From positions 4,067,248 to 4,131,247 of the forward strand of contig OY970325.1 in assembly GCA_963717145.1 (NCBI GenBank): a stretch of DNA of 64,000 nt, given 5' to 3'. The stretch is from an uncultured Armatimonadetes bacterium (GTDB lineage: Bacteria > Armatimonadota > UBA5829 > DTJY01). Positions within the stretch are counted from its first letter, which is position 1, and each line of letters begins with the position of its first letter. Position numbers and translations under genes: made by a program. A model generated the notes under the pieces. The model was not told the DNA's origin and did not search any database. It saw only the letters and a list, made by a program, of their open reading frames with translations. Of the stretch, positions 1 through 64,000 are shown one piece after another.

Positions 1-483
1 GGGAGAATGAAGACGGCCGTTCCCCCGGATGTTGGGGCTGGAGTTCAACTCACAGCCCCAACATCCGGGCGAACGGCCGGTGAAAAAGGGAATCAGTTGC
101 CGACGGGTTGCCGGGTCGATACGCCGCCGGGTGCATTTTGCCTGATCGCCGGATCAGGTCTCATTGGTACCGAGTGCTGCAGTGGCTTCCGTCCGCGCGC
201 CCAGCAGGCATCCCAGCGACGGGCGCAGGATTGCCTGAAGGAACGGTGACCACTGAAGGGCTCGATTGCAGGCATGACAGTGTCTGTCAGTGCCGCTACT
301 CCACGTGCCACACCAGAAGCATTTGATCATGGTGGCGTGTTTCCTTCCTGACTGCCAATGATCCGGCAGCCATGTATTACCCTTGCGTTTCGGTCCCTAA
401 ACCCAGGTCTCTACTCCAATGGGTCAGGACCAGAACCCCGGACATCCGATGTCCGAGGTGAGGCATCTCCTGGTATGATTACC

Positions 484-499
484 TGCAAGATTCGTGCCA
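484..499 (-). promoter_or_regulatory. sigma-54 (RpoN) -24/-12 promoter, transcription towards window start
   Basis: Minus strand reads TGGCACGAATCTTGCA = TGGCACG-N4-TTGCA consensus; same ~35-bp unit recurs at 58612 and 58808. Confidence 0.55.
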
Positions 500-710
500 G
501 TAGTGCTAACAGGGGGTATTTTCTGGTATTTTTACTGTGTAGACGTTTGTACACAGAACGCTGATCACGCAGGATTTCGGTATGTAGCCTACTTCCTGCG
601 GCAAAACTTGCTTCCCAGGCCACCCTGTCCGGTGCGCTGCAATGCAGGTATTTGTACCTATTGTATGACTGTGCTGCATGTGGGATTGTTCCCGCCAATC
701 CATGTACTTT

Positions 711-2948
711 CTACCTGCTGACGACGCATACGCCATCCTCGGTGAGGGGGCAGCGATAGAAGCTCGTGCTGGCTATCCGCGTCACTGAGAGCGGCTTGCC
801 GTTGAGCGAGACCTTGGGCATGCGCGGACTCACTATGATCAGTTCCGGCTCGACGGGCTTGGGGAAGCTGTAGTGAGGCATCGAAACCTGCAATTGGAAT
901 CGGTCACCTCTCTGACTTTCCAGGCGGATGTTGGCGCTCCCGGCATCGACGACCTGCAGCTTGTCCGGATCGAGCACCCACACGACGCCCGGCTCGGCGA
1001 ACACGCCGCTGACGGGCTCTCTCCCGGACATTTCGTAGCCCACCAGGTTCTTCGGTATCGTCAGATGCTGCCCTCTCTCCAGGCAGTAGTATCCGGGCTC
1101 GCGGGCACCTGCATCGCGATTGAGGATGTGCAGCATTCCCGCGCTCCGCATGGTCGGCGGCTTAAGGCCGAAGAACGACTCCACCAATGCGTCGCAGCCG
1201 CTCCTGGGGATGCCGGCGAGGACCATCAGGTTCCCGCGGCGCCAGCCGACGGTCTGGCCACCTGCCTCGATCCACTCGCCGTCTGTGAAAGCAGGATTCC
1301 GCCGGACATTCGGCGTCACGCTCAATTCGACTTTCTTCCGTTCGGACGTCTCGAATGAAACTGGAGCCGCCAAACTGCCAATCGGACTGATCGGCAGAAC
1401 GTCGAGCAGGGCATGGGTGAGATCGCGGCTCGTCCTGCGTCCGGGCTCGCAGAATAGCTGCGTCTTCGAGCAGACCACGAGGACCTTCTTGTCCTTGGGC
1501 ACGTTAGCGAGGAGTTCAGTGAGATAGGTGTCGGTCGGCCCGTCGGTGAAGCCGAGGACCAGGATGACGTTCTCGTAGTCGTCGTACTTGTCCAACTGCT
1601 CGGTCAGGAGTACATCGGGGCCGTACTTGACGAGGTCCTCGGACATCGCCTTCAGGATCGTCCACTGTTCGTTCTCGAGCTTGGCGACTTCGGGGTCTCT
1701 CGCGGACTCCGGATTCGCCGGCGGGATGAAGACCGCGAGGTCGCGCGTCGGACGCTCGATATGCTTGTACGGGGTCATAAGCTCCAACTGACCGCGCATC
1801 ACCGCCAGCTCGGTCGCGATACGGTCGGTATTGAACCAGTCCCAGGTGTCATTCGTGCTGAAGGCGAAGTAGTTGATCGCGGCCGGCTTGAACTGCAGTT
1901 CGTGGAACACGGCGCGGTAGACGTTATCTGGCGTGTTGCCGTCCAGGCTGCCGGATTGGAACTCGTTGTAGAAGGGCCTACGCCCGGTCCGGAGCGCCTG
2001 TTGCGCGATGCAGCTACTCGCCAACTCGACGACGACGGGATCGAACAGCGCGAACTTGTGCTTGACGTCGTTTCCCTGCAGGTCCTTCTGCCCCAGGTAC
2101 TCGAACACGTAGTGCGTGACTCCGACGGCGTCCGACGGGTACTTCAGTTGGCGCATGCTCTGGCCGAATGTGGGAGTGTAGGGGATGCTGAGCAGCCGGC
2201 TCGTCACGATCAAGTTATCGCCATGGATGCCGTGGTAGAAGTTGTCCATGCCGACGATCACGTGCGTGATCAGGTACTCCTTGAACAGCGTGTGCAGGAA
2301 GGTTCTGAACAGACAATCGCTCGGCATGGCGGTACCGAGTGTTGACCATTTCTCCGAGGTGAACCCGAAGTCTTTCTCGAAGGTGATGCCGTCTCCGTTG
2401 CTGTCCTCCGAGGGTGACTTGTCCCCATACAAACCGGCCATCCAGTCGCCGAAGTCCTTCGACGACTCGGGCGTCACCATCAGCGACTCGACCTCTTCCT
2501 TCTTGTGGTTCGTGTAGTAATAGTCGGGCGAGAAATGCGGTTCGCTTCCGGTATCGAAACCGAGGCAATACTTGTGCGTTTCCTGTATGGCGTAGAGCTT
2601 GTCGCCCATCCCCCGGTAGTCCCAGTGCTCCTTGTCCCAACTGCCGATCGGGATGTAGTTGTGGAACAGCTCCACCCACGGGATGCGGGCCTCATCCAGA
2701 GCCTCGTTCACCCACGCGTCATGGGTGTCATGAGTGACGAAATCGAACACGTCGATCAGGTTGGGCACGACCGGCTTCATCGACTGCTCGATGCAGATGT
2801 GCGCGCCGATCAACGGCCTCCGACTGTCCTGCGCGCTGTATACGTTCAGCAGTGGCTTCCGGCCCTCGGTGTGCCATTTCATGATGCTCTCCTGTGCGCA
2901 GAGATGAGCGCAGATCAACACGAGCGTTAGAATAATGATAGCGCGCAT
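711..2948 (-). CDS. secreted hypothetical protein, function unassigned; co-transcribed with GH78 gene
   Basis: ORF 711..3404 trimmed to the ATG at 2948 (MRAIIILTLVLICAHLCAQ signal peptide); upstream gene stop codon is 5 bp away. Confidence 0.45.
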   Translation of the reverse strand: MRAIIILTLVLICAHLCAQESIMKWHTEGRKPLLNVYSAQDSRRPLIGAHICIEQSMKPVVPNLIDVFDFVTHDTHDAWVNEALDEARIPWVELFHNYIPIGSWDKEHWDYRGMGDKLYAIQETHKYCLGFDTGSEPHFSPDYYYTNHKKEEVESLMVTPESSKDFGDWMAGLYGDKSPSEDSNGDGITFEKDFGFTSEKWSTLGTAMPSDCLFRTFLHTLFKEYLITHVIVGMDNFYHGIHGDNLIVTSRLLSIPYTPTFGQSMRQLKYPSDAVGVTHYVFEYLGQKDLQGNDVKHKFALFDPVVVELASSCIAQQALRTGRRPFYNEFQSGSLDGNTPDNVYRAVFHELQFKPAAINYFAFSTNDTWDWFNTDRIATELAVMRGQLELMTPYKHIERPTRDLAVFIPPANPESARDPEVAKLENEQWTILKAMSEDLVKYGPDVLLTEQLDKYDDYENVILVLGFTDGPTDTYLTELLANVPKDKKVLVVCSKTQLFCEPGRRTSRDLTHALLDVLPISPIGSLAAPVSFETSERKKVELSVTPNVRRNPAFTDGEWIEAGGQTVGWRRGNLMVLAGIPRSGCDALVESFFGLKPPTMRSAGMLHILNRDAGAREPGYYCLERGQHLTIPKNLVGYEMSGREPVSGVFAEPGVVWVLDPDKLQVVDAGSANIRLESQRGDRFQLQVSMPHYSFPKPVEPELIIVSPRMPKVSLNGKPLSVTRIASTSFYRCPLTEDGVCVVSR

Positions 2949-2953
2949 GATCT

Positions 2954-5740
2954 CTACCTCTCCGAGTCGAACGCATACCTGCCCGATCCCACTTCGAAAA
3001 CCGCATGGCCGTTCTCGAAGCGCACGGCCTTCAAGCCATCGGATTCCCTCACGCTGGTCGCATCCTTCGCCGGGACGTGGACGGTGGCCGTCGTGTTCGG
3101 CGGAATCGTCAGGTCCCACCGGAACGACTTGCCGTCGAGCGACCACGCGCTCGCGATCCGTCCGTTCGGGCCATCGTGCCAGGCCCTCACCCACGTCAGC
3201 CCGCCGACGAGGTCGGGACGGAGCACCAGTCGGCGGAACCCGACTTTCGGTCGGATGCCGGCCAAGTCCTCCATGAACCACACGTGTATCGGCGCGGCCA
3301 GCGACGGCATCTGCACTCCACCGCCGTCCCACGCCTCCTGATACGTCCCCTGCCGCACCATGCCGAACCAGCCGGGGGTGTCCGGCTGTGTGGCGATTGT
3401 CCATGCCAGGTCCGGGCGGCCGATGTCCGACAGCGTGGTCAGCAGGATCGGCGTTCCGACGAAGCCGGACGCAATGTGGTTGTTCGCCTCCTCGACCGCC
3501 TTGGCCAGACGCGCCTCGACCTTCGGCTTCACCTCGCTCGGAGTCAGCCCGAGAGCCAAGGGGAGCGACTGAGCGGTCTGTCCGCCCTTGAGGTCATAGA
3601 CGCCGGTCTCGGTATCGAGGAAAGTGCGGTTGAATGTCGCTCGTATCTCACCTGCGCGACGCTCGTAGAGAGCGTGATCGTCCGGGTGATCGAGCACGGA
3701 TGCTGTGTCGGCCATGATCTGTGCGAACCACGCGAGTGCGGCGGTCGATGTGTAGACGACCCTCGCCTTCGAAGTCTCGACTGCCAGCCAGTCGCCGAGT
3801 CCCCACCACAGCACGTCCTTGCCCGTCGGTCCTTCGAGCCTCGGCCAGGCGGCCCGCGCCTTCTCATCCACACAGAGCTGCTCCAGGTACGCGAAATGCG
3901 CCTTCATCCCCTCGTAGCTCTCAGCCAACAATGATGTATCCCCATACGCCTGGTAGTAGAGCCACGGCGTATAGAGTATCGCGCCGCCCCACCACGGGCC
4001 GTTGATGTCCGGCGCCTCGAACCGACCGGGCACGACCGGTGCGACGTAGCCATCGGGGAACTGCCCATCGAGGAAGTCGAGCTGCCACTTGCGGTACGTC
4101 GGGCCGACATCGTAGAACCACGACTCGGCCGGGAACTGGTTCCAGACATCCTGCGTCCACGGCGACTTCTCGCGGACCGGATCGTTCGGGATCTGGATGA
4201 TGTAGTTGTAGACCGTGCGGCGGAAGACCTCCTGGAGGCGGTTGAGGCGTTCATCCGAGCAGGCGAACTTGCCGACCACCGGCAGATCGGTCGCCGTCAC
4301 GACGCCGACGAGGTCCTCGGCTTTCGGCTCATACCCGAGCCCCGAGACATCGACCGCGCCGAATCCGTGGTACGTCAGGCTCGGCTGGCAGACCTCTTCG
4401 CCCTCACCCCGCGCGGTGTAGATGTCGGTCTGATAGCGCCCGAACGTGTGACCGCTGCCGCCGAGGACGTTCATAGTCACCACCTGCCCGGGCTTCGCTC
4501 TCAGCTTCAAGCGGGGGACGCCGCCGACTCCCTCCCTCAGGGTGAACCGCCACTTGTCCTCGCCCACTTTCTCGACCTTGGCTGCGGGGATCTCCTCCAG
4601 CGCTCGCACCGGATAGAGCAGTTGCGCCGACATCCGGCCCTTGGGGGACGAAGCGGGTAGGGCGGGTTTCCATGTTGAGTCATCGAACCCCGGCGCGGAC
4701 CAGCCGGGCATCTCCTTCCGAGCGTCGTATGTGTTTCCGCCCGCAAAGCAGTTGTAGCGGACCGGGCCGTCGGTCGTGAACCTCCAACGCCGGTCGGTGC
4801 CGATGATCGCTCGGCTGCCGTCCGTATACTCGATCTCCAGGTCCATCCTGAGCTGTGGCGGCGAGATGAAGTCCGAGCGGTAATATCCGTGGAAGAGCGG
4901 GCTGATCGGATTGAACCAGCCGTTGCCGAGCACGATGCCGACGGCATTTCGGCCCTGCCTGAGCGACTCCGTAACGTCGCGGACGACGTAGGGCACGCGC
5001 TTCTCGTAGTCGCACATGGCGGGATCGAGGAGGTTCGGGCCGACGAACCGGCCGTTGATGTGCAGTTCGAAGCATCCGAGGCCGGAGACATAGGCGACCG
5101 CGCGTCGGATGCTCTTCGGCGCGTCGAACTCCCGGCGCGTATAGACCGCGGGCGCCTCATTCGCGTCCTTCGACATCTCGGCGATCTTGCCACCGAGTCC
5201 CCACAATATGCCGCAGTACCCATTGTTCCGGCCCGGATCGGGAAACGCCTTCAGTTCCTTCTGGTAAGACATCAGCTCGAGGTCGGAAGCGATCCACTGC
5301 CCGCGCCAGTCCTTCGGGCTGAGGATGCCCATTGTCCACTCGGCGGGTTGGCTCCATGCGGAGGGCCGGTTGTCCTGGTCCCAAACACGCACCTTCCAGA
5401 AGACCCGCTGCCGAGATGCGAGTGGTTTGCCGGCATAGGGGATTGCGACCGTTGAGTCCGAGGTCACCCCACAGCTGTCCCACAGGTCGCCCCTGTTCGC
5501 CCTCAACTCCGCCGCGGAGGACGCGACGATCACTTGATAAGCCATCTGCCTGAGGCCGCGGGAAGCCGGATCGGCCGCCTCGCAGACCCACGACAGGTGT
5601 GGGTGGGCCTGATCGACGCCAGGTGGATTCACCATCCGCTCGCACGTCAACTGCACCGGGTTGAGCGCGGCGTTCTGAGCCGATGCGCCTGATGCGGCGA
5701 TGATGAGGATGAGCAGTGACAGTGCGACCCGACGAGTCAT
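2954..5740 (-). CDS. alpha-L-rhamnosidase, glycoside hydrolase family 78
   Basis: 928-aa ORF with signal peptide; length and sequence resemble bacterial GH78 rhamnosidases; GGAGG SD before ATG at 5740. Confidence 0.8.
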   Translation of the reverse strand: MTRRVALSLLILIIAASGASAQNAALNPVQLTCERMVNPPGVDQAHPHLSWVCEAADPASRGLRQMAYQVIVASSAAELRANRGDLWDSCGVTSDSTVAIPYAGKPLASRQRVFWKVRVWDQDNRPSAWSQPAEWTMGILSPKDWRGQWIASDLELMSYQKELKAFPDPGRNNGYCGILWGLGGKIAEMSKDANEAPAVYTRREFDAPKSIRRAVAYVSGLGCFELHINGRFVGPNLLDPAMCDYEKRVPYVVRDVTESLRQGRNAVGIVLGNGWFNPISPLFHGYYRSDFISPPQLRMDLEIEYTDGSRAIIGTDRRWRFTTDGPVRYNCFAGGNTYDARKEMPGWSAPGFDDSTWKPALPASSPKGRMSAQLLYPVRALEEIPAAKVEKVGEDKWRFTLREGVGGVPRLKLRAKPGQVVTMNVLGGSGHTFGRYQTDIYTARGEGEEVCQPSLTYHGFGAVDVSGLGYEPKAEDLVGVVTATDLPVVGKFACSDERLNRLQEVFRRTVYNYIIQIPNDPVREKSPWTQDVWNQFPAESWFYDVGPTYRKWQLDFLDGQFPDGYVAPVVPGRFEAPDINGPWWGGAILYTPWLYYQAYGDTSLLAESYEGMKAHFAYLEQLCVDEKARAAWPRLEGPTGKDVLWWGLGDWLAVETSKARVVYTSTAALAWFAQIMADTASVLDHPDDHALYERRAGEIRATFNRTFLDTETGVYDLKGGQTAQSLPLALGLTPSEVKPKVEARLAKAVEEANNHIASGFVGTPILLTTLSDIGRPDLAWTIATQPDTPGWFGMVRQGTYQEAWDGGGVQMPSLAAPIHVWFMEDLAGIRPKVGFRRLVLRPDLVGGLTWVRAWHDGPNGRIASAWSLDGKSFRWDLTIPPNTTATVHVPAKDATSVRESDGLKAVRFENGHAVFEVGSGRYAFDSER

Positions 5741-5825
5741 GTTGGCCTCCGGGAGAATCGTTGGGTTAACGGTTCAGCAGGAGGGTGGGGGAATCCTTGT
5801 GGGAGAGCTTTTCGACGAAGTCGCG

Positions 5826-6154
5826 GGCGTCGCGTGAGAGGTTAGGAGTCGGCATTCAGCATCCTCTCGACGAACTCCCTGGTCTCCCCCTCGCCGATCA
5901 GTCCCTTCTCGGAGGCCATCCTGGCGCGGACCCGCCCACACCGAATCCTCCAGCGCCTGCAACACGGAGTACCGAGCGCTGGAAGAAAGCCGCTACCGCT
6001 CCTTCGCAGATTCGCCAATCGCCTGATCTGAGTGTTTCCGGAAGAACTCCGCTATCTCTGGTTTCTGCATTTCTCCCGGGTCGCTGCCATGTAGTTCTAT
6101 CTGGTGGCCGTGGATCTCCAGCACTTCTTCCAGCGTCAGAAATATCGGATTCAT
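5826..6154 (-). pseudogene. decayed Doc/Fic-family toxin gene (death-on-curing-like) downstream of its antitoxin
   Basis: N-terminus MNPIFLTLEEVLEIHGHQIELHGSDPG resembles the Doc N-terminus; Doc-like RDxGxL...AVAAFFQRSVL continues in another frame; in-frame TAG stop; HPFxDGNKR motif not recoverable; C-terminal fragment lies in a third frame; start overlaps antitoxin stop by 4 bp. Confidence 0.4.
5829..5960. repeat. ~130-bp direct repeat, copy 1 (3' end of Doc-like toxin gene)
   Basis: About 90% identical to 6491..6622; 1-bp indel relative to copy 2 changes the frame. Confidence 0.7.
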
Positions 6155-6158
6155 GCAA

Positions 6159-6461
6159 TCAATCCGCCAAATTCTTGTATGCCTTCCCGAACTTCTCGTC
6201 TGAGCGTTTGAGTACACGGCTGAACTTCTCTCTGCGCTTGGCGTCAGGCATCGGCACTATTATGAGCTTCTTGCCGTCAGTGGATATCTCCAGAGGAGTA
6301 TCATCTGTAATCTTGAGAAGATCCAGCACGCCCTTATCGATTATGAGAGCCCTGCTGTTCCCGCATTTGGTCAGGGTCTTAATCATTTCGTATTCCTCCG
6401 CACGGAAGTTGCGATACTTACTCCGTTCGTACATTGTATAGCCATTATCGGCTTTTGTCAA
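6159..6461 (-). CDS. AbrB/MazE/SpoVT-family antitoxin (DNA-binding swapped-hairpin domain)
   Basis: CGNSRALIIDKGVLDLLKITDDTPLEISTDGKKLIIVP matches the MazE/AbrB signature; true start may be the internal MIKTLTK. Confidence 0.6.
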   Translation of the reverse strand: MTKADNGYTMYERSKYRNFRAEEYEMIKTLTKCGNSRALIIDKGVLDLLKITDDTPLEISTDGKKLIIVPMPDAKRREKFSRVLKRSDEKFGKAYKNLAD

Positions 6462-6490
6462 CCGGTTTCTCAGAGGAGGATTCCGAGGGT

Positions 6491-6622
6491 GTCGCGTGAG
6501 AGGTTAGGAGTCGGCATTGAGCATTCTCTCGATGAACTCCCCGGTCTTCTCCTCGCCGATCAGCCCCTTCTCGGAGGCCATCCTGGCGCGCACCGCCCAC
6601 ACGGAATCCTCAATCGCCTCGG
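6491..6622. repeat. ~130-bp direct repeat, copy 2 (orphan 3' fragment of a second Doc-like gene)
   Basis: Minus strand encodes ...EVNSEAIEDSVWAVRARMASEKGLIGEEKTGEFIERMLNADS* with no start codon; frame blocked upstream. Confidence 0.6.
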
Positions 6623-6815
6623 AGTTCACTTCACCGGGACTGCCAATGCGGAGAGTTCTTGTTCACGGACGATTCTTGGTGGGGGAGCCGTGTCCTCGGC
6701 AAGAACCGAGGCTGGCACGTTTCTCCAGGTAGTCATCACCGTCCGTATACCACGGACAAAGTGGAGTAGGCCACCTTGTCCGGGCATAGCCGTCCGCATC
6801 CGGCCAAGTCCCATC

Positions 6816-9584
6816 TCAGTGATCTGGGGCGCGACTAGCGAGCCAAGCGGAAACCGATAGCATTATCCCTGCTCCCCGGGGAGTAGTTGCTCCGATTGGC
6901 GCAGCGGGGAGCGTACCGGTCTTCCTGAAGGTAACTCGCACCGCGCAGGACCCTGTAACTATAGATCCACCCAGCGGGCCCTGCGGGTCGGCTGGCCAAC
7001 TGCTCGTCGAGTACTCGCTGTAGTAGGCGCTCGAATACCAGTCCTTACACCACTCCCACACGTTGCCGGCCATGTCCTGGCAGCCGTACGGGCTGGCGCC
7101 CGAAGGGTTGACATAGCTTCCAACGGGCTTGGCGGCCGATGAGTTCATGACGTTGCACCTGTTGCCATCCCAGATGTCGCCCCACGGGTACACGTTTGGA
7201 TGCTCCGCCGGGCTAGTCGCCCAGCGGGCAGCCTTCTCCCACTGAGCCTCTGACGGCAAATGGCCGCCAGCGTAGTTGCAGAACGCTTCTGCTTCGAAGT
7301 AGCTCACCCCACCCACTGGGAGAAGTCCATTCGCGCTTGGGTTCCAGTTGGTTGGCTGCGTGATATGCCCTTGGTCACGCCAGAGTCGCCCCTCCTCAGA
7401 CCAGTATTCGTTGTTCGCGTATCCATCTGCGTCCACGAATGCTTTGAACTCGGCGTTGGTCACCTCATACTTTCCTATCCAGTAACCTGAGAGACCAACG
7501 CGGTGCTGTGGCAACTCATCGGGGTAGCTGTTTCCCTCGCTCCCGCTGTTCCCCATTAGGAACGATCCGGCTGGAACGTAGACCATTTCCCCAGGATAAT
7601 CGTCGGTCTGTCGCACCAATCGAAGCGTATTACCGCCGATGCTCATGCATGAACTGACGCCCGTCGCTTCCAGGTAGTCACCGACGACGGGTGAGAGCAC
7701 GGTGTTGCGCGTCAGAACCGTGACCGGCTCGGGGCTGCCATCGGAGATCACAAAGAAGCCGGCTCCGTAAGTCTGGACGCGACCCCAGGTCGTCACGAGC
7801 AATCCTATGTTGTTGAGTCCCCTCCCGCCGGTCACGCCGCACTGGCCGGCCCCGCTGGATGCCAGGCAGTGCCAATCCCCACCGCCCAGCGAGAGAAGGT
7901 TGATCCCCAATGGCTTTACCGATCCATAGCCGATAGGCTCGACCCAGGTCGCTTCGACGTATCGCTCTCCGTTCAGATCAGTGCGCATGGTGCCCGTGAG
8001 GTTGACGCACGTCTTGCGGGCAGCCGTAAAGCCGGAGGCAAGCACCTTAAGTCCTGCGCTTCTGTCGGCAGACTCCACATAGAAGCCGTCCGTTAGAACT
8101 GCCGTGATGATGCCACCCAGACACGTAACGGAGTCTGAGTTGGTCCGCAGTCTTGCAGCCGCGACCGAATCGGCTCGCGTACAGGTGAACGATAACTGGA
8201 ACTCCTGGCCCGCCTGCAGCGGAGGGTCATTCTTCTGCCATGGGAGCATCATGACCATATCGTCCGCGAAGTCATAGTCGCGTGCATTGCTGCCGGGTAA
8301 GGCAAGAGCGTTTGTCACTCGGAATGGCAACCAGGCGATCACCGGGTTCTCTAGCCGGGGGATAGAAGTGTTCATCTTCACGGAGAGAGTGAAACGATAC
8401 TCCTCTGGGTTCTCTGTGTGTTCATAAGTGAGTGTCTGGTCGTATAGGGCGGACTGGCAGCTGTCAAGGCGGCAGTCGTAGCCAGGATCGCCGTACAGGA
8501 CGAACTTGTCCCGATCGTACGTGATGTCCTCATCATACCCGGGCGTTTCTCGTTCGCGGTGGAATGCCAGAGCCTGGTTTCCCAGGAAGAAAGCCTCCGA
8601 CCACGTGAACCTGCCGGCCAGCGGAAAGAAATAGCTCTGTACCATGCCGCTTATCAGCCCATAGGTGTTAGTCACGATGTAGCCGCTATACTGGACCGCC
8701 CCGCCAGAATGAATCCAGCCCAGAGCGAGGCAGTTGTCTCGTTGCCCACCAAGGTCGTCCACAAGGCCCAGTAGGCAGTTCCCGCGACCGAAGTACAGCT
8801 TCGGATTCGTGGAGTTGACGTCATGTCTAGTGAGCGCGATGTCTTCGCCGTAGAGCTGTCCATGATCGCTCTTGAAGTACCCCTCACCGTCCGAATTCGG
8901 GTAGTGTAGTTGCCAGTCTAGTGGGCTAGCGTGTCCGCTCGTTATCACAATGTCCACCGGTGACGTATTGGAGTTGAGAGCATCCACGAGTGCTTGTGTG
9001 TCGTCCGCCGGTCCAGCCGGCGGGTGGCCGGCGTCGTACTTTGCGACAATTCCGCACGAGGTATCCCGAACCCACATGACGTCGCTGGCCGACTCCGAGT
9101 GGTACGTCCCAAGCTTCAGGTAGGTCTCGAGAAGGTCACCACCGGTCTTCAGCAAGCCCCGGCGCACGGTTAGCGGCTGTGCTTGGGCCATTCTCAGGGC
9201 ATCTGCCGCCGTGTAACCCGTCACGATGCCCCAGATGCAGTCGCCGTATGGGTCAGCGTCGAGAGCCCAACACAACTGATGAACAGTCTCCACGTAGACG
9301 CCGCTTAGCTCTGTTGGCTGTGCGACGAAGGCGATGTGGCGCGGCATTATGCGCGACAACCTGCTGCGCACGGTATCTGGGAAAGCTGCGCCCGTGTAGG
9401 TTACGACAAGAGCTGAGTGCTTTGCAGCCAGCGCGTCAACCACGCCGCGCCAAGCGGCGTCGCCGTAAGTGCTCTGCGAGACGCATACAGCATAGGGCTG
9501 CGGGTAGTGTTCATCCGCCAGCACATGCACGGTAGTGGCAAGCACTCCAATCACTGCGAGCATAACATACACCTGTCTCATCAT
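6816..9584 (-). CDS. secreted multidomain protein: N-terminal caspase-like (C25 gingipain-like) domain plus C-terminal FGE-sulfatase (SUMF1) domain
   Basis: Signal peptide; ITSGHASPLDW and RGNCLLG resemble the His/Cys dyad of clan CD peptidases; C-terminal 300 aa carry the FGE-sulfatase signature (YPDELPQHRV...AGNVWEWCKDWY). Confidence 0.6.
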   Translation of the reverse strand: MMRQVYVMLAVIGVLATTVHVLADEHYPQPYAVCVSQSTYGDAAWRGVVDALAAKHSALVVTYTGAAFPDTVRSRLSRIMPRHIAFVAQPTELSGVYVETVHQLCWALDADPYGDCIWGIVTGYTAADALRMAQAQPLTVRRGLLKTGGDLLETYLKLGTYHSESASDVMWVRDTSCGIVAKYDAGHPPAGPADDTQALVDALNSNTSPVDIVITSGHASPLDWQLHYPNSDGEGYFKSDHGQLYGEDIALTRHDVNSTNPKLYFGRGNCLLGLVDDLGGQRDNCLALGWIHSGGAVQYSGYIVTNTYGLISGMVQSYFFPLAGRFTWSEAFFLGNQALAFHRERETPGYDEDITYDRDKFVLYGDPGYDCRLDSCQSALYDQTLTYEHTENPEEYRFTLSVKMNTSIPRLENPVIAWLPFRVTNALALPGSNARDYDFADDMVMMLPWQKNDPPLQAGQEFQLSFTCTRADSVAAARLRTNSDSVTCLGGIITAVLTDGFYVESADRSAGLKVLASGFTAARKTCVNLTGTMRTDLNGERYVEATWVEPIGYGSVKPLGINLLSLGGGDWHCLASSGAGQCGVTGGRGLNNIGLLVTTWGRVQTYGAGFFVISDGSPEPVTVLTRNTVLSPVVGDYLEATGVSSCMSIGGNTLRLVRQTDDYPGEMVYVPAGSFLMGNSGSEGNSYPDELPQHRVGLSGYWIGKYEVTNAEFKAFVDADGYANNEYWSEEGRLWRDQGHITQPTNWNPSANGLLPVGGVSYFEAEAFCNYAGGHLPSEAQWEKAARWATSPAEHPNVYPWGDIWDGNRCNVMNSSAAKPVGSYVNPSGASPYGCQDMAGNVWEWCKDWYSSAYYSEYSTSSWPADPQGPLGGSIVTGSCAVRVTFRKTGTLPAAPIGATTPRGAGIMLSVSAWLASRAPDH

Positions 9585-9984
9585 TCAACCTCATGGTGTC
9601 ACATTTTTTGGTAACTGCTCTACAATAACTCACTAATCCTCATACAGCTTACCTTGGCTGCCTATCCCCTGGAGGCAGAGAGTTTGGGCGAGGAGAGAAT
9701 AACCTTAGGTAAGCAGTACAGTCACTGAGCCACAGTATGTATCCCCCGCTTGAATCTGTCAAGTATGGTCTTGGCTGACTGAGCGTATGGCCTGTGAAAA
9801 ACTGGTATTATTACTAGCAGACAAGATATCGGTGAGTGACTCGAAGGCCCGTTCCAAAGAACCACGCCCCCTCTCGGTGCTCAACAGAAATCATCGTGTG
9901 GAGACGAAGGAGAATATAGGGGCCGAGATGAATCCGGCCTCCGCATAATATCCCTGGCTTTCTGCCCGTGCCGTGGCTTGGCCT

Positions 9985-12585
9985 CTACACAACCTCCGCC
10001 TCGACCGCGCGGGTGAAGGCGAACTCGCCTTCCTGGGCGTCGACGGTGATGTGGTCGCCGTCGTGGAACTCGCCCTCGAGGATCTTCATCGCAAGCGGGT
10101 CCTGGATGCGCTTCTGGATCGTCCGCTTGAGCGGGCGCGCGCCGTAGGTCGGATCGAACCCCTCGGCCGCAAGCTCCTGTTCCGCCCGGTCGGTCACCTC
10201 GATCTCGATCTTCCGGTCCGCGAGCCGCTTCCTCAGGTACTGAAGCTGGATCTCCACGATCTGCTTGATGTGCTCCGCCGTGAGCGAGTTGAAGAACACG
10301 ATCTCGTCGAGCCGGTTCAGGAACTCCGGCCTGAACTGCGTCCGGAGCGCGTCCATCGCCCGGCTGCGCATCTCCCGGTCGTCGACGCCCGCCATCTCCT
10401 GAATCCATTGCGAGCCGACGTTCGACGTCATGATGATCACCGTGTTCTTGAAATCGACCGTCCGACCCTGGCCGTCGGTCATCCGCCCCTCGTCCAGGAT
10501 CTGGAGCAGCACGTTGAACACATCCGAGTGCGCCTTCTCGATCTCGTCGAAGAGCAGCACGCTGTACGGCCTCCGACGGACCGCCTCGGTGAGCTGTCCG
10601 CCCTCTTCGAAGCCGACGTATCCCGGCGGCGCGCCGATCATCCGCGCGACCGAATGCTTCTCCATGTACTCCGACATGTCGAGCCGGATCATCGCCTTCT
10701 CGTCATCGAACATGAACTCCGCGAGCGCCCGGGCAAGCTCGGTCTTACCGACGCCGGTCGGGCCCATGAAGATGAAGCTCCCGATCGGCCGGTTCGGATC
10801 CTGCAACCCGGCGCGCGCCCGGCGGACCGCGTTCGATACGGCTCGGACCGCCTCGTCCTGGCCGACGACCCGCTGCTTCAGGCGCTCATCCATGTGGACG
10901 AGCTTCTGCATCTCGCCTTCCATCATCCTGGAGACGGGGATGCCGGTCCACTTGCTCACGACCTCGGCGATGTCCTCCTCATCGACCTCCTCCTTGAGCA
11001 TCTTGCGGTCCTTCTGGACCTCCGCCAGGCGGGCGGTCGAGTCGTCGAGTTCCTTCTGGAGGGTCAGCAGCGTGCCGTACCGAAGCTCGGCGGCCTTCTG
11101 GAGGTCGGCATCGCGCTCGGCGTGCTGGAGGTCGATCCCGGCCTGCTCGATCTGCTGCTTGATCTGCTGGATGCGGTGGACGACTTCCTTCTCGTTCTGC
11201 CAGTGAGCCTTCATCTCGGCGCTCTGCTCGCGCAAATCCGCGAGTTCCTTCTCGATTTCGGATTTCGTATTTCGAATTTCGGATTTGGTTTCACGCTTGA
11301 GGGAGATCAGCTCGATCTCGAGCTGACGGATGCGCCGTTCGATCACGTCGATCTCCAAGGGCATGCTGTCGATCTCGATGCGCAGGCGCGATCCGGCCTC
11401 GTCGATCAGGTCGATCGCCTTGTCCGGGAGGAAACGGTCGGCGATGTACCGATGCGAGAGGATCGCCGCCGCCACGATCGCGGAGTCGTTGATCTTGATG
11501 CCGTGGTGAACCTCATACCGCTCCTTCAGTCCGCGGAGTATCGCGATCGTGTCATCGACATCCGGCTCATCGACCATGATCGGCTGGAACCGGCGTTCGA
11601 GCGCGGCATCCTTCTCGATATGCTTGCGGTACTCGTCGAGCGTGGTCGCGCCGACGCATCGAAGCTCCCCGCGCGCGAGCATCGGCTTAAGCATGTTCGA
11701 CGCATCGACCGCGCCCTCGGCGGCGCCCGCTCCGACGACGGTGTGCAGCTCGTCGATGAAGAGTATGACCTCGCCCTCGGCCTCCGCGACCTCGCGCAGG
11801 ACGGCCTTCATGCGGTCCTCGAACTCGCCTCGGTACTTCGCGCCGGCGATCATACCGCCGATATCGAGGCTGACGATCCGCTTGTTCTTCAGGCCCTCGG
11901 GGATGTCGCCGCTTTCGATGCGCTGTGCCAGTCCCTCGACGATGGCGGTCTTCCCGACGCCCGGCTCACCGATCAGGACCGGGTTGTTCTTCGTGCGGCG
12001 CGAGAGCACCTGAACGACCCGCCTGATCTCGTCGTCCCGGCCGATGACCGGGTCGAGCTTCCCCTTGCGCGCCATCTCGGTCAGGTCGCGGCCATATCGT
12101 TCGAGCGCCTGGTACTTCTCCTCGGGGTTCTGATCGGTCACTCGGGCGGTTCCACGGACCTCCACCAGCGCCTTGAGGACCTTGTCCTTCGATGCGCCCA
12201 GACCGCGGAGGATGTTGCCCGCCTCGCCCTGAGCCTCGGAGATCGCGAGGAGGAGGTGCTCGGTGCTGACGTACTCGTCCTTCATCTTCTGGGCCTCGTC
12301 CCACGCCTTGTCGAGCGCAGTCTTGAGCACGGCCGAGATGTAGACCTGGCCGGTGACGCCCTGGATCTTCGGCATGCGGTCGAGCACTGCCTTGACCTGG
12401 CCTTGAACCGCTCGGGGATCGACGCCGATCTTCTGGAGAACAGGCGTGACGACGCCTTCCTCCTGGGTCAACAGGGCGAGCAGGAGGTGCTCCGCGCCGA
12501 TCTCCTGATGGCCGTTTTGGTCCGCGAGGTTCTGCGCCTCCTGGACGGCCTCCTGCGCCTTGATCGTAAACTTGTCCATTCTCAT
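9985..12585 (-). CDS. clpB: ATP-dependent chaperone ClpB
   Basis: 866 aa; two AAA+ modules ([30 protein letters not shown]); Clp N domain; coiled-coil middle domain. Confidence 0.95.
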
Positions 12586-12606
12586 GGGGTCACACTCCCT
12601 CCATCA

Positions 12607-12729
12607 GCAACCGCATGTAGTGGCCGCGCCTCCGTGCCGGCCTTCGACGTCCCATGGCCGGCACGGAGGCACGGCCACTACATGCGGTTCCGATTGTCCG
12701 AACATGGCCGGCACGGAGGCGCGGCCACT
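12607..12729. repeat. hairpin with duplicated arm between clpB start and 3' end of upstream gene
   Basis: catgtagtggccgcgcctccgtgccggcc / ggccggcacggaggcacggccactacatg inverted repeat plus a second copy of the right arm at 12701..12729. Confidence 0.6.
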
Positions 12730-12880
12730 ACGACGGCAAAGAATATGTACCCAATCGGGCCAAGCGGTCACCATGTCTATGCCTGCGCCATCATACTACT
12801 TGATGGCATTGTTGTCAAGTAGTATGACGCACGAGCACCCCAAATGGTTCCCATCTTGGCGTCCCTTGGCGACTTGGCGG

Positions 12881-14122
12881 CTAGTCCAATCCGCCGGACT
12901 CCTCCTGGGCGATGCGGGCCCAGGAGGCGAGGCGCCGGGGATCGTTGTCGCAGGTGTGCGTGTCCTTGAGGATCATCTCGACCACGCAACCCTTCCCAAC
13001 GTCGAGCGTCTCGCGGATATCCCGACGGATCCAATCCTCGTCGAACTTGCCGCACATCTGCGCGGGATTCGGCTTCCAGGAGAAGATATACCTGTTCCCG
13101 AGGCCCTCAGCCGCGAGGCGTTTATCCGCCCACGGGCTGATCGAAATCCTCCGCAGGCGCGGAATCTTGAGCACGTATTCCAGGCGGTCGGTCACCGGCT
13201 CGCAGCACCCGTAGCAGTTCAGGCCGTAGCGGTCCATCAGCGGGCGCTGGTACTGGAAGACGAACTCCTCGTGCATCGCGCCCGAGACGCCGACGAGTTC
13301 CTGCGCCTCGCCGAACCCCCAGAGGTTTCTCAGGCGCACCCGTCCGTCGAAGTCGGGGCCGGGTAGCTCGTCGGTATATCCGATGCCGCCCGATGCGATG
13401 TACTCATCGTTGTTGTCGAGGTCGAGCTTCGGGTAGGCATCGACCTGATCGAGCATGTGCATGTTTCCATCCGCCAGGAACTTCATCACCCGGTGGACGA
13501 ACTCCGGCCTTTCGATCATGTCGTACATCATCTGATCGAGGCCGCGGAGGTACATATAGACGTTCGCCAGGCCGGTGAACCCCCAGATGAACATGCGGTG
13601 GAAGACCTTGACCTCGAGGATGTCGCCGACCGCCTCCCGCATGGCGTCGAAGTTGCGCCGAGTCGCCTCCTCGTCGATCACGATGTCGGGGACCTGCAGC
13701 TTGTCGATATCCGACTCATCCTTCATCGGTGGATCGATGTGCCACGCGCCACGGGGCATGTCGCTGTGGGTGTATCCGCACGAGAGTCCCCAGCCGGTGT
13801 GCGTCCACGCGAGGTGGACTTTGAGGTGCGGCTCGATGGGCCAGTCGTCGTGGAGGACCTCCCCGTGGTAGATGATCTGGCGGAAGTGGTTCTCGTAGGC
13901 ACGGGCGAGTGGATCGGTGCATCGGAGAGTGCCTTCCGGGAAGATCTCGCCCCATGAGCCTTCCGGGGAGACGAGCACCATCGGCTTGGTCTTCTTCAGG
14001 CTGTTGTGGAGCTTCCACATCTCGCGCAGTTTCGCCTGGCGGGGATGATTGCCGATTTCCGCGACCTTTTTCGCAAGCTCGCGGAGGATCTGTCGGTCGT
14101 TCGTTTCAAATGGCATGGCCAA
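12881..14122 (-). CDS. hypothetical protein (possibly uroporphyrinogen-decarboxylase-like fold)
   Basis: 413-aa intact ORF; no firm family recognised by eye. Confidence 0.35.
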   Translation of the reverse strand: MAMPFETNDRQILRELAKKVAEIGNHPRQAKLREMWKLHNSLKKTKPMVLVSPEGSWGEIFPEGTLRCTDPLARAYENHFRQIIYHGEVLHDDWPIEPHLKVHLAWTHTGWGLSCGYTHSDMPRGAWHIDPPMKDESDIDKLQVPDIVIDEEATRRNFDAMREAVGDILEVKVFHRMFIWGFTGLANVYMYLRGLDQMMYDMIERPEFVHRVMKFLADGNMHMLDQVDAYPKLDLDNNDEYIASGGIGYTDELPGPDFDGRVRLRNLWGFGEAQELVGVSGAMHEEFVFQYQRPLMDRYGLNCYGCCEPVTDRLEYVLKIPRLRRISISPWADKRLAAEGLGNRYIFSWKPNPAQMCGKFDEDWIRRDIRETLDVGKGCVVEMILKDTHTCDNDPRRLASWARIAQEESGGLD

Positions 14123-14176
14123 CCTCCAGAATGGTTGATGGTATATGGTTCATGGTTGATGCGGGATCTCACATTG

Positions 14177-14283
14177 GTGTTTCGGGATTTGAGTGACTCT
14201 GGGAACGGAAATCCCGAAATGCGTCTCTCGTCCCGTTTCGGGATTTCCGTTCCCAGAGTCACTCAAATCCCGAAACACCAACC
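14177..14283. repeat. 107-bp near-perfect palindrome (about 45-bp arms)
   Basis: ggtgtttcgggatttgagtgactctgggaacggaaatcccgaaa ... tttcgggatttccgttcccagagtcactcaaatcccgaaacacc. Confidence 0.8.
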
Positions 14284-14304
14284 TCTCATTTCCGTACCAG
14301 GGTC

Positions 14305-17300
14305 TCATTCCTCGACCCTCAGGCCGTCTATGTGGACCAGCTTGTCGTCGGCGACCTCGATGCGGATCGTGTGACGGCGGGCGGTTGGGAACTCCCGGCG
14401 GTAGACGCAGACGCCCCAGATGTCATCGGCGGAGTAGGTATCGACGACCTCGGCCGGGTCGCCGTCGATGCTGACCGACGCCGGGCCGCAGTCCGCGCCG
14501 AGCTTCGAGAACCAGAGCACCTTCCGCCCCTCGAAGGCGAACTCCACCGACGCGCCCTTCTGCTTGGAGAATGAGATCGTGCCGTCATGCGCCGGTTGGA
14601 GACCCGATCGGCGCTCCCAGTCGCCAGTGTACGTCAAGGCGCTCGATCTGTCATCCACGATCAGCGCGGGTTTGCCGGATGAACCCTTGGCGGAGATGCG
14701 CTCGGAGGCGTTCCCGTCTCCATCCACGGTACGTACCTCGTACTTGGCCGCCGGGTCCGCTCCCGCCGAATGGTCGAAGTAGATACGTCCCCTTGGCGAC
14801 TCTGTCGAGCGGCTGCGCCGTTCCGCGAAGACCTCGTAGTAGGAGACCCAGTTGTTGTCCGACCCCGGCTTCCACATCAGCTCGACTCCCGGATAGCCCA
14901 TGTTCTCCGCCGCGCGCTTGGTGACGCTGCTGGGCGGAGTCGGCGGCTCGGTGTCGAGCTTGCTGCCCGGGGTGCATCGGCAGGTTGAGGTAGATCAACT
15001 CGCCGGGGAGCATCTTCTCGATCGAGATGCCTGCCGTCATCAGGTCTGTGCCAGACCGCTTCTCGGTGCGCTTCGATTCGCTCGAATGAGACGGAATAGG
15101 TCTCATCGGGAAGCAGACCCTTGGGCGTGATCGTCACCGGCCCGGACGCGGGCCGCTTGATGATGATCACGCCGCGCAGGCCGTCGCCGCTGAGCCGCTG
15201 GAAGGTACATCGTCGGGTCATCGCCGGTCACGATCGGACGGTAGACGTGGACCCATCGGCCGACGACGCCGTTGTTTCTGCAGGTAGTGGTAGATGTCGA
15301 TCAGCTCGCGCAGGCCCTCCAGCTTCGTCGGGCTCCCATGTGTCGCCGGTCATGTCGAAGTTGATGCAGAGGAGCGCCGCGCCACGTCGCCTTGTCGTAC
15401 TTGGCGGGATTCCAGATGTCGGGCATGTCGCTCGTCTTGTCGGGCGGGAAGAGCAGCGACGCGTAGTAGTTGCGCGAGGATGCCCGACCGCGCCATCGCT
15501 GAACTGGATCGTCGAGGCGTAGCGGATGTAGTCGTAGCCGCAGTAGTTGCCGCCGCCGTTGACCGCCTGGAACGCGCAGCTGGGATGCTTGTCGAGGAAG
15601 TGCCGGAGGATCTCGCGGAAGCCCTGGTCCTGGCCGAGCAGCGGCGTGTCGTCGCCGTCGCTGCGGGCTGGTGAAGAAGCTGTCGTTGCGCCACTCGAAG
15701 TCGCCCCAGCGCTCGACGAAATCGTCGAGTTGCCCCTCGATGAACTCGACGACTTCGGGCTCGGACATGTCGAGCGTGTCTGCCGAGCACCCAGTCCGGA
15801 TGCTCCTTCGCCACCTTCGACTCGGGATCGACCGTGTAGAGGAACGCGTAGATGAGCTGGCCCATGTCCGTACTTGCGCAGGTACTCGCCGGTCGTGCGG
15901 AAGTCCGGGCCGTTCCAGTCGCCCGCGCGATCCCACCAGCCCCAGTCGCGGTGGTAGACGTCTGCGCCGATGTAGCGCATGAGGTCGGCGACGCGGAAGA
16001 CCTTGCGGAAGGTGCTGTCCAGGTCCGGCTTGCCGCCGGTCCAGCCGACGCCCGGCTGGCCCCAGCCGGTGCCCTTGCATCCAGTAGCCGAGCATCCGGA
16101 TCGCCGGGAACCATCCCTCGCGGGTGTAGTCCCACAGATAGCGGTACTGCCAGTCGAGGCATTCGTTGCCGGCGTTGTCGAGGTCGTCGCGGAAGAGGCC
16201 GACGAACGCCTTCGGGGTCGTGACGCGACTCGCCCGGCGCGAGGGTCTGCTTGTGGCCGGCGACCTTCAGTTGCGCCGTGATCGACGCCGTCGGCTGCAG
16301 CTCGAAGGACGACGCCCAGTGGCCGAAGTAGTCCCAGCCGATGAAGAGGCCGTCGCCGGTGTCTCGGTCGTAGCAGCGCGTACCACGGCGCGTAGCTCGA
16401 TGAGCCCATGCCGGAAGCCGTAGCCCGAACTCCCGCCGGACGCGTTGCCGGTGTTGCAGACCGATGCCGGTCACGCGGACTCTGCCCGCCTTCGGCGCGG
16501 TCCAGACGCGGACGGCGTCCTGGCCGGCGTCAGGATGCTGATTGCCCGCTCCGACGAACGGCGTGCCGGTCGCGTTGTCCTGCGTCTTGCGCCACTGCTT
16601 GTGCTCGGGGTAGTAGACCAGGTCGACGAACTTGCCGTCCTCGATGTACTGGTATCGCCAGCCGCTCTTCCCCTGCTCGCCGCTGAACTCCCCGGAGGCT
16701 GTATGGGTCTCGCCGTCTTCGTAGGTGATCGTCGGGTTGAAGGCGGTGGTGTCAAAGCCGATGTTTCCGTGCATGTTGACCAGGAAGACCAGCCTGTCGC
16801 CCGCCGTCACGTCGAGCGGCGACATCGAACGGGACAGTGACGGTGGCGTTGGGGACGTACTGCCAGCCCTCCGCGGGCCAGACCTGCCGATCGTTCAGCA
16901 TGATCCTGGCGTCTGATCCCGTCGCCGGGGAACTCGGGGTGGTCCGCGGGAAGCGGCTCGTAGGAATCGAACGTGCGCGTCTTGCCTGGTGTCAGCGACT
17001 CGGTCTTGAGCGTCCAGGAGCCGGGCTGGTTCTCGCCGCCGGTCATCCAGTGGAAATCGGGTGAACCGCCGAGCCGCACTCCGAGGTTGAGGAACTCCGG
17101 CTCGACGACCTGGAGCGGCGCATCGCCCGTATTCGTAAAGCTGACCCACTCCCGGATCACGCTCGACTTGGGGTAGATGACGAAAACCTTGGTGGCCTTC
17201 AGAGGTCCCTGCTGGAGAGCGATACGGAGTTCCAGTTCGCCGTGTTTGAGCTTGTTCGTGTCGGAACTGACAAGCTCCCAGCGTCCTGCCAGCAGCTCAT

Positions 17301-17502
17301 CCGGGGCGGCGACCTCACGGCCCTTGATCTTGAAGCTCTTGAGGAGTAATCGGCCGTCCTCCAGGGCGACGGTCCGCTCGACGGACGCCGTTCCGAAGGT
17401 CCACGTCGTGCCCTCCTGTTTGACGTAGGCATCGCTGTTGCGCATCGGATTCCCTCCTGTCGCGAGAACTAGTACACTGCAAATCAAGGCTGCTGTCAGC
17501 AA
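14305..17502 (-). pseudogene. secreted glycoside-hydrolase-like gene (alpha-galactosidase-like?) broken by at least 6 frameshifts
   Basis: Plausible peptide segments alternate among three minus frames (ORFs 16807..17502, 15350..16825, 15228..16409, 15301..16095, 14877..15221, 14651..15106, 14305..14901); Arg-rich out-of-frame stretches between them. Confidence 0.55.
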
Positions 17503-17514
17503 GTCGATTCTCCT

Positions 17515-17856
17515 CTATGTGCGAGCCAGATAAAGGTACGTGACCCGGTTGTCGGGGCCGATGTAGACGTACAGCCTCCAAACGAAGTCGTTGTACTCCA
17601 GGACTTCTTTCTCCACGGGCCTTGTCGGCACAGGTATGTAGTTCGCAGTATGCATTTCCTTGAGCGACTGCGCCACGTGATTCGGCTGACCCTTGACCGC
17701 GATCACCTCGGAGCGAGTCATGCCGACATGCATGCCGTTCATCAAGGAACGACGAGATCGTTCGTTCATGATCTGTGGACCGTTCATGAAGAGGATCACA
17801 CCGGCTGCCACGATGGCAAGCGCGACAACCAGCCAGATAACCAGCGAACGCTTCAT
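17515..17856 (-). CDS. small membrane-anchored hypothetical protein
   Basis: Internal start MKRSLVIWLVVALAIVAAGVILF, a single transmembrane helix. Confidence 0.4.
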   Translation of the reverse strand: MKRSLVIWLVVALAIVAAGVILFMNGPQIMNERSRRSLMNGMHVGMTRSEVIAVKGQPNHVAQSLKEMHTANYIPVPTRPVEKEVLEYNDFVWRLYVYIGPDNRVTYLYLART

Positions 17857-17964
17857 CTCATACCCCCTGATGGGCTCTCTTACATGAAGCTGTTCGATCA
17901 ATGCGCCTTCTTCCCCTGCAGGACAATGGGCCGCATTGTGTGAAAGTCTCCCCTGAGGCGGAAC

Positions 17965-18536
17965 ATGAAGCGATCGAAGCAAAATCGGCCGAAGGACTGC
18001 CCGTTCGTCGGCAAGGGCGGGCTCAAACTGCAGTTCGCGCTCGAGCATTTCGGACTCGACGTGTGCGACACGGTCGCCGCCGATCTCGGATGCAACATCG
18101 GCGGGTTCACGGACGCCCTCCTCCAGGCCGGCGCATCGAAGGTGTATGCCGTCGATACCTCCTACGGGCTGCTGGCCTGGAAGCTGCGAACCGACGAGCG
18201 CGTGGTCGTCTTCGAGCGGACGAACGTGCTCCGCTGGACGGCCCCGAGCAGGTCGATCTGGTGGTCGCGGACCTCGGATGGACCCGCCAGGAGTTGACGC
18301 TGCCGGTGATCGCGCGAATCCTCAAGCCGGGCGGTCAGGCGCTCTCGCTCGTGAAGCCGCAGTATGAAGTCCCCGGCAACAAGGGTGTCCTGCCTGAGGA
18401 ACAGATCCCCGAGGCGCTCGAGATGGTCCACTCGATCATCCCCGACGAGTTCGAAGTCCTCGGCGAGGAGCGCTCCCCATACGTCGGCAGTGGAGGCAAC
18501 GTCGAGTATTGGTTGTGGCTGCGGAAACACGAATAG
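17965..18536 (+). pseudogene. tlyA: TlyA-family rRNA 2'-O-methyltransferase (FtsJ-like), frameshifted at a C4 run near 18243..18246
   Basis: N part in frame 1 (KDCPFVGKGGLKL...ERTNVLRW); C part (PEQVDLVVADLGW...LKPGGQALSLVKPQYEV) in frame 3; may be a sequencing indel. Confidence 0.6.
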
Positions 18537-18792
18537 CACGAATGGACGAATATGGGGAAAGACCCGGCATGGTGTTTTTTCGGTAACTCGGATCATCAAG
18601 TGATAGCTCATGTTCTCAAGGTACCCGAACACGAATGGGGCCAGGGATCCATTCGCGGATGGCCTTCCTGATCCCATCCCATCCCATTCGTGTTCCGTTA
18701 CCTTGAGAACATGACCTACCGCCCTGTAGACTGAGTTACCGAAGTCCCCAAACCCGATTCTCCCCATATTCGTCCATTCGTGGGATTCGTGT
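18526..18792. repeat. ~265-bp nested near-perfect palindrome (MITE-like or cruciform-capable)
   Basis: Outer arms acacgaatagcacgaatggacgaatatgggg / ccccatattcgtccattcgtggg; inner arms atgttctcaaggtacccgaacacgaatggg / cccattcgtgttccgttaccttgagaacat; single-arm copy at 55344..55374. Confidence 0.75.
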
Positions 18793-18819
18793 TTTCCGAA
18801 GGATACCCGTGCCTCCACA

Positions 18820-19827
18820 ATGAACCTCTCTGTTGGTGTTCAACTCATGCAAACAATCGGGATAGACATCGGCGGGACGAAGATCGCGGGGGCACTGGTC
18901 GACCGCTCGGGGGAGATTCGCGACCGCATTCAGTGCCCCACGCGGGCATCCGAGGGCGCGGAGGCGGTCATGTCACGAGTGATCGACCTGGCCGCGAGTC
19001 TCCGTCAGGCGTCCGGCGGGAAGATCGAGGGCATCGGGGTCGCGTCCGGCGGCCAGATTGACCCCGTGACCGGCGTCGTCATCCACGCGACCGACCTGCT
19101 TCCCGGCTGGAAGGGCACGCGCATCACCGAGATGATCGAGACACGGTTCCGCGTCAGGGCACGCGCGCTCAATGACGGGAGCGCCGCCGCGCTCGGCGAG
19201 GGCCGGTTTGGGGCCGCCAGAGATGTCAGGGATTTCGTGCTCCTCACACTCGGGACCGGAGTCGGTGGAGGGATCGTGGCCGGCGGGAAGCTCGTCTCAG
19301 GCGCGCTCGGTGTCGCCGGCTCGATCGGCCACATGGTGATCGACTGCGACGGCCGCCCCTGCAACTGCGGGAGTCGCGGATGCCTCGAGGCATACGTCTC
19401 CGGGACGGCGATCCTCGGCCGGATGATCGAACTCGCCGATGAACGGGGCTACGACTCCCAATTCATCAGGCGGTTGAGGCAGGGCGAGCCGCGCAGCTCG
19501 ACCCTCATGCACGACGCGGTCAGGGACAGGCTCGGGAACGAGGTCGTTCGCGAGGCCGGCGACTACCTCGGCTGGGGGTTCGTCTCCCTGCTCAACCTGC
19601 TCAACCCGGCGATGATCGTGGTCGGCGGCGGAGTGGCCATCCTCGGGGAAGCGCTCCTGGATCCGGCGAGGGAGATCGCCCGAAAGCACGCGCTTCGAGG
19701 GGAATGGGACCCGGTCCGCATCGTCCGAGCCGAGTTGGGCAACAACGCGGGCCTCGTTGGGGCCGCGAGTTTGGTGTGGGAGGAACACAGAAGCGCGGAA
19801 GGAAAGGAATCACGGAATGCTCTCTGA
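18820..19827 (+). CDS. ROK-family sugar kinase / regulator
   Basis: IGIDIGGTKI N-terminus; CNCGSRGCLE zinc motif. Confidence 0.8.
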   Translation: MNLSVGVQLMQTIGIDIGGTKIAGALVDRSGEIRDRIQCPTRASEGAEAVMSRVIDLAASLRQASGGKIEGIGVASGGQIDPVTGVVIHATDLLPGWKGTRITEMIETRFRVRARALNDGSAAALGEGRFGAARDVRDFVLLTLGTGVGGGIVAGGKLVSGALGVAGSIGHMVIDCDGRPCNCGSRGCLEAYVSGTAILGRMIELADERGYDSQFIRRLRQGEPRSSTLMHDAVRDRLGNEVVREAGDYLGWGFVSLLNLLNPAMIVVGGGVAILGEALLDPAREIARKHALRGEWDPVRIVRAELGNNAGLVGAASLVWEEHRSAEGKESRNAL

Positions 19828-21916
19828 TCTGAGTTCCATTTGCCATGCCTTCTGTGTTTTCTGTGTTCTTCTGTGCATTCTGTGTTCCAATGGAGTTGCA
19901 GCGGTGGATGATACTCAGGCGAAGGCGTTTTTCGAGTTGGTCAACCTCGACTACTCGGGGCTGGAGGCGGTCAGGGCGGCCGTCCAATCGGGCGACTATG
20001 GTCAGGCGAAGGAGCGGATCGCTCAGTACTACAGGACCCGCACGAAGCCGGGGTGGTACTGCGACGAGCCTCCGGAAGGTGGCCTGTATCCCTCGCTCGA
20101 CTCCACCACCGCCGATGACGTTCTCGCCCGCAGGTTCACCATCAGCAGCAAGACCGCTCAGTACGAGCGCAAGATCGACTGGGCCGTCGTGCCCTATGGC
20201 GACCGGGAGTTCACCTGGCTGCTCAACCGGCACACCTACTTCCTCGAACTCGGGCGGGCGTATCTGCGGACCGGCGACGAGAAGTACGCCCTGGCATTCG
20301 ACGAGATCATCACCGACTGGATCGTCAGCAATCCGGTGGCGGAGGCCGCCGGGCCCAGCAGGAACTCCTGGCGCACGCTCGAGGCAGGCATCAGGATGTT
20401 CAACTCCTGGCAGATGGCCTGGAACTCCTTCAGGGATTCGCCGAGCTTCACCACGGACGCACGGATCATGATGCTCAAGTCCTTCGCCGAGCACGCGGAG
20501 TACCTGATGAAGTACCCACACGGCGGGAACTGGGAGCTGATGCAGTCGAACGGACTGCTCCACGTCGGCGCGATGTTCCCCGAGTTCAGGGACGCTCAGA
20601 AGTGGAGAGAGACCGCCGTTGAGCGGCTCGTCAATCAGATGGCGATTCAGGTCTATCCGGACGGCGCGCAGTTCGAGCTTACGACCTCCTACCACAGCAT
20701 CAGCCTGTGGAACCTGCTGCATCCCGTGATCCTGATGCACGCCGCCGGGAACTTCGAACTGCCCAGGGAATACATAGACCGGCTCGAGCAGATGTTTCGG
20801 TGGAGTGCCGGTGTCAGCCGGCCGGACGGCAAGGCGACGATGCTGAACGACTCCGACCAGCACGACATACTCGGCAGGGTGCAGCGTCCTGCGAGGGCGA
20901 TAGGAGGCGGTACGATTCCCGAGATCAGCCGACTGCTCGATATCCGCTTGGAGAGCAAGTCGGTCTTCCTCCCGTATTCTGGCGTCTCAACCATGCGGGG
21001 GCAGGGCCTCTATCTGCTGATGGACGCCGGCCCCTACGGCGCGGGCCACCAGCACGAAGACAAGCTGAACCTGGAGGTCTACGGCTACGGTCGTCCGTTC
21101 ATCGTCGATCCGGGTCGCTTCACCTACACCGCCTCGGGAGTCCCGTTCAAGGCAACCGGTGCGCACAACACCATTCTGGTGGACGGCATGGGCCAGAATC
21201 GGAGGGCCTCGGACCGAGCCAAGTGGATCGTGAGTGAGCCGGCGCCGGGATGTCGTTGGATCTCGAACGACGGCTTCGACTACGCCGAGGGGATCTACAA
21301 CGACGGTTTCGGGACGACGAACGACAAGACGGTTACGCACGTCCGCAAGGTGTTCTTCGTCAAGCCGGAGTATTGGATTGTGATCGACGTCTTGAAGGGC
21401 GAGGGGGAGCACAGTTTCGAGCAGATGTGGCACTTCATGCCCGGCAAGGTGGCCGCAGAGCCGGGTCTCGTTCGGACGCTTGATCCCGGCGCGAACCTGG
21501 CGGTGGTCCGAGTGGACGGCGCACAGGTGCGGATCGTTGAGGATGAGGATCGGCCGATCCTCGGGTACTACTCGCCAGTGTACAACGTGAGAGAGCCATC
21601 CCCGACCGCGGTGTTCACAGGGTCGTGCGCCGCTCCGATTGCCTTCGAGACGGTGCTCTATCCGTCACAGGGAGACGCGGTCGTGCCTCAGGTGCGAGCG
21701 CTCCACTGCCTGATCGACGCCCAGCATCCCGAGCCGGGGCAGGTCTCGGCGATCTCGATCAGCCTGCCGGAGTACGAAGATGTCATCGTCATCTGCCACG
21801 ACGCAGAGTCGATCGGCAAGACCAAGCGGGTCCTCGGCTTCGAGTTCACCGGCGAGGCGCTCTGGATCCGCACGAACAAGCAGGGCAACACACTGAAGAA
21901 GGCGAGCATTCCTTAG
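19817..21916 (+). CDS. heparinase II/III-like family protein (polysaccharide lyase-like)
   Basis: Signal peptide MLSDLSSICHAFCVFCVLLCILCS; length and motifs consistent with the heparinase II/III family. Confidence 0.55.
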   Translation: MLSDLSSICHAFCVFCVLLCILCSNGVAAVDDTQAKAFFELVNLDYSGLEAVRAAVQSGDYGQAKERIAQYYRTRTKPGWYCDEPPEGGLYPSLDSTTADDVLARRFTISSKTAQYERKIDWAVVPYGDREFTWLLNRHTYFLELGRAYLRTGDEKYALAFDEIITDWIVSNPVAEAAGPSRNSWRTLEAGIRMFNSWQMAWNSFRDSPSFTTDARIMMLKSFAEHAEYLMKYPHGGNWELMQSNGLLHVGAMFPEFRDAQKWRETAVERLVNQMAIQVYPDGAQFELTTSYHSISLWNLLHPVILMHAAGNFELPREYIDRLEQMFRWSAGVSRPDGKATMLNDSDQHDILGRVQRPARAIGGGTIPEISRLLDIRLESKSVFLPYSGVSTMRGQGLYLLMDAGPYGAGHQHEDKLNLEVYGYGRPFIVDPGRFTYTASGVPFKATGAHNTILVDGMGQNRRASDRAKWIVSEPAPGCRWISNDGFDYAEGIYNDGFGTTNDKTVTHVRKVFFVKPEYWIVIDVLKGEGEHSFEQMWHFMPGKVAAEPGLVRTLDPGANLAVVRVDGAQVRIVEDEDRPILGYYSPVYNVREPSPTAVFTGSCAAPIAFETVLYPSQGDAVVPQVRALHCLIDAQHPEPGQVSAISISLPEYEDVIVICHDAESIGKTKRVLGFEFTGEALWIRTNKQGNTLKKASIP

Positions 21917-22013
21917 AACACAGATAACACAGATGGTTACGGATTAGATGATCCATTCCCTTTCTGTGCTTTCCGTGTTCCATCTGTTCCATCTGTGTTC
22001 CAGAGGGGTTAGC

Positions 22014-22949
22014 ATGTTTGATGTAATCGGAATCGGATACACCGCGACGGACTACCTGGGGATCGTGCCCAGGTACGCTGAGATCGATACCAAGATGGAG
22101 ATGTCGCCGTTCATCAAGCAGGGCGGCGGACCGGCGGCGACCGCAATGGTGGCCGTTTCGCGGCTCGGCGGACGGGCGTCGTACGTCGGCAAGGTTGGCG
22201 ACGACGACTTCGGCCGGTTCATGCTCGATCAACTCGCTGTGGAGGGCGTCGATACGTCTCAGGTGACCGTCGCGCCGGGGGCGGAATCCCAGTTCGCCTT
22301 CATCGTCGTGGACGGCGAAACCGGAAAGCGGACGATCTACTGGACGCGCTCAGGAGTGCCGTCGCTCAGGCCCGACGAACTCGACCGGGAGCACGTCCTT
22401 TCGGCGAAGGTGCTGCTCGTCGACGGGCACGACATTGAGGCGGCGATCGAGGCCGCGGGATGGGCGAATGAGGCGGGAATCCCTGTGGTCTACGATGCCG
22501 GTACCGCCCGCGAGAACACCGACGTGCTGTTCGAGCGGACCAACTATCTGGCGGCCTCGAAGCTGTTCGCGACCTCGTTCACGGGGGAGGATGATCCCGA
22601 GAAAGCGGCGAGTGCGATGTTTGGCGGGCGACGGAAGCTCTCGGCGGTGACCCTGGGCAGCGAGGGCTGCTTCTACGCGACCTCGGAGGGCACGGCGTAT
22701 CAGCCGGCGTTCCAGGTCGATACGGTCGATACCACCGGCGCGGGCGATGTCTTCCACGGTGCGATGGCGTTTGCGGTGTTCAAGGATTGGCCGATTCCCG
22801 AGATGGTCGAGTTCGCGAGTGCGGTGGCGGCGATGAAATGCACCGCCCTCGGCGGCCGGACCGCGATCCCCTCCCTGCCCCAGGCGCTCGGATTCTTGCG
22901 TGAGAGATCACCCAACGGGTTCTGGAGCAGCCAGGCGCATTCGAGTTGA
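22014..22949 (+). CDS. PfkB-family carbohydrate kinase (ribokinase/KdgK-like)
   Basis: GAGD motif (DTTGAGDVFHGAM) and kinase N-terminus; last 3 codons plus stop are supplied by the MITE. Confidence 0.8.
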   Translation: MFDVIGIGYTATDYLGIVPRYAEIDTKMEMSPFIKQGGGPAATAMVAVSRLGGRASYVGKVGDDDFGRFMLDQLAVEGVDTSQVTVAPGAESQFAFIVVDGETGKRTIYWTRSGVPSLRPDELDREHVLSAKVLLVDGHDIEAAIEAAGWANEAGIPVVYDAGTARENTDVLFERTNYLAASKLFATSFTGEDDPEKAASAMFGGRRKLSAVTLGSEGCFYATSEGTAYQPAFQVDTVDTTGAGDVFHGAMAFAVFKDWPIPEMVEFASAVAAMKCTALGGRTAIPSLPQALGFLRERSPNGFWSSQAHSS

Positions 22950-23106
22950 GTGGGTGGCGACCGTCTCTCGATATGGTTTCCAGAGAAACCGACTCGAGAC
23001 TAGACGGGTTTGGGCTTGGGAAGCTTGGCAAGCTACCCAACCGTTCTCCTCGAGTAGCCACTCTGGTGGCATAACGAGAGGCTGACTCACTCTGCGGAGA
23101 TGCACC
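22934..23106. mobile_element. MITE copy 1 (non-autonomous derivative of the ISKra4-like IS)
   Basis: Termini GGCGCATTCGAGTTGAGTGGG ... CCCACTCTGCGGAGATGCACC match the IS inverted repeats at 41482 and 42930; ~70-nt core identical to copy 2. Confidence 0.65.
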
Positions 23107-23148
23107 CGGAGCAGCCTCTAAGATACGCCACTCCCCGCGGGTTTCTGG

Positions 23149-23154
23149 TATAAT
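23149..23154 (+). promoter_or_regulatory. putative extended -10 element (TGgTATAAT) for the M16 peptidase gene
   Basis: ctggTATAATgcg lies 30 bp upstream of the GGAGG SD and ATG at 23184. Confidence 0.35.
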
Positions 23155-23183
23155 GCGCGAAGAATCGAGTTCGGAGGTAGATC

Positions 23184-25958
23184 ATGAGAGCCGGAAATAC
23201 TCGTCCATTCTTTTTGATGCTGGCGCTGATCGTGCTGGCAGCAACAATCGCGCCGGTACTCGGCCAGCAGGCGGAGGTCCGGGAGACCGTCCTGCCGAAC
23301 GGCCTGAAGGTGCTCACGAAGGAAGTCCATGCCGTCCCGGTCGTCAGCTTCCAGGTCTGGTACAAGGTCGGCTCTCGGAATGAGCAGCTCGGAAAGACCG
23401 GACTGTCTCACCTGCTGGAACACATGCAGTTCAAAGGCACGAAGTCGCTCGGGAAGGGCGAGATCGACCGCCTGATCCAGAAGAATGGCGGCATCAGCAA
23501 CGCGACCACCTGGAAGGACCGGACCCACTACTACGAGACGTTCTCCAGTGACAGGCTCGAGCTGGCGATGCGCATCGAATCCGACCGCATGGTGAACAGC
23601 CGGATGGACGCCAAGGAACTCGAGTCGGAGAAGGTCGTAGTTCGCTCGGAACTCGAAGGCGGCGAGAACAGCCCGGATTCGCTGATCTACTATGAGTTGT
23701 ATGCCACCGCGTTCAAGGCACATCCCTACCAGTGGCCGACGATCGGCTGGGTCGCGGACCTGGGCTCGATCACCCGGGACGACCTGTACAGCTACTACAA
23801 GACTTACTATCAGCCGAACAATGCGACGGTCGTGATCGTCGGCGACTTCCAGGCCGAGAAGGCGCTGGCACTCGTGAACAAGTACTTCGGCAAGATCAAG
23901 AAGGGCGACGATCCACCCAAGGTCACAGCTAAGGAGCCGGTCCAGTTCGGTGGACGGCGCGCGATCGTCAGCAGGGCGGGCAACGCGTCCCGAGTGATGA
24001 TGGGCTTCAAGACCCCGGCGGTCGGCGATCCGGACAACTATCCGCTCGATGTGCTGGAGATCGTGCTGAGCAGTGGGACGAGCAGCCGCCTGTATAAGGC
24101 GCTCGTGGACAAGCAACTTGCGACCGAAGCCTGGGCGAGCGCGACCGTCGGCAAGGACCCCGATCTATTCCTCCTCGGAGGAACCGCCCGCGACGGCGTG
24201 AAGATCGAGGATGTCGAGGCCGCGCTCCTGGCCGAGGTCGAGAAGATCAAGACCGAGGGCATCACGGACCAGGAACTTCAGAAGGCGCTCAACCAACTCG
24301 AGGCGTCGTTTGTCTACGCCAATGACAGCGTCTCCGCGCAGGCCCGGCAACTCGGAGAGTTCGAGACCATGTACTCCTGGCGGTACATCGTGGAATACCT
24401 GTCGAACGCGCAGAAGGTGAGCAGGGAAGACGTAGGTCGTGTGGCCCGGAAGTACTTCACCGAGATGGGCCGGACCGTCGTGACGTTCGTTCCTGAGGAG
24501 TCAGGAGTCAGGAGTCAGAAGTCAGAAGTCGGCAGGGAGCAGATGGCACTGCCCTTTGAGAGGTTGGCAGCTTACAAACCGGATGTGGAGACACGGAGAG
24601 TGGGAGAACGGGAGAGTGGGAGAGTGGGAGACAAACCCATACTATCCGCCGAGGAATCCGAAATCCGCAGTCCGACATCCGCAATTCAGCCGAAGCGGGT
24701 GGTGCTCGATAACGGTATGGTCGTCATCATCTACCCGAACCGGAGCAATGCGACGATCGCCGTGACCGGAAGCCTGGGCGCCGGTTCGATGCTCGATCCG
24801 ACGGGCAAGGCCGGAGTCGCGCCGGTGACCGCCGGACTGCTCATGAAGGGCACGAAAACCCGCACCGCCGATCAGCTCGCGGCCGAGAGGGACTTTCTCG
24901 CCATCCGCATGGGCACGGGCGCGGACACCGAGTCAGCCTCGTTCAGCACGTACTCGCTCTCGAAGCACTTCGACAAATCGCTCGAACTGCTGTCCGACGT
25001 GCTGCGCAACCCGACATTCCCAGCGGACGAACTCGAGAAGCTGAGGATGAGACGCCTCTCCGCCATCAAGCAGGAGCAGGACGACCCGCAATCGCTCGCG
25101 TTCCGGAAGTTCTACGGCACGGTCTACCCGAAGGGGCATCCGTACCATCAGAATTCGATCGAAGAGGAAGCGGCGAACACCTCCGCGATCACAAGGGATG
25201 ACATCACCGACTTCTACGGCAAGTACTATGGCCCGCAGACCGCGATCATCGTGGTCGTCGGCGATGTCGATGAGCAGACGGCGCTGGCAAAGATCAAGCA
25301 GTATTTCGGCGACTGGAAGCCGACCGGTCCCGCCGTAGTCCCGAAGCAAGTTCGGGACCTGATCCCGGACACGCCGCTTCAGGCGTCCATCGTGAAGGAG
25401 ATCATCCAGGTGCCGGACAAGTCGCAGGCCGACGTGGTCCTCGGCTATGCGAGCACTCTGAAGCGGTCCGATCCGGACTTCTATGTCGCGACGATTATGA
25501 ACTACATCCTCGGCGGCGGCGGAGCGCTCGGCAGCCGGTTCGGGAACGTCATCCGCGACGAGATGGGCCTCGTCTACACCGTCTACAGCGGCTTCGACTC
25601 GACGCTCGGCGCCGGGCCGTGGTACGCTTACCTCGGCACGAACCCGGAGAACATAGACAAGGCAGTCACTACGCTGCTCGACCAGATGAAGCTCATGCGC
25701 GACAAGGGTGCGACGAAGGTGGAGGTCCAGGAGGCGCTGGACTACATCACGGGCTCGTTCGCGGCGCGCCGACTCGAGACGAACAGCGCGATCGCGGATA
25801 CCCTGCACGCCGCTGAGTTCTTCGGCCTGGGGATCGATTACATTCAGAAATACCAGAGCCTCTATCGGGCGGTGACACTCGATCAGGTGAACGCCGCCGC
25901 AAGGAAGTACCTGCACACGGATCAGTACACGATCGTGGAAGCAGGAACGATCAAGTAG
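23184..25958 (+). CDS. tandem M16 (pitrilysin/insulinase) family zinc peptidase
   Basis: HLLEHMQFKGT inverted zinc motif; two M16 modules joined by a low-complexity linker encoded by tandem repeats. Confidence 0.85.
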   Translation: MRAGNTRPFFLMLALIVLAATIAPVLGQQAEVRETVLPNGLKVLTKEVHAVPVVSFQVWYKVGSRNEQLGKTGLSHLLEHMQFKGTKSLGKGEIDRLIQKNGGISNATTWKDRTHYYETFSSDRLELAMRIESDRMVNSRMDAKELESEKVVVRSELEGGENSPDSLIYYELYATAFKAHPYQWPTIGWVADLGSITRDDLYSYYKTYYQPNNATVVIVGDFQAEKALALVNKYFGKIKKGDDPPKVTAKEPVQFGGRRAIVSRAGNASRVMMGFKTPAVGDPDNYPLDVLEIVLSSGTSSRLYKALVDKQLATEAWASATVGKDPDLFLLGGTARDGVKIEDVEAALLAEVEKIKTEGITDQELQKALNQLEASFVYANDSVSAQARQLGEFETMYSWRYIVEYLSNAQKVSREDVGRVARKYFTEMGRTVVTFVPEESGVRSQKSEVGREQMALPFERLAAYKPDVETRRVGERESGRVGDKPILSAEESEIRSPTSAIQPKRVVLDNGMVVIIYPNRSNATIAVTGSLGAGSMLDPTGKAGVAPVTAGLLMKGTKTRTADQLAAERDFLAIRMGTGADTESASFSTYSLSKHFDKSLELLSDVLRNPTFPADELEKLRMRRLSAIKQEQDDPQSLAFRKFYGTVYPKGHPYHQNSIEEEAANTSAITRDDITDFYGKYYGPQTAIIVVVGDVDEQTALAKIKQYFGDWKPTGPAVVPKQVRDLIPDTPLQASIVKEIIQVPDKSQADVVLGYASTLKRSDPDFYVATIMNYILGGGGALGSRFGNVIRDEMGLVYTVYSGFDSTLGAGPWYAYLGTNPENIDKAVTTLLDQMKLMRDKGATKVEVQEALDYITGSFAARRLETNSAIADTLHAAEFFGLGIDYIQKYQSLYRAVTLDQVNAAARKYLHTDQYTIVEAGTIK

Positions 25959-26147
25959 GGAATGGTTTATGGTTTGTGGTTGATGGCTGATGGGGAACCG
26001 GTTCCCATTCCCCATTCCCCATTGACCATTAACCATCAGCCATCAACCATTCCCCGTCAACCATTCCCCCGGGTTTGGCGTATAACAGGCGGGGGGTAAA
26101 CTGCGCGCGGAGGCTCCAACGATGCCGCCGTGCTTTGGAGGTGTGTC

Positions 26148-26570
26148 ATGGCGTCGCATCGGCGGCCGTTCTTTACGTTCTTTATCATCATCCTGCTGGG
26201 CTTGACTCTGTACAATGCATGGCAGGTCCGTGCGCTCCGCGCAGAGGTCACCGTCCTGAGGACGCAGGTGGCGCTGCTGAGGACCGGCGGCGAGAAGCCG
26301 GCCCGCGGCGCTCTCGATAGCGTGGACCTGGCCCGCAAGCATGCGGATCTGGCGCGGAAGTATGTAGCAGATGGTGAGTTCAAGAAGGCGCGCGTCGAGT
26401 TGGAGAAGAGCCTCGAGTACATGAAGCGCTTCAGCCAGACGTCCGAGGAGTCGTCGAAAGACACGATTGATCGGCTCCAGGATACCTGGCGGGATGCCGG
26501 CAAGAGCATCGACAAGATGTGGCGCGGCGTCACCGAGAAATCGGGGGAAGCGAAAAACAAAGGAGGCTGA
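26148..26570 (+). CDS. membrane-anchored coiled-coil hypothetical protein
   Basis: N-terminal TM segment FFTFFIIILLGLTLY followed by a charged helical region. Confidence 0.4.
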   Translation: MASHRRPFFTFFIIILLGLTLYNAWQVRALRAEVTVLRTQVALLRTGGEKPARGALDSVDLARKHADLARKYVADGEFKKARVELEKSLEYMKRFSQTSEESSKDTIDRLQDTWRDAGKSIDKMWRGVTEKSGEAKNKGG

Positions 26571-26575
26571 ACGAA

Positions 26576-27319
26576 ATGCGTAAGCGTTGGCATATTGCAC
26601 TGCTGCTGGTGGCGCTCATGCTGTCCATCTCAGTCCTGTCCGGCTGCAAGCCCGCCGGCCTTGTCAGCAACAGTCAGGAAGTGGAGATCGGCAGACAGTC
26701 TGCTCAGCAGGTGGAATCGCAGTATCCGGTGAATAAGGACCCGGAACTGAATAGAATGGTGACGACGATGGGGAAGAACCTTGCCCGTTTCTCACCCCGT
26801 CAGAACGTTGAATACACATTCAAGATCCTGGACATCAAGGACGTGAACGCCGTGTCGCTGCCCGGGGGTTGGATCTACGTCTACAAGGGCCTGATCGACA
26901 CGACGAAGGGCAGTCCCGACCAGATGGCGGGAGTCATCGCGCACGAGATAGCGCACGTAGCGCTCCGACACCACGCCGACATGATCGGGCGTCAGACGTA
27001 CGCGGGCATACTCGTACAGACGCTGACGCGTGGCGATGTCCAGCAGTGGGCAAACCTGTTCGCGAATTTACAGCTTCTACAGTGGAGCCGGGAGCATGAG
27101 TTCGAAGCTGACCGAGATGGGATCGACATCATGTTCAAGTCCAAGCAATACGATCCCCAGGGATTGGTCAACTTCTTTGGCGCACTGGACAAGCTGCACA
27201 AGGATAATCCATCGAAGTTCGAGCAGATGTTCAGGACGCACCCTGTGACGGCTGAGCGCGTCAAGCGCGCGCAGTCACATCTGGATGATCTCAAAGCCGG
27301 TCGAGTCCAGCCGAAGTAG
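26576..27319 (+). CDS. M48-family metallopeptidase lipoprotein
   Basis: AGGAGG SD; lipobox LSGC; HEIAHVALRH zinc motif and downstream EFEAD. Confidence 0.8.
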   Translation: MRKRWHIALLLVALMLSISVLSGCKPAGLVSNSQEVEIGRQSAQQVESQYPVNKDPELNRMVTTMGKNLARFSPRQNVEYTFKILDIKDVNAVSLPGGWIYVYKGLIDTTKGSPDQMAGVIAHEIAHVALRHHADMIGRQTYAGILVQTLTRGDVQQWANLFANLQLLQWSREHEFEADRDGIDIMFKSKQYDPQGLVNFFGALDKLHKDNPSKFEQMFRTHPVTAERVKRAQSHLDDLKAGRVQPK

Positions 27320-27322
27320 ACC

Positions 27323-28033
27323 TTGTGTGGGCCGGCCCGTCAGGAGAGCACGTTGAAACTAACTGTTGTGGTTCCGGCCTACAATGAGGGAGAGCGACTG
27401 CGCGGGGTTCTCGGTGTGCTTCAGGAGTGCGCGGTCGTCGACGACATCATCGTTGTGAGCGACGGCTCGACCGATAATACTTGCGATGTGGCACGCTCAT
27501 ACAACGGCGTGACGGCATTCCAATTGCCGCACAATGTCGGCAAAGGCGGCGCGATGGTTGCCGGCGCCAAGCGTGCCACGTCCGAGTTCATCGCCTTCCT
27601 CGACGCCGACCTGATCGGCTTGACTCCCTCCCACGTGGAGGCTCTCGTTTCCCCCGTGCTGTCCGGAGAAGTCGATATGACCATCGGCATATTCAAAGGC
27701 GGCCGCCCGCGCACGGACTGGGCACAGGTCATCGCTCCGTTCATCTCGGGACAGAGGGCGCTTTCGAGGGATGAGTTCCTCTCGATACCGGGCCTCGACG
27801 AGGCCAGATACGGCGTCGAAGTGGCAATAACCAGGCATATCAGGGACAGGGGACTTGCCATCCGCACTGTGGCTCTCATGGGAATGACTCACCCCATGAA
27901 AGAGGAGAAGATCGGCTACATTCGGGGGACGGGCGCACGGATGACGATGTACTGGGAGATCATGAAGATGGTCTGCAGTTGGCAGGGTCGAAAGTCGAAG
28001 GTTGAGAGTCGAAAGCTGAAAGTTGAGAGTTAA
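27323..28033 (+). CDS. family 2 glycosyltransferase
   Basis: VVVPAYNE and DADL motifs; C-terminal tail (GRKSKVESRKLKVES) is encoded by tandem repeats. Confidence 0.75.
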   Translation: MCGPARQESTLKLTVVVPAYNEGERLRGVLGVLQECAVVDDIIVVSDGSTDNTCDVARSYNGVTAFQLPHNVGKGGAMVAGAKRATSEFIAFLDADLIGLTPSHVEALVSPVLSGEVDMTIGIFKGGRPRTDWAQVIAPFISGQRALSRDEFLSIPGLDEARYGVEVAITRHIRDRGLAIRTVALMGMTHPMKEEKIGYIRGTGARMTMYWEIMKMVCSWQGRKSKVESRKLKVES

Positions 28034-28341
28034 GGTTGTAGGGGCGTGCCTTGTGCCGCCCGCGACACCGAACCGGGCGGCACAAGGCACGCCCCTACAA
28101 CCGGTTCATCTGGAGACGCCTCCTACAACAGTGATCCCCGGCACATGATCCGCTCTGCCTCCGCCAAGTTGGTCCCGGGTGTTGATGCCGAGCACCTCGT
28201 CCGGCCCGCACGATACCGATGACGCGCGCATCCCCTGCGATTATAACTCCTGCACTGCCCAGCGACAAGCGCCGACAGTTTCGCGCACCGACATGCCGGG
28301 TATGAGAACAAGGGTATGGCGCAGATGACTGCGCCGACAGG

Positions 28342-28800
28342 ATGTCAATGGAGGTGAAACCCATGACGGTACAGAGGGTAGTTTGTCTGGCACTGGTGGT
28401 AGTATTTGCGTCTACCGTGATGCTGACCAGTCCGGCGTACTCGGCAAACCTGCTTACGCAGGCATTGAAGCTGTTCGGAATCGGCTACGTGGTAAGCCAC
28501 TTCGGACCGCAGATCGACAAGTTCATCACGAGCCTCGCCGGCCAGCGTGGAGTCCAATGGGAGGGCGCGACAAAGGTGGTCCCGATCGTGTCGGTTGGCC
28601 AGGGATTCTTCGTAGGTGCGGCACAGGTGGTCGGGGAGCCGAACCAGGTAGACAAGGTCAAAGCTGTCGGCCAGGTCGAGGCGACTCTGTCGAGCTTCAG
28701 CGGCAGGCTGCTCGTCCCCGTGGACACATCGAACCCGACAAAGAACCTGTCGCGCGTCAACGGAGTGGGCGTGTCCGCGCTGGTCGATTTCAAGATCTAG
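28342..28800 (+). CDS. secreted hypothetical protein, paralog A
   Basis: Signal peptide; C-terminal 75 aa homologous to the C-terminus of the 28817..29560 product. Confidence 0.5.
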   Translation: MSMEVKPMTVQRVVCLALVVVFASTVMLTSPAYSANLLTQALKLFGIGYVVSHFGPQIDKFITSLAGQRGVQWEGATKVVPIVSVGQGFFVGAAQVVGEPNQVDKVKAVGQVEATLSSFSGRLLVPVDTSNPTKNLSRVNGVGVSALVDFKI

Positions 28801-28816
28801 CAGAGGAGGAGGGATT

Positions 28817-29560
28817 GTGATGATCAATCACCGATTACGGATTACCAATCGGAAAAGATTCGCCATCGCGCTGACGATCGTGGTCGGCGCGGTCGGCATG
28901 CTGGTCTACGGCATCTCCCAGGGAGACAGCAGACTCATAACTCCGGTCTATGCCGCGGCCAATGCAACTGCCCAGGAGACCACCATAGGCGGCCGGCAGG
29001 TGGGTGAGGTTATGGTGGACGGCAAGGCGGTGCTTCGGATCCGTTCGGCTGCCGGCGGGCTTTCGGCGTTCAAGCGGAGTCAGGTCGTGGCAGACAGGCT
29101 CAATCAGCTCATGGGCGACTCGATTCAGCCCGAGGACATCACCACGGGGATCGTGAACGGCCAGGAAGTCGTGCTTGCGGGCGGACAGATACTGGTTACA
29201 GCCGATACGACTCATGCCAAGCTGAACGGGACGACCCCGAGTATACTCGCCAATCAGTGGGCAACCAACCTGCGCACGTCATTCAGCGGAGGGGCAATGG
29301 CTGTTACCGCCGCCGAACCGACGTCTGAGAAGATCGTTCCGATCATCAGCCTGGGACAGGGTACCAAGATCGGCGGCGCGCAGGTCACCGGCCCGAGAAG
29401 CCGCGTGAGAGAAGTGGTGGCCGTTGCACAGGTCGAAGGGACTTTCTCGAGCGTAGCGAGGGTGAGGATTCTCGTTCCGGTCTCGACCGAAAACATCGTC
29501 CAGAAGATCACACGCGTCCCGCAGACGAGCGTGACGGCGCTGGTGGACATCAAGCTCTAG
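28817..29560 (+). CDS. membrane-anchored or secreted hypothetical protein, paralog B
   Basis: KIVPIISLGQGTKIGGAQVTG...ALVDIKL aligns with KVVPIVSVGQGFFVGAAQVVG...ALVDFKI of paralog A. Confidence 0.5.
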   Translation: MMINHRLRITNRKRFAIALTIVVGAVGMLVYGISQGDSRLITPVYAAANATAQETTIGGRQVGEVMVDGKAVLRIRSAAGGLSAFKRSQVVADRLNQLMGDSIQPEDITTGIVNGQEVVLAGGQILVTADTTHAKLNGTTPSILANQWATNLRTSFSGGAMAVTAAEPTSEKIVPIISLGQGTKIGGAQVTGPRSRVREVVAVAQVEGTFSSVARVRILVPVSTENIVQKITRVPQTSVTALVDIKL

Positions 29561-29640
29561 CAGACCGAGGTGTTGGGTGTTGGGTGTTAGTCGTCGGGTC
29601 CGGATCCCCAACACCCAACACCTACAACCCAACACCGTCC

Positions 29641-30735
29641 TTACGGCTTTCCCTTGAGCAACCCGGCGAAGTAATCCCACACCGGGGGCTTCGTGCCGTC
29701 CGGGCGGATCAGCCAGAACCCCCGGCAGTCGGCGTTCGTCGGCCGGCCCTCATACTCGTGTGAGGGCTCGTTGCAGTACAACTCCCAGTAGACGACCCAG
29801 CGCGCACCCCAATCGAGGGCGACCTCCGTGGCGCTCTTGATGAACGCCAACTGCTTCTCGGGCCCGCCGACGTTGTTCTCCGGAGCGCCGTATTCGCCGA
29901 CGTAGACGTTGTCGCTGCCGTAGAGCTTGCTGTCCGGCATCTGCTTCTTCAGATAGTCGAGCGCCTTCCGAAACTTCTCCGGATCCCGCTGAGTGTCCCA
30001 CGCGGAATACGAGGCGAGATCGCAGTGCGTCTTCGGGAGGACGTTGTTCGCCACCGTTGTCTTGCCCTCCATCGCGAGCCCCATGAGGTTGACCTCGGCG
30101 GCGTGAGCGACCGTGACCCCGTGCATGCCGACCTCGCGCCGGGCCTTGTCGACGCCATCCTGGCGGGCGTTCAGCCAGTCGATCATACCCTGGACGGCCT
30201 CAGGGTCGGGCTCCTTCTCGACCTTGACGTCCTTGAGCACCCAGTCGCCCTCCCAGTTCTGCAGGATGAAGGTCTTGCCCGTGCCCTTATAGGTCGTCAG
30301 CAGGTACTTGGTCAGTTCGTAGAACTGCTGTTTCTCGTCAGACGCCATCTCGGGAGTCATGCCGCCTTTCTTGAACTCATGCCATTCGTGTCCCGGTGCA
30401 AATGCCTCCAGGATGTACGTCGTGAACGGTTTGTCGAAGACCTTGCGGAAGTACGGAGTCTTCGCGACATCCACGAGCCGCTCGATCTTCGGCCAGTCGG
30501 AGTTGAAGGGGTACGACTTCGCGGGCGAAGGGGTAAACCAGAGCTTGATGACCCGCGTCCCGAGTGCGAGCAGCTTGTCCGCGCCCTCGTTGAGGAAATC
30601 CTTGTCGGTGAGGTTGTACTTCCCTGCGACGTGCGCGCTCCCGACGATGTCGCGCAGGTTCCTATCCTGTGAATCAGCGCCCAATGCCCCGCCTCCTATC
30701 GTGATGATCAGCAGTGCCAGAAATGCTGGTTTCAT
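29641..30735 (-). CDS. secreted TIM-barrel glycoside hydrolase-like protein
   Basis: Signal peptide at the internal start MKPAFLALLIITIGG; GH-like motifs (NWEGDW, VGEYGAPE); family uncertain. Confidence 0.5.
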   Translation of the reverse strand: MKPAFLALLIITIGGGALGADSQDRNLRDIVGSAHVAGKYNLTDKDFLNEGADKLLALGTRVIKLWFTPSPAKSYPFNSDWPKIERLVDVAKTPYFRKVFDKPFTTYILEAFAPGHEWHEFKKGGMTPEMASDEKQQFYELTKYLLTTYKGTGKTFILQNWEGDWVLKDVKVEKEPDPEAVQGMIDWLNARQDGVDKARREVGMHGVTVAHAAEVNLMGLAMEGKTTVANNVLPKTHCDLASYSAWDTQRDPEKFRKALDYLKKQMPDSKLYGSDNVYVGEYGAPENNVGGPEKQLAFIKSATEVALDWGARWVVYWELYCNEPSHEYEGRPTNADCRGFWLIRPDGTKPPVWDYFAGLLKGKP

Positions 30736-30824
30736 GCCATCAGTATAGGATGTGGTCGGGACGAGGTCAAGCGGAACCTTCGGAGTGCGGTGGCTTGACA
30801 CCGCCTTGACGGTTTGACGTGGCC

Positions 30825-32363
30825 CTAGAGCGGTGTCAAGCCACCGCACTCCGAAGCGAGAAAGTCCGAGTCGAGGGTGTAGACGCCTGTGACGGAGACG
30901 ATGCTGTCGAGCTGTACCGCGCCGGCCCAGCGGACGGGGACGCCGGTCTCACCATCCGAGAGCCGGAAGCCGCCTGGGAGGATCTCGGTCACACGGCCCC
31001 ACGTCTTCGTCCGGAGGCCGATCATCCTGTTCACTCTCGTGAGCGTCGAGCCGAGCGGCTCAGGGATGTGCCTCCCCGCGGCATGGAGTGTGCTTGCTGA
31101 GGCCGAAAGGATCTTCGCGCCGCCTGGATTCGTGCTCACAGTACCGGTCACGCTCGCCAGGAGATCGCCGACGTTGTATCCGTTCAGCCCCTGGACCGCG
31201 ATCGCCGCCGAGCGGTCGGGCGATTGCAGATAGGTCGTGACGCCGTCGCTGCAGCTAACGACCAGCCGGTTGATCCTGGCCGCGGTTCCATCCGGCAGGA
31301 GCTTCGCGATCCCGATCCGATTGAGGTTGTACGGCGAATCGAGCGGATAGCATCCGACCCCGGCGCACGGCGAATCGAACCGCAGCCGGAACTCATCGCG
31401 GTCGGGCATAAGGAAACGCGGATCGGCGGAGAAGTTGCCCCAGGCCGGCGCCGCCGGTTTGATCATTCCACCGAGATCGCCGCCCACGTTCCCATACAGG
31501 TCGCAGTGGCTGTATGTCAGTGCGGAGGACGTACTCCCGCCGAAGAGACCTCCTCCGACCGGCGCGGAGTTGAACGCTATGATGCAGTAGTTCAGGATCA
31601 TCGGCGAGCCGTAGTAGTCATAGCCGCCGCCGCCACTGACCTCGGCGCTGTTGTAGGCGATCGTGCAGTTCTCGAAATCAGGGCCGGCATGATAGGGTCC
31701 GAATACGCCGCCGCCGCTCCCTGTGGCATGATTGCGGACGATGAGGCAGTTTCGAACGACGGGATAGGAGTGGTACTCGACGTATATGCCCCCGCCGCTC
31801 ACGGCCTTGTTGTGGATCATCTCGCAGTTGATGATGTCGCCGTAGGAGTACTTGCCCATGTAGATTCCGCCGCCCCGATTGGTCGCGCGGCAGTTCTCGA
31901 ACCGGCAGTTGATGATGGTCGCGGTGGTCGTGATCTGGCAGCGAATGCCCCCGCCGTCGTCCGCCTTGCCGTTCCTGATGGTGATACCTTCGATGGTCAC
32001 GGAGACTTGTGTTGGGACGTCGATACCTCGTCCCGCACCGCCCGGATCGATGATCGTCGGGAACGCCCCGCCCAGACGCTGGCTCAGCGAGGTCTCGTAG
32101 CCGAGGAACCCGCCGTACAGCTTGCTGTACTGGGTCATGGTGACCGATTCCCGGTAGGTCCCGGCTGCGATCCAGTAATCCGAGCCGGTGCCTGTCGCGC
32201 TGATGGCCTGCCCGATTCCTGTGTACGCGGTCGCCCACGAGGTCCCATTATGTATGGGACCAGGCGCATCGGCATCGACGTAGACGACCGTCGCCCCATG
32301 AGCGGCTGAGATGCCCAACAGGCAGAGGAGAAGTGCTATGGTTATCCGTTTGGACATGGACAT
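30825..32363 (-). CDS. secreted right-handed parallel beta-helix repeat protein
   Basis: Signal peptide; repeated GGGI/NC...N rungs typical of the pectate-lyase fold. Confidence 0.6.
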   Translation of the reverse strand: MSMSKRITIALLLCLLGISAAHGATVVYVDADAPGPIHNGTSWATAYTGIGQAISATGTGSDYWIAAGTYRESVTMTQYSKLYGGFLGYETSLSQRLGGAFPTIIDPGGAGRGIDVPTQVSVTIEGITIRNGKADDGGGIRCQITTTATIINCRFENCRATNRGGGIYMGKYSYGDIINCEMIHNKAVSGGGIYVEYHSYPVVRNCLIVRNHATGSGGGVFGPYHAGPDFENCTIAYNSAEVSGGGGYDYYGSPMILNYCIIAFNSAPVGGGLFGGSTSSALTYSHCDLYGNVGGDLGGMIKPAAPAWGNFSADPRFLMPDRDEFRLRFDSPCAGVGCYPLDSPYNLNRIGIAKLLPDGTAARINRLVVSCSDGVTTYLQSPDRSAAIAVQGLNGYNVGDLLASVTGTVSTNPGGAKILSASASTLHAAGRHIPEPLGSTLTRVNRMIGLRTKTWGRVTEILPGGFRLSDGETGVPVRWAGAVQLDSIVSVTGVYTLDSDFLASECGGLTPL

Positions 32364-32462
32364 GCTTTCTAAGCAAGCGGTTGACGTGTTTCCGCCAACA
32401 TAGTATATCCAAAATTGCGAATATCTAACCATCGGGGGCCGGGAATGGGATGTCAGCCGATC

Positions 32463-33044
32463 CTATTGCTGCTTGCCCTCAATGGAGGCAAGGAGAATCG
32501 CGGCGGCCAAGCCCATGCGTCGGTCGAGTGTCTTGTTCCAGTCCGGCGAGAAGTCCAGGCCGATCTTCGTGACGAACGGGTTGAAGTGGTGCTTGAACTT
32601 GAAGACCTCGGTGCCGCCGACGGTCCCATGGAACGACTGGGGAATGAGATTGGTGGCGAACCGCCTGAGGAGTGCGAGCGCCCAGCTATCCTCCTCGATG
32701 ATGCCGATCTCGTTGTCCTCGACATCCATGATGACCCACTCGTCCTTCAACAGCGACTTCACGCCTCTCCGCTTCAACGCGCCGATCTTTTGGTCCGAGG
32801 CGGAATCGATGACGTCGTAGGCCGACGAGAAGTCGATGATGTTCCTGGCCTTGATGCGGAACAGCTCGGACGACTTGCTCTCGTCGGGATGGATGGTGAT
32901 GTCTTCCTTCAGCTTGAAGGCCTTCATGCTCGCGAAAAGCGCCAGGCTGCCCGTGGAATCGTATATCCGGAACGATCCGCCGAATAACTTGAGGACCTGT
33001 TTGCGCAGTAGATAAGTGGAATGCTCGAACGGATTTGTGCCCAA
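32463..33044 (-). CDS. hypothetical protein (possibly LURP-one-related/tubby-like fold)
   Basis: 193-aa intact ORF; weak resemblance only. Confidence 0.3.
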   Translation of the reverse strand: MGTNPFEHSTYLLRKQVLKLFGGSFRIYDSTGSLALFASMKAFKLKEDITIHPDESKSSELFRIKARNIIDFSSAYDVIDSASDQKIGALKRRGVKSLLKDEWVIMDVEDNEIGIIEEDSWALALLRRFATNLIPQSFHGTVGGTEVFKFKHHFNPFVTKIGLDFSPDWNKTLDRRMGLAAAILLASIEGKQQ

Positions 33045-33178
33045 AGTCTACCTCCTCCAAAGGCTGGTTCATGCTAGTTCTTCCACTTTCACCTCGGATA
33101 TCCTGCATATGAAAAGGCGGTGGCTCTGATCGAACCACCGCCGATATCTGGGTCTTTTGTGTTTGAACGAACGGCTTG

Positions 33179-33835
33179 CTAGCCGTTTCTACGTCTCAGC
33201 ACGAATCCCGCGAGTCCGGTGATGCCGGACACCAGGGCGAGCAAGCTGCTCGGCTCGGGGACGACTTCGATGTAGGAAGTCGAGCCGGCCGGGCCTTCGA
33301 CCGCTCCAACGTTTCCACCGTTCATGTTCCATACTACGTTGAAGATCAGGCCGACGTTATTCCAGCCTGCATCGATGCCGGACTGGAGATATGAAGTCAC
33401 GTCGTGTCTCTGCCAGCCTTCGCCGACGCCATTGAGAAAGGCTATCTCGGATCCGCCGGCTTGGCTGAATCCTGCTGCTACCGCCGAGCCGGGATCTCCG
33501 CCATAGAACTGGAGCGAGGTCCCGTTGATCCCGTAGGAATAGAAGTTGAAAGAAGCGCTGTTCGGACTTAGTGTCTTGCCTGCCAGGGAGGAGATGTTGA
33601 CGATCACCATTCCTCTCCCTGATTCTCTGTTCTCGCCGTTATGCCAGAACGAGACGTTGGTACCGCCGGTGTCCGCCCAGGAGCCATACCACCCGTACCA
33701 ACTGCGGCCGGCATACCCGTCACCCTCGCCGGTTGGATAGAGCCTCAGCGGCACCGGGCTGGCGAATGCCGAGGTGGCGCAGAGCACAAGAGCCATTGCG
33801 ATCAGGATGATAGCAAACTTCCGAGTTTTCTTCAT
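33179..33835 (-). CDS. PEP-CTERM sorting-domain protein
   Basis: Signal peptide; C-terminal VPEPSSLLALVSGITGLAGFVLRRR (PEP motif, TM helix, basic tail). Confidence 0.75.
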   Translation of the reverse strand: MKKTRKFAIILIAMALVLCATSAFASPVPLRLYPTGEGDGYAGRSWYGWYGSWADTGGTNVSFWHNGENRESGRGMVIVNISSLAGKTLSPNSASFNFYSYGINGTSLQFYGGDPGSAVAAGFSQAGGSEIAFLNGVGEGWQRHDVTSYLQSGIDAGWNNVGLIFNVVWNMNGGNVGAVEGPAGSTSYIEVVPEPSSLLALVSGITGLAGFVLRRRNG

Positions 33836-34051
33836 GTACAGACCATCCTTTCCATGTTTGGAGGACGCAAGACACGAGGCGTCCGAAAACAAACCCTGCA
33901 ATATCCATGCCAAACAAGCGATTAATTGAAGATCTGGTAATTCACACAGGTAGGCATGAGCTGTGCCATATCGGGGTACATACGGTGTGCCGGTCGCCAT
34001 TTCGCATACCTATCGCATGTTCTGAGGCTTACTGAGTTGACCGATTTCTTG

Positions 34052-34849
34052 ATGGGACTTAATCCGGTCGTGCAGGCGCTGCTTGCGACGACATTCACAT
34101 GGGGAGTCACCGCCATTGGCGCGACCGGCGTCTTTTTCATGAAGGAGATCAACCATCGGCTGCTCGATGCCATGCTCGGGTTCGCGGCCGGGGTGATGAT
34201 CGCCGCCAGCTACTGGTCGCTGCTTGCCCCATCGATCGCCCTCTCAGACGAACTCGGATTCATAAAGTGGGTGCCGCCCGCTATCGGATTCCTCGCAGGT
34301 GGAGGTTTCCTCGCGCTCCTGGACAGGCTGTTGCCGCACGTCCATCCCGAGGATCCGGAGGAGCCGGCGGAGGGCCTGAGATCCACGTGGAGACGCAGCC
34401 TGCTCCTGATCCTCGCTGTCACCATCCACAATATCCCGGAGGGCATGGCGGTCGGGGTCGCATTTGGGGCGGCGGCCGCGGGTCTCGGGGGAGCGACCAT
34501 CGGTGGGGCGATCGCTCTGGCGATCGGCATCGGCCTGCAGAACTTCCCTGAGGGCCTGATCATCTCTATGCCGCTTCGGAGGGAGGGGTTCTCCCGCCTC
34601 AAGAGCTTCTGGTACGGCCAGCTCTCCGCCATCGTCGAGCCGATGGCGGGTGTGATCGGCGCCGTAGGGGTGCTCTACGCTCGATGGATGCTTCCATTTG
34701 CGCTGGCGTTCGCTGCCGGAGCGATGATCTTCGTGGTGGTCGAGGAGTTGATCCCCGAGGCACAGTCGAGCCACAATGCCGACGTCGCCTCCATCGGAAC
34801 GATGGTGGGCTTCACGGTGATGATGGTCCTCGATGTAGCGTTTGCCTAA
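34052..34849 (+). CDS. ZIP-family metal (zinc) transporter
   Basis: HNIPEGMAVG and QNFPEGL motifs; multiple TM helices. Confidence 0.85.
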   Translation: MGLNPVVQALLATTFTWGVTAIGATGVFFMKEINHRLLDAMLGFAAGVMIAASYWSLLAPSIALSDELGFIKWVPPAIGFLAGGGFLALLDRLLPHVHPEDPEEPAEGLRSTWRRSLLLILAVTIHNIPEGMAVGVAFGAAAAGLGGATIGGAIALAIGIGLQNFPEGLIISMPLRREGFSRLKSFWYGQLSAIVEPMAGVIGAVGVLYARWMLPFALAFAAGAMIFVVVEELIPEAQSSHNADVASIGTMVGFTVMMVLDVAFA

Positions 34850-34851
34850 GA

Positions 34852-35075
34852 CGGTGCATTCGAGTTGAGTGGGCGGCGATCCGACCGTCTCTCGTTATGG
34901 TTTCGGGGCCTCCAGAGACGCGGAGGCCGTCCGCAGACGGACGCAGAGAGAAACCTACTCGAGACTAGACGGGGCTGGGGACTGGGGAGTCCGGCAGACC
35001 ACCCAACCGTTCTCCTCGAGTAGCCACTCTGGTGGCATAACGAGAGGCTGCACCCACTCTGCGGAAATGCACCCC
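34852..35075. mobile_element. MITE copy 2 (ISKra4-like derived)
   Basis: GGTGCATTCGAGTTGAGTGGG matches 20/21 to the reverse complement of the IS right end; right terminus CCCACTCTGCGGAAATGCACC. Confidence 0.65.
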
Positions 35076-35122
35076 CTACGTCCATTGACGCATCGAGGCC
35101 CTTCGCGTACAATGCCGCTGGA

Positions 35123-36581
35123 GGACCCACCGATGCGTTTTCTATTCTTCGCACTGCTTGCTCTCATCACCATGATCCCCGCGAGCCTGTATGCCGAGGA
35201 CCTGATCGCCGGGAATCCGCCGTTCCGACGGCTCTTCCTCGATGCGATGGTGACCGAGGAGTCTCAGGGCCTCACGCGCGTATTCCACTCCGCCGAGAAG
35301 CACCCCGGCAATCCCGTCATGCGTACCACCGAGGCGTGGGAAGGCTGGGGGCCGTATCTCTACGGCACAGTGCTGCGGGACGAGGGGCGGCTCAAGATGT
35401 GGTACTCCTGCATCGGCTCAGACAGCGGGTATACGTGCTACGCCGAGTCCACGGATGGCATCACCTGGACCAAGCCGAAACTCGGGATCGTCGACTTCAA
35501 GGGATCGACCGCGAACAACATCGTCGGCACAATGGGCCTCCCGAGCGTGATGAAGCTCGGAGACAAGCGATGGGCGATGTACTCCTGGGGCGGCGACTCG
35601 GGTGCGCAGGTCATGTTTTCCGAAGACGGTCTGCGCTGGACTCAGGGCAAGACGAAGCTCTTCCCGACCTCCGACGTCGTCAACTTCTTCTACGACCCGT
35701 ATCGGGAGCGCCATGTCTCGACCTACAAGGTCGCGAACCGCCGGCACAGGGCGACCGGCCTCGCGGTCTCCAGCGATGGATTGGAGTGGAGCAAGCCGGT
35801 CGAGGGGCCGGTCTTCGGCGCGGATGACCTCGACCCGGACGCCTCCCAGGTCTACGGCATGCCGGTGTTCCCGTACCAGGGCATGTATGTCGGCCTGCCC
35901 TGGATCTATCACGCGCGATGGATGAAGTATGGCGACTATGACTCGCCGAAGAAGATGTACGAGGCACAGGAAGGGAGTCCGTGCACCGTAGATGTCCAGA
36001 TGACGTGGGGCTGGAACCTCATCCAGTGGAATCGAACGCCCGACCGGAAGCCGTTCATCGCCCTCGGGCCGGACGGAAGCTGGGACGACGGCATGATCTA
36101 CACCGCCCGCGCGCCGGTCGTCATGGGCGACAAGCTCGGGTTCTACTACGGCGGATTCGATCAGGTCCACGATGACTACAAGGATGTCCACGGCGCGATC
36201 GGGCTGGCGACCCTCCGGCTCGATGGATTCTGCTCCATGCGCGCCGGGGTCAAGGAGGGATGGCTGATCAGCCGGCGGGAGGTCTTCCGTACCCCCAGAG
36301 TCACGATCAACGCGAAGACCGCCCCGACCGGCTTCGTCGCGGCCGAGCTGCTCGATCGGAACAACAACGTCATCCCCGGCTTTTCACGAGCCGACTGCAT
36401 CCCATTCACGGGCGACTCGGTCCGAGGCACGATCGAATGGAAGACAGAATCGTTCCCGAAGAAGCTGATCGACGCCGACAAGAAGGTCCGCTTCTTCGTC
36501 AAGAACGCCGATCTCTATTCCTACCTCCCGGCGGACATCGACATGGCGAAGGACGACGGTCGAATCTGGATGGACAAGTGA
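35123..36581 (+). CDS. secreted beta-propeller glycoside-hydrolase-like protein (GH43/GH32/GH130-like)
   Basis: Signal peptide MRFLFFALLALITMIPASLYA; TACAAT -10 and GGAGGA SD upstream. Confidence 0.5.
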
Positions 36582-36668
36582 GCGGACACAACGTGTAGCC
36601 TAGGGCTTTATGCCCGTCGAGGATGCCCACAAGGGGTAGGCTACGAGTATCGCCGAGGAAGGTGAAAG

Positions 36669-38249
36669 ATGACGGAACCGGTAAGCAGAAGAGGATTCCT
36701 GAAAGGTTCGCTCGCGGGAAGTGCAATCGTGGGCATGGGCGGCATATCCGCATTCGGCGCACCGATTGAAAATGGAGGCACGAGCATGGCATCTAGGTAT
36801 GACAGCCAGACACCAAAGGGCGAGATCTCGCACAGGTTGCTCTTCTTCGAGGCGCCGAACGAGGCATACGGCATCCACCATGCCTATGCGCCGGTGACGA
36901 AGGTCGAGTGCCGCGTGGACGACGGCGGGCTCGGCTGGTCGTGCATCGACTTCGGCGATCCGATCGAGATCGGCGGCACGTACCGATGTTATGGGACCGT
37001 GCGGACTCCCGACGAGAAGTTCATGGGCATCGCCCTGTGGGAATCCAATGATGCGCTCGAGTGGACGCCGGTCACCCTCGGCCAGGTCAAGCGGGACGGC
37101 AAGGAAACGAACCTCATCGAGTTCGAGAACCTGCCCGGCGACCAGACCGCGGTGTCGCTCCCGAACGTCATCCGGCTGAACGATGGCCGCATGCGGATGT
37201 ACTTCTGGAAGCACCGCGACGGTCATCTGCGCTACCTGATCGCCGAGAGCGAAGACGGCCGCCGCTGGCGGGTCCTCGATGTCGACAAGCCGGCGCTGTT
37301 CCATCCCCATGACGGCGGCCTGTGGAAGCTTGCGGAGGGCCTCTCAAGACACGAAGCGCCTGAGATCAAGCTCACGCCGGAGGAATTCCTGAGACGCAAG
37401 CGGCTCTGGAGCAACGACTCGACGCATATCCACTACAATCCGCAGCTCGACCGCTTCGAATGCTACTCGGTCTGGCTCCATCCCGCGATCCCCGACCGGC
37501 GGGTCGATGTCGACAACGCACCCGGCATCCACCGCCTCATCCATCGCCGATTCAGCGCGGACGGCCTCGAATGGAGCGACGCCGAATTGATCATCATGCC
37601 GGACGACGGAGATCCGTGGGACCTGCAGTTCTACTTCCTGAGCGTCCATCGCCAGGCGGACTGGATGATCGGTCGGGTGGGATACTACCGCGTGGCCGAT
37701 GGGATGCAGACGACGGACACCGACCTCTGCTTCTCCCGCGACGGCCGAAACTGGGAGCGTCCCGTGCGCGGTGGGTGGATTCCCCGCTCGAATGAGGGCC
37801 TCGATACGATGGGCATCTACGCAGCCGGCGCATTGGTCGATCGCGGCGACCGATGGCTCACCCTCTACAGCGGGACACCCGTGCCGCACAACAACGGCAG
37901 GTATCGATCGGGCGTGATGGGAGCCACGTTTGCGAAGAACCGATTCGTCGGACTGGAAGCCGATCGCACGCGGGGCGGGTTCATGACGGAGCCGTTCTTC
38001 CCGGCGGGAGAGACAATCCGCCTGGACGCGGACATCCGGGGCTCTCTGAGGGCTGAGTTGTGTGATGCGTTCGGCCGCAAGCTCGAAGGGTTCCATCTCA
38101 TGGATTCGACGCCGATCCAGGGCGACTCCGAGGCCCACATCCTCCGATGGAAGGAAGCATCGACCGCCGACCACCGCTTCGAGTGCTTGCGCCTCCGGTT
38201 CGAGTACACCGACGGCGTCGTCTACGGCGTGGACTTCTCGGCGGGATGA
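36669..38249 (+). CDS. Tat-secreted beta-propeller glycoside-hydrolase-like protein
   Basis: SRRGFLKGSLAGSAIVG twin-arginine signal; distantly similar to the preceding gene product. Confidence 0.5.
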   Translation: MTEPVSRRGFLKGSLAGSAIVGMGGISAFGAPIENGGTSMASRYDSQTPKGEISHRLLFFEAPNEAYGIHHAYAPVTKVECRVDDGGLGWSCIDFGDPIEIGGTYRCYGTVRTPDEKFMGIALWESNDALEWTPVTLGQVKRDGKETNLIEFENLPGDQTAVSLPNVIRLNDGRMRMYFWKHRDGHLRYLIAESEDGRRWRVLDVDKPALFHPHDGGLWKLAEGLSRHEAPEIKLTPEEFLRRKRLWSNDSTHIHYNPQLDRFECYSVWLHPAIPDRRVDVDNAPGIHRLIHRRFSADGLEWSDAELIIMPDDGDPWDLQFYFLSVHRQADWMIGRVGYYRVADGMQTTDTDLCFSRDGRNWERPVRGGWIPRSNEGLDTMGIYAAGALVDRGDRWLTLYSGTPVPHNNGRYRSGVMGATFAKNRFVGLEADRTRGGFMTEPFFPAGETIRLDADIRGSLRAELCDAFGRKLEGFHLMDSTPIQGDSEAHILRWKEASTADHRFECLRLRFEYTDGVVYGVDFSAG

Positions 38250-38686
38250 GCGCCGCCCCTGGGCATCCGATGGAGGCCATGGCAGTCGGTGCACACGGCG
38301 TTGGAGAGAATCAGCCGCCCGTGGGGTCGGCGTTTGCCCTTCCATTCGGCCAGGAACTTGGCGACGGCATCCGGCTTCTTGTGCGCCACATGGCACTTCT
38401 TGCAGAACGGCTCCACCTCCGCTCGCCCAAAGAGGACATCCGGCTTGGCGGCGGCTTCCTCGTCATTCATGTGCTCGTAGGAGACGCCGTGACAATGCGC
38501 GCACGTCGTGCCCCGCTTGAGGTGGGTTGCGGCGATCTGCTCGCTCTCGAAGTTGATGTGGCAGACCAGGCACCCGCTGTTGTCCTTCGGCATCTTCGGC
38601 GCGCCACTGTTAACCACAGCCGCGAGGATCGGCACTGAGACTCCCAGCGCGATCAGTAGCATACCGGCCAGCTTGCTTCGATTCAT
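38222..38686 (-). CDS. tetrahaem c-type cytochrome
   Basis: Four CxxCH motifs (CLVCH, CAHCH, CKKCH, CTDCH) and a signal peptide. Confidence 0.8.
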   Translation of the reverse strand: MNRSKLAGMLLIALGVSVPILAAVVNSGAPKMPKDNSGCLVCHINFESEQIAATHLKRGTTCAHCHGVSYEHMNDEEAAAKPDVLFGRAEVEPFCKKCHVAHKKPDAVAKFLAEWKGKRRPHGRLILSNAVCTDCHGLHRMPRGGAHPAEKSTP

Positions 38687-39750
38687 ACCAACTCCCATTC
38701 CCTCAGCCAATGGTAATCCGGCGGCAACTCCGCGAGCATTTCCTTCGCGGCTTCATCGAGCCGGGCCGTCTCCTTGAGATCGAGTTCACGGCGCTCCCGT
38801 ATGGCGCGGACCGCGTTGTCCACCTGGTGAATGCTGATCAGGCCCGGCATCGGGGCGGTGATCGCGTCGTTGCTGAGGATGTATCGAAGTGCCAGCCGAG
38901 CCAGCTCATCATCACCCGCCGTGCTCGCACCTCCCGCACCCGCGCCGTCCTTGAAGAGCGATCCGCTGGAGAACGGCTTGATGCCCAGGATTCCGACCTT
39001 GTGCTTCCTGGCGGCATCGAAGAGACTGTCGGTCGGCTTCTCCCTGCTGGCGGCGGTGTACGGCGTGAGGACGACGCTGAACCGGCGGTACCGCTCGATC
39101 ACGTGCTTGAGCCATTCCCTGCTGTGGGATGAGACGCCGAGGAACCGCGCCTTGCCCTGGACGTGCGCCCTGTTGAACGCCTCGACCATCTCCGCAATCT
39201 CGCGATCGGTGTTCTCTCCCTGCATGGCGGCGCTGATCCTCCACACATCCACGTATTCGAGCCCGGACTCCTTGAGCCCCTGGTCGAGCCCCTGGAGGAG
39301 CTTGTCTGCCGTGCGCCATTCCTCGAAGCGGGGTTCGCGCTCGTACCAGGAGTAGCCGAAGTACATCTTGTCCCGCCGTCCCTTGAGCGCCTTCGCGTAG
39401 GTGAGGATCTCGCCGCCCGAGCATGCGTCCACATAGTTGATGCCGACGTCGATGCAGCGGCTGACTATGTCGTATCGGTTCTTGTCCAGTTCCTCGATGC
39501 CCGAGTTGTCGCGGTCCCAGCCCGAGCCGGCGATCAGGCGCTTCCAGTGGCCTCCGAGCGCGATCGCGGAGATCATCAGCCCGGTCCTACCGAGGGGCCG
39601 ATACTCCATGTTCTCATTGTAGTTGAGCGGCTTGGGCTTCTCGGCAGCCCCGTATGCCGTGCTGACTCCGGCCGCCACTCCTGCTGCGGTGAGAGTCGCA
39701 TTGCGGATGAATTCGCGACGTGTGATGCGCTTGCCGTTCATAGACCACAC
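38683..39750 (-). CDS. Tat-exported aldo/keto reductase
   Basis: RREFIRNATLTAAGVAAG Tat signal followed by an AKR fold. Confidence 0.8.
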   Translation of the reverse strand: MWSMNGKRITRREFIRNATLTAAGVAAGVSTAYGAAEKPKPLNYNENMEYRPLGRTGLMISAIALGGHWKRLIAGSGWDRDNSGIEELDKNRYDIVSRCIDVGINYVDACSGGEILTYAKALKGRRDKMYFGYSWYEREPRFEEWRTADKLLQGLDQGLKESGLEYVDVWRISAAMQGENTDREIAEMVEAFNRAHVQGKARFLGVSSHSREWLKHVIERYRRFSVVLTPYTAASREKPTDSLFDAARKHKVGILGIKPFSSGSLFKDGAGAGGASTAGDDELARLALRYILSNDAITAPMPGLISIHQVDNAVRAIRERRELDLKETARLDEAAKEMLAELPPDYHWLREWELV

Positions 39751-39809
39751 CTTCCTGTCCTCGGTGACCTACTTCTATCTACCACGAGACTGCGCCAGAG
39801 TCCTGCAGG

Positions 39810-40571
39810 TCAGCCCTCGAACCGCCCGAAATGGACGCGAGTGTCGTACTCGAACCGCACTTGGCCGTCGGTCTGGTATCGCTCGAAGATGCGCCTCAAC
39901 TCAGACATCATCGGCTCGTGTCCGGGCTGACCCGACTCAGGCGCGTAGGACGAGGAGAGCAGCCGTCCCTTGAGCCCCTCGAAATCGAATGCCTGCTCAT
40001 ATTCGACGGTTCGGACCCGGAAGGTGCTCGGAGAGAAGAACTCCCCGATGACTCCAGCGTCGATGTCCCGATGGTCGGCCACCTTGTACTCCGGGGAGTG
40101 GGCCTCGAGCATCCGCTGGTAGGCGTCGAGGAACGGGAGACCTTTCCGGTGCTCGTTCCACATCAGGACGACCCATCCGCCGGGCTTGAGGATGCGGCGG
40201 AACTCCTGCTTCGTCCTCGCGCGGTCGAACCAGTGGAACGCCTGGCCCGCGACCACCATCTCGACGGAGGCGTCGGGGAGCGTGGTGTCCTCCGCCGTGC
40301 CATCTATGCTGGTGAAGTCGGGATAGCCCGCGAGAAGGGACTCGGCGGCCTCGCGCATCGGCCCGTTCGGCTCGACGCCGAACGTCGGGTTGCCGTTTGC
40401 CAGGAACAGCTCGGTCGAGAATCCGGTCCCGGACCCGATGTCGGCGATCGTCCACTCGGGCAGCAGCCCGCATTCCTCCCTCAGGATCTCGACGACCGCC
40501 TGCGGGTACCGTGGGCGATACTTCACGTAGTTCTCGACGCGGCTTGAGAATCGTTCGGTTGATTCCAGCAT
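39810..40571 (-). CDS. class I SAM-dependent methyltransferase
   Basis: IADIGSGTGFST motif I. Confidence 0.8.
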   Translation of the reverse strand: MLESTERFSSRVENYVKYRPRYPQAVVEILREECGLLPEWTIADIGSGTGFSTELFLANGNPTFGVEPNGPMREAAESLLAGYPDFTSIDGTAEDTTLPDASVEMVVAGQAFHWFDRARTKQEFRRILKPGGWVVLMWNEHRKGLPFLDAYQRMLEAHSPEYKVADHRDIDAGVIGEFFSPSTFRVRTVEYEQAFDFEGLKGRLLSSSYAPESGQPGHEPMMSELRRIFERYQTDGQVRFEYDTRVHFGRFEG

Positions 40572-40574
40572 CCG

Positions 40575-40982
40575 TTACTCCAGCCCATCCTGCGAGCGGG
40601 AGGCGGCTTCCTGCTTCATCCTGCGGGCGATGCTACGTCCACCGAGTATGTAGCAAACGACCCCAGCCGCCAGGAGTAGGGGAAAGATCGACCACCAGGG
40701 CAGCAGGTCAAGGATGGTGGGCAACACGGCCAGGCCCAGCGCCCATCCGGAATTCCGCAAGACCGGGGCATAAGCGGCTTCGTCGGCAGGCGACTCCCGC
40801 CTCTTCAGAATCGTGAGTCCTGTGAAGATCATGAAGAACCCGATGCAGCGAACGGCTGTCTCCTGCCACGATGGCAGATGGTCCAGCCAATCGTCAAACC
40901 GTATGCCGATCACGAGCGGCATCATCCACAGCATGTGGGGCCATATATCGTGCCAGGTGATCTTGAAACCATTCCGTGACAT
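40575..40982 (-). CDS. hypothetical membrane protein
   Basis: Several hydrophobic helices. Confidence 0.4.
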   Translation of the reverse strand: MSRNGFKITWHDIWPHMLWMMPLVIGIRFDDWLDHLPSWQETAVRCIGFFMIFTGLTILKRRESPADEAAYAPVLRNSGWALGLAVLPTILDLLPWWSIFPLLLAAGVVCYILGGRSIARRMKQEAASRSQDGLE

Positions 40983-41027
40983 ATCGCTACCTCCAGAACG
41001 CGCAACTCCGGCAGGAGGCCTCGCCAT

Positions 41028-41399
41028 CTATGGTGAAGCCGAACTCCTGCGACGGAACGGGTTCACCATGATCATCATGGCAAGGGTCACAACAGGGAAT
41101 GAGAGCCAAGCCCATATCGGCCACACGCTCCTATGGTGGATCACGACGTACCACGTACCTGCGAGGATCAACATAGGAATGATCGCCCAGGGGCTCTCTT
41201 CCGTGCCTCCCTTGCGCACAAAGGCCAGACTGAACCCCATAGCAACGATCACCACGCCAGACAGCACGGCTGCCTGGTAGTACCAAAGCACCTCATCCAG
41301 TCTCTCGGACAGTTCTCTTGGAGCTGCCAGGGCAAAGAGAGATACGATGGTGTAGAGCAGAAAACTCGCGACACTACGTGCTTTCTCAGGCAGCTTCAT
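41028..41399 (-). CDS. hypothetical membrane protein
   Basis: Several hydrophobic helices; internal start MKLPEK. Confidence 0.4.
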   Translation of the reverse strand: MKLPEKARSVASFLLYTIVSLFALAAPRELSERLDEVLWYYQAAVLSGVVIVAMGFSLAFVRKGGTEESPWAIIPMLILAGTWYVVIHHRSVWPIWAWLSFPVVTLAMMIMVNPFRRRSSASP

Positions 41400-41481
41400 G
41401 CTCAGCCTCCCTCGTCCGGGTCCGGGCGCTCGGACTATATGGACATAATAGCCCACATTGCATCGATGCACAAGGGTTCAT

Positions 41482-42930
41482 GCGATGCGGGGTGGAATTC
41501 CTCAGAGTGGGTAGAGCACGGCTCAGGCGGCACGTGCTGCGTGCTCGATCCGAGCCAGTTCGCCGCTTAGGAGGGCAGTTCTCACCGCGAGCACTGCATC
41601 TGCGCCGTCCTTCGTCCATCGCATCCCGGCTTGCTTTAACCTCTGGCCTACTATCACCTTGCACGCCGCTTCCACCGGACCGCTGCCTATCATCATCCCC
41701 TTGGCCCTGTATGCCGGGTAGTTCATGTACTTGCGGTACTTTCTGAAGTAGCCTGTCTCGATCCGAAGCGCTTCCCTCTCAGAATCGTTTCGTGCTCTGC
41801 GCCGCTTCATGGCTCTAAGCAGACTCCCCGGCCCCTTCTCTTTAAGCTTCCGGCAGTGTTCGTTTGCCCAGCGCTTCCCTTTGGGATTCCCCTCTCCGTA
41901 GAGTGTCCGCGCCAAGCCGTATATGTGCTCACAGGCATGCCAGTAGTCGATGATCTTGATGCTCTCCGGCAGATGATTCCTGACCTCTCTCCATATCCAG
42001 TCTGCGCCGTCGGCGATCACTATACGCTCTTTTGCCCCGTCATAGCCGGCTTGCAGTGCTCTGGTGTATACCCGTCTCCCGAACTCGTCGCTCGTCTCTT
42101 GCGCCGCTATGTAGCGCGAGTTGGTGACGGTATCCGTGTCTTTGCCTGCAGCCGGAACGCCTTCGTATACCACCATGGTCTTGATGTCATGCCACTGGCC
42201 ATCGGTGTGCGCTTTGGCCGCGTCTATGCCAATGTAGAGCCTCTGTGGCGTCGCCTCGCAGGAGACCTCTTCACCTGTGTCTACCACAGAGATGATCGCT
42301 TCCTGCTCCTCTCGGCGGAGGCATTCCCCAACATCCCGGACTATCTCTTCTTCGCTGCTCTCTTCGATCGCAATACCCGTGGTTCGCTCGATCAGCCTTG
42401 CGGCTGCTTCATATGGAAGCGCGGCGCAGATCGAGGCGGTGAGTTCCTTCACTCTGGCGGTCCATACTCTCTCGGACAGCCCCTGCTCGCGGTCCCATGG
42501 AATGTAGCCCCGCCTGCAATGGTCGCAACGGTAGTATGACCTCTCGACCTCTATGTCTCCGTGCAAAGTCCGAATGAAGCGTTTCCGGTATCCCTTGAAC
42601 CTGGCCAGTCTGCCGCATTCGCATTCTATCCCAACACCCTTGTAGGTGGGCTTTCCGCTCATCTTGGCGGCAACCTCACTCATCATTGCGCCGGCAATCT
42701 GACGCGCCAGGATCTGAATACGCTCCTCGGCTGACCCTAAGTCCGTGCAATCGATGTAGCTGCGCGCAAAGTCGCGAGCGGCCTGAAGGAGGGAGTCTGT
42801 GTGCAAAAGTGTAAGCATTCTCTGGGAGTCTCCTTTCGGAATGTTTGTCCTTCAACAAACCGTTACCGACTATTACAGGAGACTCCTTCCTTACTTGCTA
42901 CCCACTCAACGCGAATGCACCCTGCGATGC
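41482..42930. mobile_element. ISKra4-like (ISNCY-family) insertion sequence, ~1.45 kb, imperfect terminal inverted repeats
   Basis: Left end gcgatgcggggtggaattcctcagagtgggtag aligns with the reverse complement of the right end ctacccactcaacgcgaatgcaccctgcgatgc; boundaries +/-10 bp. Confidence 0.6.
41523..42818 (-). CDS. ISKra4/UPF0236-family transposase
   Basis: DGADWIW...IDYWHACEHI motifs; CxxC pairs; 431 aa. Confidence 0.65.
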   Translation of the reverse strand: MLTLLHTDSLLQAARDFARSYIDCTDLGSAEERIQILARQIAGAMMSEVAAKMSGKPTYKGVGIECECGRLARFKGYRKRFIRTLHGDIEVERSYYRCDHCRRGYIPWDREQGLSERVWTARVKELTASICAALPYEAAARLIERTTGIAIEESSEEEIVRDVGECLRREEQEAIISVVDTGEEVSCEATPQRLYIGIDAAKAHTDGQWHDIKTMVVYEGVPAAGKDTDTVTNSRYIAAQETSDEFGRRVYTRALQAGYDGAKERIVIADGADWIWREVRNHLPESIKIIDYWHACEHIYGLARTLYGEGNPKGKRWANEHCRKLKEKGPGSLLRAMKRRRARNDSEREALRIETGYFRKYRKYMNYPAYRAKGMMIGSGPVEAACKVIVGQRLKQAGMRWTKDGADAVLAVRTALLSGELARIEHAARAA

Positions 42931-43114
42931 GTTTGCGGCGGAAGGGGCTGACAAAGCACATTCTATGGTACAATGTCATCGAGAATGGCCTGGTTCCCGA
43001 ACTGTCACCGTGAGGTGCGCGTGTCCGCCGTTGGCGGAATAGGGGCCGGGCCGAACCTTTCCGGGGGGCCGGCTTCAGGCATGAGGCCGGCCTTATTCAT
43101 TTTCTACCCGGTTT

Positions 43115-43144
43115 TTGACCGCCTGGCTGGTGCAATGCTATAAT
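43115..43144 (+). promoter_or_regulatory. sigma-70-type promoter (TTGACC-N18-TATAAT) for the oxidoreductase gene
   Basis: Near-consensus -35/-10 about 50 bp upstream of the ATG at 43196. Confidence 0.55.
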
Positions 43145-43195
43145 CCCCCCGGACCGCCCGCTGGTTGAAACTGCGGATCCGGGTAAGAGAACGCT

Positions 43196-44212
43196 ATGGA
43201 CAAGCTGAGAATCGCCATGATCGGAGCGGGTGACTGCGCATCGGCCGCGCACATGCCGTCGTTCGCCGGGAACCCGAAGGTGGAGGTCGTCGCAATCGCG
43301 GACCCGGATGCCCAAGCCGCGCAGTCCCTCGCCGAGAGATTCTCTATCGACAGGGCGGTGGGTGACTACCACGAGTTGCTCCAGGACGGATCGATCTCGG
43401 CCGTTGACATCTGCGCGCCGCACGACCTGCATCACCCGATCACGATGGACGCCCTGAACGCCGGGAAGCATGTCATCCTCGACAAGCCGATCGCCATGAA
43501 CCTCGAGGAGGCCGACGCCATGATCTCGGCGGCTCGGGATGCCGGGCTGAAGCTGCTCGTCGTGCTGAACCAGCGGTTCCTCCCGGCGCATCGGAAGATC
43601 AGGGAGATGATCGAGGGCGGCCACATGGGGAAGCCGTTCCTCATGAACGCGATCCTCGCCGGCGACGTGCTCGCGCGCATGAACGATCCGCACGATTGGA
43701 AGGGCGCATCGGACCGATCGGGCGGCGCGTTCTTCGACACCGGCACTCATATCGTCGACTTGATGCACTACTGGTTCGGGCCGCCGACCGCCGTGAGCGC
43801 GACCCTCAGGCGGTTGGTCGTGACCCCGGACAACAAGGGCGACGACAACGCGGCCGTGACGTTCGAATATGACGGTATGATCGCGAACGTGATCGTCTCG
43901 TACACGATGAACAACGAGCCGTGGAGCGAAAAGAAGTTCATCTACGGCACGGGCGGCGACATCGCGATGATCAGCGAGGCCGTCGTGCCGATGTTCTACG
44001 TCCACGACAACGTGCCGGAGATGGTCGATGTCGAGCATCGAGACGACTGGTGGAGCTGGTCGATCGACCTCGCGCTCGGGCATTTCGTGGACTGCATACT
44101 GGAGGGCGCCGAGCCGCTCGTCACCGCCGAGGACGCCCGCGCCGCCCTGAAGTCGATCCTGGCGGCATATCGGAGCGCCGGAGAAGGACGACGGGAGATG
44201 GTTAATGGCTGA
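43196..44212 (+). CDS. Gfo/Idh/MocA-family NAD(P)-dependent oxidoreductase
   Basis: IAMIGAGDCASAAHMP Rossmann N-terminus; EKP-like core. Confidence 0.85.
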   Translation: MDKLRIAMIGAGDCASAAHMPSFAGNPKVEVVAIADPDAQAAQSLAERFSIDRAVGDYHELLQDGSISAVDICAPHDLHHPITMDALNAGKHVILDKPIAMNLEEADAMISAARDAGLKLLVVLNQRFLPAHRKIREMIEGGHMGKPFLMNAILAGDVLARMNDPHDWKGASDRSGGAFFDTGTHIVDLMHYWFGPPTAVSATLRRLVVTPDNKGDDNAAVTFEYDGMIANVIVSYTMNNEPWSEKKFIYGTGGDIAMISEAVVPMFYVHDNVPEMVDVEHRDDWWSWSIDLALGHFVDCILEGAEPLVTAEDARAALKSILAAYRSAGEGRREMVNG

Positions 44213-44276
44213 TGGTTAATGGTTAATGGCAGACGGACCTGCATCCCCCATCAACCATTCCCCATTAACCATCAAC

Positions 44277-45348
44277 TGTCAAGTCCCACCACGTTGTGAA
44301 CGGTAGTTCAGTAAGTCGGTAGGCTCTTTGATAAACAGATCTGGTCTTTGCGCGTACCAGTCGCAGACCTTCTCATAGGGTGTCTTGCCACCGATCGCGC
44401 TGTGCTGTCTCCTTAGATTGTAGATGGTCAGCCACTGGTGGAGTCCATCTATCAACTCCGGATATCCAGGATATCTGTGCATCTTGTACGTGCCCTCCTG
44501 GATCAGTCCGTTCATGCGTTCCACCAGACCGTTGGTCTTTGGTGTATACGGCCGGGTGAGCCTGTGTTCAATACCACAGGCTGAGCATACTTCATCAAAG
44601 AAGTGAGGTCTCTTCGCCGGACTGCCCCAACGGCTCCAATTGGCCAGAGTGAACTCTCTACCGTTGTCTGTCAGGATCTTGTGGATCATGAACGGATAGA
44701 ACCACATGCACAGTCCAAGGAAGCCCACTGCGGATTCCTTGGTTAGGTTGTCGTACACCTGGAGGAAGGCTAGCCTTGTTGCTCTGTCTACCGCAACGAA
44801 GCAATACTTCCTCTTGCCCCCGATCTTGGGCAGGTAGAAACAGTCTATGTGAAGGTATCCAGGCAGATACTCTTTGAACTTGCCTGGACTTTCTCTCTTT
44901 TCTTTTTGGTACTGGGGGAGTCTGCTCACCCCTTTTCTGCTCAGTAAGCGATGTATACTGGCGCGTTCTGCATTCGGCAGAACTGTGACTACTGCACGCA
45001 CCAGTGCATCGAGTGCTAGACCTTTGTCCCGGAGCGAGAGGATGATCTCCTCCTCTTCGGGGCTGAATGCATAATGGATCTTCCTGGGCCGACTGCTGCG
45101 GTCTTGCTGGTCACCCCGGGCCTTCCATTTGCAGACTGTTGCCGGCGATACATGGCAGATATCTGCGAGCTTTCTGCAGCTCTTGGGACTCTGCCTGAAA
45201 AACCGCCGTTGCTTCATATTGCTGGTTGCGTTAGAATGGATCTGCATGCGAGTGGTCTCCTTTTTTGGTTTGGCGATCATCAAAGAGACTACCGCATGCA
45301 CCTCCTTCTTTTCAACCCACGGTGTTCATAATGTCATGAGACTGGACA
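44277..45348. mobile_element. IS481-family insertion sequence with a 6-bp ATCAAC target-site duplication
   Basis: TIRs tgtcaagtcccaccacgttgtgaac / gttcataatgtcatgagactggaca; flanking ATCAAC at 44271..44276 and 45349..45354; inserted into a heptamer-repeat hairpin. Confidence 0.75.
44279..45301 (-). CDS. IS481-family transposase (DDE/rve integrase core)
   Basis: DNGREF ... TRPYTPKTNGLVERMN catalytic region; N-terminal HTH. Confidence 0.85.
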   Translation of the reverse strand: MHAVVSLMIAKPKKETTRMQIHSNATSNMKQRRFFRQSPKSCRKLADICHVSPATVCKWKARGDQQDRSSRPRKIHYAFSPEEEEIILSLRDKGLALDALVRAVVTVLPNAERASIHRLLSRKGVSRLPQYQKEKRESPGKFKEYLPGYLHIDCFYLPKIGGKRKYCFVAVDRATRLAFLQVYDNLTKESAVGFLGLCMWFYPFMIHKILTDNGREFTLANWSRWGSPAKRPHFFDEVCSACGIEHRLTRPYTPKTNGLVERMNGLIQEGTYKMHRYPGYPELIDGLHQWLTIYNLRRQHSAIGGKTPYEKVCDWYAQRPDLFIKEPTDLLNYRSQRGGT

Positions 45349-45387
45349 ATCAACCATCGACCATTAACCATTCTGCAAGGAGACACC

Positions 45388-46023
45388 ATGGACTATCTAT
45401 CCGCAATCGCCGATGACATCCGCGCTGAGCTGGATGCAAAGAACGCCGCGCGCGACAAGGCGCTGGTCACATCCCGTGAAGCGATCCGATTCTGCGCCAA
45501 TTCGATCCGCGCCGTACACCGGGCCGAGTGGGATGAGGCCGCCGAACGGCTCAACGAGGCGAAGGTGCGCGTGCTGGCAACCGCCGAGGAGCTGAAGGAT
45601 TTCCCCGACCTGTACTACGCGGGCTACGTTCAGGACGCCCAGAAGGAGTACACCGAGGCATCGACCGTCAACGCGATCATGCACAATCAGCCGGTCCCGA
45701 GCCACAAGGACATCGGCGTGGAGTCAGCGCCGTACATGAACGGCCTGGCTGAGGCGGCGAGCGAGCTGAGGCGTGACGTGCTCGACCTGATCCGGGGCGG
45801 CAACATCGGACGCGCCGAGGAGATCCTGAAAGCGATGGACGACCTCTACTACATGCTGGTGACGTTCGACTACCCGGACGGGATCACCGGCGGTCTGAGG
45901 CGCACTCTCGATCAGGCGCGCGCGGTCCTCGAGCGCACCCGCGGCGACCTCACGGTCACGATCCGCCAGCGGGAACTCGAACTCGCGCTCAACAAGGCGA
46001 TCGAGGTCTTCGAGAAGGGCTAG
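45388..46023 (+). CDS. hypothetical all-helical protein (possibly translin-family)
   Basis: 211 aa; weak resemblance only. Confidence 0.3.
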   Translation: MDYLSAIADDIRAELDAKNAARDKALVTSREAIRFCANSIRAVHRAEWDEAAERLNEAKVRVLATAEELKDFPDLYYAGYVQDAQKEYTEASTVNAIMHNQPVPSHKDIGVESAPYMNGLAEAASELRRDVLDLIRGGNIGRAEEILKAMDDLYYMLVTFDYPDGITGGLRRTLDQARAVLERTRGDLTVTIRQRELELALNKAIEVFEKG

Positions 46024-46047
46024 TGGGCAGTGGGGTTGTCGGAGAAG

Positions 46048-47154
46048 CTATGCCCTATCATTGCGGATGAACTCGCGATAATGAGCCGCCAGCCAGTAAG
46101 CGCGTCCACGCCTGGACGGGTCGGCAATGAGCAGCCATCCGTCGTTGACCCACTGCTGCATCAGGACTCTCGCCATCCGGTCCGAGAGCCCTAGAGCTGA
46201 CGCCACATCGGAGGCTCTGATCACTTCCCGGTCGGCAAACAGCGCCACGACGATCCGCGCCCGGTGGTCCAGTCGCCGAAGTTCCTCCGGCTCCGTGGAT
46301 ATGCCTTGACCGGCATACCGCAGGGCTTCCTCCTTCGCAGCCGCGAATACCATCGAGAGCGTACTTACGAAGTAGTCCAGCCAGCCTGTGAGATCGGCTT
46401 CCGAGCGGCCCATGTAGTAGTTGTGATGCTCGCCGACATCGAGCGCCGAGTAGTACGCACCCAGATCACGCGCATGGTACTCCTCGAGGCTGAACAACCC
46501 GTTCAGGCCGTAGCCTCCCCTGTGGAGTATCAGTGTAGCCAGCAGGCGGGAGGTTCGCCCGTTGCCGTCGTAATACGGGTGAATGGTAACGAACTGATAG
46601 TGAGCCAATCCAGCCAGGATCACGGCCGGCGTCTGCTCCTTCTCGGCTCTGTTGATCCACTCGGCGAGCTGACTCATCAGGGCAGGCACGTCGTCGGCTT
46701 CGGGCGGCATGTAGACGAGTCGCCCGGAGACGGAATCCCGGATGGCATTCTGGCCGTCTCGGTATGGAAGTGGTTTCGACCGAGGGCCGTTCGTCACGAT
46801 TGCATGAATCCGCCTGATCGTGTCTTCCGTCACTGGCTTCCCTCTGGCGGCCCAGTCCTCAACTCGGACGAGCGCATTCCAGTAGTTCCGCACCTCGGCG
46901 ACGTCTCGCTCCCGTCCTTGGAAGTCCCGACGCCTCTGGGATACTACCTGCTCAGCCTCCTGGAGGGTGAGTCTGTTGCCCTCGATCATGGTCGAGTAGT
47001 GAGTTGACCGCAGCCTTGCCCGTCTCGACAGGTCGGCTGCCACGACCGGTGGCAGGGGCGTGGACTCGACCACGACACGCGCAGCCTCGACATCCATAAG
47101 ATTCCGAGCGATTGTCGATGTGATCGTGTACCTGGGTTGCCAGATGGGTCTCAT
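46048..47154 (-). CDS. Fic-family protein (AMPylase-like) with C-terminal wHTH
   Basis: HPYYDGNGRTSR = HPFx(D/E)GNGR Fic motif. Confidence 0.85.
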   Translation of the reverse strand: MRPIWQPRYTITSTIARNLMDVEAARVVVESTPLPPVVAADLSRRARLRSTHYSTMIEGNRLTLQEAEQVVSQRRRDFQGRERDVAEVRNYWNALVRVEDWAARGKPVTEDTIRRIHAIVTNGPRSKPLPYRDGQNAIRDSVSGRLVYMPPEADDVPALMSQLAEWINRAEKEQTPAVILAGLAHYQFVTIHPYYDGNGRTSRLLATLILHRGGYGLNGLFSLEEYHARDLGAYYSALDVGEHHNYYMGRSEADLTGWLDYFVSTLSMVFAAAKEEALRYAGQGISTEPEELRRLDHRARIVVALFADREVIRASDVASALGLSDRMARVLMQQWVNDGWLLIADPSRRGRAYWLAAHYREFIRNDRA

Positions 47155-47287
47155 GGGAACGACTCCATTGCCGATAACGTCACCACGCATTGCCGATAAA
47201 CTGCCGATAAATCATACCACATTCCGCAACAGATTCCCATTTCCGATGCGTCAGCGGTCTCGATCGACCGGCTCTACTACGTTCCCG

Positions 47288-47974
47288 TTACTCGCCCGGC
47301 AGGCTGCGGCCCATGCTTGTCAGTGCGGTCTTGCAGACTCGTTTGACCTGTTCTGAGTCGTACTTCGTCGCATGGACGGAGTGGTATTCACGTCGAACGT
47401 GCAGTTTCCCGTACTGGGCCGTGCAGTACTGCTCGTAAGAGACGAGTTCGTACGCGTGGGCGTAGTCGTCTGCCGCCTCATCCGTGCGGTCCAGTTTGCG
47501 GAGGGCTTTCGCTCGGTAGTAGAACAAGAGCACGGCATCCCGGTCGTGACGCTGCAGTTGGTAGAGTGCTTCAGAGGTCGGAGCTTTGGGGCCTTCGTCT
47601 GTTTTCCACGGAACGCGTCCGATAGCGATGTCCGGATTCTCCCAGGGATAGCCGCGGATGTTGATTCCCTTGCCGGTTCCAATCCACGGATCGGTGGCCA
47701 CCTCGAGTGGATGATTCACCGCTATGCTGTCGAAGCAATCCACGCCCTCCAAAGCATCGAGCATTTCACCGCACTGCGACACTGCGGACTCATACTTGCC
47801 GGCGCTGATGTCGGCCGTTATCGTCGAAATGGTGGCGGGCTTGGACGGCTCTGGTGCAGGCTTGTTCACCTGGCTGGATGTTGATGAAGGCGTTCCGACC
47901 GGTTTTGAACAGCCGACAAATACAAGCGAGAACACGACCAACACAACCCATAAGCACGATCTGATCATGTGCAA
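47288..47974 (-). CDS. lipoprotein, hypothetical
   Basis: Lipobox VFVGCS. Confidence 0.45.
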   Translation of the reverse strand: MHMIRSCLWVVLVVFSLVFVGCSKPVGTPSSTSSQVNKPAPEPSKPATISTITADISAGKYESAVSQCGEMLDALEGVDCFDSIAVNHPLEVATDPWIGTGKGINIRGYPWENPDIAIGRVPWKTDEGPKAPTSEALYQLQRHDRDAVLLFYYRAKALRKLDRTDEAADDYAHAYELVSYEQYCTAQYGKLHVRREYHSVHATKYDSEQVKRVCKTALTSMGRSLPGE

Positions 47975-47979
47975 CCTTC

Positions 47980-48822
47980 CTATCCTTTCACATGGCTATG
48001 GAGTCCGGGGAGGAAGAAGGTGACCCCTATGTAGGTGATCAGCACGCAGAGGAATCCGATCGCGAGCAGGCGGTTCGACCACTTCCCGCGCCAGCCCTGG
48101 ACCATACGCACGTGCAGGTATGCCGCATAGACGAGCCACGTGATCAGCGACGCGGTCTCCTTCGGGTCCCATTCCCAATACTTCCCCCACGCCGTCTGTG
48201 CCCAGAGCGCGCCCGTGATGATCCCCAGCGTGAGCATCGGGAACCCGAACGCGACCATCTTGTACGCCAGGCCGTCGAGCGAGTCGAGCGAGGGCAGATG
48301 CCGCTGCAAGACGGTGATCCGCTTGGCCTTCAGCATCTTCTCCTGGAGCATGTACCCGAGCGCCGCGCCGAACGCCAGCGCGAAACTCGCGTATGCCGCC
48401 AGACTGCTGATGATGTGGATCGCGGCCCAGCGGTTTCCGAGCATCTGGCCGAGCAAGGCGTCGCCGGCGTTCAACTCCGGTGAGAGCGACAGGGAGACAT
48501 AGAACCCGAGCGCGATCAACGCGAGCATGCTGGCGAAGACGCTCAGCGCGGTGTTCTCGGACCTGCGTTGCGCGGTGAGATAGATCGCGGTCAGTACCCA
48601 CGCGACAAAGGTGAGCGATTCGACCATCGTCCCGAACGGCAGCCGATGCTGTTCGATCCCGTGTGCGACGATCGCCAGGGTGAGCAGACCGAGCCCCCCG
48701 ATCCCTACCACAGTCGCCGCGCGCTTGACCCGGCCCGCCTTAGACGTGACACTCCCGACGTGCAGCACCACCGAGACCGCATACACTACGAGCGTGATCA
48801 GGAACAGCACGTGGCTATACAT
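47980..48822 (-). CDS. ccsA: cytochrome c biogenesis protein CcsA/ResC-like (haem-handling WWD protein)
   Basis: WGKYWEWDPKE tryptophan-rich motif; multiple TM helices. Confidence 0.75.
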   Translation of the reverse strand: MYSHVLFLITLVVYAVSVVLHVGSVTSKAGRVKRAATVVGIGGLGLLTLAIVAHGIEQHRLPFGTMVESLTFVAWVLTAIYLTAQRRSENTALSVFASMLALIALGFYVSLSLSPELNAGDALLGQMLGNRWAAIHIISSLAAYASFALAFGAALGYMLQEKMLKAKRITVLQRHLPSLDSLDGLAYKMVAFGFPMLTLGIITGALWAQTAWGKYWEWDPKETASLITWLVYAAYLHVRMVQGWRGKWSNRLLAIGFLCVLITYIGVTFFLPGLHSHVKG

Positions 48823-50203
48823 CGCGGTCGGCCTCCTTTTCGGTCGGGCATATTCCGAACGCGTCGCAGATCGTGTCGAGCCGGGTGGAGACATCGTCCC
48901 CCGCGTACTCCTTGATCCGGATCATCGGCTGGTGGCAAATCTTGTTCACGATCGAGCGAGTCGTCTGGTTGACGGCCTCGATCTCCTCCTCGGACAGGTT
49001 CGGCAGCCGGGCGCGGAGTCTCTCCAACTCCGACTGCCTGATCTCCTCGAACTTGTCTCTGAGCGCGGTGATGACCGGCACGGCGTCCAACGTGCGGAAC
49101 CAATCCATGAACTTCTCGACCTCCTCGCGGACGATCACCTCCACCTTCGCGATCTCGGCATCCCGCTCCTCCGCGTCGGCGGCGACCACCGCCTGCAGGT
49201 CGTCGATGTTGTACAGGAAAACGTCGTCCAGTTCACCGACCTCGGGTTCGACATCCCTGGGCACTGCGAGGTCGATGATGAAGACCGGCCGGCCCCGACG
49301 GACCCGCATCGCCTGCGAGACCATATCCCGCGTGACGATCGGCTTCCCGGCGGCGGTCGAGGTGATGACGATGTCCGATCTCTGCATGGCCGACTGTATC
49401 TCATCGAACTTGAGAGGCCTTCCGCCGAACCGCTCGGCGAGATCGACCGCCCGCTCGTATGTCCGATTCGCGACGAGCACGGAGGTCACTCCCGCTGATG
49501 AGAGATGAGTCGCAGTCAGTTCGCCCATCTTTCCCGCGCCAACGATCAGGACCGTGCGGCCTTTGAGCGGGTCGAAGATCGAGCGCGCGAGTTGGACCGC
49601 CGCGTATCCTACGGAGAACGCGCCTCGACCGATCTCAGTCTCGGTGCGGGAGCGCTTCCCGACGGTGATCGCCTGCTGGAATAGCGCATTGAGCACCGGG
49701 CCGGTCGCTCCCGCCTCGGATGCCGCCGCATAAGCCGATTTCACCTGCCCGAGAACCTGCGCCTCCCCGAGGATCATGGAGTCGATCCCCGAAGCGACGC
49801 GAAAGAGGTGCTCGATCGCCTTGTGGCCGGAAAGGGAGTAGAGATGCGGCTCGAACGACTCGCGGGCGAGGCCACTGCGCTCGGCGATGGCCTCGATGAT
49901 GTCGTCGGCTGCCCTCACCCCCGACCCCTCTCCCGGAGGGCGAGGGGAGACTCCACCCTCTACCTTCGGTTGTTCCCCCTCGCCCTCCGGGAGAGGGGTC
50001 GGGGGTGAGGGTCGACTCTGTAAGGTCGTCCAGGCGTAGATCTCGGTCCGATTGCAGGTCGAGAGGACTACGGCCTCCCTCAACCCTTCGTTCCTCAGTA
50101 GAGCATCGAGGAACGCCTTCGGGTCGCTCTCGGGCATGCAGAGTCGCTCGCGGATCTCGACCGGAGCGGTCACGTGGTTCAGGCCTATGACTACCAGATG
50201 CAC
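48815..50203 (-). CDS. hemA: glutamyl-tRNA reductase with a 33-aa in-frame palindromic insertion
   Basis: LSTCNRTEIYA active-site region; NADP-binding domain; inserted low-complexity segment PSPPTPLPEGEGEQPKVEGGVSPRPPGEGSGVR. Confidence 0.9.
   Translation of the reverse strand: MHLVVIGLNHVTAPVEIRERLCMPESDPKAFLDALLRNEGLREAVVLSTCNRTEIYAWTTLQSRPSPPTPLPEGEGEQPKVEGGVSPRPPGEGSGVRAADDIIEAIAERSGLARESFEPHLYSLSGHKAIEHLFRVASGIDSMILGEAQVLGQVKSAYAAASEAGATGPVLNALFQQAITVGKRSRTETEIGRGAFSVGYAAVQLARSIFDPLKGRTVLIVGAGKMGELTATHLSSAGVTSVLVANRTYERAVDLAERFGGRPLKFDEIQSAMQRSDIVITSTAAGKPIVTRDMVSQAMRVRRGRPVFIIDLAVPRDVEPEVGELDDVFLYNIDDLQAVVAADAEERDAEIAKVEVIVREEVEKFMDWFRTLDAVPVITALRDKFEEIRQSELERLRARLPNLSEEEIEAVNQTTRSIVNKICHQPMIRIKEYAGDDVSTRLDTICDAFGICPTEKEADRDV
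49912..50010. repeat. 99-bp perfect palindrome (36-bp arms, 27-nt loop) inside the hemA coding frame
   Basis: ccctcacccccgacccctctcccggagggcgagggg ... cccctcgccctccgggagaggggtcgggggtgaggg; 99 = 33 codons. Confidence 0.9.
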
Positions 50204-50818
50204 TTGTGAGCTGTCTCCAGTGCCTCGTCATGCCGCCCCTCCGCCAGAAGGCGCAGCGCATTCGAGTCGAGGATTCGGTTGTATGCGCTCGCTCGCTCGT
50301 CCATCGTGGCGTACTTCGCCTTGATCTCGCTTCTGAGAGAGCCGAGCAGGTCGGCGAGCATTCCGTACTCCGGGCCGTAGCGCGCCTCTATCTCCTCGCG
50401 GATCCGGCGAGCCATCGCCGGGCTCTTCCCGGAGGTCGAGACGCTGATGACGAGGTCGCCGCGCATGACCGACGCCGGCACGAAGAAACTGCACAGCTCG
50501 GGGTCGTCGACAACGTTGACAAGTATGCGCCGATCCCGGGCGTCGGAGGATACCTGCTTGTTTGTTCCCCGATCGTCGGTCGCGCCAATCACCAGGAACG
50601 CGCCGTCCAGATGCTCGGGGCGGTATTCCGAATCGACGTGCTCGATCCGGCCTTTGGATGCCCACTCGGCGAGCTTGGAGGTGATCTCAGGCGATATGAC
50701 GCGGACGGAGGCGCCGAATTCGAGGAGCGATTCGACCTTCCGCTCCGCGACGGGTCTACCCGCCGATAACCGCGCAGGTCTGACCGCTCAGACTGAGGTT
50801 GATTGGATAATGGGACAT
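50191..50818 (-). pseudogene. sirC: precorrin-2 dehydrogenase / sirohydrochlorin ferrochelatase (SirC/CysG N-domain-like), frameshifted near 50757..50766
   Basis: MSHYPINLSLSGQTCAVIGG in one frame then GRPVAERKVESLLEFGASVRV... in another; shift at a short G/C run; may be a sequencing indel. Confidence 0.6.
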
Positions 50819-50886
50819 GGTTGATGGTCGATGGCTGATGGTTGATGGGGATTCGGGACGTTAACCATCAGCCATCAACCATTCCC

Positions 50887-51708
50887 TCATTTCGCGTAAG
50901 CGTGCAGGCCGCCGAGAAGGTTCACGCCGTACAGGGTGAAGAGCACTGCCGCGAATCCGACGATCGTCATGATCGCCGACTTCCGGCCTCGCCAGCCGTG
51001 TGTAGATCGCATGTGCAGGAACGACGCGTAGATCAGCCACGTGATGAGCGCCCAGGTCTCCTTCGGGTCCCAACTCCAGTACGTGCCCCATGCCTTCTGC
51101 GCCCAGATCGCGCCAGTGATCAGCAGAAGCGTCTGCATCAGGAATCCGAAGCTGATCAGCCGATATATCGTCTGATCGAGGACCGCCGCCGATGGAATCC
51201 TGGTGGCCCAGAAGGAAGCCTGGCCCTCGTTCTTCTCGCGGATGAGATACATGATCGCCGCACCGACGGCGATGGCGAAGGCCGAATACGCCAGGATCGC
51301 CGTTGCGATGTGCGGTACGCGCCACGCGCTCCGCAGCGCCGGCATCGTCGGGTTCACGTCGATCGGCAGTCGGATGGCCAGGAGAGAGATCCCTGCCACA
51401 AGCGGTACGGCGAACGAACCGTAGGCCCGGGTCTTCGTCAGGAATTCGAGGCCGAGGTAGACGATCACTGCACCCCATGCGTACGATAGCATGTATTCGT
51501 ACAGGTTCAGGAACGGTGGTCGCTGGGCCGCCACGGTCCGCACGACAAGCGACCCTGTGTGGAACGCTAGACCGATGAGCAGGAGCGCGAGCCCGGCTTG
51601 GCCGATCGCGCGCCTCTTGTCGAAAAGGTGGACGACGTAGAATACGGCTGCGGCCAGGTAGATCCAGAATGCTATCGTAAAGAGCGTCGAGCCCAGTGTG
51701 ACTGTCAT
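50887..51708 (-). CDS. second CcsA/CcsB-like cytochrome c biogenesis protein
   Basis: WGTYWSWDPKETWA WWD motif; polytopic. Confidence 0.75.
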   Translation of the reverse strand: MTVTLGSTLFTIAFWIYLAAAVFYVVHLFDKRRAIGQAGLALLLIGLAFHTGSLVVRTVAAQRPPFLNLYEYMLSYAWGAVIVYLGLEFLTKTRAYGSFAVPLVAGISLLAIRLPIDVNPTMPALRSAWRVPHIATAILAYSAFAIAVGAAIMYLIREKNEGQASFWATRIPSAAVLDQTIYRLISFGFLMQTLLLITGAIWAQKAWGTYWSWDPKETWALITWLIYASFLHMRSTHGWRGRKSAIMTIVGFAAVLFTLYGVNLLGGLHAYAK

Positions 51709-51774
51709 ATCATCTCCCATATGGAGTGCGGAAGCGGAGTCCTCATCAGCCTCCGCACTCCACGGCAATCCGTC

Positions 51775-52719
51775 TTACTTAGTCGCCTTCTTGAAGTTGT
51801 GCTGGCCTTCGGGCATATGGCACGACGCGCAGGTCGCATCGGCAGCCGCCTGAGGGGCATGTGTCTTCATGTCGGTGACCTTCCCGGCATGGCATCCGAG
51901 GCAGAGGTCGTTCACCGGCTTCTTCAACTGGGACTTGCCGCTCGCCACGGTGTGCGGATCGTGGCAGGTTTCGCAGTTGACGCCCACCTGTGCGTGTTTG
52001 CTGGTGATGAACTCCGAATACTGCTGGTTGTTCCCCGGCATGGTCGGCTTGGCATCCACGAGGAACTTGGTCAGGTCGTCCCCCGGCATGAATCCTACGG
52101 GATGCGCGAACTTGCCGCTCGGGTCCTTGCCCGAGGAGTGACACTGGCCGCAGACCATAGCCTGCTTCGCCTTGTCGAGCTTGGCCGGGTTCACGATGGA
52201 AGTCTTGTTTGCCATGTGGTCGCTGCCCGGACCGTGGCACGACTCACACTGCACTCCCTCCGCGAGGAACTTCTTCGTGGCGGGATCGAAACCGGTCGTG
52301 TGGCATGAGATGCACAGAGTGGTGCCGTCACACTCGGTCGTTGGCTTCCACTGCTTCTCCTTCACGTACCACATGGCGGGCAGGACCTTGAAGTTGGCGT
52401 CGAGGTAGGCCTGCTTGTTGCGGCCCTTGCCGAGCACCCACGCCACCTTGTCCTTCGTGAAGGCGGAATTCGAGGCGAAATCGCCGACGATAGCGCCCTC
52501 CGCGGAGGCCTTCTGCATGGCCTTCGGATGGGAGGTCTTATCGAAAAGCGGGACGAAGGCCTTGCCCTTCTCCAGATTCTGGTGGCACATCTTGCACATC
52601 GCATAGCCCTTGTACGCTGCCTTGTGGACATCCCAGGCATCCTGGGCCAGCGCCGTCAGACCGAAGATGGCAAGAACGACGATCGCAACGGACGAGAACA
52701 CGAAAACTCTTCTGCGCAT
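51775..52719 (-). CDS. multihaem c-type cytochrome (7 CxxCH)
   Basis: CKMCH, CISCH, CESCH, CGQCH, CETCH, CLGCH, CASCH; signal peptide. Confidence 0.85.
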   Translation of the reverse strand: MRRRVFVFSSVAIVVLAIFGLTALAQDAWDVHKAAYKGYAMCKMCHQNLEKGKAFVPLFDKTSHPKAMQKASAEGAIVGDFASNSAFTKDKVAWVLGKGRNKQAYLDANFKVLPAMWYVKEKQWKPTTECDGTTLCISCHTTGFDPATKKFLAEGVQCESCHGPGSDHMANKTSIVNPAKLDKAKQAMVCGQCHSSGKDPSGKFAHPVGFMPGDDLTKFLVDAKPTMPGNNQQYSEFITSKHAQVGVNCETCHDPHTVASGKSQLKKPVNDLCLGCHAGKVTDMKTHAPQAAADATCASCHMPEGQHNFKKATK

Positions 52720-53202
52720 ACACTTCGCTCCTTAAGTGACGATAAGTGGTGGGATTATAGCATATCCGATGCTCCTCGTGCAAGAGCTTCTGCCCCGGTT
52801 CGCGCTCATTCGTGTGTAGTCGTGCCTGGATGACACGAGCGTGGGCCATTCGAATGCCCTCGCAGGAAGCGTTTTCGGATCGCCATGCATCCCACAATAG
52901 CTTATACTACCCGAAAGGCCGAATTGTTACCACACGTCTGTCGAGTGGCACGGCCCTCAATGCTGGTGAGCCGTGCCGGGGCGGAAATCGCAAACAATTT
53001 CACAATAGTTTGCAGTTGCCAAGGCATTGGGTACAGGTACCTCGATTATTAAGAAAAAAATCCCCAAAGAAGCCTTTCTTGCCCTCCGCCTTGCAGGAGT
53101 TTATGGAAACTCTGGCAAACTGTTACATATAGGAGGGCGTTCGCCCCGGATGGCTCTGGAGCCATCGAATGAACTACATCCAAAGGAGGATGGGCATCCA
53201 CA

Positions 53203-54588
53203 ATGTACAACACGATGCAACGAATTTCCACCCTGTTGCTCATCGGGCTGATCGCGCTGTCAGCCGCGACTGCAGGAGTGAAGCCGAATGGCCTGATCTC
53301 CGACAATGCGGTGCTCCAGCGAGGGATATCCGTGCCGATCTGGGGTACCGCGGACCAGGGCGAGAAGGTGACTGTCAGGTTCCAGGGCCAGACCGTTTCG
53401 ACGACGGCTTACGGTGGCCTGTGGATCGTCCGACTGAAACCACTGAAGGCAGGTGGCCCGTTCACCATGCAGATCAACGACCTGGAGTTGAAGAACATCC
53501 TCGTCGGCGAGGTCTGGATCTGCAGCGGGCAATCGAACATGGCGTTTGCGCTCTCCAAGAGCGAGAACGGCGAATCCGCCACCGCGTCCTCGAAGGATCC
53601 GATGCTCCGAATCCTTACCGTTCCGAAGACCGACAAGACAGGCGAATTCGCCGTCTCGTGGCGAGAGTGCGGGCCGGAGACCATCGGCAGCTTCTCGGCG
53701 GTCGGCTACTTCTTCGGCCGGGATCTGCGAAAGGACTTGAAGGTACCGATCGGCCTGATCGACTCCTCCGTCGGTGGCACTCCCGCCGAGGCGTGGACGA
53801 GCCGTCTGGCCATTCGGGCCAATCCCGATCTCAAGGGAATGCTCACGAACTCGGCTCGCACCGGGAAGGGACGACCGGGCGCGCTCCACGCTGCAATGAT
53901 TGCGCCTCTGCAGCCCTACGCCATTCGAGGCGTCATCTGGTATCAGGGCGAGGCCAATGCCGCTCGAGCGCAGGAGTACCGCACCCTGTTCCCTTCGATG
54001 ATCGCCGACTGGCGCAGTGCCTGGGGGCAGGGCGACTTCCCGTTCCTGTTCGTCCAGCTTGCTCCGTATGCGACCAATCTCCCCGAGGGCACATGGGCTG
54101 AGCTTCGCGAGGCCCAGCTTGTGACCTCCAAGACAGTGCCGAACACCGCGATGGCGGTCATCACCGATCTTGGCGAGGAGAATGATATCCATCCCAAGAA
54201 GAAAGAGCCGGTGGGCGGGCGACTGGCTCTTGCGGCCCGTGCTCTCGCTTACGGTGAGCGGATCGAGTACTCAGGCCCGATCTACAGCAAGGCTGTGATC
54301 GTCGACGACAAGATGATCCTGTGCTTCGATCACGTCAACGGCGGACTGGTGGCCAAAGGTGAGACGCTGGCCGGCTTCACCATCGCCGGCAAGGATGGGA
54401 GCTACTATCCGGCCAAGGCGGAGATCAGGCGGGACAAATGCGTCCTCGTTTCGAGTCCGGAGGTGCCGAAACCGACCTCCGTCAGATACGGATGGTCGAA
54501 CTGGATGGCTGTGAACCTGTTCAACAAGGCCGGACTCCCGGCCAGCCCGTTCTGCAGTTGCGACTTCCCCATGAAGATGGTGGACTAG
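53203..54588 (+). CDS. sialate O-acetylesterase-like carbohydrate esterase (SGNH/DUF303)
   Basis: Signal peptide; ICSGQSNMAF catalytic serine motif. Confidence 0.8.
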   Translation: MYNTMQRISTLLLIGLIALSAATAGVKPNGLISDNAVLQRGISVPIWGTADQGEKVTVRFQGQTVSTTAYGGLWIVRLKPLKAGGPFTMQINDLELKNILVGEVWICSGQSNMAFALSKSENGESATASSKDPMLRILTVPKTDKTGEFAVSWRECGPETIGSFSAVGYFFGRDLRKDLKVPIGLIDSSVGGTPAEAWTSRLAIRANPDLKGMLTNSARTGKGRPGALHAAMIAPLQPYAIRGVIWYQGEANAARAQEYRTLFPSMIADWRSAWGQGDFPFLFVQLAPYATNLPEGTWAELREAQLVTSKTVPNTAMAVITDLGEENDIHPKKKEPVGGRLALAARALAYGERIEYSGPIYSKAVIVDDKMILCFDHVNGGLVAKGETLAGFTIAGKDGSYYPAKAEIRRDKCVLVSSPEVPKPTSVRYGWSNWMAVNLFNKAGLPASPFCSCDFPMKMVD

Positions 54589-54682
54589 CCGCGTGATCGG
54601 TGTATCACTGCGAGGCCGGCCGGGTTCTCCGGCTGGCCTCAACATCATATGCAGGACTCTCCTCCTCTTCCGCAGAACTCAT

Positions 54683-55339
54683 ATGCAAATACCGGGGGAG
54701 GATATATATACCTTGCAGCTATCATCCAAGCGTTCTGTTTCTGTCTACGTCATCCTGTTCCTCGTCGCCGCGATCGCCGTCTCTCGCCCGGTTCACGCGC
54801 AGAAAGCGCCGCCGGATCCGTCATTCGCCGCCGCCCAGCTCGAACTCCTGCGCGCGCAGATCGAGACCGAGAAGACGCGCATGGAGTATTACCGCACACA
54901 GACCGAGGCCAACGGCGAGAAGCAAGCCGTGCCGCTGGTGAAGAAGTTCCTGAACGATCCGGCCGACGCGGTCGGGGCGTTCGGCGCGGTGATAGGGTTC
55001 TTCCTCGCATTCTTCGTGCTCCTGGGCAATCGGGACGCGACCCGCATGCACATGAGGGATATGGAGTTCTACGAAACGCTCAGGCGGTTCGGTGACGGCA
55101 GTCCCGCGATGCGGGCCGGCGCGTCCGGCATACTGGCGGTGATGGGTGGAGTCCGGAATCGCCGGTCGCGTCCGTACCTCGATACGGCGGTCGACCAGCT
55201 CATCGCGGGCCACCGCCTCGAGGAGAACGACGCGGTCCGTGACGCGATGACGGCCGCCCTCAAGCATCTCATCCTCACCGATCCGATCCGAGTCCGCACC
55301 AAACTCTCCGCCGCCGGCATCAAGCTCCCGGAAGGCTGA
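54683..55339 (+). CDS. secreted or membrane-anchored hypothetical protein
   Basis: Signal peptide VYVILFLVAAIAVSRPVHA and an internal hydrophobic segment. Confidence 0.4.
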   Translation: MQIPGEDIYTLQLSSKRSVSVYVILFLVAAIAVSRPVHAQKAPPDPSFAAAQLELLRAQIETEKTRMEYYRTQTEANGEKQAVPLVKKFLNDPADAVGAFGAVIGFFLAFFVLLGNRDATRMHMRDMEFYETLRRFGDGSPAMRAGASGILAVMGGVRNRRSRPYLDTAVDQLIAGHRLEENDAVRDAMTAALKHLILTDPIRVRTKLSAAGIKLPEG

Positions 55340-55950
55340 GTGGGAAACACGAATGACACGAACGGACGAATAGGCTCAGCTTGCCTGTATATAAGGGACA
55401 CGCACCTACTTCCAACTCAGCGTCGGAACCGTCGCCGGTTGGGCGAACAGGCCGAGCCTACGCCATGCCTCCCAGTCCTGGAAGCGCTGACCGGTCGCAT
55501 CCTCCCTATTCGCGAACACCTCGCGTGAGCGTTAGTGATGACGCGGCGAGCGTATCCGTCGCGGAGTCTTGGGCAGTTGAAGGGAGTTGCTCGTGGAGAT
55601 GAAGCACGGGAGGAGGTAAGCGTGCCACGGATTCAGGTTCGCGCGGGCGTTCGGTGCGGTGTATGAGTTCGTGGAGGGGGCTGAGTGTGATAATAGCGGG
55701 TCAGACTGTTGACCATTCTGTAAATACCGTGCCTGTCCCAGTTTCCCAGTTTCCTCCGCTTGGCGTTCTTGGCGACTTGGCGGTTCCAACTCCATGCGTC
55801 GCAGAAACCCCCTCGGCCCAGAGGCCGGTCCCCCTTCGTAAGGGGGACATCATGTGCTCCCCCCATCAACCATGAACCATCAACCATTGCCCAACTCCGA
55901 TGTGGTATACTGTTCACTGATTACCGTTCACCGTTCACCGGAGGTAACCC

Positions 55951-56931
55951 ATGACACGCATACGCCCGCGACGGCTGCGGGTCTCCGAGGCCATGAGGCG
56001 CATGGTCTGCGAGACCGAGCTGTCCGTCAACGATTTGATCTACCCGATGTTCGTCATGCCCGGCGAAGGATCCCGTGTGGAGATCCCATCGATGCCGGGG
56101 TGCTTTCGCATGTCGGTCGACGAGCTGTGCAAGGAAGCCGCCGAGGTCCAGGCGCTCGGCATCCCGGGGATATTGCTATTCGGGCTGCCGGAGTCGAAAG
56201 ACGAGATCGGCTCGGGCGCATATGACCCCGAGGGGATCGTCCAGCAGGCGGTCCGTGCGATCAAGTCGTCCGTGAAAGACCTGCTCGTCATCACCGACGT
56301 GTGCATGTGCGAATACACGTCCCACGGCCACTGCGGGATCATCTCCGGCGAGAAGGTCCTGAACGACCGCACGGTCATGCTGCTCGCGAAGACCGCCCTC
56401 TCCCATGCGCAGGCGGGCGCGGATATCGTCGCCCCGTCCGACATGATGGACCTCCGCATCGGGGCGATCCGGGATGCGCTCGATGAGCATGGCTTCGAGG
56501 ACACGGCGATCATGGCATACTCGGCGAAGTATTCGTCTGCGTTCTACGGCCCGTTCCGCGAGGCGGCGGAGTGCGCGCCTCAGTTCGGCGACCGGAAGGC
56601 ATACCAGATGGACCCGGCGAATTCGCGCGAGGCCCTCAAGGAGGTCGCGCTCGACATCGAGGAGGGCGCTGACATCGTGATGGTGAAGCCGGCGCTCGCG
56701 TACATGGACATCATCCGCCAGGTGAAGGACTCGACCGACATCCCCGTGGCGGCGTTCAACGTCTCTGGCGAGTACTCGATGGTGAAGGCGGCGGCGCAGA
56801 ACGGCTGGATCGACGAACAGAAGGTCGTCTCGGAGATACTGACATCCCTCAAGCGCGCGGGCGCGGACATCATCCTGACCTACCACGCGATGGATGTGGC
56901 GGAGGGGATGGGGCGAATGGTTGATGGTTGA
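55951..56931 (+). CDS. hemB: porphobilinogen synthase (delta-aminolevulinic acid dehydratase)
   Basis: Full-length match including active-site lysines ([13 protein letters not shown]). Confidence 0.9.
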
Positions 56932-56985
56932 TGGGGAATGGCTGATGGGGGAACGGTTCATGGTTGATGGCTGACGGGGACCGGA

Positions 56986-57094
56986 ACCCGCTAGTCCTGA
57001 GTGCGCCTCTGGGCGTGTATCGAAGGACGGCCTACGGAGTGCCACAAGGCCGTCCTTCGATACACGCCCAGAGGCGCACTCAGGACTAGCGGGT
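56986..57094. repeat. 109-bp near-perfect palindrome downstream of hemB
   Basis: ccgctagtcctgagtgcgcctctgggcgtgtatcgaaggacggcc ... ggccgtccttcgatacacgcccagaggcgcactcaggactagcgg. Confidence 0.8.
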
Positions 57095-57139
57095 CCTGTT
57101 GTGCAGGGCTCAACCCACGAAGTTCCCACAAAGAAAGAA

Positions 57140-57165
57140 GGCCGGCGATCACTCGATCGCCGGCC
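57140..57165 (+). terminator. GC-rich hairpin, possible intrinsic terminator
   Basis: ggccggcgatcactcgatcgccggcc followed by tttcgg. Confidence 0.4.
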
Positions 57166-57686
57166 TTTCGGCTAGGTACGAAGTTGGCTCAATGAAAGCA
57201 TCTCGCGGTTGTCTCGCCGCTGACGAATGCTAACCCCAGACAGTCCACCGCCAGCGCCCGCAAGGCCTGGGGAACTGCGCACCGATCGGTCTGGTAAGCG
57301 CATGATCCGCCGAATCTCTCTGTGGCGGATCAGCGTGGGCAAGGGAGTCGCCCGTCGCCGATCTTCCGGCATATGTTCCAATCGCTGGTCGCGGTGAAAT
57401 CAATGAGAAGGGATACAGAAGCGGTACGCTGGTCAAAGAGGATCTAAGGCACAGCCACGCATCTCTTTCTCCTACTTCGACGGTCTGGCGCCGTCTTCTA
57501 TAACAATATAATGCGGATACCGAATTCCGTCAACCGGCAAAAATACCTGTTTTGCGAAAAAGATGCGGGACGCGTCGGAAGATGTCCCCCTTACGAAGGG
57601 GGACCGGCCTCTGGGCCGAGGGGGTATGTCTGCATGCAAACCTCCCCCGGCCTGCTGGCCGGCCCCTCCTTCGTAAGGAGGGGCGC

Positions 57687-58490
57687 TTACAGGATCGGGG
57701 TCTGCGAAGGGATTCTGTCGCGGAAGAGAGTGATCGCCTCAAAGCCCGCCGACCGGATCACGTCCAGTCCCCGCTCCAGACCGAAGCCCAGGTGCTCCCC
57801 GAGATGCGCGTCTGAGCCGATGGTGAGCAACTCCCCGCCGAACTCGCGGTACAGCTTGAGGGTCTCCAGCGCGGGGAACGGCTCCCCGCACGGCTGACGA
57901 TATCCCGAGGTGTTCACCTCCAGCGCGATTCCCCGCTCGATCATCGTCCGCAGGATTGCCTCGATCTGCTCGCGGTACGGCTCGATGCTGAACGGGCCGA
58001 GGTACTTCACCCCGAATCGCTTGACGAGGTCGAAGTGCGCCAGGACGTCGAAGTTGGCGCACTCGGCCGCCTGCAGGACCTCATCGAAGTACCTGCGATA
58101 GAGGGCGACCCAATCGGTCGTACCGGTCTGAAAGTCGACCGAGACGACCGCATCGCCGACCCAGTGGATGCCGGCGGTGAGGAAATCGAACTTCTCGTCG
58201 CCGAGGACCCGCTCGATCTCGCGGGGATAGAGGTGCGGCTCACCGAGTTCCGCGCCCTTGAGAATGCGGAGACGGTCGCCGAAATGCTCCCGGCAGTCAT
58301 CGACATCGCGGGCGAAGTCGGCCGCATCGAAGAGGCCATAGCACTGGTCGTCCGGATTGCTGTCGAGGTGGTCGGTGAACGCGATCTCAGTCAGGCCGCG
58401 CTCGATGGCGAGGCGGCACATCTCCTCGACGGAGACGTGTCCGTCGCCGGAATGGGTCGAATGAACGTGGTAGTCGATCAGGTGTGTCAC
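57687..58490 (-). CDS. PHP-family phosphoesterase (histidinol-phosphatase-like)
   Basis: IDYHVHSTHSGDG PHP motif; GTG start; downstream of two sigma-54 promoters. Confidence 0.75.
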   Translation of the reverse strand: MTHLIDYHVHSTHSGDGHVSVEEMCRLAIERGLTEIAFTDHLDSNPDDQCYGLFDAADFARDVDDCREHFGDRLRILKGAELGEPHLYPREIERVLGDEKFDFLTAGIHWVGDAVVSVDFQTGTTDWVALYRRYFDEVLQAAECANFDVLAHFDLVKRFGVKYLGPFSIEPYREQIEAILRTMIERGIALEVNTSGYRQPCGEPFPALETLKLYREFGGELLTIGSDAHLGEHLGFGLERGLDVIRSAGFEAITLFRDRIPSQTPIL

Positions 58491-58611
58491 CCCCTAATGT
58501 TATCCGGCCCGGGCATACTCTCCTTGGGCACAAGAAAAATGGCCCGCAGGGTGTTCGCCTGCGAGCCAAGTAAGTAAGGAGAAAAAGATGTCTTTTTCAA
58601 CTGGGGATATC

Positions 58612-58627
58612 TGCAAGAATCGTGCCA
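58612..58627 (-). promoter_or_regulatory. sigma-54 -24/-12 promoter P1 (about 120 bp upstream of the PHP gene)
   Basis: Minus strand reads TGGCACGATTCTTGCA; extended consensus also satisfied. Confidence 0.6.
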
Positions 58628-58807
58628 ATCCCGGCAATAATGCCTGCCATGTAGCATATTTCACGAACTTATCACATTCAGCACATGCGGCGTTCACGAA
58701 CAAACGCCTATCAGGCGGTTTGGAGGGCAAAAAAAGAGAAGCCTGCGAGATTTTCCCGCAGGCTCGTAAGGAAGGAGAAATAGATGTTGTTTCCAGGTAG
58801 TATTACC

Positions 58808-58823
58808 TGCAAGAATCGTGCCA
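58808..58823 (-). promoter_or_regulatory. sigma-54 -24/-12 promoter P2 (about 315 bp upstream of the PHP gene)
   Basis: Minus strand reads cgaatTGGCACGATTCTTGCAggt, a perfect extended consensus; part of a ~70-bp tandemly duplicated unit. Confidence 0.6.
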
Positions 58824-58916
58824 ATTCGTGCAACAAGTCGGGGAAAGGTCAAAAAGAGTTGGAGGCAGGGGGCAATCATTGAGGCACACGTGATCGATGA
58901 TGCGTTGGCAGTGCAC

Positions 58917-59789
58917 TCAAGAATCCGAGGTTCCGGCAACTGCAGAGCTCGTCATAGTACCGGTTGATATGACGTATGGCTGGTATACATGCGTCGTCCC
59001 ATCTAGAGCCAGAAAGCATCCTCTGCTGCAGACAAGAAGCGCTCGAGTGTGGAAGTATATACATCCACTTTCTGCGAAATTCTCGGCGGTCAGATATCGA
59101 TTGTGCATCACTCTGTTTCGGAGAGTCCGAAGTTCGTTCAGTTTGTAATAAGCGCCCTTTCGAATAAAGACATTCCGGAACACATCTGCCCAGCAAGTCG
59201 CCTCATCTATGATCTTGGGCAAGTCTGAGAAGTCAGCGTAGAATATGTCGTGCATCCTCTCAAAATCATGTTCAAGATCGTTCTCCTCATCAGACTTCCG
59301 ATTGCCACACCTGCGCTGGATGGCAAGTAGATCTGGCTCAGCGCTGACCGTCCACCAGTCCATGCCGTAGCATCTTGCCATAGATGCGGCGATGCGACGC
59401 CGAAGTTTGTTCTCCAGATCATGCAGGTCTGCATATGTCTTGATGGTCCGTTGGCGGCCTATCCCATCGTAGCTCAACATCCACCATGTGAAATAGGCAG
59501 ACGCGGCGTATTCAATGCGAGTCTTGGCCTCTTGCATCTCCGTCTCTCCAGCTTCCTCGCCACCCTCCAGCATGATCTGGAACACGTTTGGCGATCCTCC
59601 GCTCCATCTAATCCTAACGAACACACCTTGTGCCAACCCGGATACCTCGCTCTGAGCTTGGAGGCCTGGCTGTAACTCGAAGTCTGTCAGTTCCATTAGC
59701 TCCACCATATCGGTACTGGCCTGAGCATCTGGTGAGTTATTGAGAGCGAGGTACTCCACTTGGTTACTTGCGAGAGCAGGTGTGGTCAT
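58917..59789 (-). CDS. HEPN-domain protein (Abi/Swt1-like), putative RNase effector
   Basis: LRTLRNRVMHNRY carries the Rx4H HEPN motif; start is immediately after the stop of the methyltransferase (TAGATG); lower-GC DNA. Confidence 0.55.
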   Translation of the reverse strand: MTTPALASNQVEYLALNNSPDAQASTDMVELMELTDFELQPGLQAQSEVSGLAQGVFVRIRWSGGSPNVFQIMLEGGEEAGETEMQEAKTRIEYAASAYFTWWMLSYDGIGRQRTIKTYADLHDLENKLRRRIAASMARCYGMDWWTVSAEPDLLAIQRRCGNRKSDEENDLEHDFERMHDIFYADFSDLPKIIDEATCWADVFRNVFIRKGAYYKLNELRTLRNRVMHNRYLTAENFAESGCIYFHTRALLVCSRGCFLALDGTTHVYQPYVISTGTMTSSAVAGTSDS

Positions 59790-61715
59790 CTATCCGTCCT
59801 CCAGCACGACATCCTCAACGAGCGCCTGTATCTGACAACAAGTGTCCTGCGCTTGCTGCTCCAGTTCCCGCACGTGGTTCCGCAGATCCGCTATGCGCTG
59901 CACTAATCCCGATTGAGTTCCTAGAGGTGGAATGGGGACGCGTATCGACCGCAGACTGCTGTAGTCCAGTGCTGGCCTCGTAGAGCCCGTTGCAATCCGT
60001 TCCATCTGGGTACGGCAGAGGGCGCTGTTGAGTGCGGCTTCCAAGTATCCTGGCAGTGCCTGGTCAGGCCTGACTCTGAGTCGAACAATGTGCTGGTTGA
60101 TATTTGCTTCCCGGAGTTCGGGAGGTACCACGGCCGCGGTGCCTATCCGGCCCGTAATCGTAAGAAGGACGTCGCCAGGGGTTAGCATCGATCGCGCCAA
60201 AGTGCCCGTATGAGTTCGCCTATCAATATATAACACATCAGCTAGATCGATCATGCCTTCCTGTATGTTCTGAATGCGTAGGAGAGGCACACCTGCCTCA
60301 GCGTTCACATACGCCTCTCCCTTTGCTGCGGGAGTTGCACCCCCTGATATGCTCTCTACAATCTCGCCAAGCGTACGCACCGGGTACTTGCTTTGGCCCA
60401 GTCTAACGTCTATGGAGATGCTGAAAGATGGCTTATGGAAAAATGGATCCATCCGCAGCGTAAGTCTGCCTTCGTCTGCCATATAGCAAATAGGTTCAGC
60501 TTCATTAGATGCGGGTAGCCCTTGCGCGGAAGCAGAGAATAGAGTGGCCACCACAGGAAGGGAATCCTCGTCCACTCTTCCGGTCGCGTCGTAGCCCACA
60601 TGGGAAGGCAAGGCCATGAATGTCATCCCCATGCTATCATCATGCGGCTGTCTACGTTGTAGTACCACCAAGCTGGCCTTTACACCTATGCCTGCTGGGG
60701 CAAAAGTGTGGGAAGGTAGTGAGATGACTGCCAGGACATGGCACCTGTCTTGTATGAACTGTCTCACATACTGCAGTGAAACTGTTGTCAATACAGAGTC
60801 GGGCAACACCAAGGCAAGCCGACCAGGTCTGCCGCCGGCCTTAAGAAGCTCGATACATCGCTCCAAGAACAGGAGTTCGCTCTTCTGAGCACGTCGGATG
60901 GATCCCCTGGACCCCAGATCGAATTGCTCGAGTGTTTCCGGCTCAGAGACGATACCCCCAAATGGGGGATTTGTGGCAACTACGTCGCATGAAGCGGGTG
61001 TCAGCCGCGACACGGCGGTGAGGGTCGGCCAAGCGGATAGGGCATTTGCGCAAAAAACGTTGGAGTGCCCGTCTCCATGTAGCACCATGGTTACCATCGC
61101 CAAGTGCGCCAATCGCTCGTTTAGCTCGACTCCCACCAGGTGCTGGGAAGCATACTGAGCTACATTCAGATCTGGGTTGCGCTGGGATACGTAATTCAAG
61201 CCGTAGAGAAGGAAACCGCCACTGCCACACGCAGGGTCCGCGAGGACATCATCGGGTCCAGGGTTCAATATCGTGATGGCCAGTTGAACTATTGGCCTTG
61301 GCGTAAGGTACTGACCGAGCTCAGCCTTAAAAACATCTCCAAGGAAGGCTTCAAAAGCTCTTCCGGGCGAGTCCAAATCCGATTCCACCAAAGACAAGTC
61401 CTGGAGTTGTTCGACTACGTTAGATACGATCTGCTCGGATACTGCCAGAGGTTTGTTGAACACTCCAGGATATGCATTGCAGGCTTGGTCATACACCTCC
61501 AGGACTCGAACGGCTGTGTCGTGAGCCGTCTCGCCGTTTTGCCTCCTGAACTCCCCTTTCCCCTGCACCTCATCGTATACCTTGGCAAAAAGCAATTTGG
61601 AGAACTCATCAAACGCTGTGACAGGATCACGCCGTCCACTCTCCCAGAGCATCTTGTGTGAGTTCGCGAATCGCTCCTTGAGTTGTGCCAGTGCAACCTT
61701 GTGCGGTCGGTTCAT
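59790..61715 (-). CDS. N6-adenine DNA methyltransferase (HsdM-like) fused to one HsdS-type target-recognition domain
   Basis: HsdM_N region; ADPACGSGGFL (motif I); ATNPPFGG (motif IV); C-terminal 230 aa resemble a type I S-subunit TRD (LGEIVESISGGATP ... IPPLGTQSGLVQRIADL); start taken at the internal MNRPHK. Confidence 0.75.
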   Translation of the reverse strand: MNRPHKVALAQLKERFANSHKMLWESGRRDPVTAFDEFSKLLFAKVYDEVQGKGEFRRQNGETAHDTAVRVLEVYDQACNAYPGVFNKPLAVSEQIVSNVVEQLQDLSLVESDLDSPGRAFEAFLGDVFKAELGQYLTPRPIVQLAITILNPGPDDVLADPACGSGGFLLYGLNYVSQRNPDLNVAQYASQHLVGVELNERLAHLAMVTMVLHGDGHSNVFCANALSAWPTLTAVSRLTPASCDVVATNPPFGGIVSEPETLEQFDLGSRGSIRRAQKSELLFLERCIELLKAGGRPGRLALVLPDSVLTTVSLQYVRQFIQDRCHVLAVISLPSHTFAPAGIGVKASLVVLQRRQPHDDSMGMTFMALPSHVGYDATGRVDEDSLPVVATLFSASAQGLPASNEAEPICYMADEGRLTLRMDPFFHKPSFSISIDVRLGQSKYPVRTLGEIVESISGGATPAAKGEAYVNAEAGVPLLRIQNIQEGMIDLADVLYIDRRTHTGTLARSMLTPGDVLLTITGRIGTAAVVPPELREANINQHIVRLRVRPDQALPGYLEAALNSALCRTQMERIATGSTRPALDYSSLRSIRVPIPPLGTQSGLVQRIADLRNHVRELEQQAQDTCCQIQALVEDVVLEDG

Positions 61716-61820
61716 CTTGTCCGCTGCGCTTTCTGTGCTAGTCTTGCCATCATGAGAACAGAGCCGTTCATCACATGCGTTCGGCAACCATACGCAATCT
61801 TCCTTCCGAATCCGTTTTCA

Positions 61821-61859
61821 AACCAAAGCCGATCCGGGGATGTCGGATCGGCTTTGGTT
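61821..61859 (-). terminator. 16-bp-stem hairpin downstream of topA
   Basis: aaccaaagccgatccg gggatgt cggatcggctttggtt; weak U-tract. Confidence 0.4.
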
Positions 61860-61888
61860 CCACATATCTGTACATGGCAGTTGTAGTG

Positions 61889-64000
61889 CTAGACCCCCAC
61901 CCTGACATTCGACTCGGAGAGGGATTCGGCGGCCTCGGGCGATTCCTTGTAGTCGCAGCCCTCTTTCGTGCACTTCACACCCTGTGGTTTGCCGCGATAC
62001 TGCTTCTCGACAAGCATCCCGCCGCAGGTCGGGCATTTCCTGTCGAGCGGCTTGCCGGGCAGGATGAGCTTGCAGTCGGGATACCGGTCGCACCCGTAGA
62101 ACGGGCCCATCCGCGAGAACTTCTGGACGATGTGCCCCGTGCAGCCCTCGTTCGGACAGGGGGTTCCCTCTCCTTCGCCCTCCTTCGGGATGTTGATGAT
62201 CGTCTTGCACTTCGGGTAGCCCGAGCAGCCGAGGAATTCGCCGTACTTGCCCTGACGCTTCAGGAGCGGCTTCCCGCACTTCGGGCACATCTGATCGGTC
62301 ACCTCGGGAGCGGCAACCGCGCCGCGTGAAACGAACTCGCACTCTTCGTTGCTGCACCGGTACTTCGAGCTTCCCGGCGACTCCTCTACGATCTCTCCGC
62401 CGCAGCCCGGGACGGGGCATGCCTCGCCGAGCTTCTTGTTGACGATGGTCTTGCACTTCGGGTAGCCGGAGCAGCTCAGGAATGCGCCGTACCTGCTCTC
62501 ACGGATGACGAGCGGCTTCCCGCAGTTCGGGCACACTTCCTCGGTCTCGATCGCGGACTTCTTGATCCGCTCCATGTTCTCTTTGGCCTCGGCAAGCTCG
62601 TGCTCGAACGGACCCCAGAACCCGCGTATCACGTTGACCCAGTCGAGTTCGCCTTCCTCGATCTCGTCCAGCTTGTCCTCGATCCCGGCCGTGAAAGTGA
62701 CGTCCATGATGTCGGGGAAATGCTTGACCAGCAGGTCCGTGACCGTGCATCCGAGGTCGGTCGGCTTGAACTTCCGCTCGGCCAGGGTGACGTATTCGCG
62801 GTCCTGGATCGTCGAGATGATGCTCGCGTAGGTGCTCGGGCGGCCGATCCCCTTCTCTTCCAGCGCCTTGACCAGCGTGGCCTCGGTGTATCGTGGCGGC
62901 GGCTCGGTGAAGTGCTGCTTCGGGATCAGTTCGAGCAGTCGGAGCAGCTCATCCTTCGTGAGCTTCGGGAGGAGTTGGTTCTCATCGTCCTCCTCCTTCC
63001 CGCTGCCGTTGTCCTTGCCCTCGGTGTAAAGCACTGTGAACCCGGCGAACTTGACGGTCGAGCCGGTTGCCCGGAAAACATATTCTGTCGCGGAAACATC
63101 AACGGTGACGACATCGAGCACCGCAGATTCCATCTGGCTTGCCAGGAACCGCTGCCAGATCAGCTTGTAGAGGCGGAACTGGTCCTTGTTCAGGATGCTC
63201 TCGAGGTGCTCCGGCCTTCGCAGAACGGATGTCGGACGGATCGCCTCATGCGCGTCCTGTGCCGACTTGCGCGACTTGTACACTCGGGGCGCGGGTGGGA
63301 GATACTGCGGGCCGTATGCTTCGAGGATGTATTCGCGCGCCTCTTCGACCGCCTCCTGCGCGATGCGCGTCGAGTCGGTTCGCATATATGTGATAAGGCC
63401 GACGTGGCCCTCTTCGCCGAGTTCGATGCCCTCATAGAGCATCTGTGCGACTGACATCGTCTTCTTGTTCGAGAATCCGAGTTTGCGCGAAGCCTCCTGC
63501 TGGAGCGTGCTGGTGATGAACGGCGGCGCGGGATTACGCTTCTGCTCGCGCTCTCTGACGTCGGCGACTGCCCAGGTCGCTCCCTCGAGGTCGGAGAGGA
63601 TGCGACTCGACTCTTCCTCGCTTCCGACCTTGATCTTCTCGCCTTTCTTCTCGACCAGCTTGGCGTTGAACGACTTCTCCTCAGCCAGTTTGGTGAGTGT
63701 TGCAGTGAGCGACCAATACTCCTCGGGCACGAACGCGAGGATCTCGCGCTCCCGGTCGCTGATCAGTCGGACTGCGACGCTCTGCACGCGTCCGGCGCTC
63801 AGGTTCTTCTTTACCTTGCTCCAGAGCAGTGGGCTGAGCTTGTAGCCGACGAGTCTGTCGAGGACACGTCGCGCCTGCTGTGCATCCACGAGCTTGTCGT
63901 TGACGTCATGGGGATGGCGGAGCGCCTCCTGGACGGCATTGCGCGTGATCTCGTTGAAGCTGATGCGCCTGGCATCCTTGAGTTTCAGCGTCTGCTCGAG
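61889..64000 (-). CDS. topA: DNA topoisomerase I (5' end runs beyond the window)
   Basis: DRLVGYKLSPLLW core; C-terminal repeated zinc ribbons (CPNCGKPL, CPKCGKPL, CPTCGGML); ORF stays open past 64000. Confidence 0.9.
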   Translation of the reverse strand, partial: LEQTLKLKDARRISFNEITRNAVQEALRHPHDVNDKLVDAQQARRVLDRLVGYKLSPLLWSKVKKNLSAGRVQSVAVRLISDREREILAFVPEEYWSLTATLTKLAEEKSFNAKLVEKKGEKIKVGSEEESSRILSDLEGATWAVADVREREQKRNPAPPFITSTLQQEASRKLGFSNKKTMSVAQMLYEGIELGEEGHVGLITYMRTDSTRIAQEAVEEAREYILEAYGPQYLPPAPRVYKSRKSAQDAHEAIRPTSVLRRPEHLESILNKDQFRLYKLIWQRFLASQMESAVLDVVTVDVSATEYVFRATGSTVKFAGFTVLYTEGKDNGSGKEEDDENQLLPKLTKDELLRLLELIPKQHFTEPPPRYTEATLVKALEEKGIGRPSTYASIISTIQDREYVTLAERKFKPTDLGCTVTDLLVKHFPDIMDVTFTAGIEDKLDEIEEGELDWVNVIRGFWGPFEHELAEAKENMERIKKSAIETEEVCPNCGKPLVIRESRYGAFLSCSGYPKCKTIVNKKLGEACPVPGCGGEIVEESPGSSKYRCSNEECEFVSRGAVAAPEVTDQMCPKCGKPLLKRQGKYGEFLGCSGYPKCKTIINIPKEGEGEGTPCPNEGCTGHIVQKFSRMGPFYGCDRYPDCKLILPGKPLDRKCPTCGGMLVEKQYRGKPQGVKCTKEGCDYKESPEAAESLSESNVRVGV

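Follow-up and report, generated by a model that had tools for sequence, protein, structure and literature searches.

Miniature elements with ISKra4-group termini and a shared orientation upstream of genes in an Armatimonadota-like genome

Two short repeats in the genome of an uncultured Armatimonadetes bacterium are very probably miniature inverted-repeat elements (MITEs), non-autonomous units mobilised in trans by a DDE transposase of the ISKra4 group and inserted in an oriented, promoter-directed manner. Both lie on the plus strand of the window (the whole 64,000-nt stretch of DNA that was analysed), copy 1 at 22933–23107 and copy 2 at 34852–35074. Their termini are homologous to those of a full-length insertion sequence (IS) in the same window; target duplications flank copies of the family, an empty site exists for copy 1, further copies occur in other genomes, and promoters show a one-sided association with the insertions. 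The interior of 130–180 nt, by comparison, is a tightly self-folding passenger that is not derived from the IS, and any function of it is putative. A first-pass annotation of the window had proposed that the two repeats are MITEs bearing the ends of a resident ISKra4-like IS. That proposal is borne out here by the matching ends, by a transposase score above the ISKra4 family cut-off, by 9-bp duplications, by the empty site and by a third copy.

Terminal repeats, target duplications and an empty site

The resident IS is a full-length ISKra4-group element of 1433 bp on the minus strand (41490–42922), and not 41482–42930 as first annotated. The end upstream of the transposase gene is termed IRL and the end downstream of it IRR; IRL lies at 42922 (GGGTGCATTCGCGTTGAGTGGG) and IRR at 41490 (GGGTGGAATTCCTCAGAGTGGG), and the left and right ends of the miniature elements are named accordingly, as IRL-type and IRR-type. 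The two inverted repeats of the IS are asymmetric, being identical to each other at 18/26 positions. An intact gene for a transposase of 431 aa (41523–42818, minus strand) matches the NCBIfam model for ISKra4 family transposases (NF033572) at 274.5 bits against a cut-off of 205, over model positions 17–422 of 422. The match of the same protein to ISLre2 (98.9 bits) falls under the 200-bit cut-off, and a match to ISH6 is also under its cut-off; the Pfam match is to UPF0236 (PF06782). Perfect 9-bp target duplications (TGCGATGCG) adjoin the element on its IRR side (41481–41489) and its IRL side (42923–42931). Inverted repeats of approximately 22–26 bp ending in ...CACCC, together with the perfect 9-bp duplication, fit published values for the ISKra4 group, for which inverted repeats of 18–39 bp, a terminal C and direct repeats of 8–9 bp are reported in the main text of Guerillot 2014 (PMC3942029), and 9-bp direct repeats with ends such as ...ATGCACCC (ISAcce1) and ...GCACCC (ISCasp2) in its supplementary table. 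Because the transposase is intact and the duplication perfect, the IS is probably still active.

Relatives of this transposase number in the hundreds, mostly on contigs close in length to the IS itself (1.4–1.9 kb). Those on long contigs belong to elements of 1433–1435 bp with the same asymmetry of the inverted repeats. Duplications of 9 bp flank three of these IS copies (ATTTATTCA at L010, TGGCATTTG at L011 and CCCTCTTGA at L012), and two others (L008 and L013) have flanks without a target duplication.

The miniature elements share the ends of this IS. Copy 1 is 175 nt long, with an IRL-type end at 22933–22954 (AGGCGCATTCGAGTTGAGTGGG, its tip mutated) and an IRR-type end at 23086–23107. Copy 2, of 223 nt, has the same ends and core and an additional 48 nt of internal hairpins (a difference of 48 nt by the corrected ends, where 46 bp had been given). 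The first-pass annotation placed both elements correctly; the true termini, GGGTG...CACCC, extend one base further on each side. The left-terminal 21-mer (GGTGCATTCGAGTTGAGTGGG) is found at 22934 with one mismatch, at 34853 exactly, and on the minus strand at 42901–42921, again with a single mismatch. The right-terminal 21-mer is found at 23086, at 35053 and on the minus strand at 41491–41511, with 0–3 mismatches. Either 21-mer thus occurs at three places in the window, where 100 dinucleotide-preserving shuffles lead one to expect 0 matches. The left ends of the MITEs agree with IRL of the IS at 19–20/22 positions and the right ends with IRR at 17–19/22, each end being closest to its cognate. 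Since the termini match the IS ends on the minus strand, copies 1 and 2 are opposite in orientation to the IS.

The tips of the elements differ in detail. At its left tip, copy 1 reads AGGCGC instead of GGGTGC, and given these two substitutions it may no longer be mobile; the first base of copy 2 is C, not G. On the right, the ends of copies 1 and 2 and of two elements from other genomes (L004 and L001, described below) read GGGTGCATTTCC..., while IRR reads GGGTGGAATT... in all five IS lineages sampled. The right tip of the MITEs is therefore a hybrid, with its first 9 nt IRL-like (GGGTGCATT) and its inner half IRR-like (TCCNNAGAGTGGG). An exact parent IS with the MITE-type right tip was not present among the five IS lineages sampled; the parent is perhaps a variant with symmetric tips, like ISAcce1.

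Copy 1 is bounded by perfect 9-bp duplications (GGAGCAGCC), which are absent from the first-pass annotation. The left one (22924–22932) lies within the last codons of a pfkB kinase gene (21948–22949) and the right one at 23108–23116, and they have the same length as the duplication of the IS. At copy 2 no intact target duplication is found in the flanks, where inspection by eye gave just a 6/9 match in a shifted register. A small deletion in the flank of copy 2 would explain the absent duplication, the initial C and the offset of this copy from its promoter, discussed below.

The insertion of copy 1 has altered the end of the kinase gene. The stop codon of the gene, its final four codons and two bases of the codon before those come from the element (...FWSS-QAHSS*), where three codons and the stop had been supposed. 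The residues QAHSS and the stop are thus transposon-derived, except for the first base of the Q codon, which is native. When copy 1 and one duplication are removed in silico, the C-terminus changes from ...NGFWSSQAHSS* to ...NGFWSSL*. The closest kinase homologues stop 2–4 residues after the conserved FW (FWDTA*, FWKRL*, FWQAHM*), and the excised kinase ends in the same manner, at FW plus three residues. A homologue with 89% identity (P0002) lies on contig L005 in the same synteny of ROK, kinase and M16 peptidase genes. There the spacer between kinase and peptidase is 56 bp and carries no element, and it represents an empty site for copy 1. In a global alignment, the window sequence with copy 1 excised aligns with L005 through the junction, with conservation of the FW codons, TCTGGTATAATG, the ribosome-binding site and the start codon. 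The C-terminus annotated for the pfkB kinase should be corrected accordingly.

Another homologue, P0004, ends in ...FWQAHM, which was considered as a possible counterpart of the MITE-derived QAHSS. This candidate was rejected: P0004 encodes these residues with different codons (CAGGCCCACATG), at the point where its contig breaks off, and the likeness is a coincidence. On contig L007, which carries homologue P0003, the downstream context differs from that of the window.

Interior, copies in other genomes and the question of RNA function

Between their ends, the two window copies share a core of 50 nt (23035–23084 in copy 1 and 35001–35050 in copy 2, both on the plus strand), which is identical in the two and contains an imperfect hairpin, CCTCGAGTAGCCACTCTGGTGGCATAACGAGAGG. 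A repeat search within the window recovers the wider shared interior as one family (D6, at 23006–23084 and 34972–35050). The core had previously been described as some 70 nt of perfect conservation; copies 1 and 2 agree perfectly over at most 50 nt, and all three copies over 49 nt, within a common stretch of 74 nt that is 96% identical. The interior has no similarity to the IS outside the ends of approximately 22 bp. Neither window copy has coding capacity: the only open reading frames that cross them are read-through frames, and four MITE reading frames compared with a collection of 5.8 billion proteins yielded nothing that scored. Bacterial MITEs are conventionally elements under about 300–500 bp that lack coding capacity. 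The window elements represent the type of MITE in which the interior did not arise by deletion from the parent IS.

The same core is present outside the window. A metagenome scan with a 22-nt word from the core recovered one locus, on contig L004 (Ga0315273), with the same core and right end and with 49 nt of the core identical. This third copy, from an unrelated metagenome, lies upstream of a trpE-like gene, and another mobile element breaks up its left part. In the window and the metagenome collection scanned, the core is found at three unrelated loci, two in the window and one on L004; it had no match elsewhere in the sequences compared, and scans of viral contigs for the element gave no match. 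The count of more than two copies, the presence of a duplication and the computed alignment of the termini all agree with the MITE reading of the first-pass annotation. A scan for the terminal repeats among species-representative genomes recovered a single Armatimonadota MAG with three matches. One of these, L001, is a MITE of 238 bp with the same termini and a perfect 9-bp duplication (CATTGGCCC), whose interior is unrelated to the window core. Another, L003, is an internally deleted IS of 246 bp that retains IS positions 1–25, 127–157, 501–521 and 1344–1431, and the last, L002, is an IS end fragment. The combination of GGGTGCATT, a terminus of 22 bp and a 9-bp duplication provides a signature by which the family can be sought in Armatimonadota genomes.

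These copies bear on two other accounts of the window elements. It is hardly credible that the likeness to the IS ends reflects chance or low complexity and that the repeats are an unrelated dispersed family: the shared termini are short (about 22 bp), and nothing else speaks in favour, but neither terminus was matched in any of the 100 shuffles, both ends stand in the correct inverted arrangement, the duplication has the same 9-bp length as that of the IS, and other genomes contain unrelated MITEs and IS copies with these termini. The suggestion that each element is a full IS decayed on the spot by internal deletion is also very improbable, if slightly less so. Deletion derivatives and end fragments of the IS do exist in the related MAG, as L003 and L002 illustrate. 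However, the interior of the window elements is unlike the IS beyond the ends, and one non-IS core is found at three unrelated loci, including one from another sample, which requires that the miniature unit itself was transposed. Decay in place is accordingly rejected for the window copies.

Alternatively, the elements may be, or may in addition have become, functional host modules with a core under selection, serving as stabilisers of a 3′ UTR, insulators against read-through, small RNAs or protein-binding palindromes. The first-pass annotation had raised an RNA-level role of the core, as a promoter or a structured 5′ UTR, and had described a G–C versus G–T covariation in terminal pairing. 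The predicted folds are indeed very stable (copy 1, −76.2 kcal/mol, z = −3.7; copy 2, −110.3 kcal/mol, z = −5.3), and 49 consecutive nucleotides are unchanged in all three copies, which come from at least two sources. Copy 1 overlaps the stop codon of the kinase and copy 2 begins 3 nt past the stop of ZupT, and so both would be carried on upstream mRNAs; if the elements are transcribed at all, it is as the 3′ ends of the kinase and ZupT messages. They are not 5′ UTRs, because the promoters of the downstream genes lie beyond them. Strong folding, moreover, is a generic property of MITEs and not evidence of a specific RNA, since the unrelated core of L001 folds better still (z = −6.5). The supposed covariation proved to be one C/T difference that affects one partner only (alignment columns 21/203); in no pair do both partners change. 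A fold of the three-copy alignment contains compensatory changes at 0 of 47 predicted pairs—with the low power that three copies afford—and its covariation term is a penalty, +3.76. Rfam gave no match on the elements at the gathering threshold or at E ≤ 1, and neither element contains a sigma-70-type promoter or an intrinsic-terminator consensus.

The invariance of the 49-nt run may reflect selection or youth. Next to it are 30 nt of TTGGGG-like sequence, a slippage-prone type of repeat, with about 30% variability, and three recent copies cannot separate constraint on the run from recent spread or from slippage-prone mutation nearby. A specific RNA-level function of the elements is thus not supported, and a selected host module is improbable as the explanation of the family, although it is a better candidate than decay in place or chance likeness. 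The reading that we prefer is that of mobile MITEs carrying a passenger interior.

Position and orientation relative to promoters

In the window, both miniature elements lie in the same orientation upstream of genes, as first annotated. The genes in question had been described as secreted hydrolases, but only the one that follows copy 1 (23184–25958) is a verified hydrolase, of the M16 peptidase family; the gene that follows copy 2 (35124–36581) encodes a secreted protein with no match to a family or solved structure. An extended −10 box, TGgTATAAT (23146–23154, plus strand), stands before the peptidase gene 38 nt past the end of copy 1, and is kept in the MITE-free contig L005. A sigma-70-type promoter of the secreted protein gene, TTGACG-17-TACAAT (35085–35113, plus strand), starts 10 nt after copy 2. 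A weaker promoter-like site, TTGTGC-17-TATTAT (8/12; 41445–41473, minus strand), starts 16 nt past the IRR end of the IS, and downstream of it is a minus-strand membrane-protein gene with its start at 41399.

Eleven independent insertions were scored for this arrangement, comprising three in the window (the two MITEs and the IS) and L001, L003, L004, L008 and L010–L013. Across these insertions, the next real gene past the IRR-type end points in the same direction, with L013 ambiguous. A relaxed scan (first hexamer at 3/6) identified promoter-like sites scoring at least 9/12 within 25 nt of the IRR-type end in 6/11 insertions, at offsets of 17, 10, 16, 18, 18 and 6 nt, mostly 16–18 nt. At a threshold of at least 8/12 the count is 8/11, with the addition of the window IS (offset 16) and L011. 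The same scan directed outward from the IRL-type end recovered 1/10 and 2/10 at the two thresholds, respectively. Under a strict scan (at least 4/6 in each hexamer and at least 9/12 overall), five insertions have a site within 20 nt of the IRR-type end. The corresponding background, for a site 0–20 nt downstream, is 0.6% of all positions and 1.4% of positions 40–150 nt upstream of long open reading frames; the probability of at least 5 of 10 is about 1e-7 under the strict criteria and 1.6e-3 at a generous background of 10%. Copy 2 sits 10 nt from its −35 region, and not at the more common 16–18 nt.

This pattern has a precedent. Insertion 13–17 bp ahead of the −35 box at sigma-A promoters has been shown for TnGBS, for ISLre2 and for some of the ISKra4 group; dissymmetry of the inverted repeats fixes the orientation such that IRr adjoins the promoter, and contact with the RNA polymerase initiation complex has been proposed by the authors of that work (Guerillot 2014; PMC3942029). 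ISKra4 and ISLre2 elements have also been described as lying preferentially, and unusually, 50–250 bp from the nearest gene (PMC9208149). The arrangement noted in the window, with one orientation and a position just ahead of genes, is attributed to the target specificity already known for ISKra4, TnGBS and ISLre2 transposases. Targeting is here taken from the literature; the positions analysed in this study would fit both targeting and selection after insertion.

A mechanism for the present elements can be proposed along these lines. The mobilising enzyme would be the prokaryotic Mutator-like (p-MULT 4) transposase of the IS located 6.4 kb away, or a close variant of it. This transposase would recognise the terminal inverted repeats of about 22 bp and move the element, probably with a circular intermediate of the kind formed by related families. 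Integration would then proceed with a 9-bp staggered cut, and would be directed to a position some 16–18 bp upstream of the −35 region of a sigma-A promoter, as in relatives, presumably through contact with RNA polymerase or its sigma factor. The asymmetric ends would fix the orientation, with the IRR-type end facing the promoter. Promoter-directed insertion and asymmetric ends would together explain why the window copies, the IS and the copies elsewhere all stand in one orientation immediately upstream of genes.

The hybrid right end invites a more specific, and unlikely, extension of this mechanism. All five MITE insertions place this end next to the promoter; an end whose tip is IRL-like still faces the promoter in every one of them, and this would locate the determinant of orientation in positions 10–22 of the inverted repeat. 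The elements could then amount to a natural dissection of orientation in Mutator-like bacterial transposases, with the determinant in those inner positions and not in the cleaved tip. Beyond this, the 49-nt hairpin core might be a selected cis-acting module, for instance a site bound by a host factor or the transposase, or a barrier that insulates the targeted promoter against read-through. We regard these proposals as speculative. The published idea that the asymmetry of the inverted repeats sets orientation does fit the present elements. Furthermore, since they mark a position just upstream of promoters, the elements may serve, incidentally, to flag promoters in a phylum that has received little study.

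Comparison with known systems

MITEs are a well-known kind of element, and targeting upstream of promoters is not new biology. The additions made here are modest: a member of the ISKra4 group with asymmetric inverted repeats and the strict orientation formerly described for ISLre2 and TnGBS, and MITEs that inherit both the position and the orientation of the IS. In the literature searched, we found no description of MITEs of the ISKra4, ISLre2 or TnGBS groups, which is not proof of their absence. Two intergenic repeats in this genome are thereby explained, and oriented targeting upstream of sigma-A promoters is extended to non-autonomous derivatives and to another phylum, in a manner that does not overturn current understanding.

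The closest comparison is with the ISKra4 group itself (ISKra4, ISAcce1, ISCasp2), with which the present lineage shares the transposase family, an IS of approximately 1.4 kb, the ...ATGCACCC end, the 9-bp duplication and insertion at a fixed distance upstream of sigma-A-type promoters. However, the 13 promoter-targeting members of that group reported in PMC3942029 have inverted repeats that are 83–100% complementary and insert in both orientations, whereas in the present lineage the repeats agree at only 18/26 positions and the IRR-type end is next to the promoter in all insertions examined, which is the behaviour of ISLre2 and TnGBS. Non-autonomous derivatives are not described in that paper, and the present host is Armatimonadota-like, of a phylum outside its list. 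To ISLre2 and TnGBS, the likeness lies in oriented insertion 15–17 bp upstream of the −35 region with IRr at the promoter, in duplications of 8–9 bp, and in the sub-threshold ISLre2 match of the window transposase. The differences are that those elements belong to another transposase family and are full ISs or conjugative elements of 10–50 kb in Firmicutes, not MITEs of 175–223 nt.

Bacterial MITEs such as the Correia elements of Neisseria, RUP, ERIC and Nezha are mobilised by the transposase of a cognate IS. Like these, the present elements are short, non-coding and intergenic, with terminal inverted repeats, strong self-folding and, at copy 1, a target duplication. They differ in their ISKra4-group termini, 9-bp duplication and oriented targeting upstream of promoters, and in an interior that does not come from the parent IS; unlike Correia elements, they are without an internal promoter or terminator consensus. 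Pack-MULEs and MULE-derived MITEs of eukaryotes are likewise non-autonomous members of the Mutator superfamily with 9-bp duplications and a preference for promoters and the 5′ ends of genes, an analogy drawn in PMC3942029. The analogy is bounded by the eukaryotic host and promoter machinery of those elements, and by the gene fragments that Pack-MULEs carry.

The transposase family and the setting of the insertion sequence

The kinase (pfkB) gene that overlaps MITE copy 1 has a record of 100% identity in the protein collection, located on a 5.37-Mb contig. The exact transposase of the ISKra4-group insertion sequence (IS; gene at 41523-42818) was not found in that collection, where its best match is 91% identical, and its relatives lie mostly on contigs of 1.4-1.9 kb, approximately the length of the IS. 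Together, these matches suggest that the transposase family is multi-copy in many assemblies, with contigs breaking at its copies.

Outward from the IRL end of the IS, at a distance of 65 nt, lies a DUF3800-IX RNA motif (42987-43056, plus strand; Rfam, 58 bits vs a gathering score of 36.8). The gene downstream of this motif encodes a GFO/IDH/MocA oxidoreductase (43196-44212) and is not a DUF3800 gene; the IS is placed between the motif–oxidoreductase unit and a divergent membrane-protein gene.

Repeats, hairpins, and heptamer arrays

Perfect 45-nt inverted repeats, each holding small hairpins of its own, occur at 55807-55851 and 57581-57625, with 1729 nt between them. The interval holds a hemB-like gene (55951-56931) and no transposase. 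Rather than a transposon, the pair resembles a short REP-like repeat present twice in opposite orientations. Long perfect or near-perfect hairpins, with arms of 26-48 nt and 97-100% complementarity, are found at 56986-57094, 14174-14281, 49912-50011, 28034-28102, 30778-30856, and 12609-12731, an unusually high number for 64 kb.

The degenerate heptamer GATGGTT/AACCATC forms arrays that build long imperfect hairpins at gene ends in the window (25958-26068, 44190-44280, 50800-50896, 55857-55901, 56901-56988, and 14129-14173), one of them immediately 3' of the M16 peptidase stop codon. Arrays of the same kind (300-350 and 590-625 of locus L001) flank the MITE in another Armatimonadota MAG. These arrays may represent a lineage-typical terminator or intergenic repeat.

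Within the M16 peptidase gene itself is a short tandem repeat, GGAGA(G/C)NGGGAGAGTGGGAGA (24587-24631). At 58570-58640, 58766-58836, and 468-499, a repeated unit combines a ribosome-binding site and an ATG with a short, conserved beginning of a coding sequence (…CTGCAAGAATCGTGCCA…); these units may represent small peptide genes that are paralogous and arranged in tandem.

Interruption of the third MITE copy

The third MITE copy, on the minus strand of metagenome contig L004 (~7878-7994), is interrupted by another mobile element at ...AGAATC|TAGACGG. The interrupting element encodes a transposase with the C-terminus ...RKIARTLWAIYTKKQPYRPERVLAQG*, which we take to resemble the IS110 family; if so, this would be an IS that took the structured interior of the MITE as its target.

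Follow-up and report, generated by a model that had tools for sequence, protein, structure and literature searches.

The glutamyl-tRNA reductase gene (hemA) of the 64-kb stretch of Armatimonadota DNA analysed here, hereafter the window, contains a long palindrome. By its sequence, this is a doublet in which two identical BoxC/PIT/TMECO repeat units (hereafter TM) stand in inverted orientation on either side of a unique 28-nt spacer. The explanation that accounts best for all observations, to which we give a probability of about 0.78, is that this doublet is foreign repeat DNA inserted in a loop of HemA, that it is carried as a tolerated passenger, and that the loop is a recurrent landing site for such elements.

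The BoxC/PIT/TM repeats, already known in the 1990s, rank among the short repeats with the widest distribution in bacteria. To our knowledge, neither their function nor the mechanism of their mobility has been established. Work on BoxC/PIT is said to include that of Bachellier et al. and of Hoyne et al. 2000. The window provides a clean comparison of a filled site with empty sites in an essential gene.

The palindrome and its host gene

The hemA ORF is intact and remains open through the palindrome. Its product contains the Pfam domains GlutR_N, Shikimate_DH and GlutR_dimer, and is similar to the PDB entries 4n7r and 1gpj in both a sequence search and a fold search. By the names of its homologues, the protein comes from a member of the Armatimonadota. 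The gene, the net insertion and the parts of the palindrome are listed in Table 1.

Table 1. Location of hemA, of the palindromic insertion and of a related hairpin in the window.
Feature	Coordinates	Strand	Description	Basis
hemA (glutamyl-tRNA reductase) ORF	48815..50203	-	462 aa, intact, frame open through palindrome	ORF list, Pfam
Net insertion relative to empty orthologues	49910..50011	-	102 nt = 34 codons, residues 65-98	Codon-level and protein alignment
Arm 1, one BoxC/PIT/TM unit (by sequence)	49912..49947	.	CCCTCACCCC-CGA-CCCCTCTCCC-GGA-GGGCGAGGGG, C-rich strand on +	
Unique spacer	49948..49975	.	28 nt, reads EQPKVEGGV in hemA frame	
Arm 2	49976..50011	.	Exact reverse complement of arm 1, G-rich strand on +	
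REP-like singlet hairpin	51723..51761	-	GGAGTGCGGAGGC...CCGCTTCCGCACTCC, cytochrome c-ccsA spacer, same family as the L002 element	

Both arms have a length of 36 nt, with 100% complementarity between them, and arm 2 repeats even the variable linker of arm 1 (CGA). Including the spacer, the palindrome measures 100 nt. The original prediction was thus right about the perfect 36-bp arms, while its total of 99 bp, its 27-nt loop and its end at 50010 are to be corrected to 100 nt, 28 nt and 50011. With this length the palindrome itself does not correspond to exactly 33 codons, as had been proposed; the net insertion amounts to 34 codons when compared to three empty orthologous sites. No match comparable to that of the arms was obtained in 100 dinucleotide-preserving shuffles. 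Folded as RNA, the region has a computed energy of -103.7 kcal/mol (z = -12.2). Rfam contains no family for the palindrome, and only sub-threshold matches to generic miRNA hairpins were returned.

The DNA of three close relatives that lack the insert (L138, L139 and L140) served as the empty-site reference. The interval between the flanking conserved codons is 54 nt in all three, compared to 156 nt in the window. The insertion site is bordered by the Arg64 codon (CGA) on one side and by GCC GAC GAC (Ala-Asp-Asp) on the other. The insertion is longer than the palindrome by only 2 nt (CA on the hemA sense strand), the placement of which is ambiguous. With respect to the features by which MITEs are recognized, the whole element is an inverted repeat, and comparison with the empty sites gave no clear target-site duplication at the boundaries of the insert.

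The peptide encoded by the insert, PSPPTPLPEGEGEQPKVEGGVSPRPPGEGSGVR, is in frame and starts 10 residues past the TCNRTE motif of HemA. The Pro/Gly/Glu-rich loop that had been read from the sequence at this place, with the frame unbroken, is therefore present as described. The spacing between TCNRTE and HLFRVxxG is 43 residues in 87 of the 120 best homologues and 41 in one, with 29 falling outside the motif pattern. It is longer only in the window protein (77) and in its three closest relatives, P0001 (65), P0002 (74) and P0003 (74). The insert is thus found in 4 of 121 HemAs and is missing from about 116 of the 120 homologues, and the segment of 33-34 aa is lineage-specific, in agreement with what the original prediction had supposed.

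An AlphaFold2 model of the window HemA was built on 75 sequences (mean pLDDT 87.5). In this model, residues 60-93 form a coil, with pLDDT means of 64, 51 and 42 across residues 61-90, flanked by a well-predicted strand (residues 53-59) and a well-predicted helix (residues 94-110). The best structural matches of the model are the GluTR structures 1gpj and 4n7r, and an HMMER alignment to Arabidopsis GluTR places the insert exactly between chain residues 86 and 87. The insert is predicted to be a lineage-specific, disordered surface loop in the connection from strand to helix of the catalytic domain, with the fold preserved. Between the two locations that had been considered, loop and core, the model thus points to the low-confidence coil of a surface loop. 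From the conservation of the frame, we infer that the insert is read through in translation. The frame is kept in four different inserts (described below), which argues that this read-through is under selection. The tryptic peptide expected from the insert is VEGGVSPRPPGEGSGVR.

Sequence family of the arms

The inner 23 nt of the arm, CCCCTCTCCCGGAGGGCGAGGGG, were used as a core to search one genome per GTDB species. Among the matches listed, this core is present at no fewer than 119 loci in about 10 phyla, and the taxa represented include Beta- and Gammaproteobacteria, Geobacterales, Myxococcota, Chloroflexota, Planctomycetota, Nitrospirota, Cyanobacteriota, Acidobacteriota and others. In nearly all of the matches listed, the 23-mer is preceded by CCCTCACCCC and a variable trinucleotide, which defines a 36-nt unit of the form CCCTCACCCC-N3-CCCCTCTCCCGGAGGGCGAGGGG. 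The full 36-nt arm of the window recurs without change in five copies among the matches listed (L035, L044, L045, L054 and L073); identical 36-mers occur in Dehalococcoidia, where one chromosome may serve as an example, and in Proteobacteria. Since the window arm is exactly this cross-phylum master 36-mer, it is likely to be a young copy. A blastn search also detected unannotated chromosomal copies in 528 E. coli genomes, at ~87% identity over 45 nt. The 23-mer was present in 3 among 2.9 million viral contigs, and thus there is no sign that TM is carried by phages.

The published TM pattern is CCCTCNCCC-N3-6-GGGNGAGGG-N3-GGGNGAGGG, with 3610 copies counted in 262 proteobacterial genomes (Holder et al. 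2015, PMC4666352). In E. coli K-12, 23 copies were reported to be "always located intergenically", and five inverted pairs each combine a type A with a type B unit (PMC4666352). TM loci were found to be unusually variable among strains, no tie to transposons or mobile elements was seen, and promoter and terminator tests were negative (PMC4666352). An intrastrand triplex was demonstrated in vitro for E. coli TM sequences only, and no in vivo evidence was found (PMC4666352). The block composition of the window arm would, as far as sequence goes, be compatible with a purine-motif triplex.

Each hemA arm is assigned here as a copy of the BoxC/PIT/TMECO "intrastrand triplex motif". It has the same succession of a C-block, a short loop, a G-block, a short loop and a second G-block, and nearly the same blocks, CCCTCGCCC / GGGAGAGGG / GGGTGAGGG, conserved central mismatch included. 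The 36-nt size of the unit, its occurrence in inverted pairs and its very wide taxonomic spread are also shared. When the window arm is aligned globally with the E. coli copies TM10, TM12, TM16 and TM18 (Table 1 of PMC4666352), the only differences are shifts of one base within runs of G or C and a small number of substitutions. The strict published pattern is missed by 2 nt; the arm fits if the second loop is 5 nt (GTCGG) instead of N3, or if the stems are 10-11 nt. The variant with the 5-nt second loop is the common form in the TM loci (at least 119) of other phyla.

However, the hemA copy differs from its E. coli counterparts in several respects. It lies within a coding sequence and is apparently read in frame, in contrast to E. 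coli copies that are reported as always intergenic, and its host belongs to the Armatimonadota, a phylum that the original count, made in 262 proteobacterial genomes, did not cover. Its two arms are identical, whereas E. coli pairs consist of type A and type B. Among the matches listed, the 119 TM loci of other genomes include no perfect homo-doublet. Together with the A/B pairs of E. coli, this indicates that the hemA doublet is an atypical form for TM. In the 64-kb window, a second copy of the arm could not be found with up to 3 or up to 6 mismatches, or by block pattern. The original prediction had ascribed the palindrome to a hairpin-repeat family of this genome, which is not supported, as the other long hairpins of the window are unrelated to it and no second TM unit is present in the 64 kb.

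TM units also occur in frame in other genes. A protein search with a 41-aa query containing the insert peptide gave no candidate sharing three words of 5 residues, and other translated TM units were sought through ORFs and Pfam domains. Among the retrieved loci, 130 TM copies were examined for long ORFs that span the unit, and ten of them were checked with Pfam. At least ten in-frame units are located in real genes, and Pfam domains flank or surround the unit in all ten that were checked. The unit is found in MetH, in the linker between the pterin- and B12-binding domains; in MetRS, ahead of the tRNA-binding domain; and in Mfd, between D3 and the RID domain. The others are in two HsdR proteins (L050 and L112), one of which has a tandem TM array within its ATPase domain; in three DNA methyltransferases, MmeI among them; and in two planctomycete PSD1-domain proteins. 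A third HsdR copy (L094), known from its translation and outside the ten checked with Pfam, has the same junction. The claim that the element is tolerated inside essential genes is strengthened by these cases, as the TM repeat is in frame in other essential genes too. Restriction-modification genes appear to be over-represented among the hosts of in-frame units.

The TM unit is open in five of its six frames, and the stop occurs only in the frame GGGG-TGA-GGG. Its tolerance in coding regions is probably explained by these open frames. The encoded peptides are rich in Pro and Gly (PSPxxPLPEGEG, PSPSGRGxGGEG and PRPPGEGxGVR), and the hemA arms use the first and the last of these readings. Inserts of these three types can be recognized as repeat-derived, which is of use in annotation. 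Entry into coding regions in frame thus appears to be a general, though minority, behaviour of the TM repeat. We did not find a paper describing in-frame coding insertion of BoxC/PIT/TM within the literature searched, which is an absence of evidence only.

Palindromes at the same loop in related genomes

Each of the three closest hemA orthologues (L001, L002 and L003, encoding P0001, P0002 and P0003, respectively) has a perfect inverted doublet at this loop, and their arms are unrelated in sequence. The element of L001 (net insert 66 nt) is an A/T-rich hairpin, CAAAAAAGG-N9-CCTTTTTTG, with 27-nt arms and a 31-nt spacer. L002 (net insert 93 nt) has 41-nt arms of a REP-like sequence, GGAGTGCGGAAGC..., and a 17-nt spacer. 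The net insert of L003 is also 93 nt; it contains 36-nt arms of a TM-like variant, CCCCCTCCCCC-TG-CCCCCTCCC-TCAA-GGGGAGGGGG, and a spacer of 14 nt. The original prediction had named a conserved, non-palindromic segment shared by close relatives as the observation that would speak against it. The relatives do have an insert at the same place, but in each case it is a different perfect palindrome.

All four net inserts, including that of the window, are multiples of 3 without a stop codon, and no conserved peptide is common to them. The 140 stem pairs of the four palindromes include no mismatch and no G-T pair, which argues for a DNA-level repeat origin and against compensatory evolution at the RNA level. 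The window and L003 have identical junctions, with the insert directly after the Arg codon and directly before GCC GAC GAY. Offsets of 3-15 nt separate the insertion points of the window, L002 and L001.

The REP-like element of L002 belongs to a multicopy family. A metagenome scan with a 33-nt piece of its arm as the query identified 15 contigs, representing at least 13 loci, from the same JGI sample, with many of the copies located at contig ends. Some copies are inverted doublets, whose arms are identical and whose spacers have diverged but are still related, and the others are singlet hairpins. The hemA copy alone sits deep inside a gene. One singlet of this family is present in the window (Table 1), and the orthologous singlet is found in the contig of L001 (L142, 8414-8451). 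Thus, the family is common to the clade. Within 21 kb of contig, no second copy of the hemA element of L001 or L003 was detected. An earlier idea, that central bases shared by the window and L002 reflect re-centring of the palindrome or concerted evolution, was dropped; the L002 part is the arm of the multicopy family and is invariant there. The ccsA-sirC intergenic spacer contains different hairpins in each genome.

In a neighbour-joining tree of HemA without the insert, the window protein pairs with P0001, and P0002 joins them next. P0004-P0007, which lack the insert, are sister to these three, and P0003 branches outside both groups. Because P0003 is outside a clade that includes the insert-less P0004-P0007, every scenario requires a minimum of two gains or losses. 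Neither the 64 kb of the window nor the 21-kb surroundings of hemA in L001 and L003 contain another intragenic palindrome, and the occupation of one hemA site by four palindromes cannot therefore be random. At a minimum, either the site is targeted or a resident palindrome is replaced. As the arms belong to different families, vertical inheritance with drift alone is excluded.

Origin of the insert and comparison with known repeats

In the favoured explanation, the TM doublet, a piece of foreign repeat DNA, would have entered a short loop of HemA between its Arg and Ala codons, possibly by a hairpin- or ssDNA-based mechanism of the REP/REPIN kind. The loop would act as a recurrent landing site in the clade, where doublets of different families join or replace an older palindrome, and selection on an essential gene would retain only those outcomes that are in frame and free of stops. 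HemA probably tolerates the insert as a passenger, essentially a selfish or neutral one, and does not use it as a functional module, since the four inserts have no peptide in common and so few of the homologues carry one.

Two models could account for the recurrence. A new element may enter at or beside the existing hairpin, followed by deletion of the older element; or a break provoked by the hairpin may be repaired by copying other hairpin repeats. The junctions, which are slightly different in the window, L002 and L001 and identical in the window and L003, are compatible with both. A more specific version of this idea is that the hemA loop is a heritable landing pad, where unrelated doublets (TM, REP-like and A/T hairpin) home to the resident palindrome or overwrite it, through structure-directed insertion or through repair of hairpin-provoked breaks from other hairpin repeats. 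We offer this version tentatively and consider it possible rather than probable. If true, the site would always hold a young, perfect palindrome, with a sequence turnover faster than the divergence of the gene, and it would represent the first clean evidence from empty and filled sites for discrete TM movement, in coding regions and across phyla.

Several other origins were weighed against a recurrently used site. The window, L001 and L002 form a clade whose members all have the insert, two or more events being required in any case; the window and L003 inserts are both TM-like and share the exact junction; and four independent hits would be improbable given the rarity of intragenic palindromes elsewhere in these contigs. 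These observations could be reconciled with a single ancient insertion that has been kept, with arms held perfect by concerted evolution (template switching or quasipalindrome correction within the palindrome, or gene conversion from other copies), with sequences changed by drift or overwriting, and with a precise deletion in the P0004-P0007 lineage. However, the arms fall into separate dispersed families: those of the window are TM, those of L002 are of the REP-like family known from at least 13 loci, and L001 has an A/T-rich hairpin. Drift cannot convert one family into another, so that replacement by a foreign repeat is required at the least even in this scenario. The exact match of the window arm to the master 36-mer, suggestive of a young copy, and the offset of 3-15 nt between the insertion points of the window, L002 and L001 are also difficult to accommodate. 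Thus, we consider an ancient insertion unlikely. Chimeric reads can yield long perfect palindromes, and a spurious inverted duplication arising in sequencing or assembly has to be considered as well. Its probability is negligible, because each of four independent assemblies (the window, Logan SRR21358430, JGI 3300032516 and GCA_017993055.1) has a perfect, in-frame palindrome at this position, the arms match repeats of hundreds of other genomes, and the identical 462-aa HemA is recorded from a 5,366,867-bp NCBI/ENA contig, which indicates a closed or nearly closed genome.

The palindrome could also be a selected cis-acting structure, such as an mRNA stabilizer, a pause or processing signal in the sirC-hemA-hemX operon, or a DNA signal. 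REP elements are known mRNA stabilizers. Four lineages have a strong, perfect hairpin at this position, and the RNA stem is very stable. A position kept without a kept sequence would be expected if any strong hairpin could serve; the variable hairpins of the orthologous ccsA-sirC spacer would be in line with this. Against such a role, the insert is absent from the great majority of homologues (about 116 of 120), P0004-P0007 of the sister lineage among them. That none of the 140 stem pairs is G-U is unlike an RNA maintained by compensatory changes, and the arms are copies of dispersed repeats. The hairpin is located 190 nt into the coding region, where it would be unwound by ribosomes, and the published promoter and terminator tests of PIT/TMECO were negative (PMC4666352). 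We regard a selected cis-acting structure as very improbable.

The reading that remains favoured, a TM doublet as a tolerated passenger at a recurrent landing site, has implications beyond hemA. The copies in hemA, MetH, MetRS, Mfd and restriction-modification genes suggest that TM acts as a discrete, insertable and translation-tolerant module. Four unrelated perfect palindromes, located within a single 12-nt stretch of hemA in four related genomes, constitute a tractable natural system for the study of site choice and replacement by palindromic repeats.

The work on Rickettsia palindromic elements (RPEs) is reportedly that of Ogata et al. 2000, 2002. The original prediction had likened the hemA palindrome to these elements, and in behaviour the likeness holds: the insert is an in-frame, lineage-specific, repeat-derived palindrome in a surface loop encoded by a housekeeping gene. 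As with RPEs (PMC10969869), one unit turns up in frame in several unrelated housekeeping genes, at positions compatible with the fold. The TM unit may thus be viewed as a cross-phylum analogue of RPEs in behaviour. Actual membership in the RPE family, however, is refuted by the sequence identity of the arms to a different family, BoxC/PIT/TM, which is spread across phyla, and the host belongs to the Armatimonadota; there is practically no chance that it applies. RPEs are described as ~150-bp elements with their own conserved peptides that are confined to one genus, Rickettsia (PMC10969869), in contrast to a 36-nt unit and 100-nt doublet whose family spans many phyla. The RPE families were set apart from the hemA arms by these descriptions and by the identity of the arms to the TM repeat.

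A further parallel is provided by ERIC and other small mobile sequences of enterobacteria, intergenic repeats for which occasional in-frame fusions are mentioned (Delihas 2007, as cited in PMC10969869). These belong to another repeat family, and the hemA case is distinguished by clean empty-site orthologues and by the recurrent occupation of one site.

REPINs are hairpins formed by inverted REP doublets and mobilized by RAYTs (Bertels & Rainey 2011, PMC3116915). The hemA palindrome similarly consists of two inverted, short conserved units with a less conserved spacer, ~100 nt in total. The L002 element also shows the population pattern given there for REPINs (PMC3116915), with identical arms, diverged spacers, and both singlets and doublets. 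However, REPINs are described as extragenic (PMC3116915), unlike the intragenic hemA element. A population of copies was seen for the L002 element, whereas the TM unit of hemA is the only one within the 64-kb window. Inspection of the sequence shows neither a GTAG nor a CGTC tag on the TM unit. GTAG is present in other hairpins of the window, at 28034-28102 and 12609-12731.

TM units in protein-coding genes

Among the TM loci listed, restriction-modification genes account for five of the ten Pfam-confirmed hosts of in-frame TM units (copies of the 36-nt BoxC/PIT/TMECO repeat). The gene types concerned are HsdR, HsdM-type and N6/N4 methylases, and MmeI. The HsdR proteins of L050 (Desulfurivibrionaceae) and L094 (Sulfuritalea), the latter known from its translation only, are near-identical and carry the TM unit at the same place, which suggests that TM units spread together with mobile defence genes. 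In a betaproteobacterial MetRS ORF (L109 3403–6054), a DUF559/REase-like domain (aa 639–744) and a TM unit (aa 756) both separate the catalytic core from the tRNA-binding domain.

TM units also form tandem arrays, one of which is contained in the ATPase domain of the L112 HsdR. The arrays of L112 and L022 have a period of ~42–45 bp, and that of Geomonas paludis (L013 4390–4824) has a period of 137 bp, its TM units taking turns with another inverted unit that is TM-like.

Other hairpin families

The window contains five perfect hairpins with arms of 26–48 nt, which are uncommonly long and each of unique sequence. They appear to lie immediately outside long ORFs. GTAG, a tag typical of RAYT-associated REPs, is present in two of the five. 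A unit of the hairpin with 48-nt arms, CCGTCCTTCGATACACGC...GCACTCAGGACT, recurs in an imperfect inverted pair at 6935–7061 of L003, the hemA locus of a distant relative. The two sites appear to be non-orthologous, and the unit may represent a second dispersed palindromic family common to these Armatimonadota.

Imperfect hairpins with arms of tandem heptamer repeats (e.g. GGTTGAT GGCTGAT) are found in the window and in the orthologous hemA loci L001 and L002; in the orthologous ccsA-sirC spacer, the heptamer hairpin differs from genome to genome. A singlet of the REP-like family that forms the L002 hemA doublet is flanked in the window by a multihaem cytochrome c gene and ccsA, a position kept in the sister genome (L142, from the L001 contig) with a different loop.

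Positions of TM-bearing restriction-modification loci and hairpins
Feature	Locus	Position
Restriction-modification, TM	L112	3195–3400
Restriction-modification, TM	L050	6769–6804
Restriction-modification, TM	L094	546–581
Restriction-modification, TM	L010	
Restriction-modification, TM	L004	
Restriction-modification, TM	L064	
Perfect hairpin, 48-nt arms	window	56986–57094
Perfect hairpin, 46-nt arms	window	14174–14281
Perfect hairpin, 29-nt arms	window	28034–28102
Perfect hairpin, 27-nt arms	window	30778–30856
Perfect hairpin, 26-nt arms	window	12609–12731
Heptamer hairpin	window	25958–26068
Heptamer hairpin	window	29568–29636
Heptamer hairpin	window	44190–44281
Heptamer hairpin	window	50824–50882
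Heptamer hairpin	L001	2292–2383
Heptamer hairpin	L001	6027–6098
Heptamer hairpin	L002	688–767
Heptamer hairpin	L002	2289–2353
REP-like singlet	window	51723–51761
REP-like singlet	L142	8414–8451

Phage genes and a structured RNA

In the genome of L003 (GCA_017993055.1; L141 12302–21380), the gene immediately downstream of hemX encodes 468 aa and gives a weak HNH match. Mu-like phage genes, for the portal and the gpT capsid, come next; these genes are missing from the synteny of the window. The only family found in an Rfam search of the window was the DUF3800-IX RNA (RF02968), located at 42987–43056 on the plus strand with a score of 58 bits (E = 5.5e-10), above the gathering score.

Follow-up and report, generated by a model that had tools for sequence, protein, structure and literature searches.

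A nuclease-less methyltransferase–specificity fusion coupled to a HEPN protein: a probable stripped-down restriction–modification cassette in an Armatimonadetes genome

What does a DNA methyltransferase do when it carries its own specificity domain, has no nuclease, and is followed immediately by a gene for a HEPN protein? This question is raised by a low-GC cassette in the 64,000-nucleotide stretch of DNA from an uncultured Armatimonadetes bacterium analyzed here (the window). Our answer, developed below, is that the cassette is probably a stripped-down restriction–modification (R-M) system now serving as a suicide or decoy module in phage defense. The idea has precedents in PrrC–EcoprrI, in Ronin and in the 2013 survey of HEPN domains (PMC3710099), the last of which links at least 16 HEPN clades to R-M loci.

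Layout and composition of the cassette

Inspection of the open reading frames and their junction gave two minus-strand genes in tight coupling, first the methyltransferase–specificity fusion (M.S) and then the HEPN gene, with the following features:

61821..61859, no strand assigned: hairpin with a perfect 16-bp stem and a 7-nt loop
61787, minus strand: alternative TTG start of M.S (ORF 59790-61787, 665 aa if this start is used)
59790..61715, minus strand: M.S gene, a gamma-class N6-adenine methyltransferase (MTase) with a single HsdS-type TRD and a C-terminal coiled-coil helix
59787..59802, minus strand: gene junction (GGAGGA 59797-59802, TAG 59790-59792, ATG 59787-59789)
58917..59789, minus strand: HEPN gene, encoding a 290-aa protein with an N-terminal domain (NTD) and a HEPN domain (HEPN_Swt1, PDC-M34B, AF2 and family alignments)

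The start of M.S is probably the ATG at 61715, which gives 641 aa and agrees with both the database copy P0003 and the start of the homologue. As the initial annotation had reported, the TAG stop of M.S directly abuts the ATG of a 290-aa protein containing RNRVMH. A Shine–Dalgarno-like GGAGGA lies inside the 3′ end of the MTase gene, 7 nt upstream of this ATG, an arrangement that implies translational coupling of the two genes. The junction of a second copy of the cassette (locus L001) is built alike, comprising GGAGGTG, TAA, 3 nt and ATG.

The surrounding DNA had been described as AT-richer, and the composition bears this out: GC content is 0.537 in the island compared with 0.609 over the whole 64-kb window, in which it is the lowest 2.9-kb stretch, and GC3 is 0.57 in the cassette compared with 0.83-0.88 in hemB, the PHP gene and topA. 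This difference in GC3 shows a recent horizontal acquisition, as is typical of defense cargo. The cassette is flanked by housekeeping genes and lies outside any defense island, a setting that counts against the guard reading favored below; a search for its boundaries found no flanking direct repeats, integrase or tRNA. The neighboring gene first taken for a phosphatase encodes a PHP-domain protein. On the other side the hairpin, earlier credited with insulating the cassette from topA, does lie between the topA stop and the M.S start, separates the two, and is strong (16-nt arms, 100% complementary, ΔG -33.9 kcal/mol, z -5.35), but it lacks a T-run and is not called by intrinsic-terminator prediction.

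The M.S protein and its nuclease-bearing relatives

The M.S protein comprises the following elements:

61212-61238, minus strand: MTase motif I, DPACGSGGF
60960-60971, minus strand: MTase motif IV, NPPF
60642..61373, minus strand: N6_Mtase catalytic domain (Pfam N6_Mtase, 9.8e-32)
59853..60389, minus strand: single TRD, aa 467-645 (Methylase_S, Pfam 8.7e-09), with a conserved C-terminal helix after it

In profile searches, a check proposed earlier, the domain assignments of both proteins pass (N6_Mtase, Methylase_S and HEPN_Swt1), and motifs I and IV are invariant across the MTase family alignment. PADLOC matches are to MTase_II/MTase_I (~1e-57) and Specificity_I (~1e-28), and purpose-built HMMs detect a single MTASE domain, a single TRD domain and no NUC domain. 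A sequence search of the PDB gave RM.BsaXI as the best solved relative of the MTase (4.1e-25), with the TRD matching the EcoKI S subunit (1.9e-15) and also S.BsaXI, and the TIGR00497 hsdM model reaches 34.1 bits against a cutoff of 242.75 and thus falls short of equivalog level, leaving a match to the general N6_Mtase domain only. The protein had been annotated as an HsdM-type MTase with a single S-subunit TRD; the motifs and the one Methylase_S domain stand, while the MTase is, judged by sequence, closer to Type IIB/IIG R-M enzymes than to canonical HsdM. This group also includes BcgI and the single-chain AloI/CjeI type. With RM.BsaXI and S.BsaXI (PDB 8w0p) the protein shares the gamma-class N6A MTase motifs I and IV and the HsdS-type TRD, and its close homologues consist of an N-terminal PD-(D/E)xK domain and a gamma-MTase, followed by HsdS-type TRDs in some and paired with a separate S subunit of two TRDs in others. 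Unlike these enzymes, M.S has no nuclease domain, carries a single TRD and is joined by a HEPN partner; with the nuclease domain entirely missing, it cannot act as a Type IIB/IIG restriction enzyme.

The extent of this loss can be read from the alignment, in which M.S begins just past the ~190-aa nuclease domain of relatives of 828-1066 aa. Neither PF13588 nor the NUC-HMM matches at the M.S N-terminus, and only ~100 bp separate the M.S start from topA. The PD-(D/E)xK domain is carried by the relatives L006, L009 and P0005-P0018; throughout the MTase clade, relatives have either this fused N-terminal domain or a MamI-type restriction endonuclease (REase) alongside, and never, in the related loci viewed, HsdR. 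The initial annotation had also stressed that a restriction or helicase subunit is absent. None is indeed present in the cassette, and helicase and HsdR families had zero matches among 10 window ORFs scanned, three of which (at least 250 aa; 711-3404, 34869-36581 and 36669-38249) matched nothing at all; yet a missing HsdR is no anomaly in a clade that never uses one, and the true anomaly is the missing fused nuclease domain.

M.S would still recognize and methylate a DNA site. A separate two-TRD S subunit is absent from the cassette, the one TRD being fused to the MTase, and the protein probably forms a homodimer that corresponds to an M2S1 Type I methylase. In practical terms, M.S is a candidate for use as a stand-alone m6A methylase, possibly one with a symmetric bipartite site.

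The HEPN protein and its genomic company

The second protein of the cassette comprises:

59466..59762, minus strand: N-terminal alpha/beta domain, aa 10-108, of order beta-alpha-beta-beta-beta-alpha-beta
59076..59420, minus strand: HEPN domain, aa 124-238
59400-59417, minus strand: first-helix LENKLR of the HEPN domain
59103-59120, minus strand: Rx4H motif RNRVMH, aa 224-229

The HEPN domain matches Pfam PF18731 HEPN_Swt1 with 36.4 bits (gathering cutoff 27.5; E 7e-09) and, over its core, PADLOC PDC-M34B (4.8e-14 for the window protein and 1.2e-18 for that of L006). In the AF2 model (pLDDT 78.6) it has the all-alpha HEPN fold, and its nearest fold is the toxin AbiF at a sequence identity of ~9%. 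R224 and H229 are invariant across 13 HEPN family members; Rx4H, together with invariant E and R residues, is consistent with a catalytic nuclease of the AbiF kind, and the protein is a predicted RNase. The NTD is novel and restricted to the HEPN family described here; being without a catalytic fold it fits an adaptor role, and we infer that it is an adaptor or sensor domain. Residues 258-290 form a disordered, unconserved tail.

The HEPN family is very rare, with ~10 clusters among 1.8 billion representatives. In 9/9 distinct loci with readable flanks the HEPN gene is adjoined by a TRD/S gene, mostly overlapping (loci listed for this linkage: the window, L001, L006, L007=L012, L009, L010, L011, L018/19, L020/21 and L022), and in L006, L009, L011, L018 and L022 it overlaps the preceding gene. 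The usual layout is of three genes, encoding a nuclease-MTase, a two-TRD S subunit and the HEPN protein. The two-gene form without a nuclease is seen one more time, in L001, where both genes are intact and 55-63% identical to those of the window among unrelated neighbors, which argues for selection on the M.S–HEPN pair and against recent decay. Identity to the window proteins falls stepwise, 63 > 43-46 > 30-31% for the MTase and 55 > 33-35 > 29-32% for the HEPN protein, and this common order is what is expected of a co-inherited unit. The pair thus does co-occur elsewhere, as the initial annotation had required, L001 having other flanks and the distant relatives all residing in MTase/S operons. 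L020/21 holds a half-S and an HTH gene without an MTase, so the HEPN family does not strictly require one.

These distributions bear on several readings of the locus. It is very improbable that M.S is an ordinary Type I-like methylase with its HsdR or another REase elsewhere in the genome and a HEPN gene beside it by coincidence. M.S does resemble HsdM proteins in sequence, and 64 kb of a genome of ~5.4 Mb are visible, but the conserved adjacency is not coincidental, none of the related loci viewed has a helicase-type R gene, the hsdM score and the relation to the Type IIB enzyme RM.BsaXI place M.S outside that type, and the nuclease of the clade is a fused N-terminal domain. We consider it equally hard to believe that the cassette is a genuine R-M system whose DNA endonuclease is the HEPN-fold protein, in place of the lost PD-(D/E)xK domain. 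In other nuclease-less members of the clade (L002/3, L004/5 and L106) a MamI-type REase gene directly follows M.S, which marks this position as an effector slot, and it is this slot that the HEPN gene occupies; moreover, R.LlaBIIP has an N-terminal HEPN-like region in the place of PD-(D/E)xK (PMC2441816). Against this, the HEPN family members of L006 and L009 coexist with an intact D...ExK nuclease domain and are no substitute there, the catalytically active HEPN domains that have been characterized act as RNases (PMC3710099), and AbiF, the nearest fold, is an RNA-binding toxin. In L105, the nearest other nuclease-less M.S, the 250-aa protein encoded next was considered as a second HEPN partner and left unassigned: its RDTLYH is Rx4H-like, but its HepT-like match is sub-threshold (E 0.073).

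The commoner three-gene layout, with its nuclease domain and two-TRD S subunit, also allows the cassette to be viewed as a decaying remnant, that is, a three-gene R-M-HEPN operon minus its nuclease, leaving an orphan methylase and a functionless passenger gene, and the 33-aa C-terminal tail of the window HEPN protein is in keeping with this. We hold such decay to be improbable, since both ORFs are full-length and keep all catalytic and family-invariant residues, the reduced layout persists in so diverged a copy as L001, implying an old loss with both genes maintained since, and a single-TRD M-S fusion is clean re-engineering rather than debris. The earlier proposal of an abortive-infection or toxin module in place of a classical R-M system is upheld in so far as the R-less pair recurs, and needs amending in that the HEPN family is mostly accessory to a complete nuclease-MTase plus S system; the window cassette is accordingly best described as a reduced derivative of such systems. 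With most relatives pairing the HEPN gene with an intact PD-(D/E)xK domain, HEPN may play only a supporting part, and the R-less form could have been crippled.

Candidate mechanisms and known analogues

The reading that we favor, and to which we give about an even chance, is that of a reduced Type IIB/IIG-like R-M operon in which M.S keeps a HEPN RNase in check until infection sets it free, a guard arrangement by analogy with PrrC and Ronin. Loss of the fused PD-(D/E)xK nuclease would have left no effector but the HEPN protein, in line with the place of its gene in the effector slot after M.S. Through its N-terminal alpha/beta domain this protein would dock onto the TRD/coiled-coil region of M.S and there be kept inactive; perturbation of M.S would free the RNase to cleave cellular or phage RNA, with growth arrest or abortive infection as the outcome. 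Candidate triggers are an anti-restriction protein or a DNA mimic made by a phage, cassette loss and, possibly, engagement of unmethylated incoming DNA. An ecological hint on these triggers is missing, for the HEPN family was absent from 185,579 representative genomes in a family scan and had no matches on viral contigs or phages, while plasmid matches covered the HEPN core only, in unrelated architectures with zero R-M genes.

The two analogues differ in what they share with the cassette. The anticodon nuclease PrrC is a HEPN RNase encoded in an M/S-containing R-M locus, where it is held latent by the Type Ic enzyme EcoprrI and unleashed once this enzyme is inhibited (PMC3710099). PrrC, however, has an N-terminal ABC-ATPase and is accompanied by a complete hsdMSR, whereas the cassette has no R subunit and its HEPN protein has a small alpha/beta NTD of ~100 aa and no ATPase profile match. 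Ronin of E. coli ECOR55 is the closest experimentally studied analogue: its R-less hsdM/hsdS suppresses a tightly linked toxin, Ocr, ArdA and Aop1 bring about release, and the host genomes are mostly without hsdR (bioRxiv 10.1101/2023.04.06.535777). Ronin works independently of methyltransferase catalysis, unlike the putative modification-dependent triggering put forward in the initial annotation. Both have R-less M/S genes tightly linked to an effector gene, the toxicity of the cassette's effector being putative. They differ in that HsdM and a two-TRD HsdS are separate proteins of the canonical Type I kind in Ronin, whereas the cassette has a fused single-TRD M.S of a Type IIB/IIG-like clade. 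Ronin also needs an upstream non-coding region. The Ronin effector RonA is described as a 61-aa membrane peptide, to which the 290-aa NTD-HEPN protein, encoded by the only gene coupled to M.S, bears no resemblance; the likeness would be one of function and architecture only. Were the guard mechanism true, it would extend decoy immunity of the PrrC and Ronin kind to a compact system of two proteins, a single-chain M.S as sensor and a HEPN RNase as output, provide a new adaptor domain coupling an RNase to HsdS-type specificity modules, and turn the nuclease-containing and nuclease-less operons of the HEPN family into a natural series for the conversion of R-M into abortive infection. If false, the locus comes down to an orphan methylase plus a passenger gene, of limited interest.

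The same parts could be wired differently. Tentatively, and as a rather unlikely variant, the cassette may be an R-M system with an RNase output, in which an M.S dimer reads the methylation state of its site and unmethylated foreign sites license RNA cutting by the docked HEPN protein. Such a system would combine the epigenetic self/non-self discrimination of R-M with the RNA cleavage of abortive infection and zero DNA cleavage, and the NTD would be an adaptor of a hitherto unknown kind, joining an RNase to TRD/coiled-coil modules of the HsdS type. An NTD with this role would account for a TRD gene being the one invariant neighbor of the HEPN family, even where the MTase is absent (L020/21).

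We also think it rather unlikely that the cassette is a toxin–antitoxin-like addiction module without a dedicated antiviral role, in which M.S neutralizes a stable HEPN toxin, post-segregational killing maintains the pair and methylation is a by-product. The two genes are tightly coupled with the putative neutralizer first, the foreign composition and the differing flanks of the two copies suggest a mobile selfish cassette, HEPN toxins are common among toxin–antitoxin components, and the Ronin HsdMS suppresses RonA toxicity. On the other hand, the family descends from full R-M operons, which are defense systems, and an antitoxin of 641 aa, made up of a catalytically intact MTase and a TRD, would be very large; nor are roles in addiction and in abortive infection mutually exclusive. 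There is, finally, little to recommend the HEPN protein as a non-toxic RNA-level regulator, for instance one that processes the operon mRNA to time methylase versus effector in the manner of a control protein. Regulation is a theme among the more distant relatives, which have an HTH or DUF7662-HTH gene within the operon, but the window and L001 retain only the methylase to regulate, and the invariance of Rx4H, E and R is in keeping with an AbiF-like catalytic nuclease.

Returning to the favored guard reading, we compared the cassette with further HEPN systems. AbiF is neutralized by an upstream ncRNA (PMC13064643), for which the cassette has no room because the HEPN ATG abuts the MTase stop; unlike the AbiF/AbiD type III toxin–antitoxin systems, the cassette has no Abi_2 Pfam match and a different NTD, in addition to the low identity. 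HEPN domains are described as backup suicide effectors in BREX-related systems (PMC12839542), and HEPN proteins of the Swt1/Abi2 clade (Ava_2192/DUF499 'Hma' or BREX-related) share with ours HEPN_Swt1 and the link to N6-MTase-based defense; ours differs in standing alone with its own NTD, TRD-linked and without ATPase or helicase. The match to PDC-M34 is a partial one: PDC-M34B covers the HEPN core only and leaves the NTD unmatched, PDC-M34A is not among the matches listed for the window and related loci (the best 25 of 155 MTase matches for the window), and the literature searched makes no mention of the system. MADS membership was rejected (MAD2 215 bits against a cutoff of 720, MAD5 57 against 400).

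Downstream of the HEPN gene lie two further features:

58728-58836, minus strand: first tandem RNA-like element
58530-58640, minus strand: second tandem RNA-like element

Their Rfam matches are all sub-threshold, and as AbiF-like ncRNA antitoxins they were rejected, since they lie on the downstream side of the gene, carry sigma-54-type promoters like that of a third site in the window at 484-499, and are absent from 22/22 related loci compared.

Layout and Composition of the Cassette

Two open reading frames on the minus strand fill 58917–61787, with the methyltransferase-specificity fusion (M.S) upstream and the HEPN gene downstream, and a hairpin separates the pair from topA:

59790–61787, minus strand, M.S, 665 aa from a TTG
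58917–59789, minus strand, HEPN protein, 290 aa, downstream of M.S
61821–61859, between cassette and topA, hairpin with a perfect 16-bp stem (ΔG −33.9 kcal/mol, z −5.35)

The likely start of M.S is the ATG at 61715, giving 641 aa, on which the database copy P0003 and the start of a homologue agree. The translational coupling proposed in the initial annotation is borne out, the HEPN ATG directly following the TAG stop of the methyltransferase (MTase) and a GGAGGA lying within the MTase coding sequence 7 nt upstream of that ATG. So too is the description of the pair's own DNA as AT-richer: GC content is 0.537 versus 0.609 for the window, of which this is the lowest-GC 2.9-kb stretch, and GC3 is 0.57 in both genes versus 0.83–0.88 in hemB, the PHP-domain gene and topA. 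On the grounds of this foreign base composition, the cassette has been acquired horizontally. The strong hairpin said to insulate the pair from topA is present but, having no T-run, is not a canonical terminator. No helicase or HsdR family matched any of the 10 window ORFs scanned, a minority of the window's long ORFs; three of the 10 were without any Pfam match:

711–3404, ORF without Pfam match
34869–36581, ORF without Pfam match
36669–38249, ORF without Pfam match

The Methyltransferase-Specificity and HEPN Proteins

M.S combines an N6_Mtase domain (9.8e-32), with motif I (DPACGSGGF) and motif IV (NPPF) intact, and a single Methylase_S target recognition domain (TRD; 8.7e-09), as had been read from the sequence. 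It is no canonical HsdM, reaching 34 bits with the hsdM equivalog, for which the cutoff is 242.75, and the best solved relative is the Type IIB enzyme RM.BsaXI, with HsdM proteins next. Of the 758 homologues, P0004 (63% identity) alone has the exact architecture, and the next-best matches are proteins of 828 or about 1065 aa that carry an extra N-terminal PD-(D/E)xK domain (PF13588, HSDR_N_2), followed by the MTase and then one or two TRDs. The window protein starts exactly where the nuclease domain of these relatives ends, and with only about 100 bp left to topA this domain is truly absent. Three other nuclease-less members of the clade (P0051, P0040 and P0050) directly adjoin a MamI-type Type II endonuclease. 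With the nuclease of this clade either fused or adjacent, the lack of HsdR, which holds for the ten ORFs scanned, is normal for these MTases and not the anomaly it was taken for. What is unusual is the absence of the fused nuclease, together with the presence of a HEPN protein in the effector slot after M.S. Occupancy of this slot notwithstanding, that the HEPN protein is itself a DNA nuclease is highly improbable. The HEPN assignment made initially passes a profile search, HEPN_Swt1 scoring 36.4 bits (gathering score 27.5), and the Rx4H motif is present as RNRVMH.

The nearest other nuclease-less M.S (P0019, on contig L105) is 41% identical to the window MTase, and its gene is followed, with an overlap, by a further ORF:

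L105 2084–2836, plus strand, 250-aa all-helical protein with RDTLYH (Rx4H-like)

This protein, with a sub-threshold HepT-like match (E 0.073) and no PADLOC match, may be another HEPN-like effector occupying this slot, unrelated to the first.

The window's HEPN protein is of a very rare kind. When 5.8 billion clusters were searched by word index, a single relative emerged, P0002 (55% identity). Run exhaustively against 1.84 billion representatives, HMMER matched the HEPN core in 976 proteins, but in only about 10 of these did the match extend over the N-terminal 110 residues. Residues E126, R130, W145, R224 and H229 are invariant in the family, and the catalytic constellation is intact in the cassette; that the protein acts as an RNA-level regulator instead is a reading to which we attach very little weight. 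An AlphaFold2 model (pLDDT 78.6, pTM 0.68) divides it into three predicted parts:

aa 10–108, compact β-α-β-β-β-α-β N-terminal domain (NTD)
aa 109–257, helical HEPN domain
aa 258–290 (window 58917–59018), disordered, unconserved tail

The last 33 residues have no counterpart in any relative (these being 250–274 aa), and the window copy seems extended beyond the usual stop of the family.

Gene Neighbourhoods, Known Systems and Proposed Mechanism

Contigs carrying family members, that is, proteins with both NTD and HEPN domain, were annotated with domain HMMs from our own alignments, Pfam and PADLOC.

Gene order at loci of HEPN-family members
L001: M.S (no nuclease, one TRD), HEPN; flanked by IMPDH and an HD-domain gene, unrelated to the window's flanks
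L006, L009, L011: PD-(D/E)xK-MTase (about 600 aa), two-TRD S (about 480 aa), HEPN; genes overlap
L007 (= L012), L010: TRD gene truncated at contig end, HEPN
L018/19, L022: MTase (weak HSDR_N_2), HEPN, S, DUF7662-HTH; half-S before HEPN in L018/19 only
L020/21 (L020 6409–8058, L021 123–1772): half-S (201 aa; PADLOC Specificity_II, 4e-28), HEPN, HTH protein (88 aa); no MTase
L018 6264–6755, L022 4530–5015: DUF7662-HTH_3 gene, last in these more distant R-M-HEPN operons

As can be seen, the pair does co-occur elsewhere: the R-less two-gene form recurs in L001, and the linkage to a TRD-bearing gene is strict, one adjoining the HEPN gene in all nine distinct loci with readable flanks. This adjacency, the same rank order of MTase and HEPN identities to the window, and a D...ExK motif intact in L006 and L009 together indicate that the family belongs, as an integral accessory, to Type IIB-like R-M operons without a helicase. 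Coincidental adjacency, with an HsdR or restriction endonuclease encoded in trans, is by the same count hardly credible. The window and L001 have a reduced form without DNA nuclease, and both genes are intact across copies 55–63% identical; a decaying remnant, which the missing nuclease domain might suggest, is thus improbable. The DUF7662-HTH_3 gene, the HTH part of which resembles RmrA and C-protein-type regulators (PADLOC), is probably an operon controller and is lacking in both the window and L001. In L020/21, the family member adjoins infC-rpmI-rplT and the TRD protein comes without a methylase.

The general link between HEPN proteins and R-M systems has been in print since a 2013 survey (PMC3710099), according to which R-M-associated HEPN domains occur in fusions with nucleases and helicases but in none with methylases; the HEPN protein here is likewise unfused, yet coupled to a nuclease-less methylase-specificity fusion. 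For the methylation-based systems of BREX-related loci, HEPN domains have been described as suicide effectors that serve as a backup (PMC12839542). Guard logic is established for PrrC-EcoprrI (PMC3710099), and in Ronin a toxin tightly linked to an R-less hsdM/hsdS is kept in check by the latter, until Ocr, ArdA or Aop1 frees it independently of methyltransferase catalysis (bioRxiv 10.1101/2023.04.06.535777). The cassette would work like both but belongs to neither: it lacks the ABC-ATPase of the PrrC system and, among the ten ORFs scanned, an hsdR, and the gene coupled to M.S is not RonA-like, judged by the description of RonA. Nor is it a Type IIB/IIG enzyme, the defining fused nuclease having been tested for and found absent, or an AbiF-type type III toxin–antitoxin system, there being neither an ncRNA upstream nor a match to Abi_2. 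A MADS identity was rejected, and the match to PADLOC PDC-M34 is confined to the HEPN core. The cassette is rare and well defined.

M.S and the HEPN protein very probably function as a single unit that arose from an R-M operon. Each M.S chain has one MTase and one TRD, and two chains would pair through the HsdS-type helix at the C-terminus to give an M2S1-like methylase, the site of which is probably symmetric and bipartite; half-S subunits are the precedent for this dimer, and a monomer with an asymmetric site is possible. Following the logic of PrrC-EcoprrI and Ronin, the HEPN protein may dock by its NTD on the TRD/coiled-coil module of M.S and be kept inactive there, perturbation of M.S releasing the RNase and arresting the cell. 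We consider this specific mechanism evenly balanced between right and wrong. A pure addiction module, which the coupled pair could also form, we deem rather unlikely.

Other Features of the Window

The intergenic DNA that follows the HEPN stop, before the PHP-domain gene, has two tandem repeats of 71 nt, spaced 196 bp apart and sharing 77% identity:

58530–58640, minus strand, intergenic tandem repeat element
58728–58836, minus strand, intergenic tandem repeat element

Each begins with a perfect sigma-54 −24/−12 element (TGGCACGATTCTTGCA), followed some 40 nt on by an anti-Shine-Dalgarno-like CUCCUU(A/C)CUUAC motif and then by a strong hairpin of terminator type, complete with T-run (fold z −4.5 and −5.6). 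In this layout they resemble a pair of small RNAs under sigma-54 control. Against Rfam, the elements gave no match over threshold (best mmgR/suhB, E 0.033). None of the related loci has them, and they are therefore probably a host feature outside the cassette. The window has three occurrences of the sigma-54 pattern where 0.02 would be expected, the third being this one:

484–499, minus strand, perfect sigma-54 promoter-like site (TGGCACGAATCTTGCA), after which come a leader with a hairpin and an ATG close to 372

Polysaccharide-degradation genes abound at 711–25958, where α-L-rhamnosidase, an FGE-sulfatase-domain protein, heparinase II/III and an M16 peptidase are encoded. Large ORFs of 897, 949, 570 and 526 aa gave no Pfam match at E ≤ 1e-5. 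The sole Rfam match over gathering score in the window is a DUF3800-IX RNA:

42987–43056, plus strand, DUF3800-IX RNA (RF02968), 58 bits, E 5.5e-10
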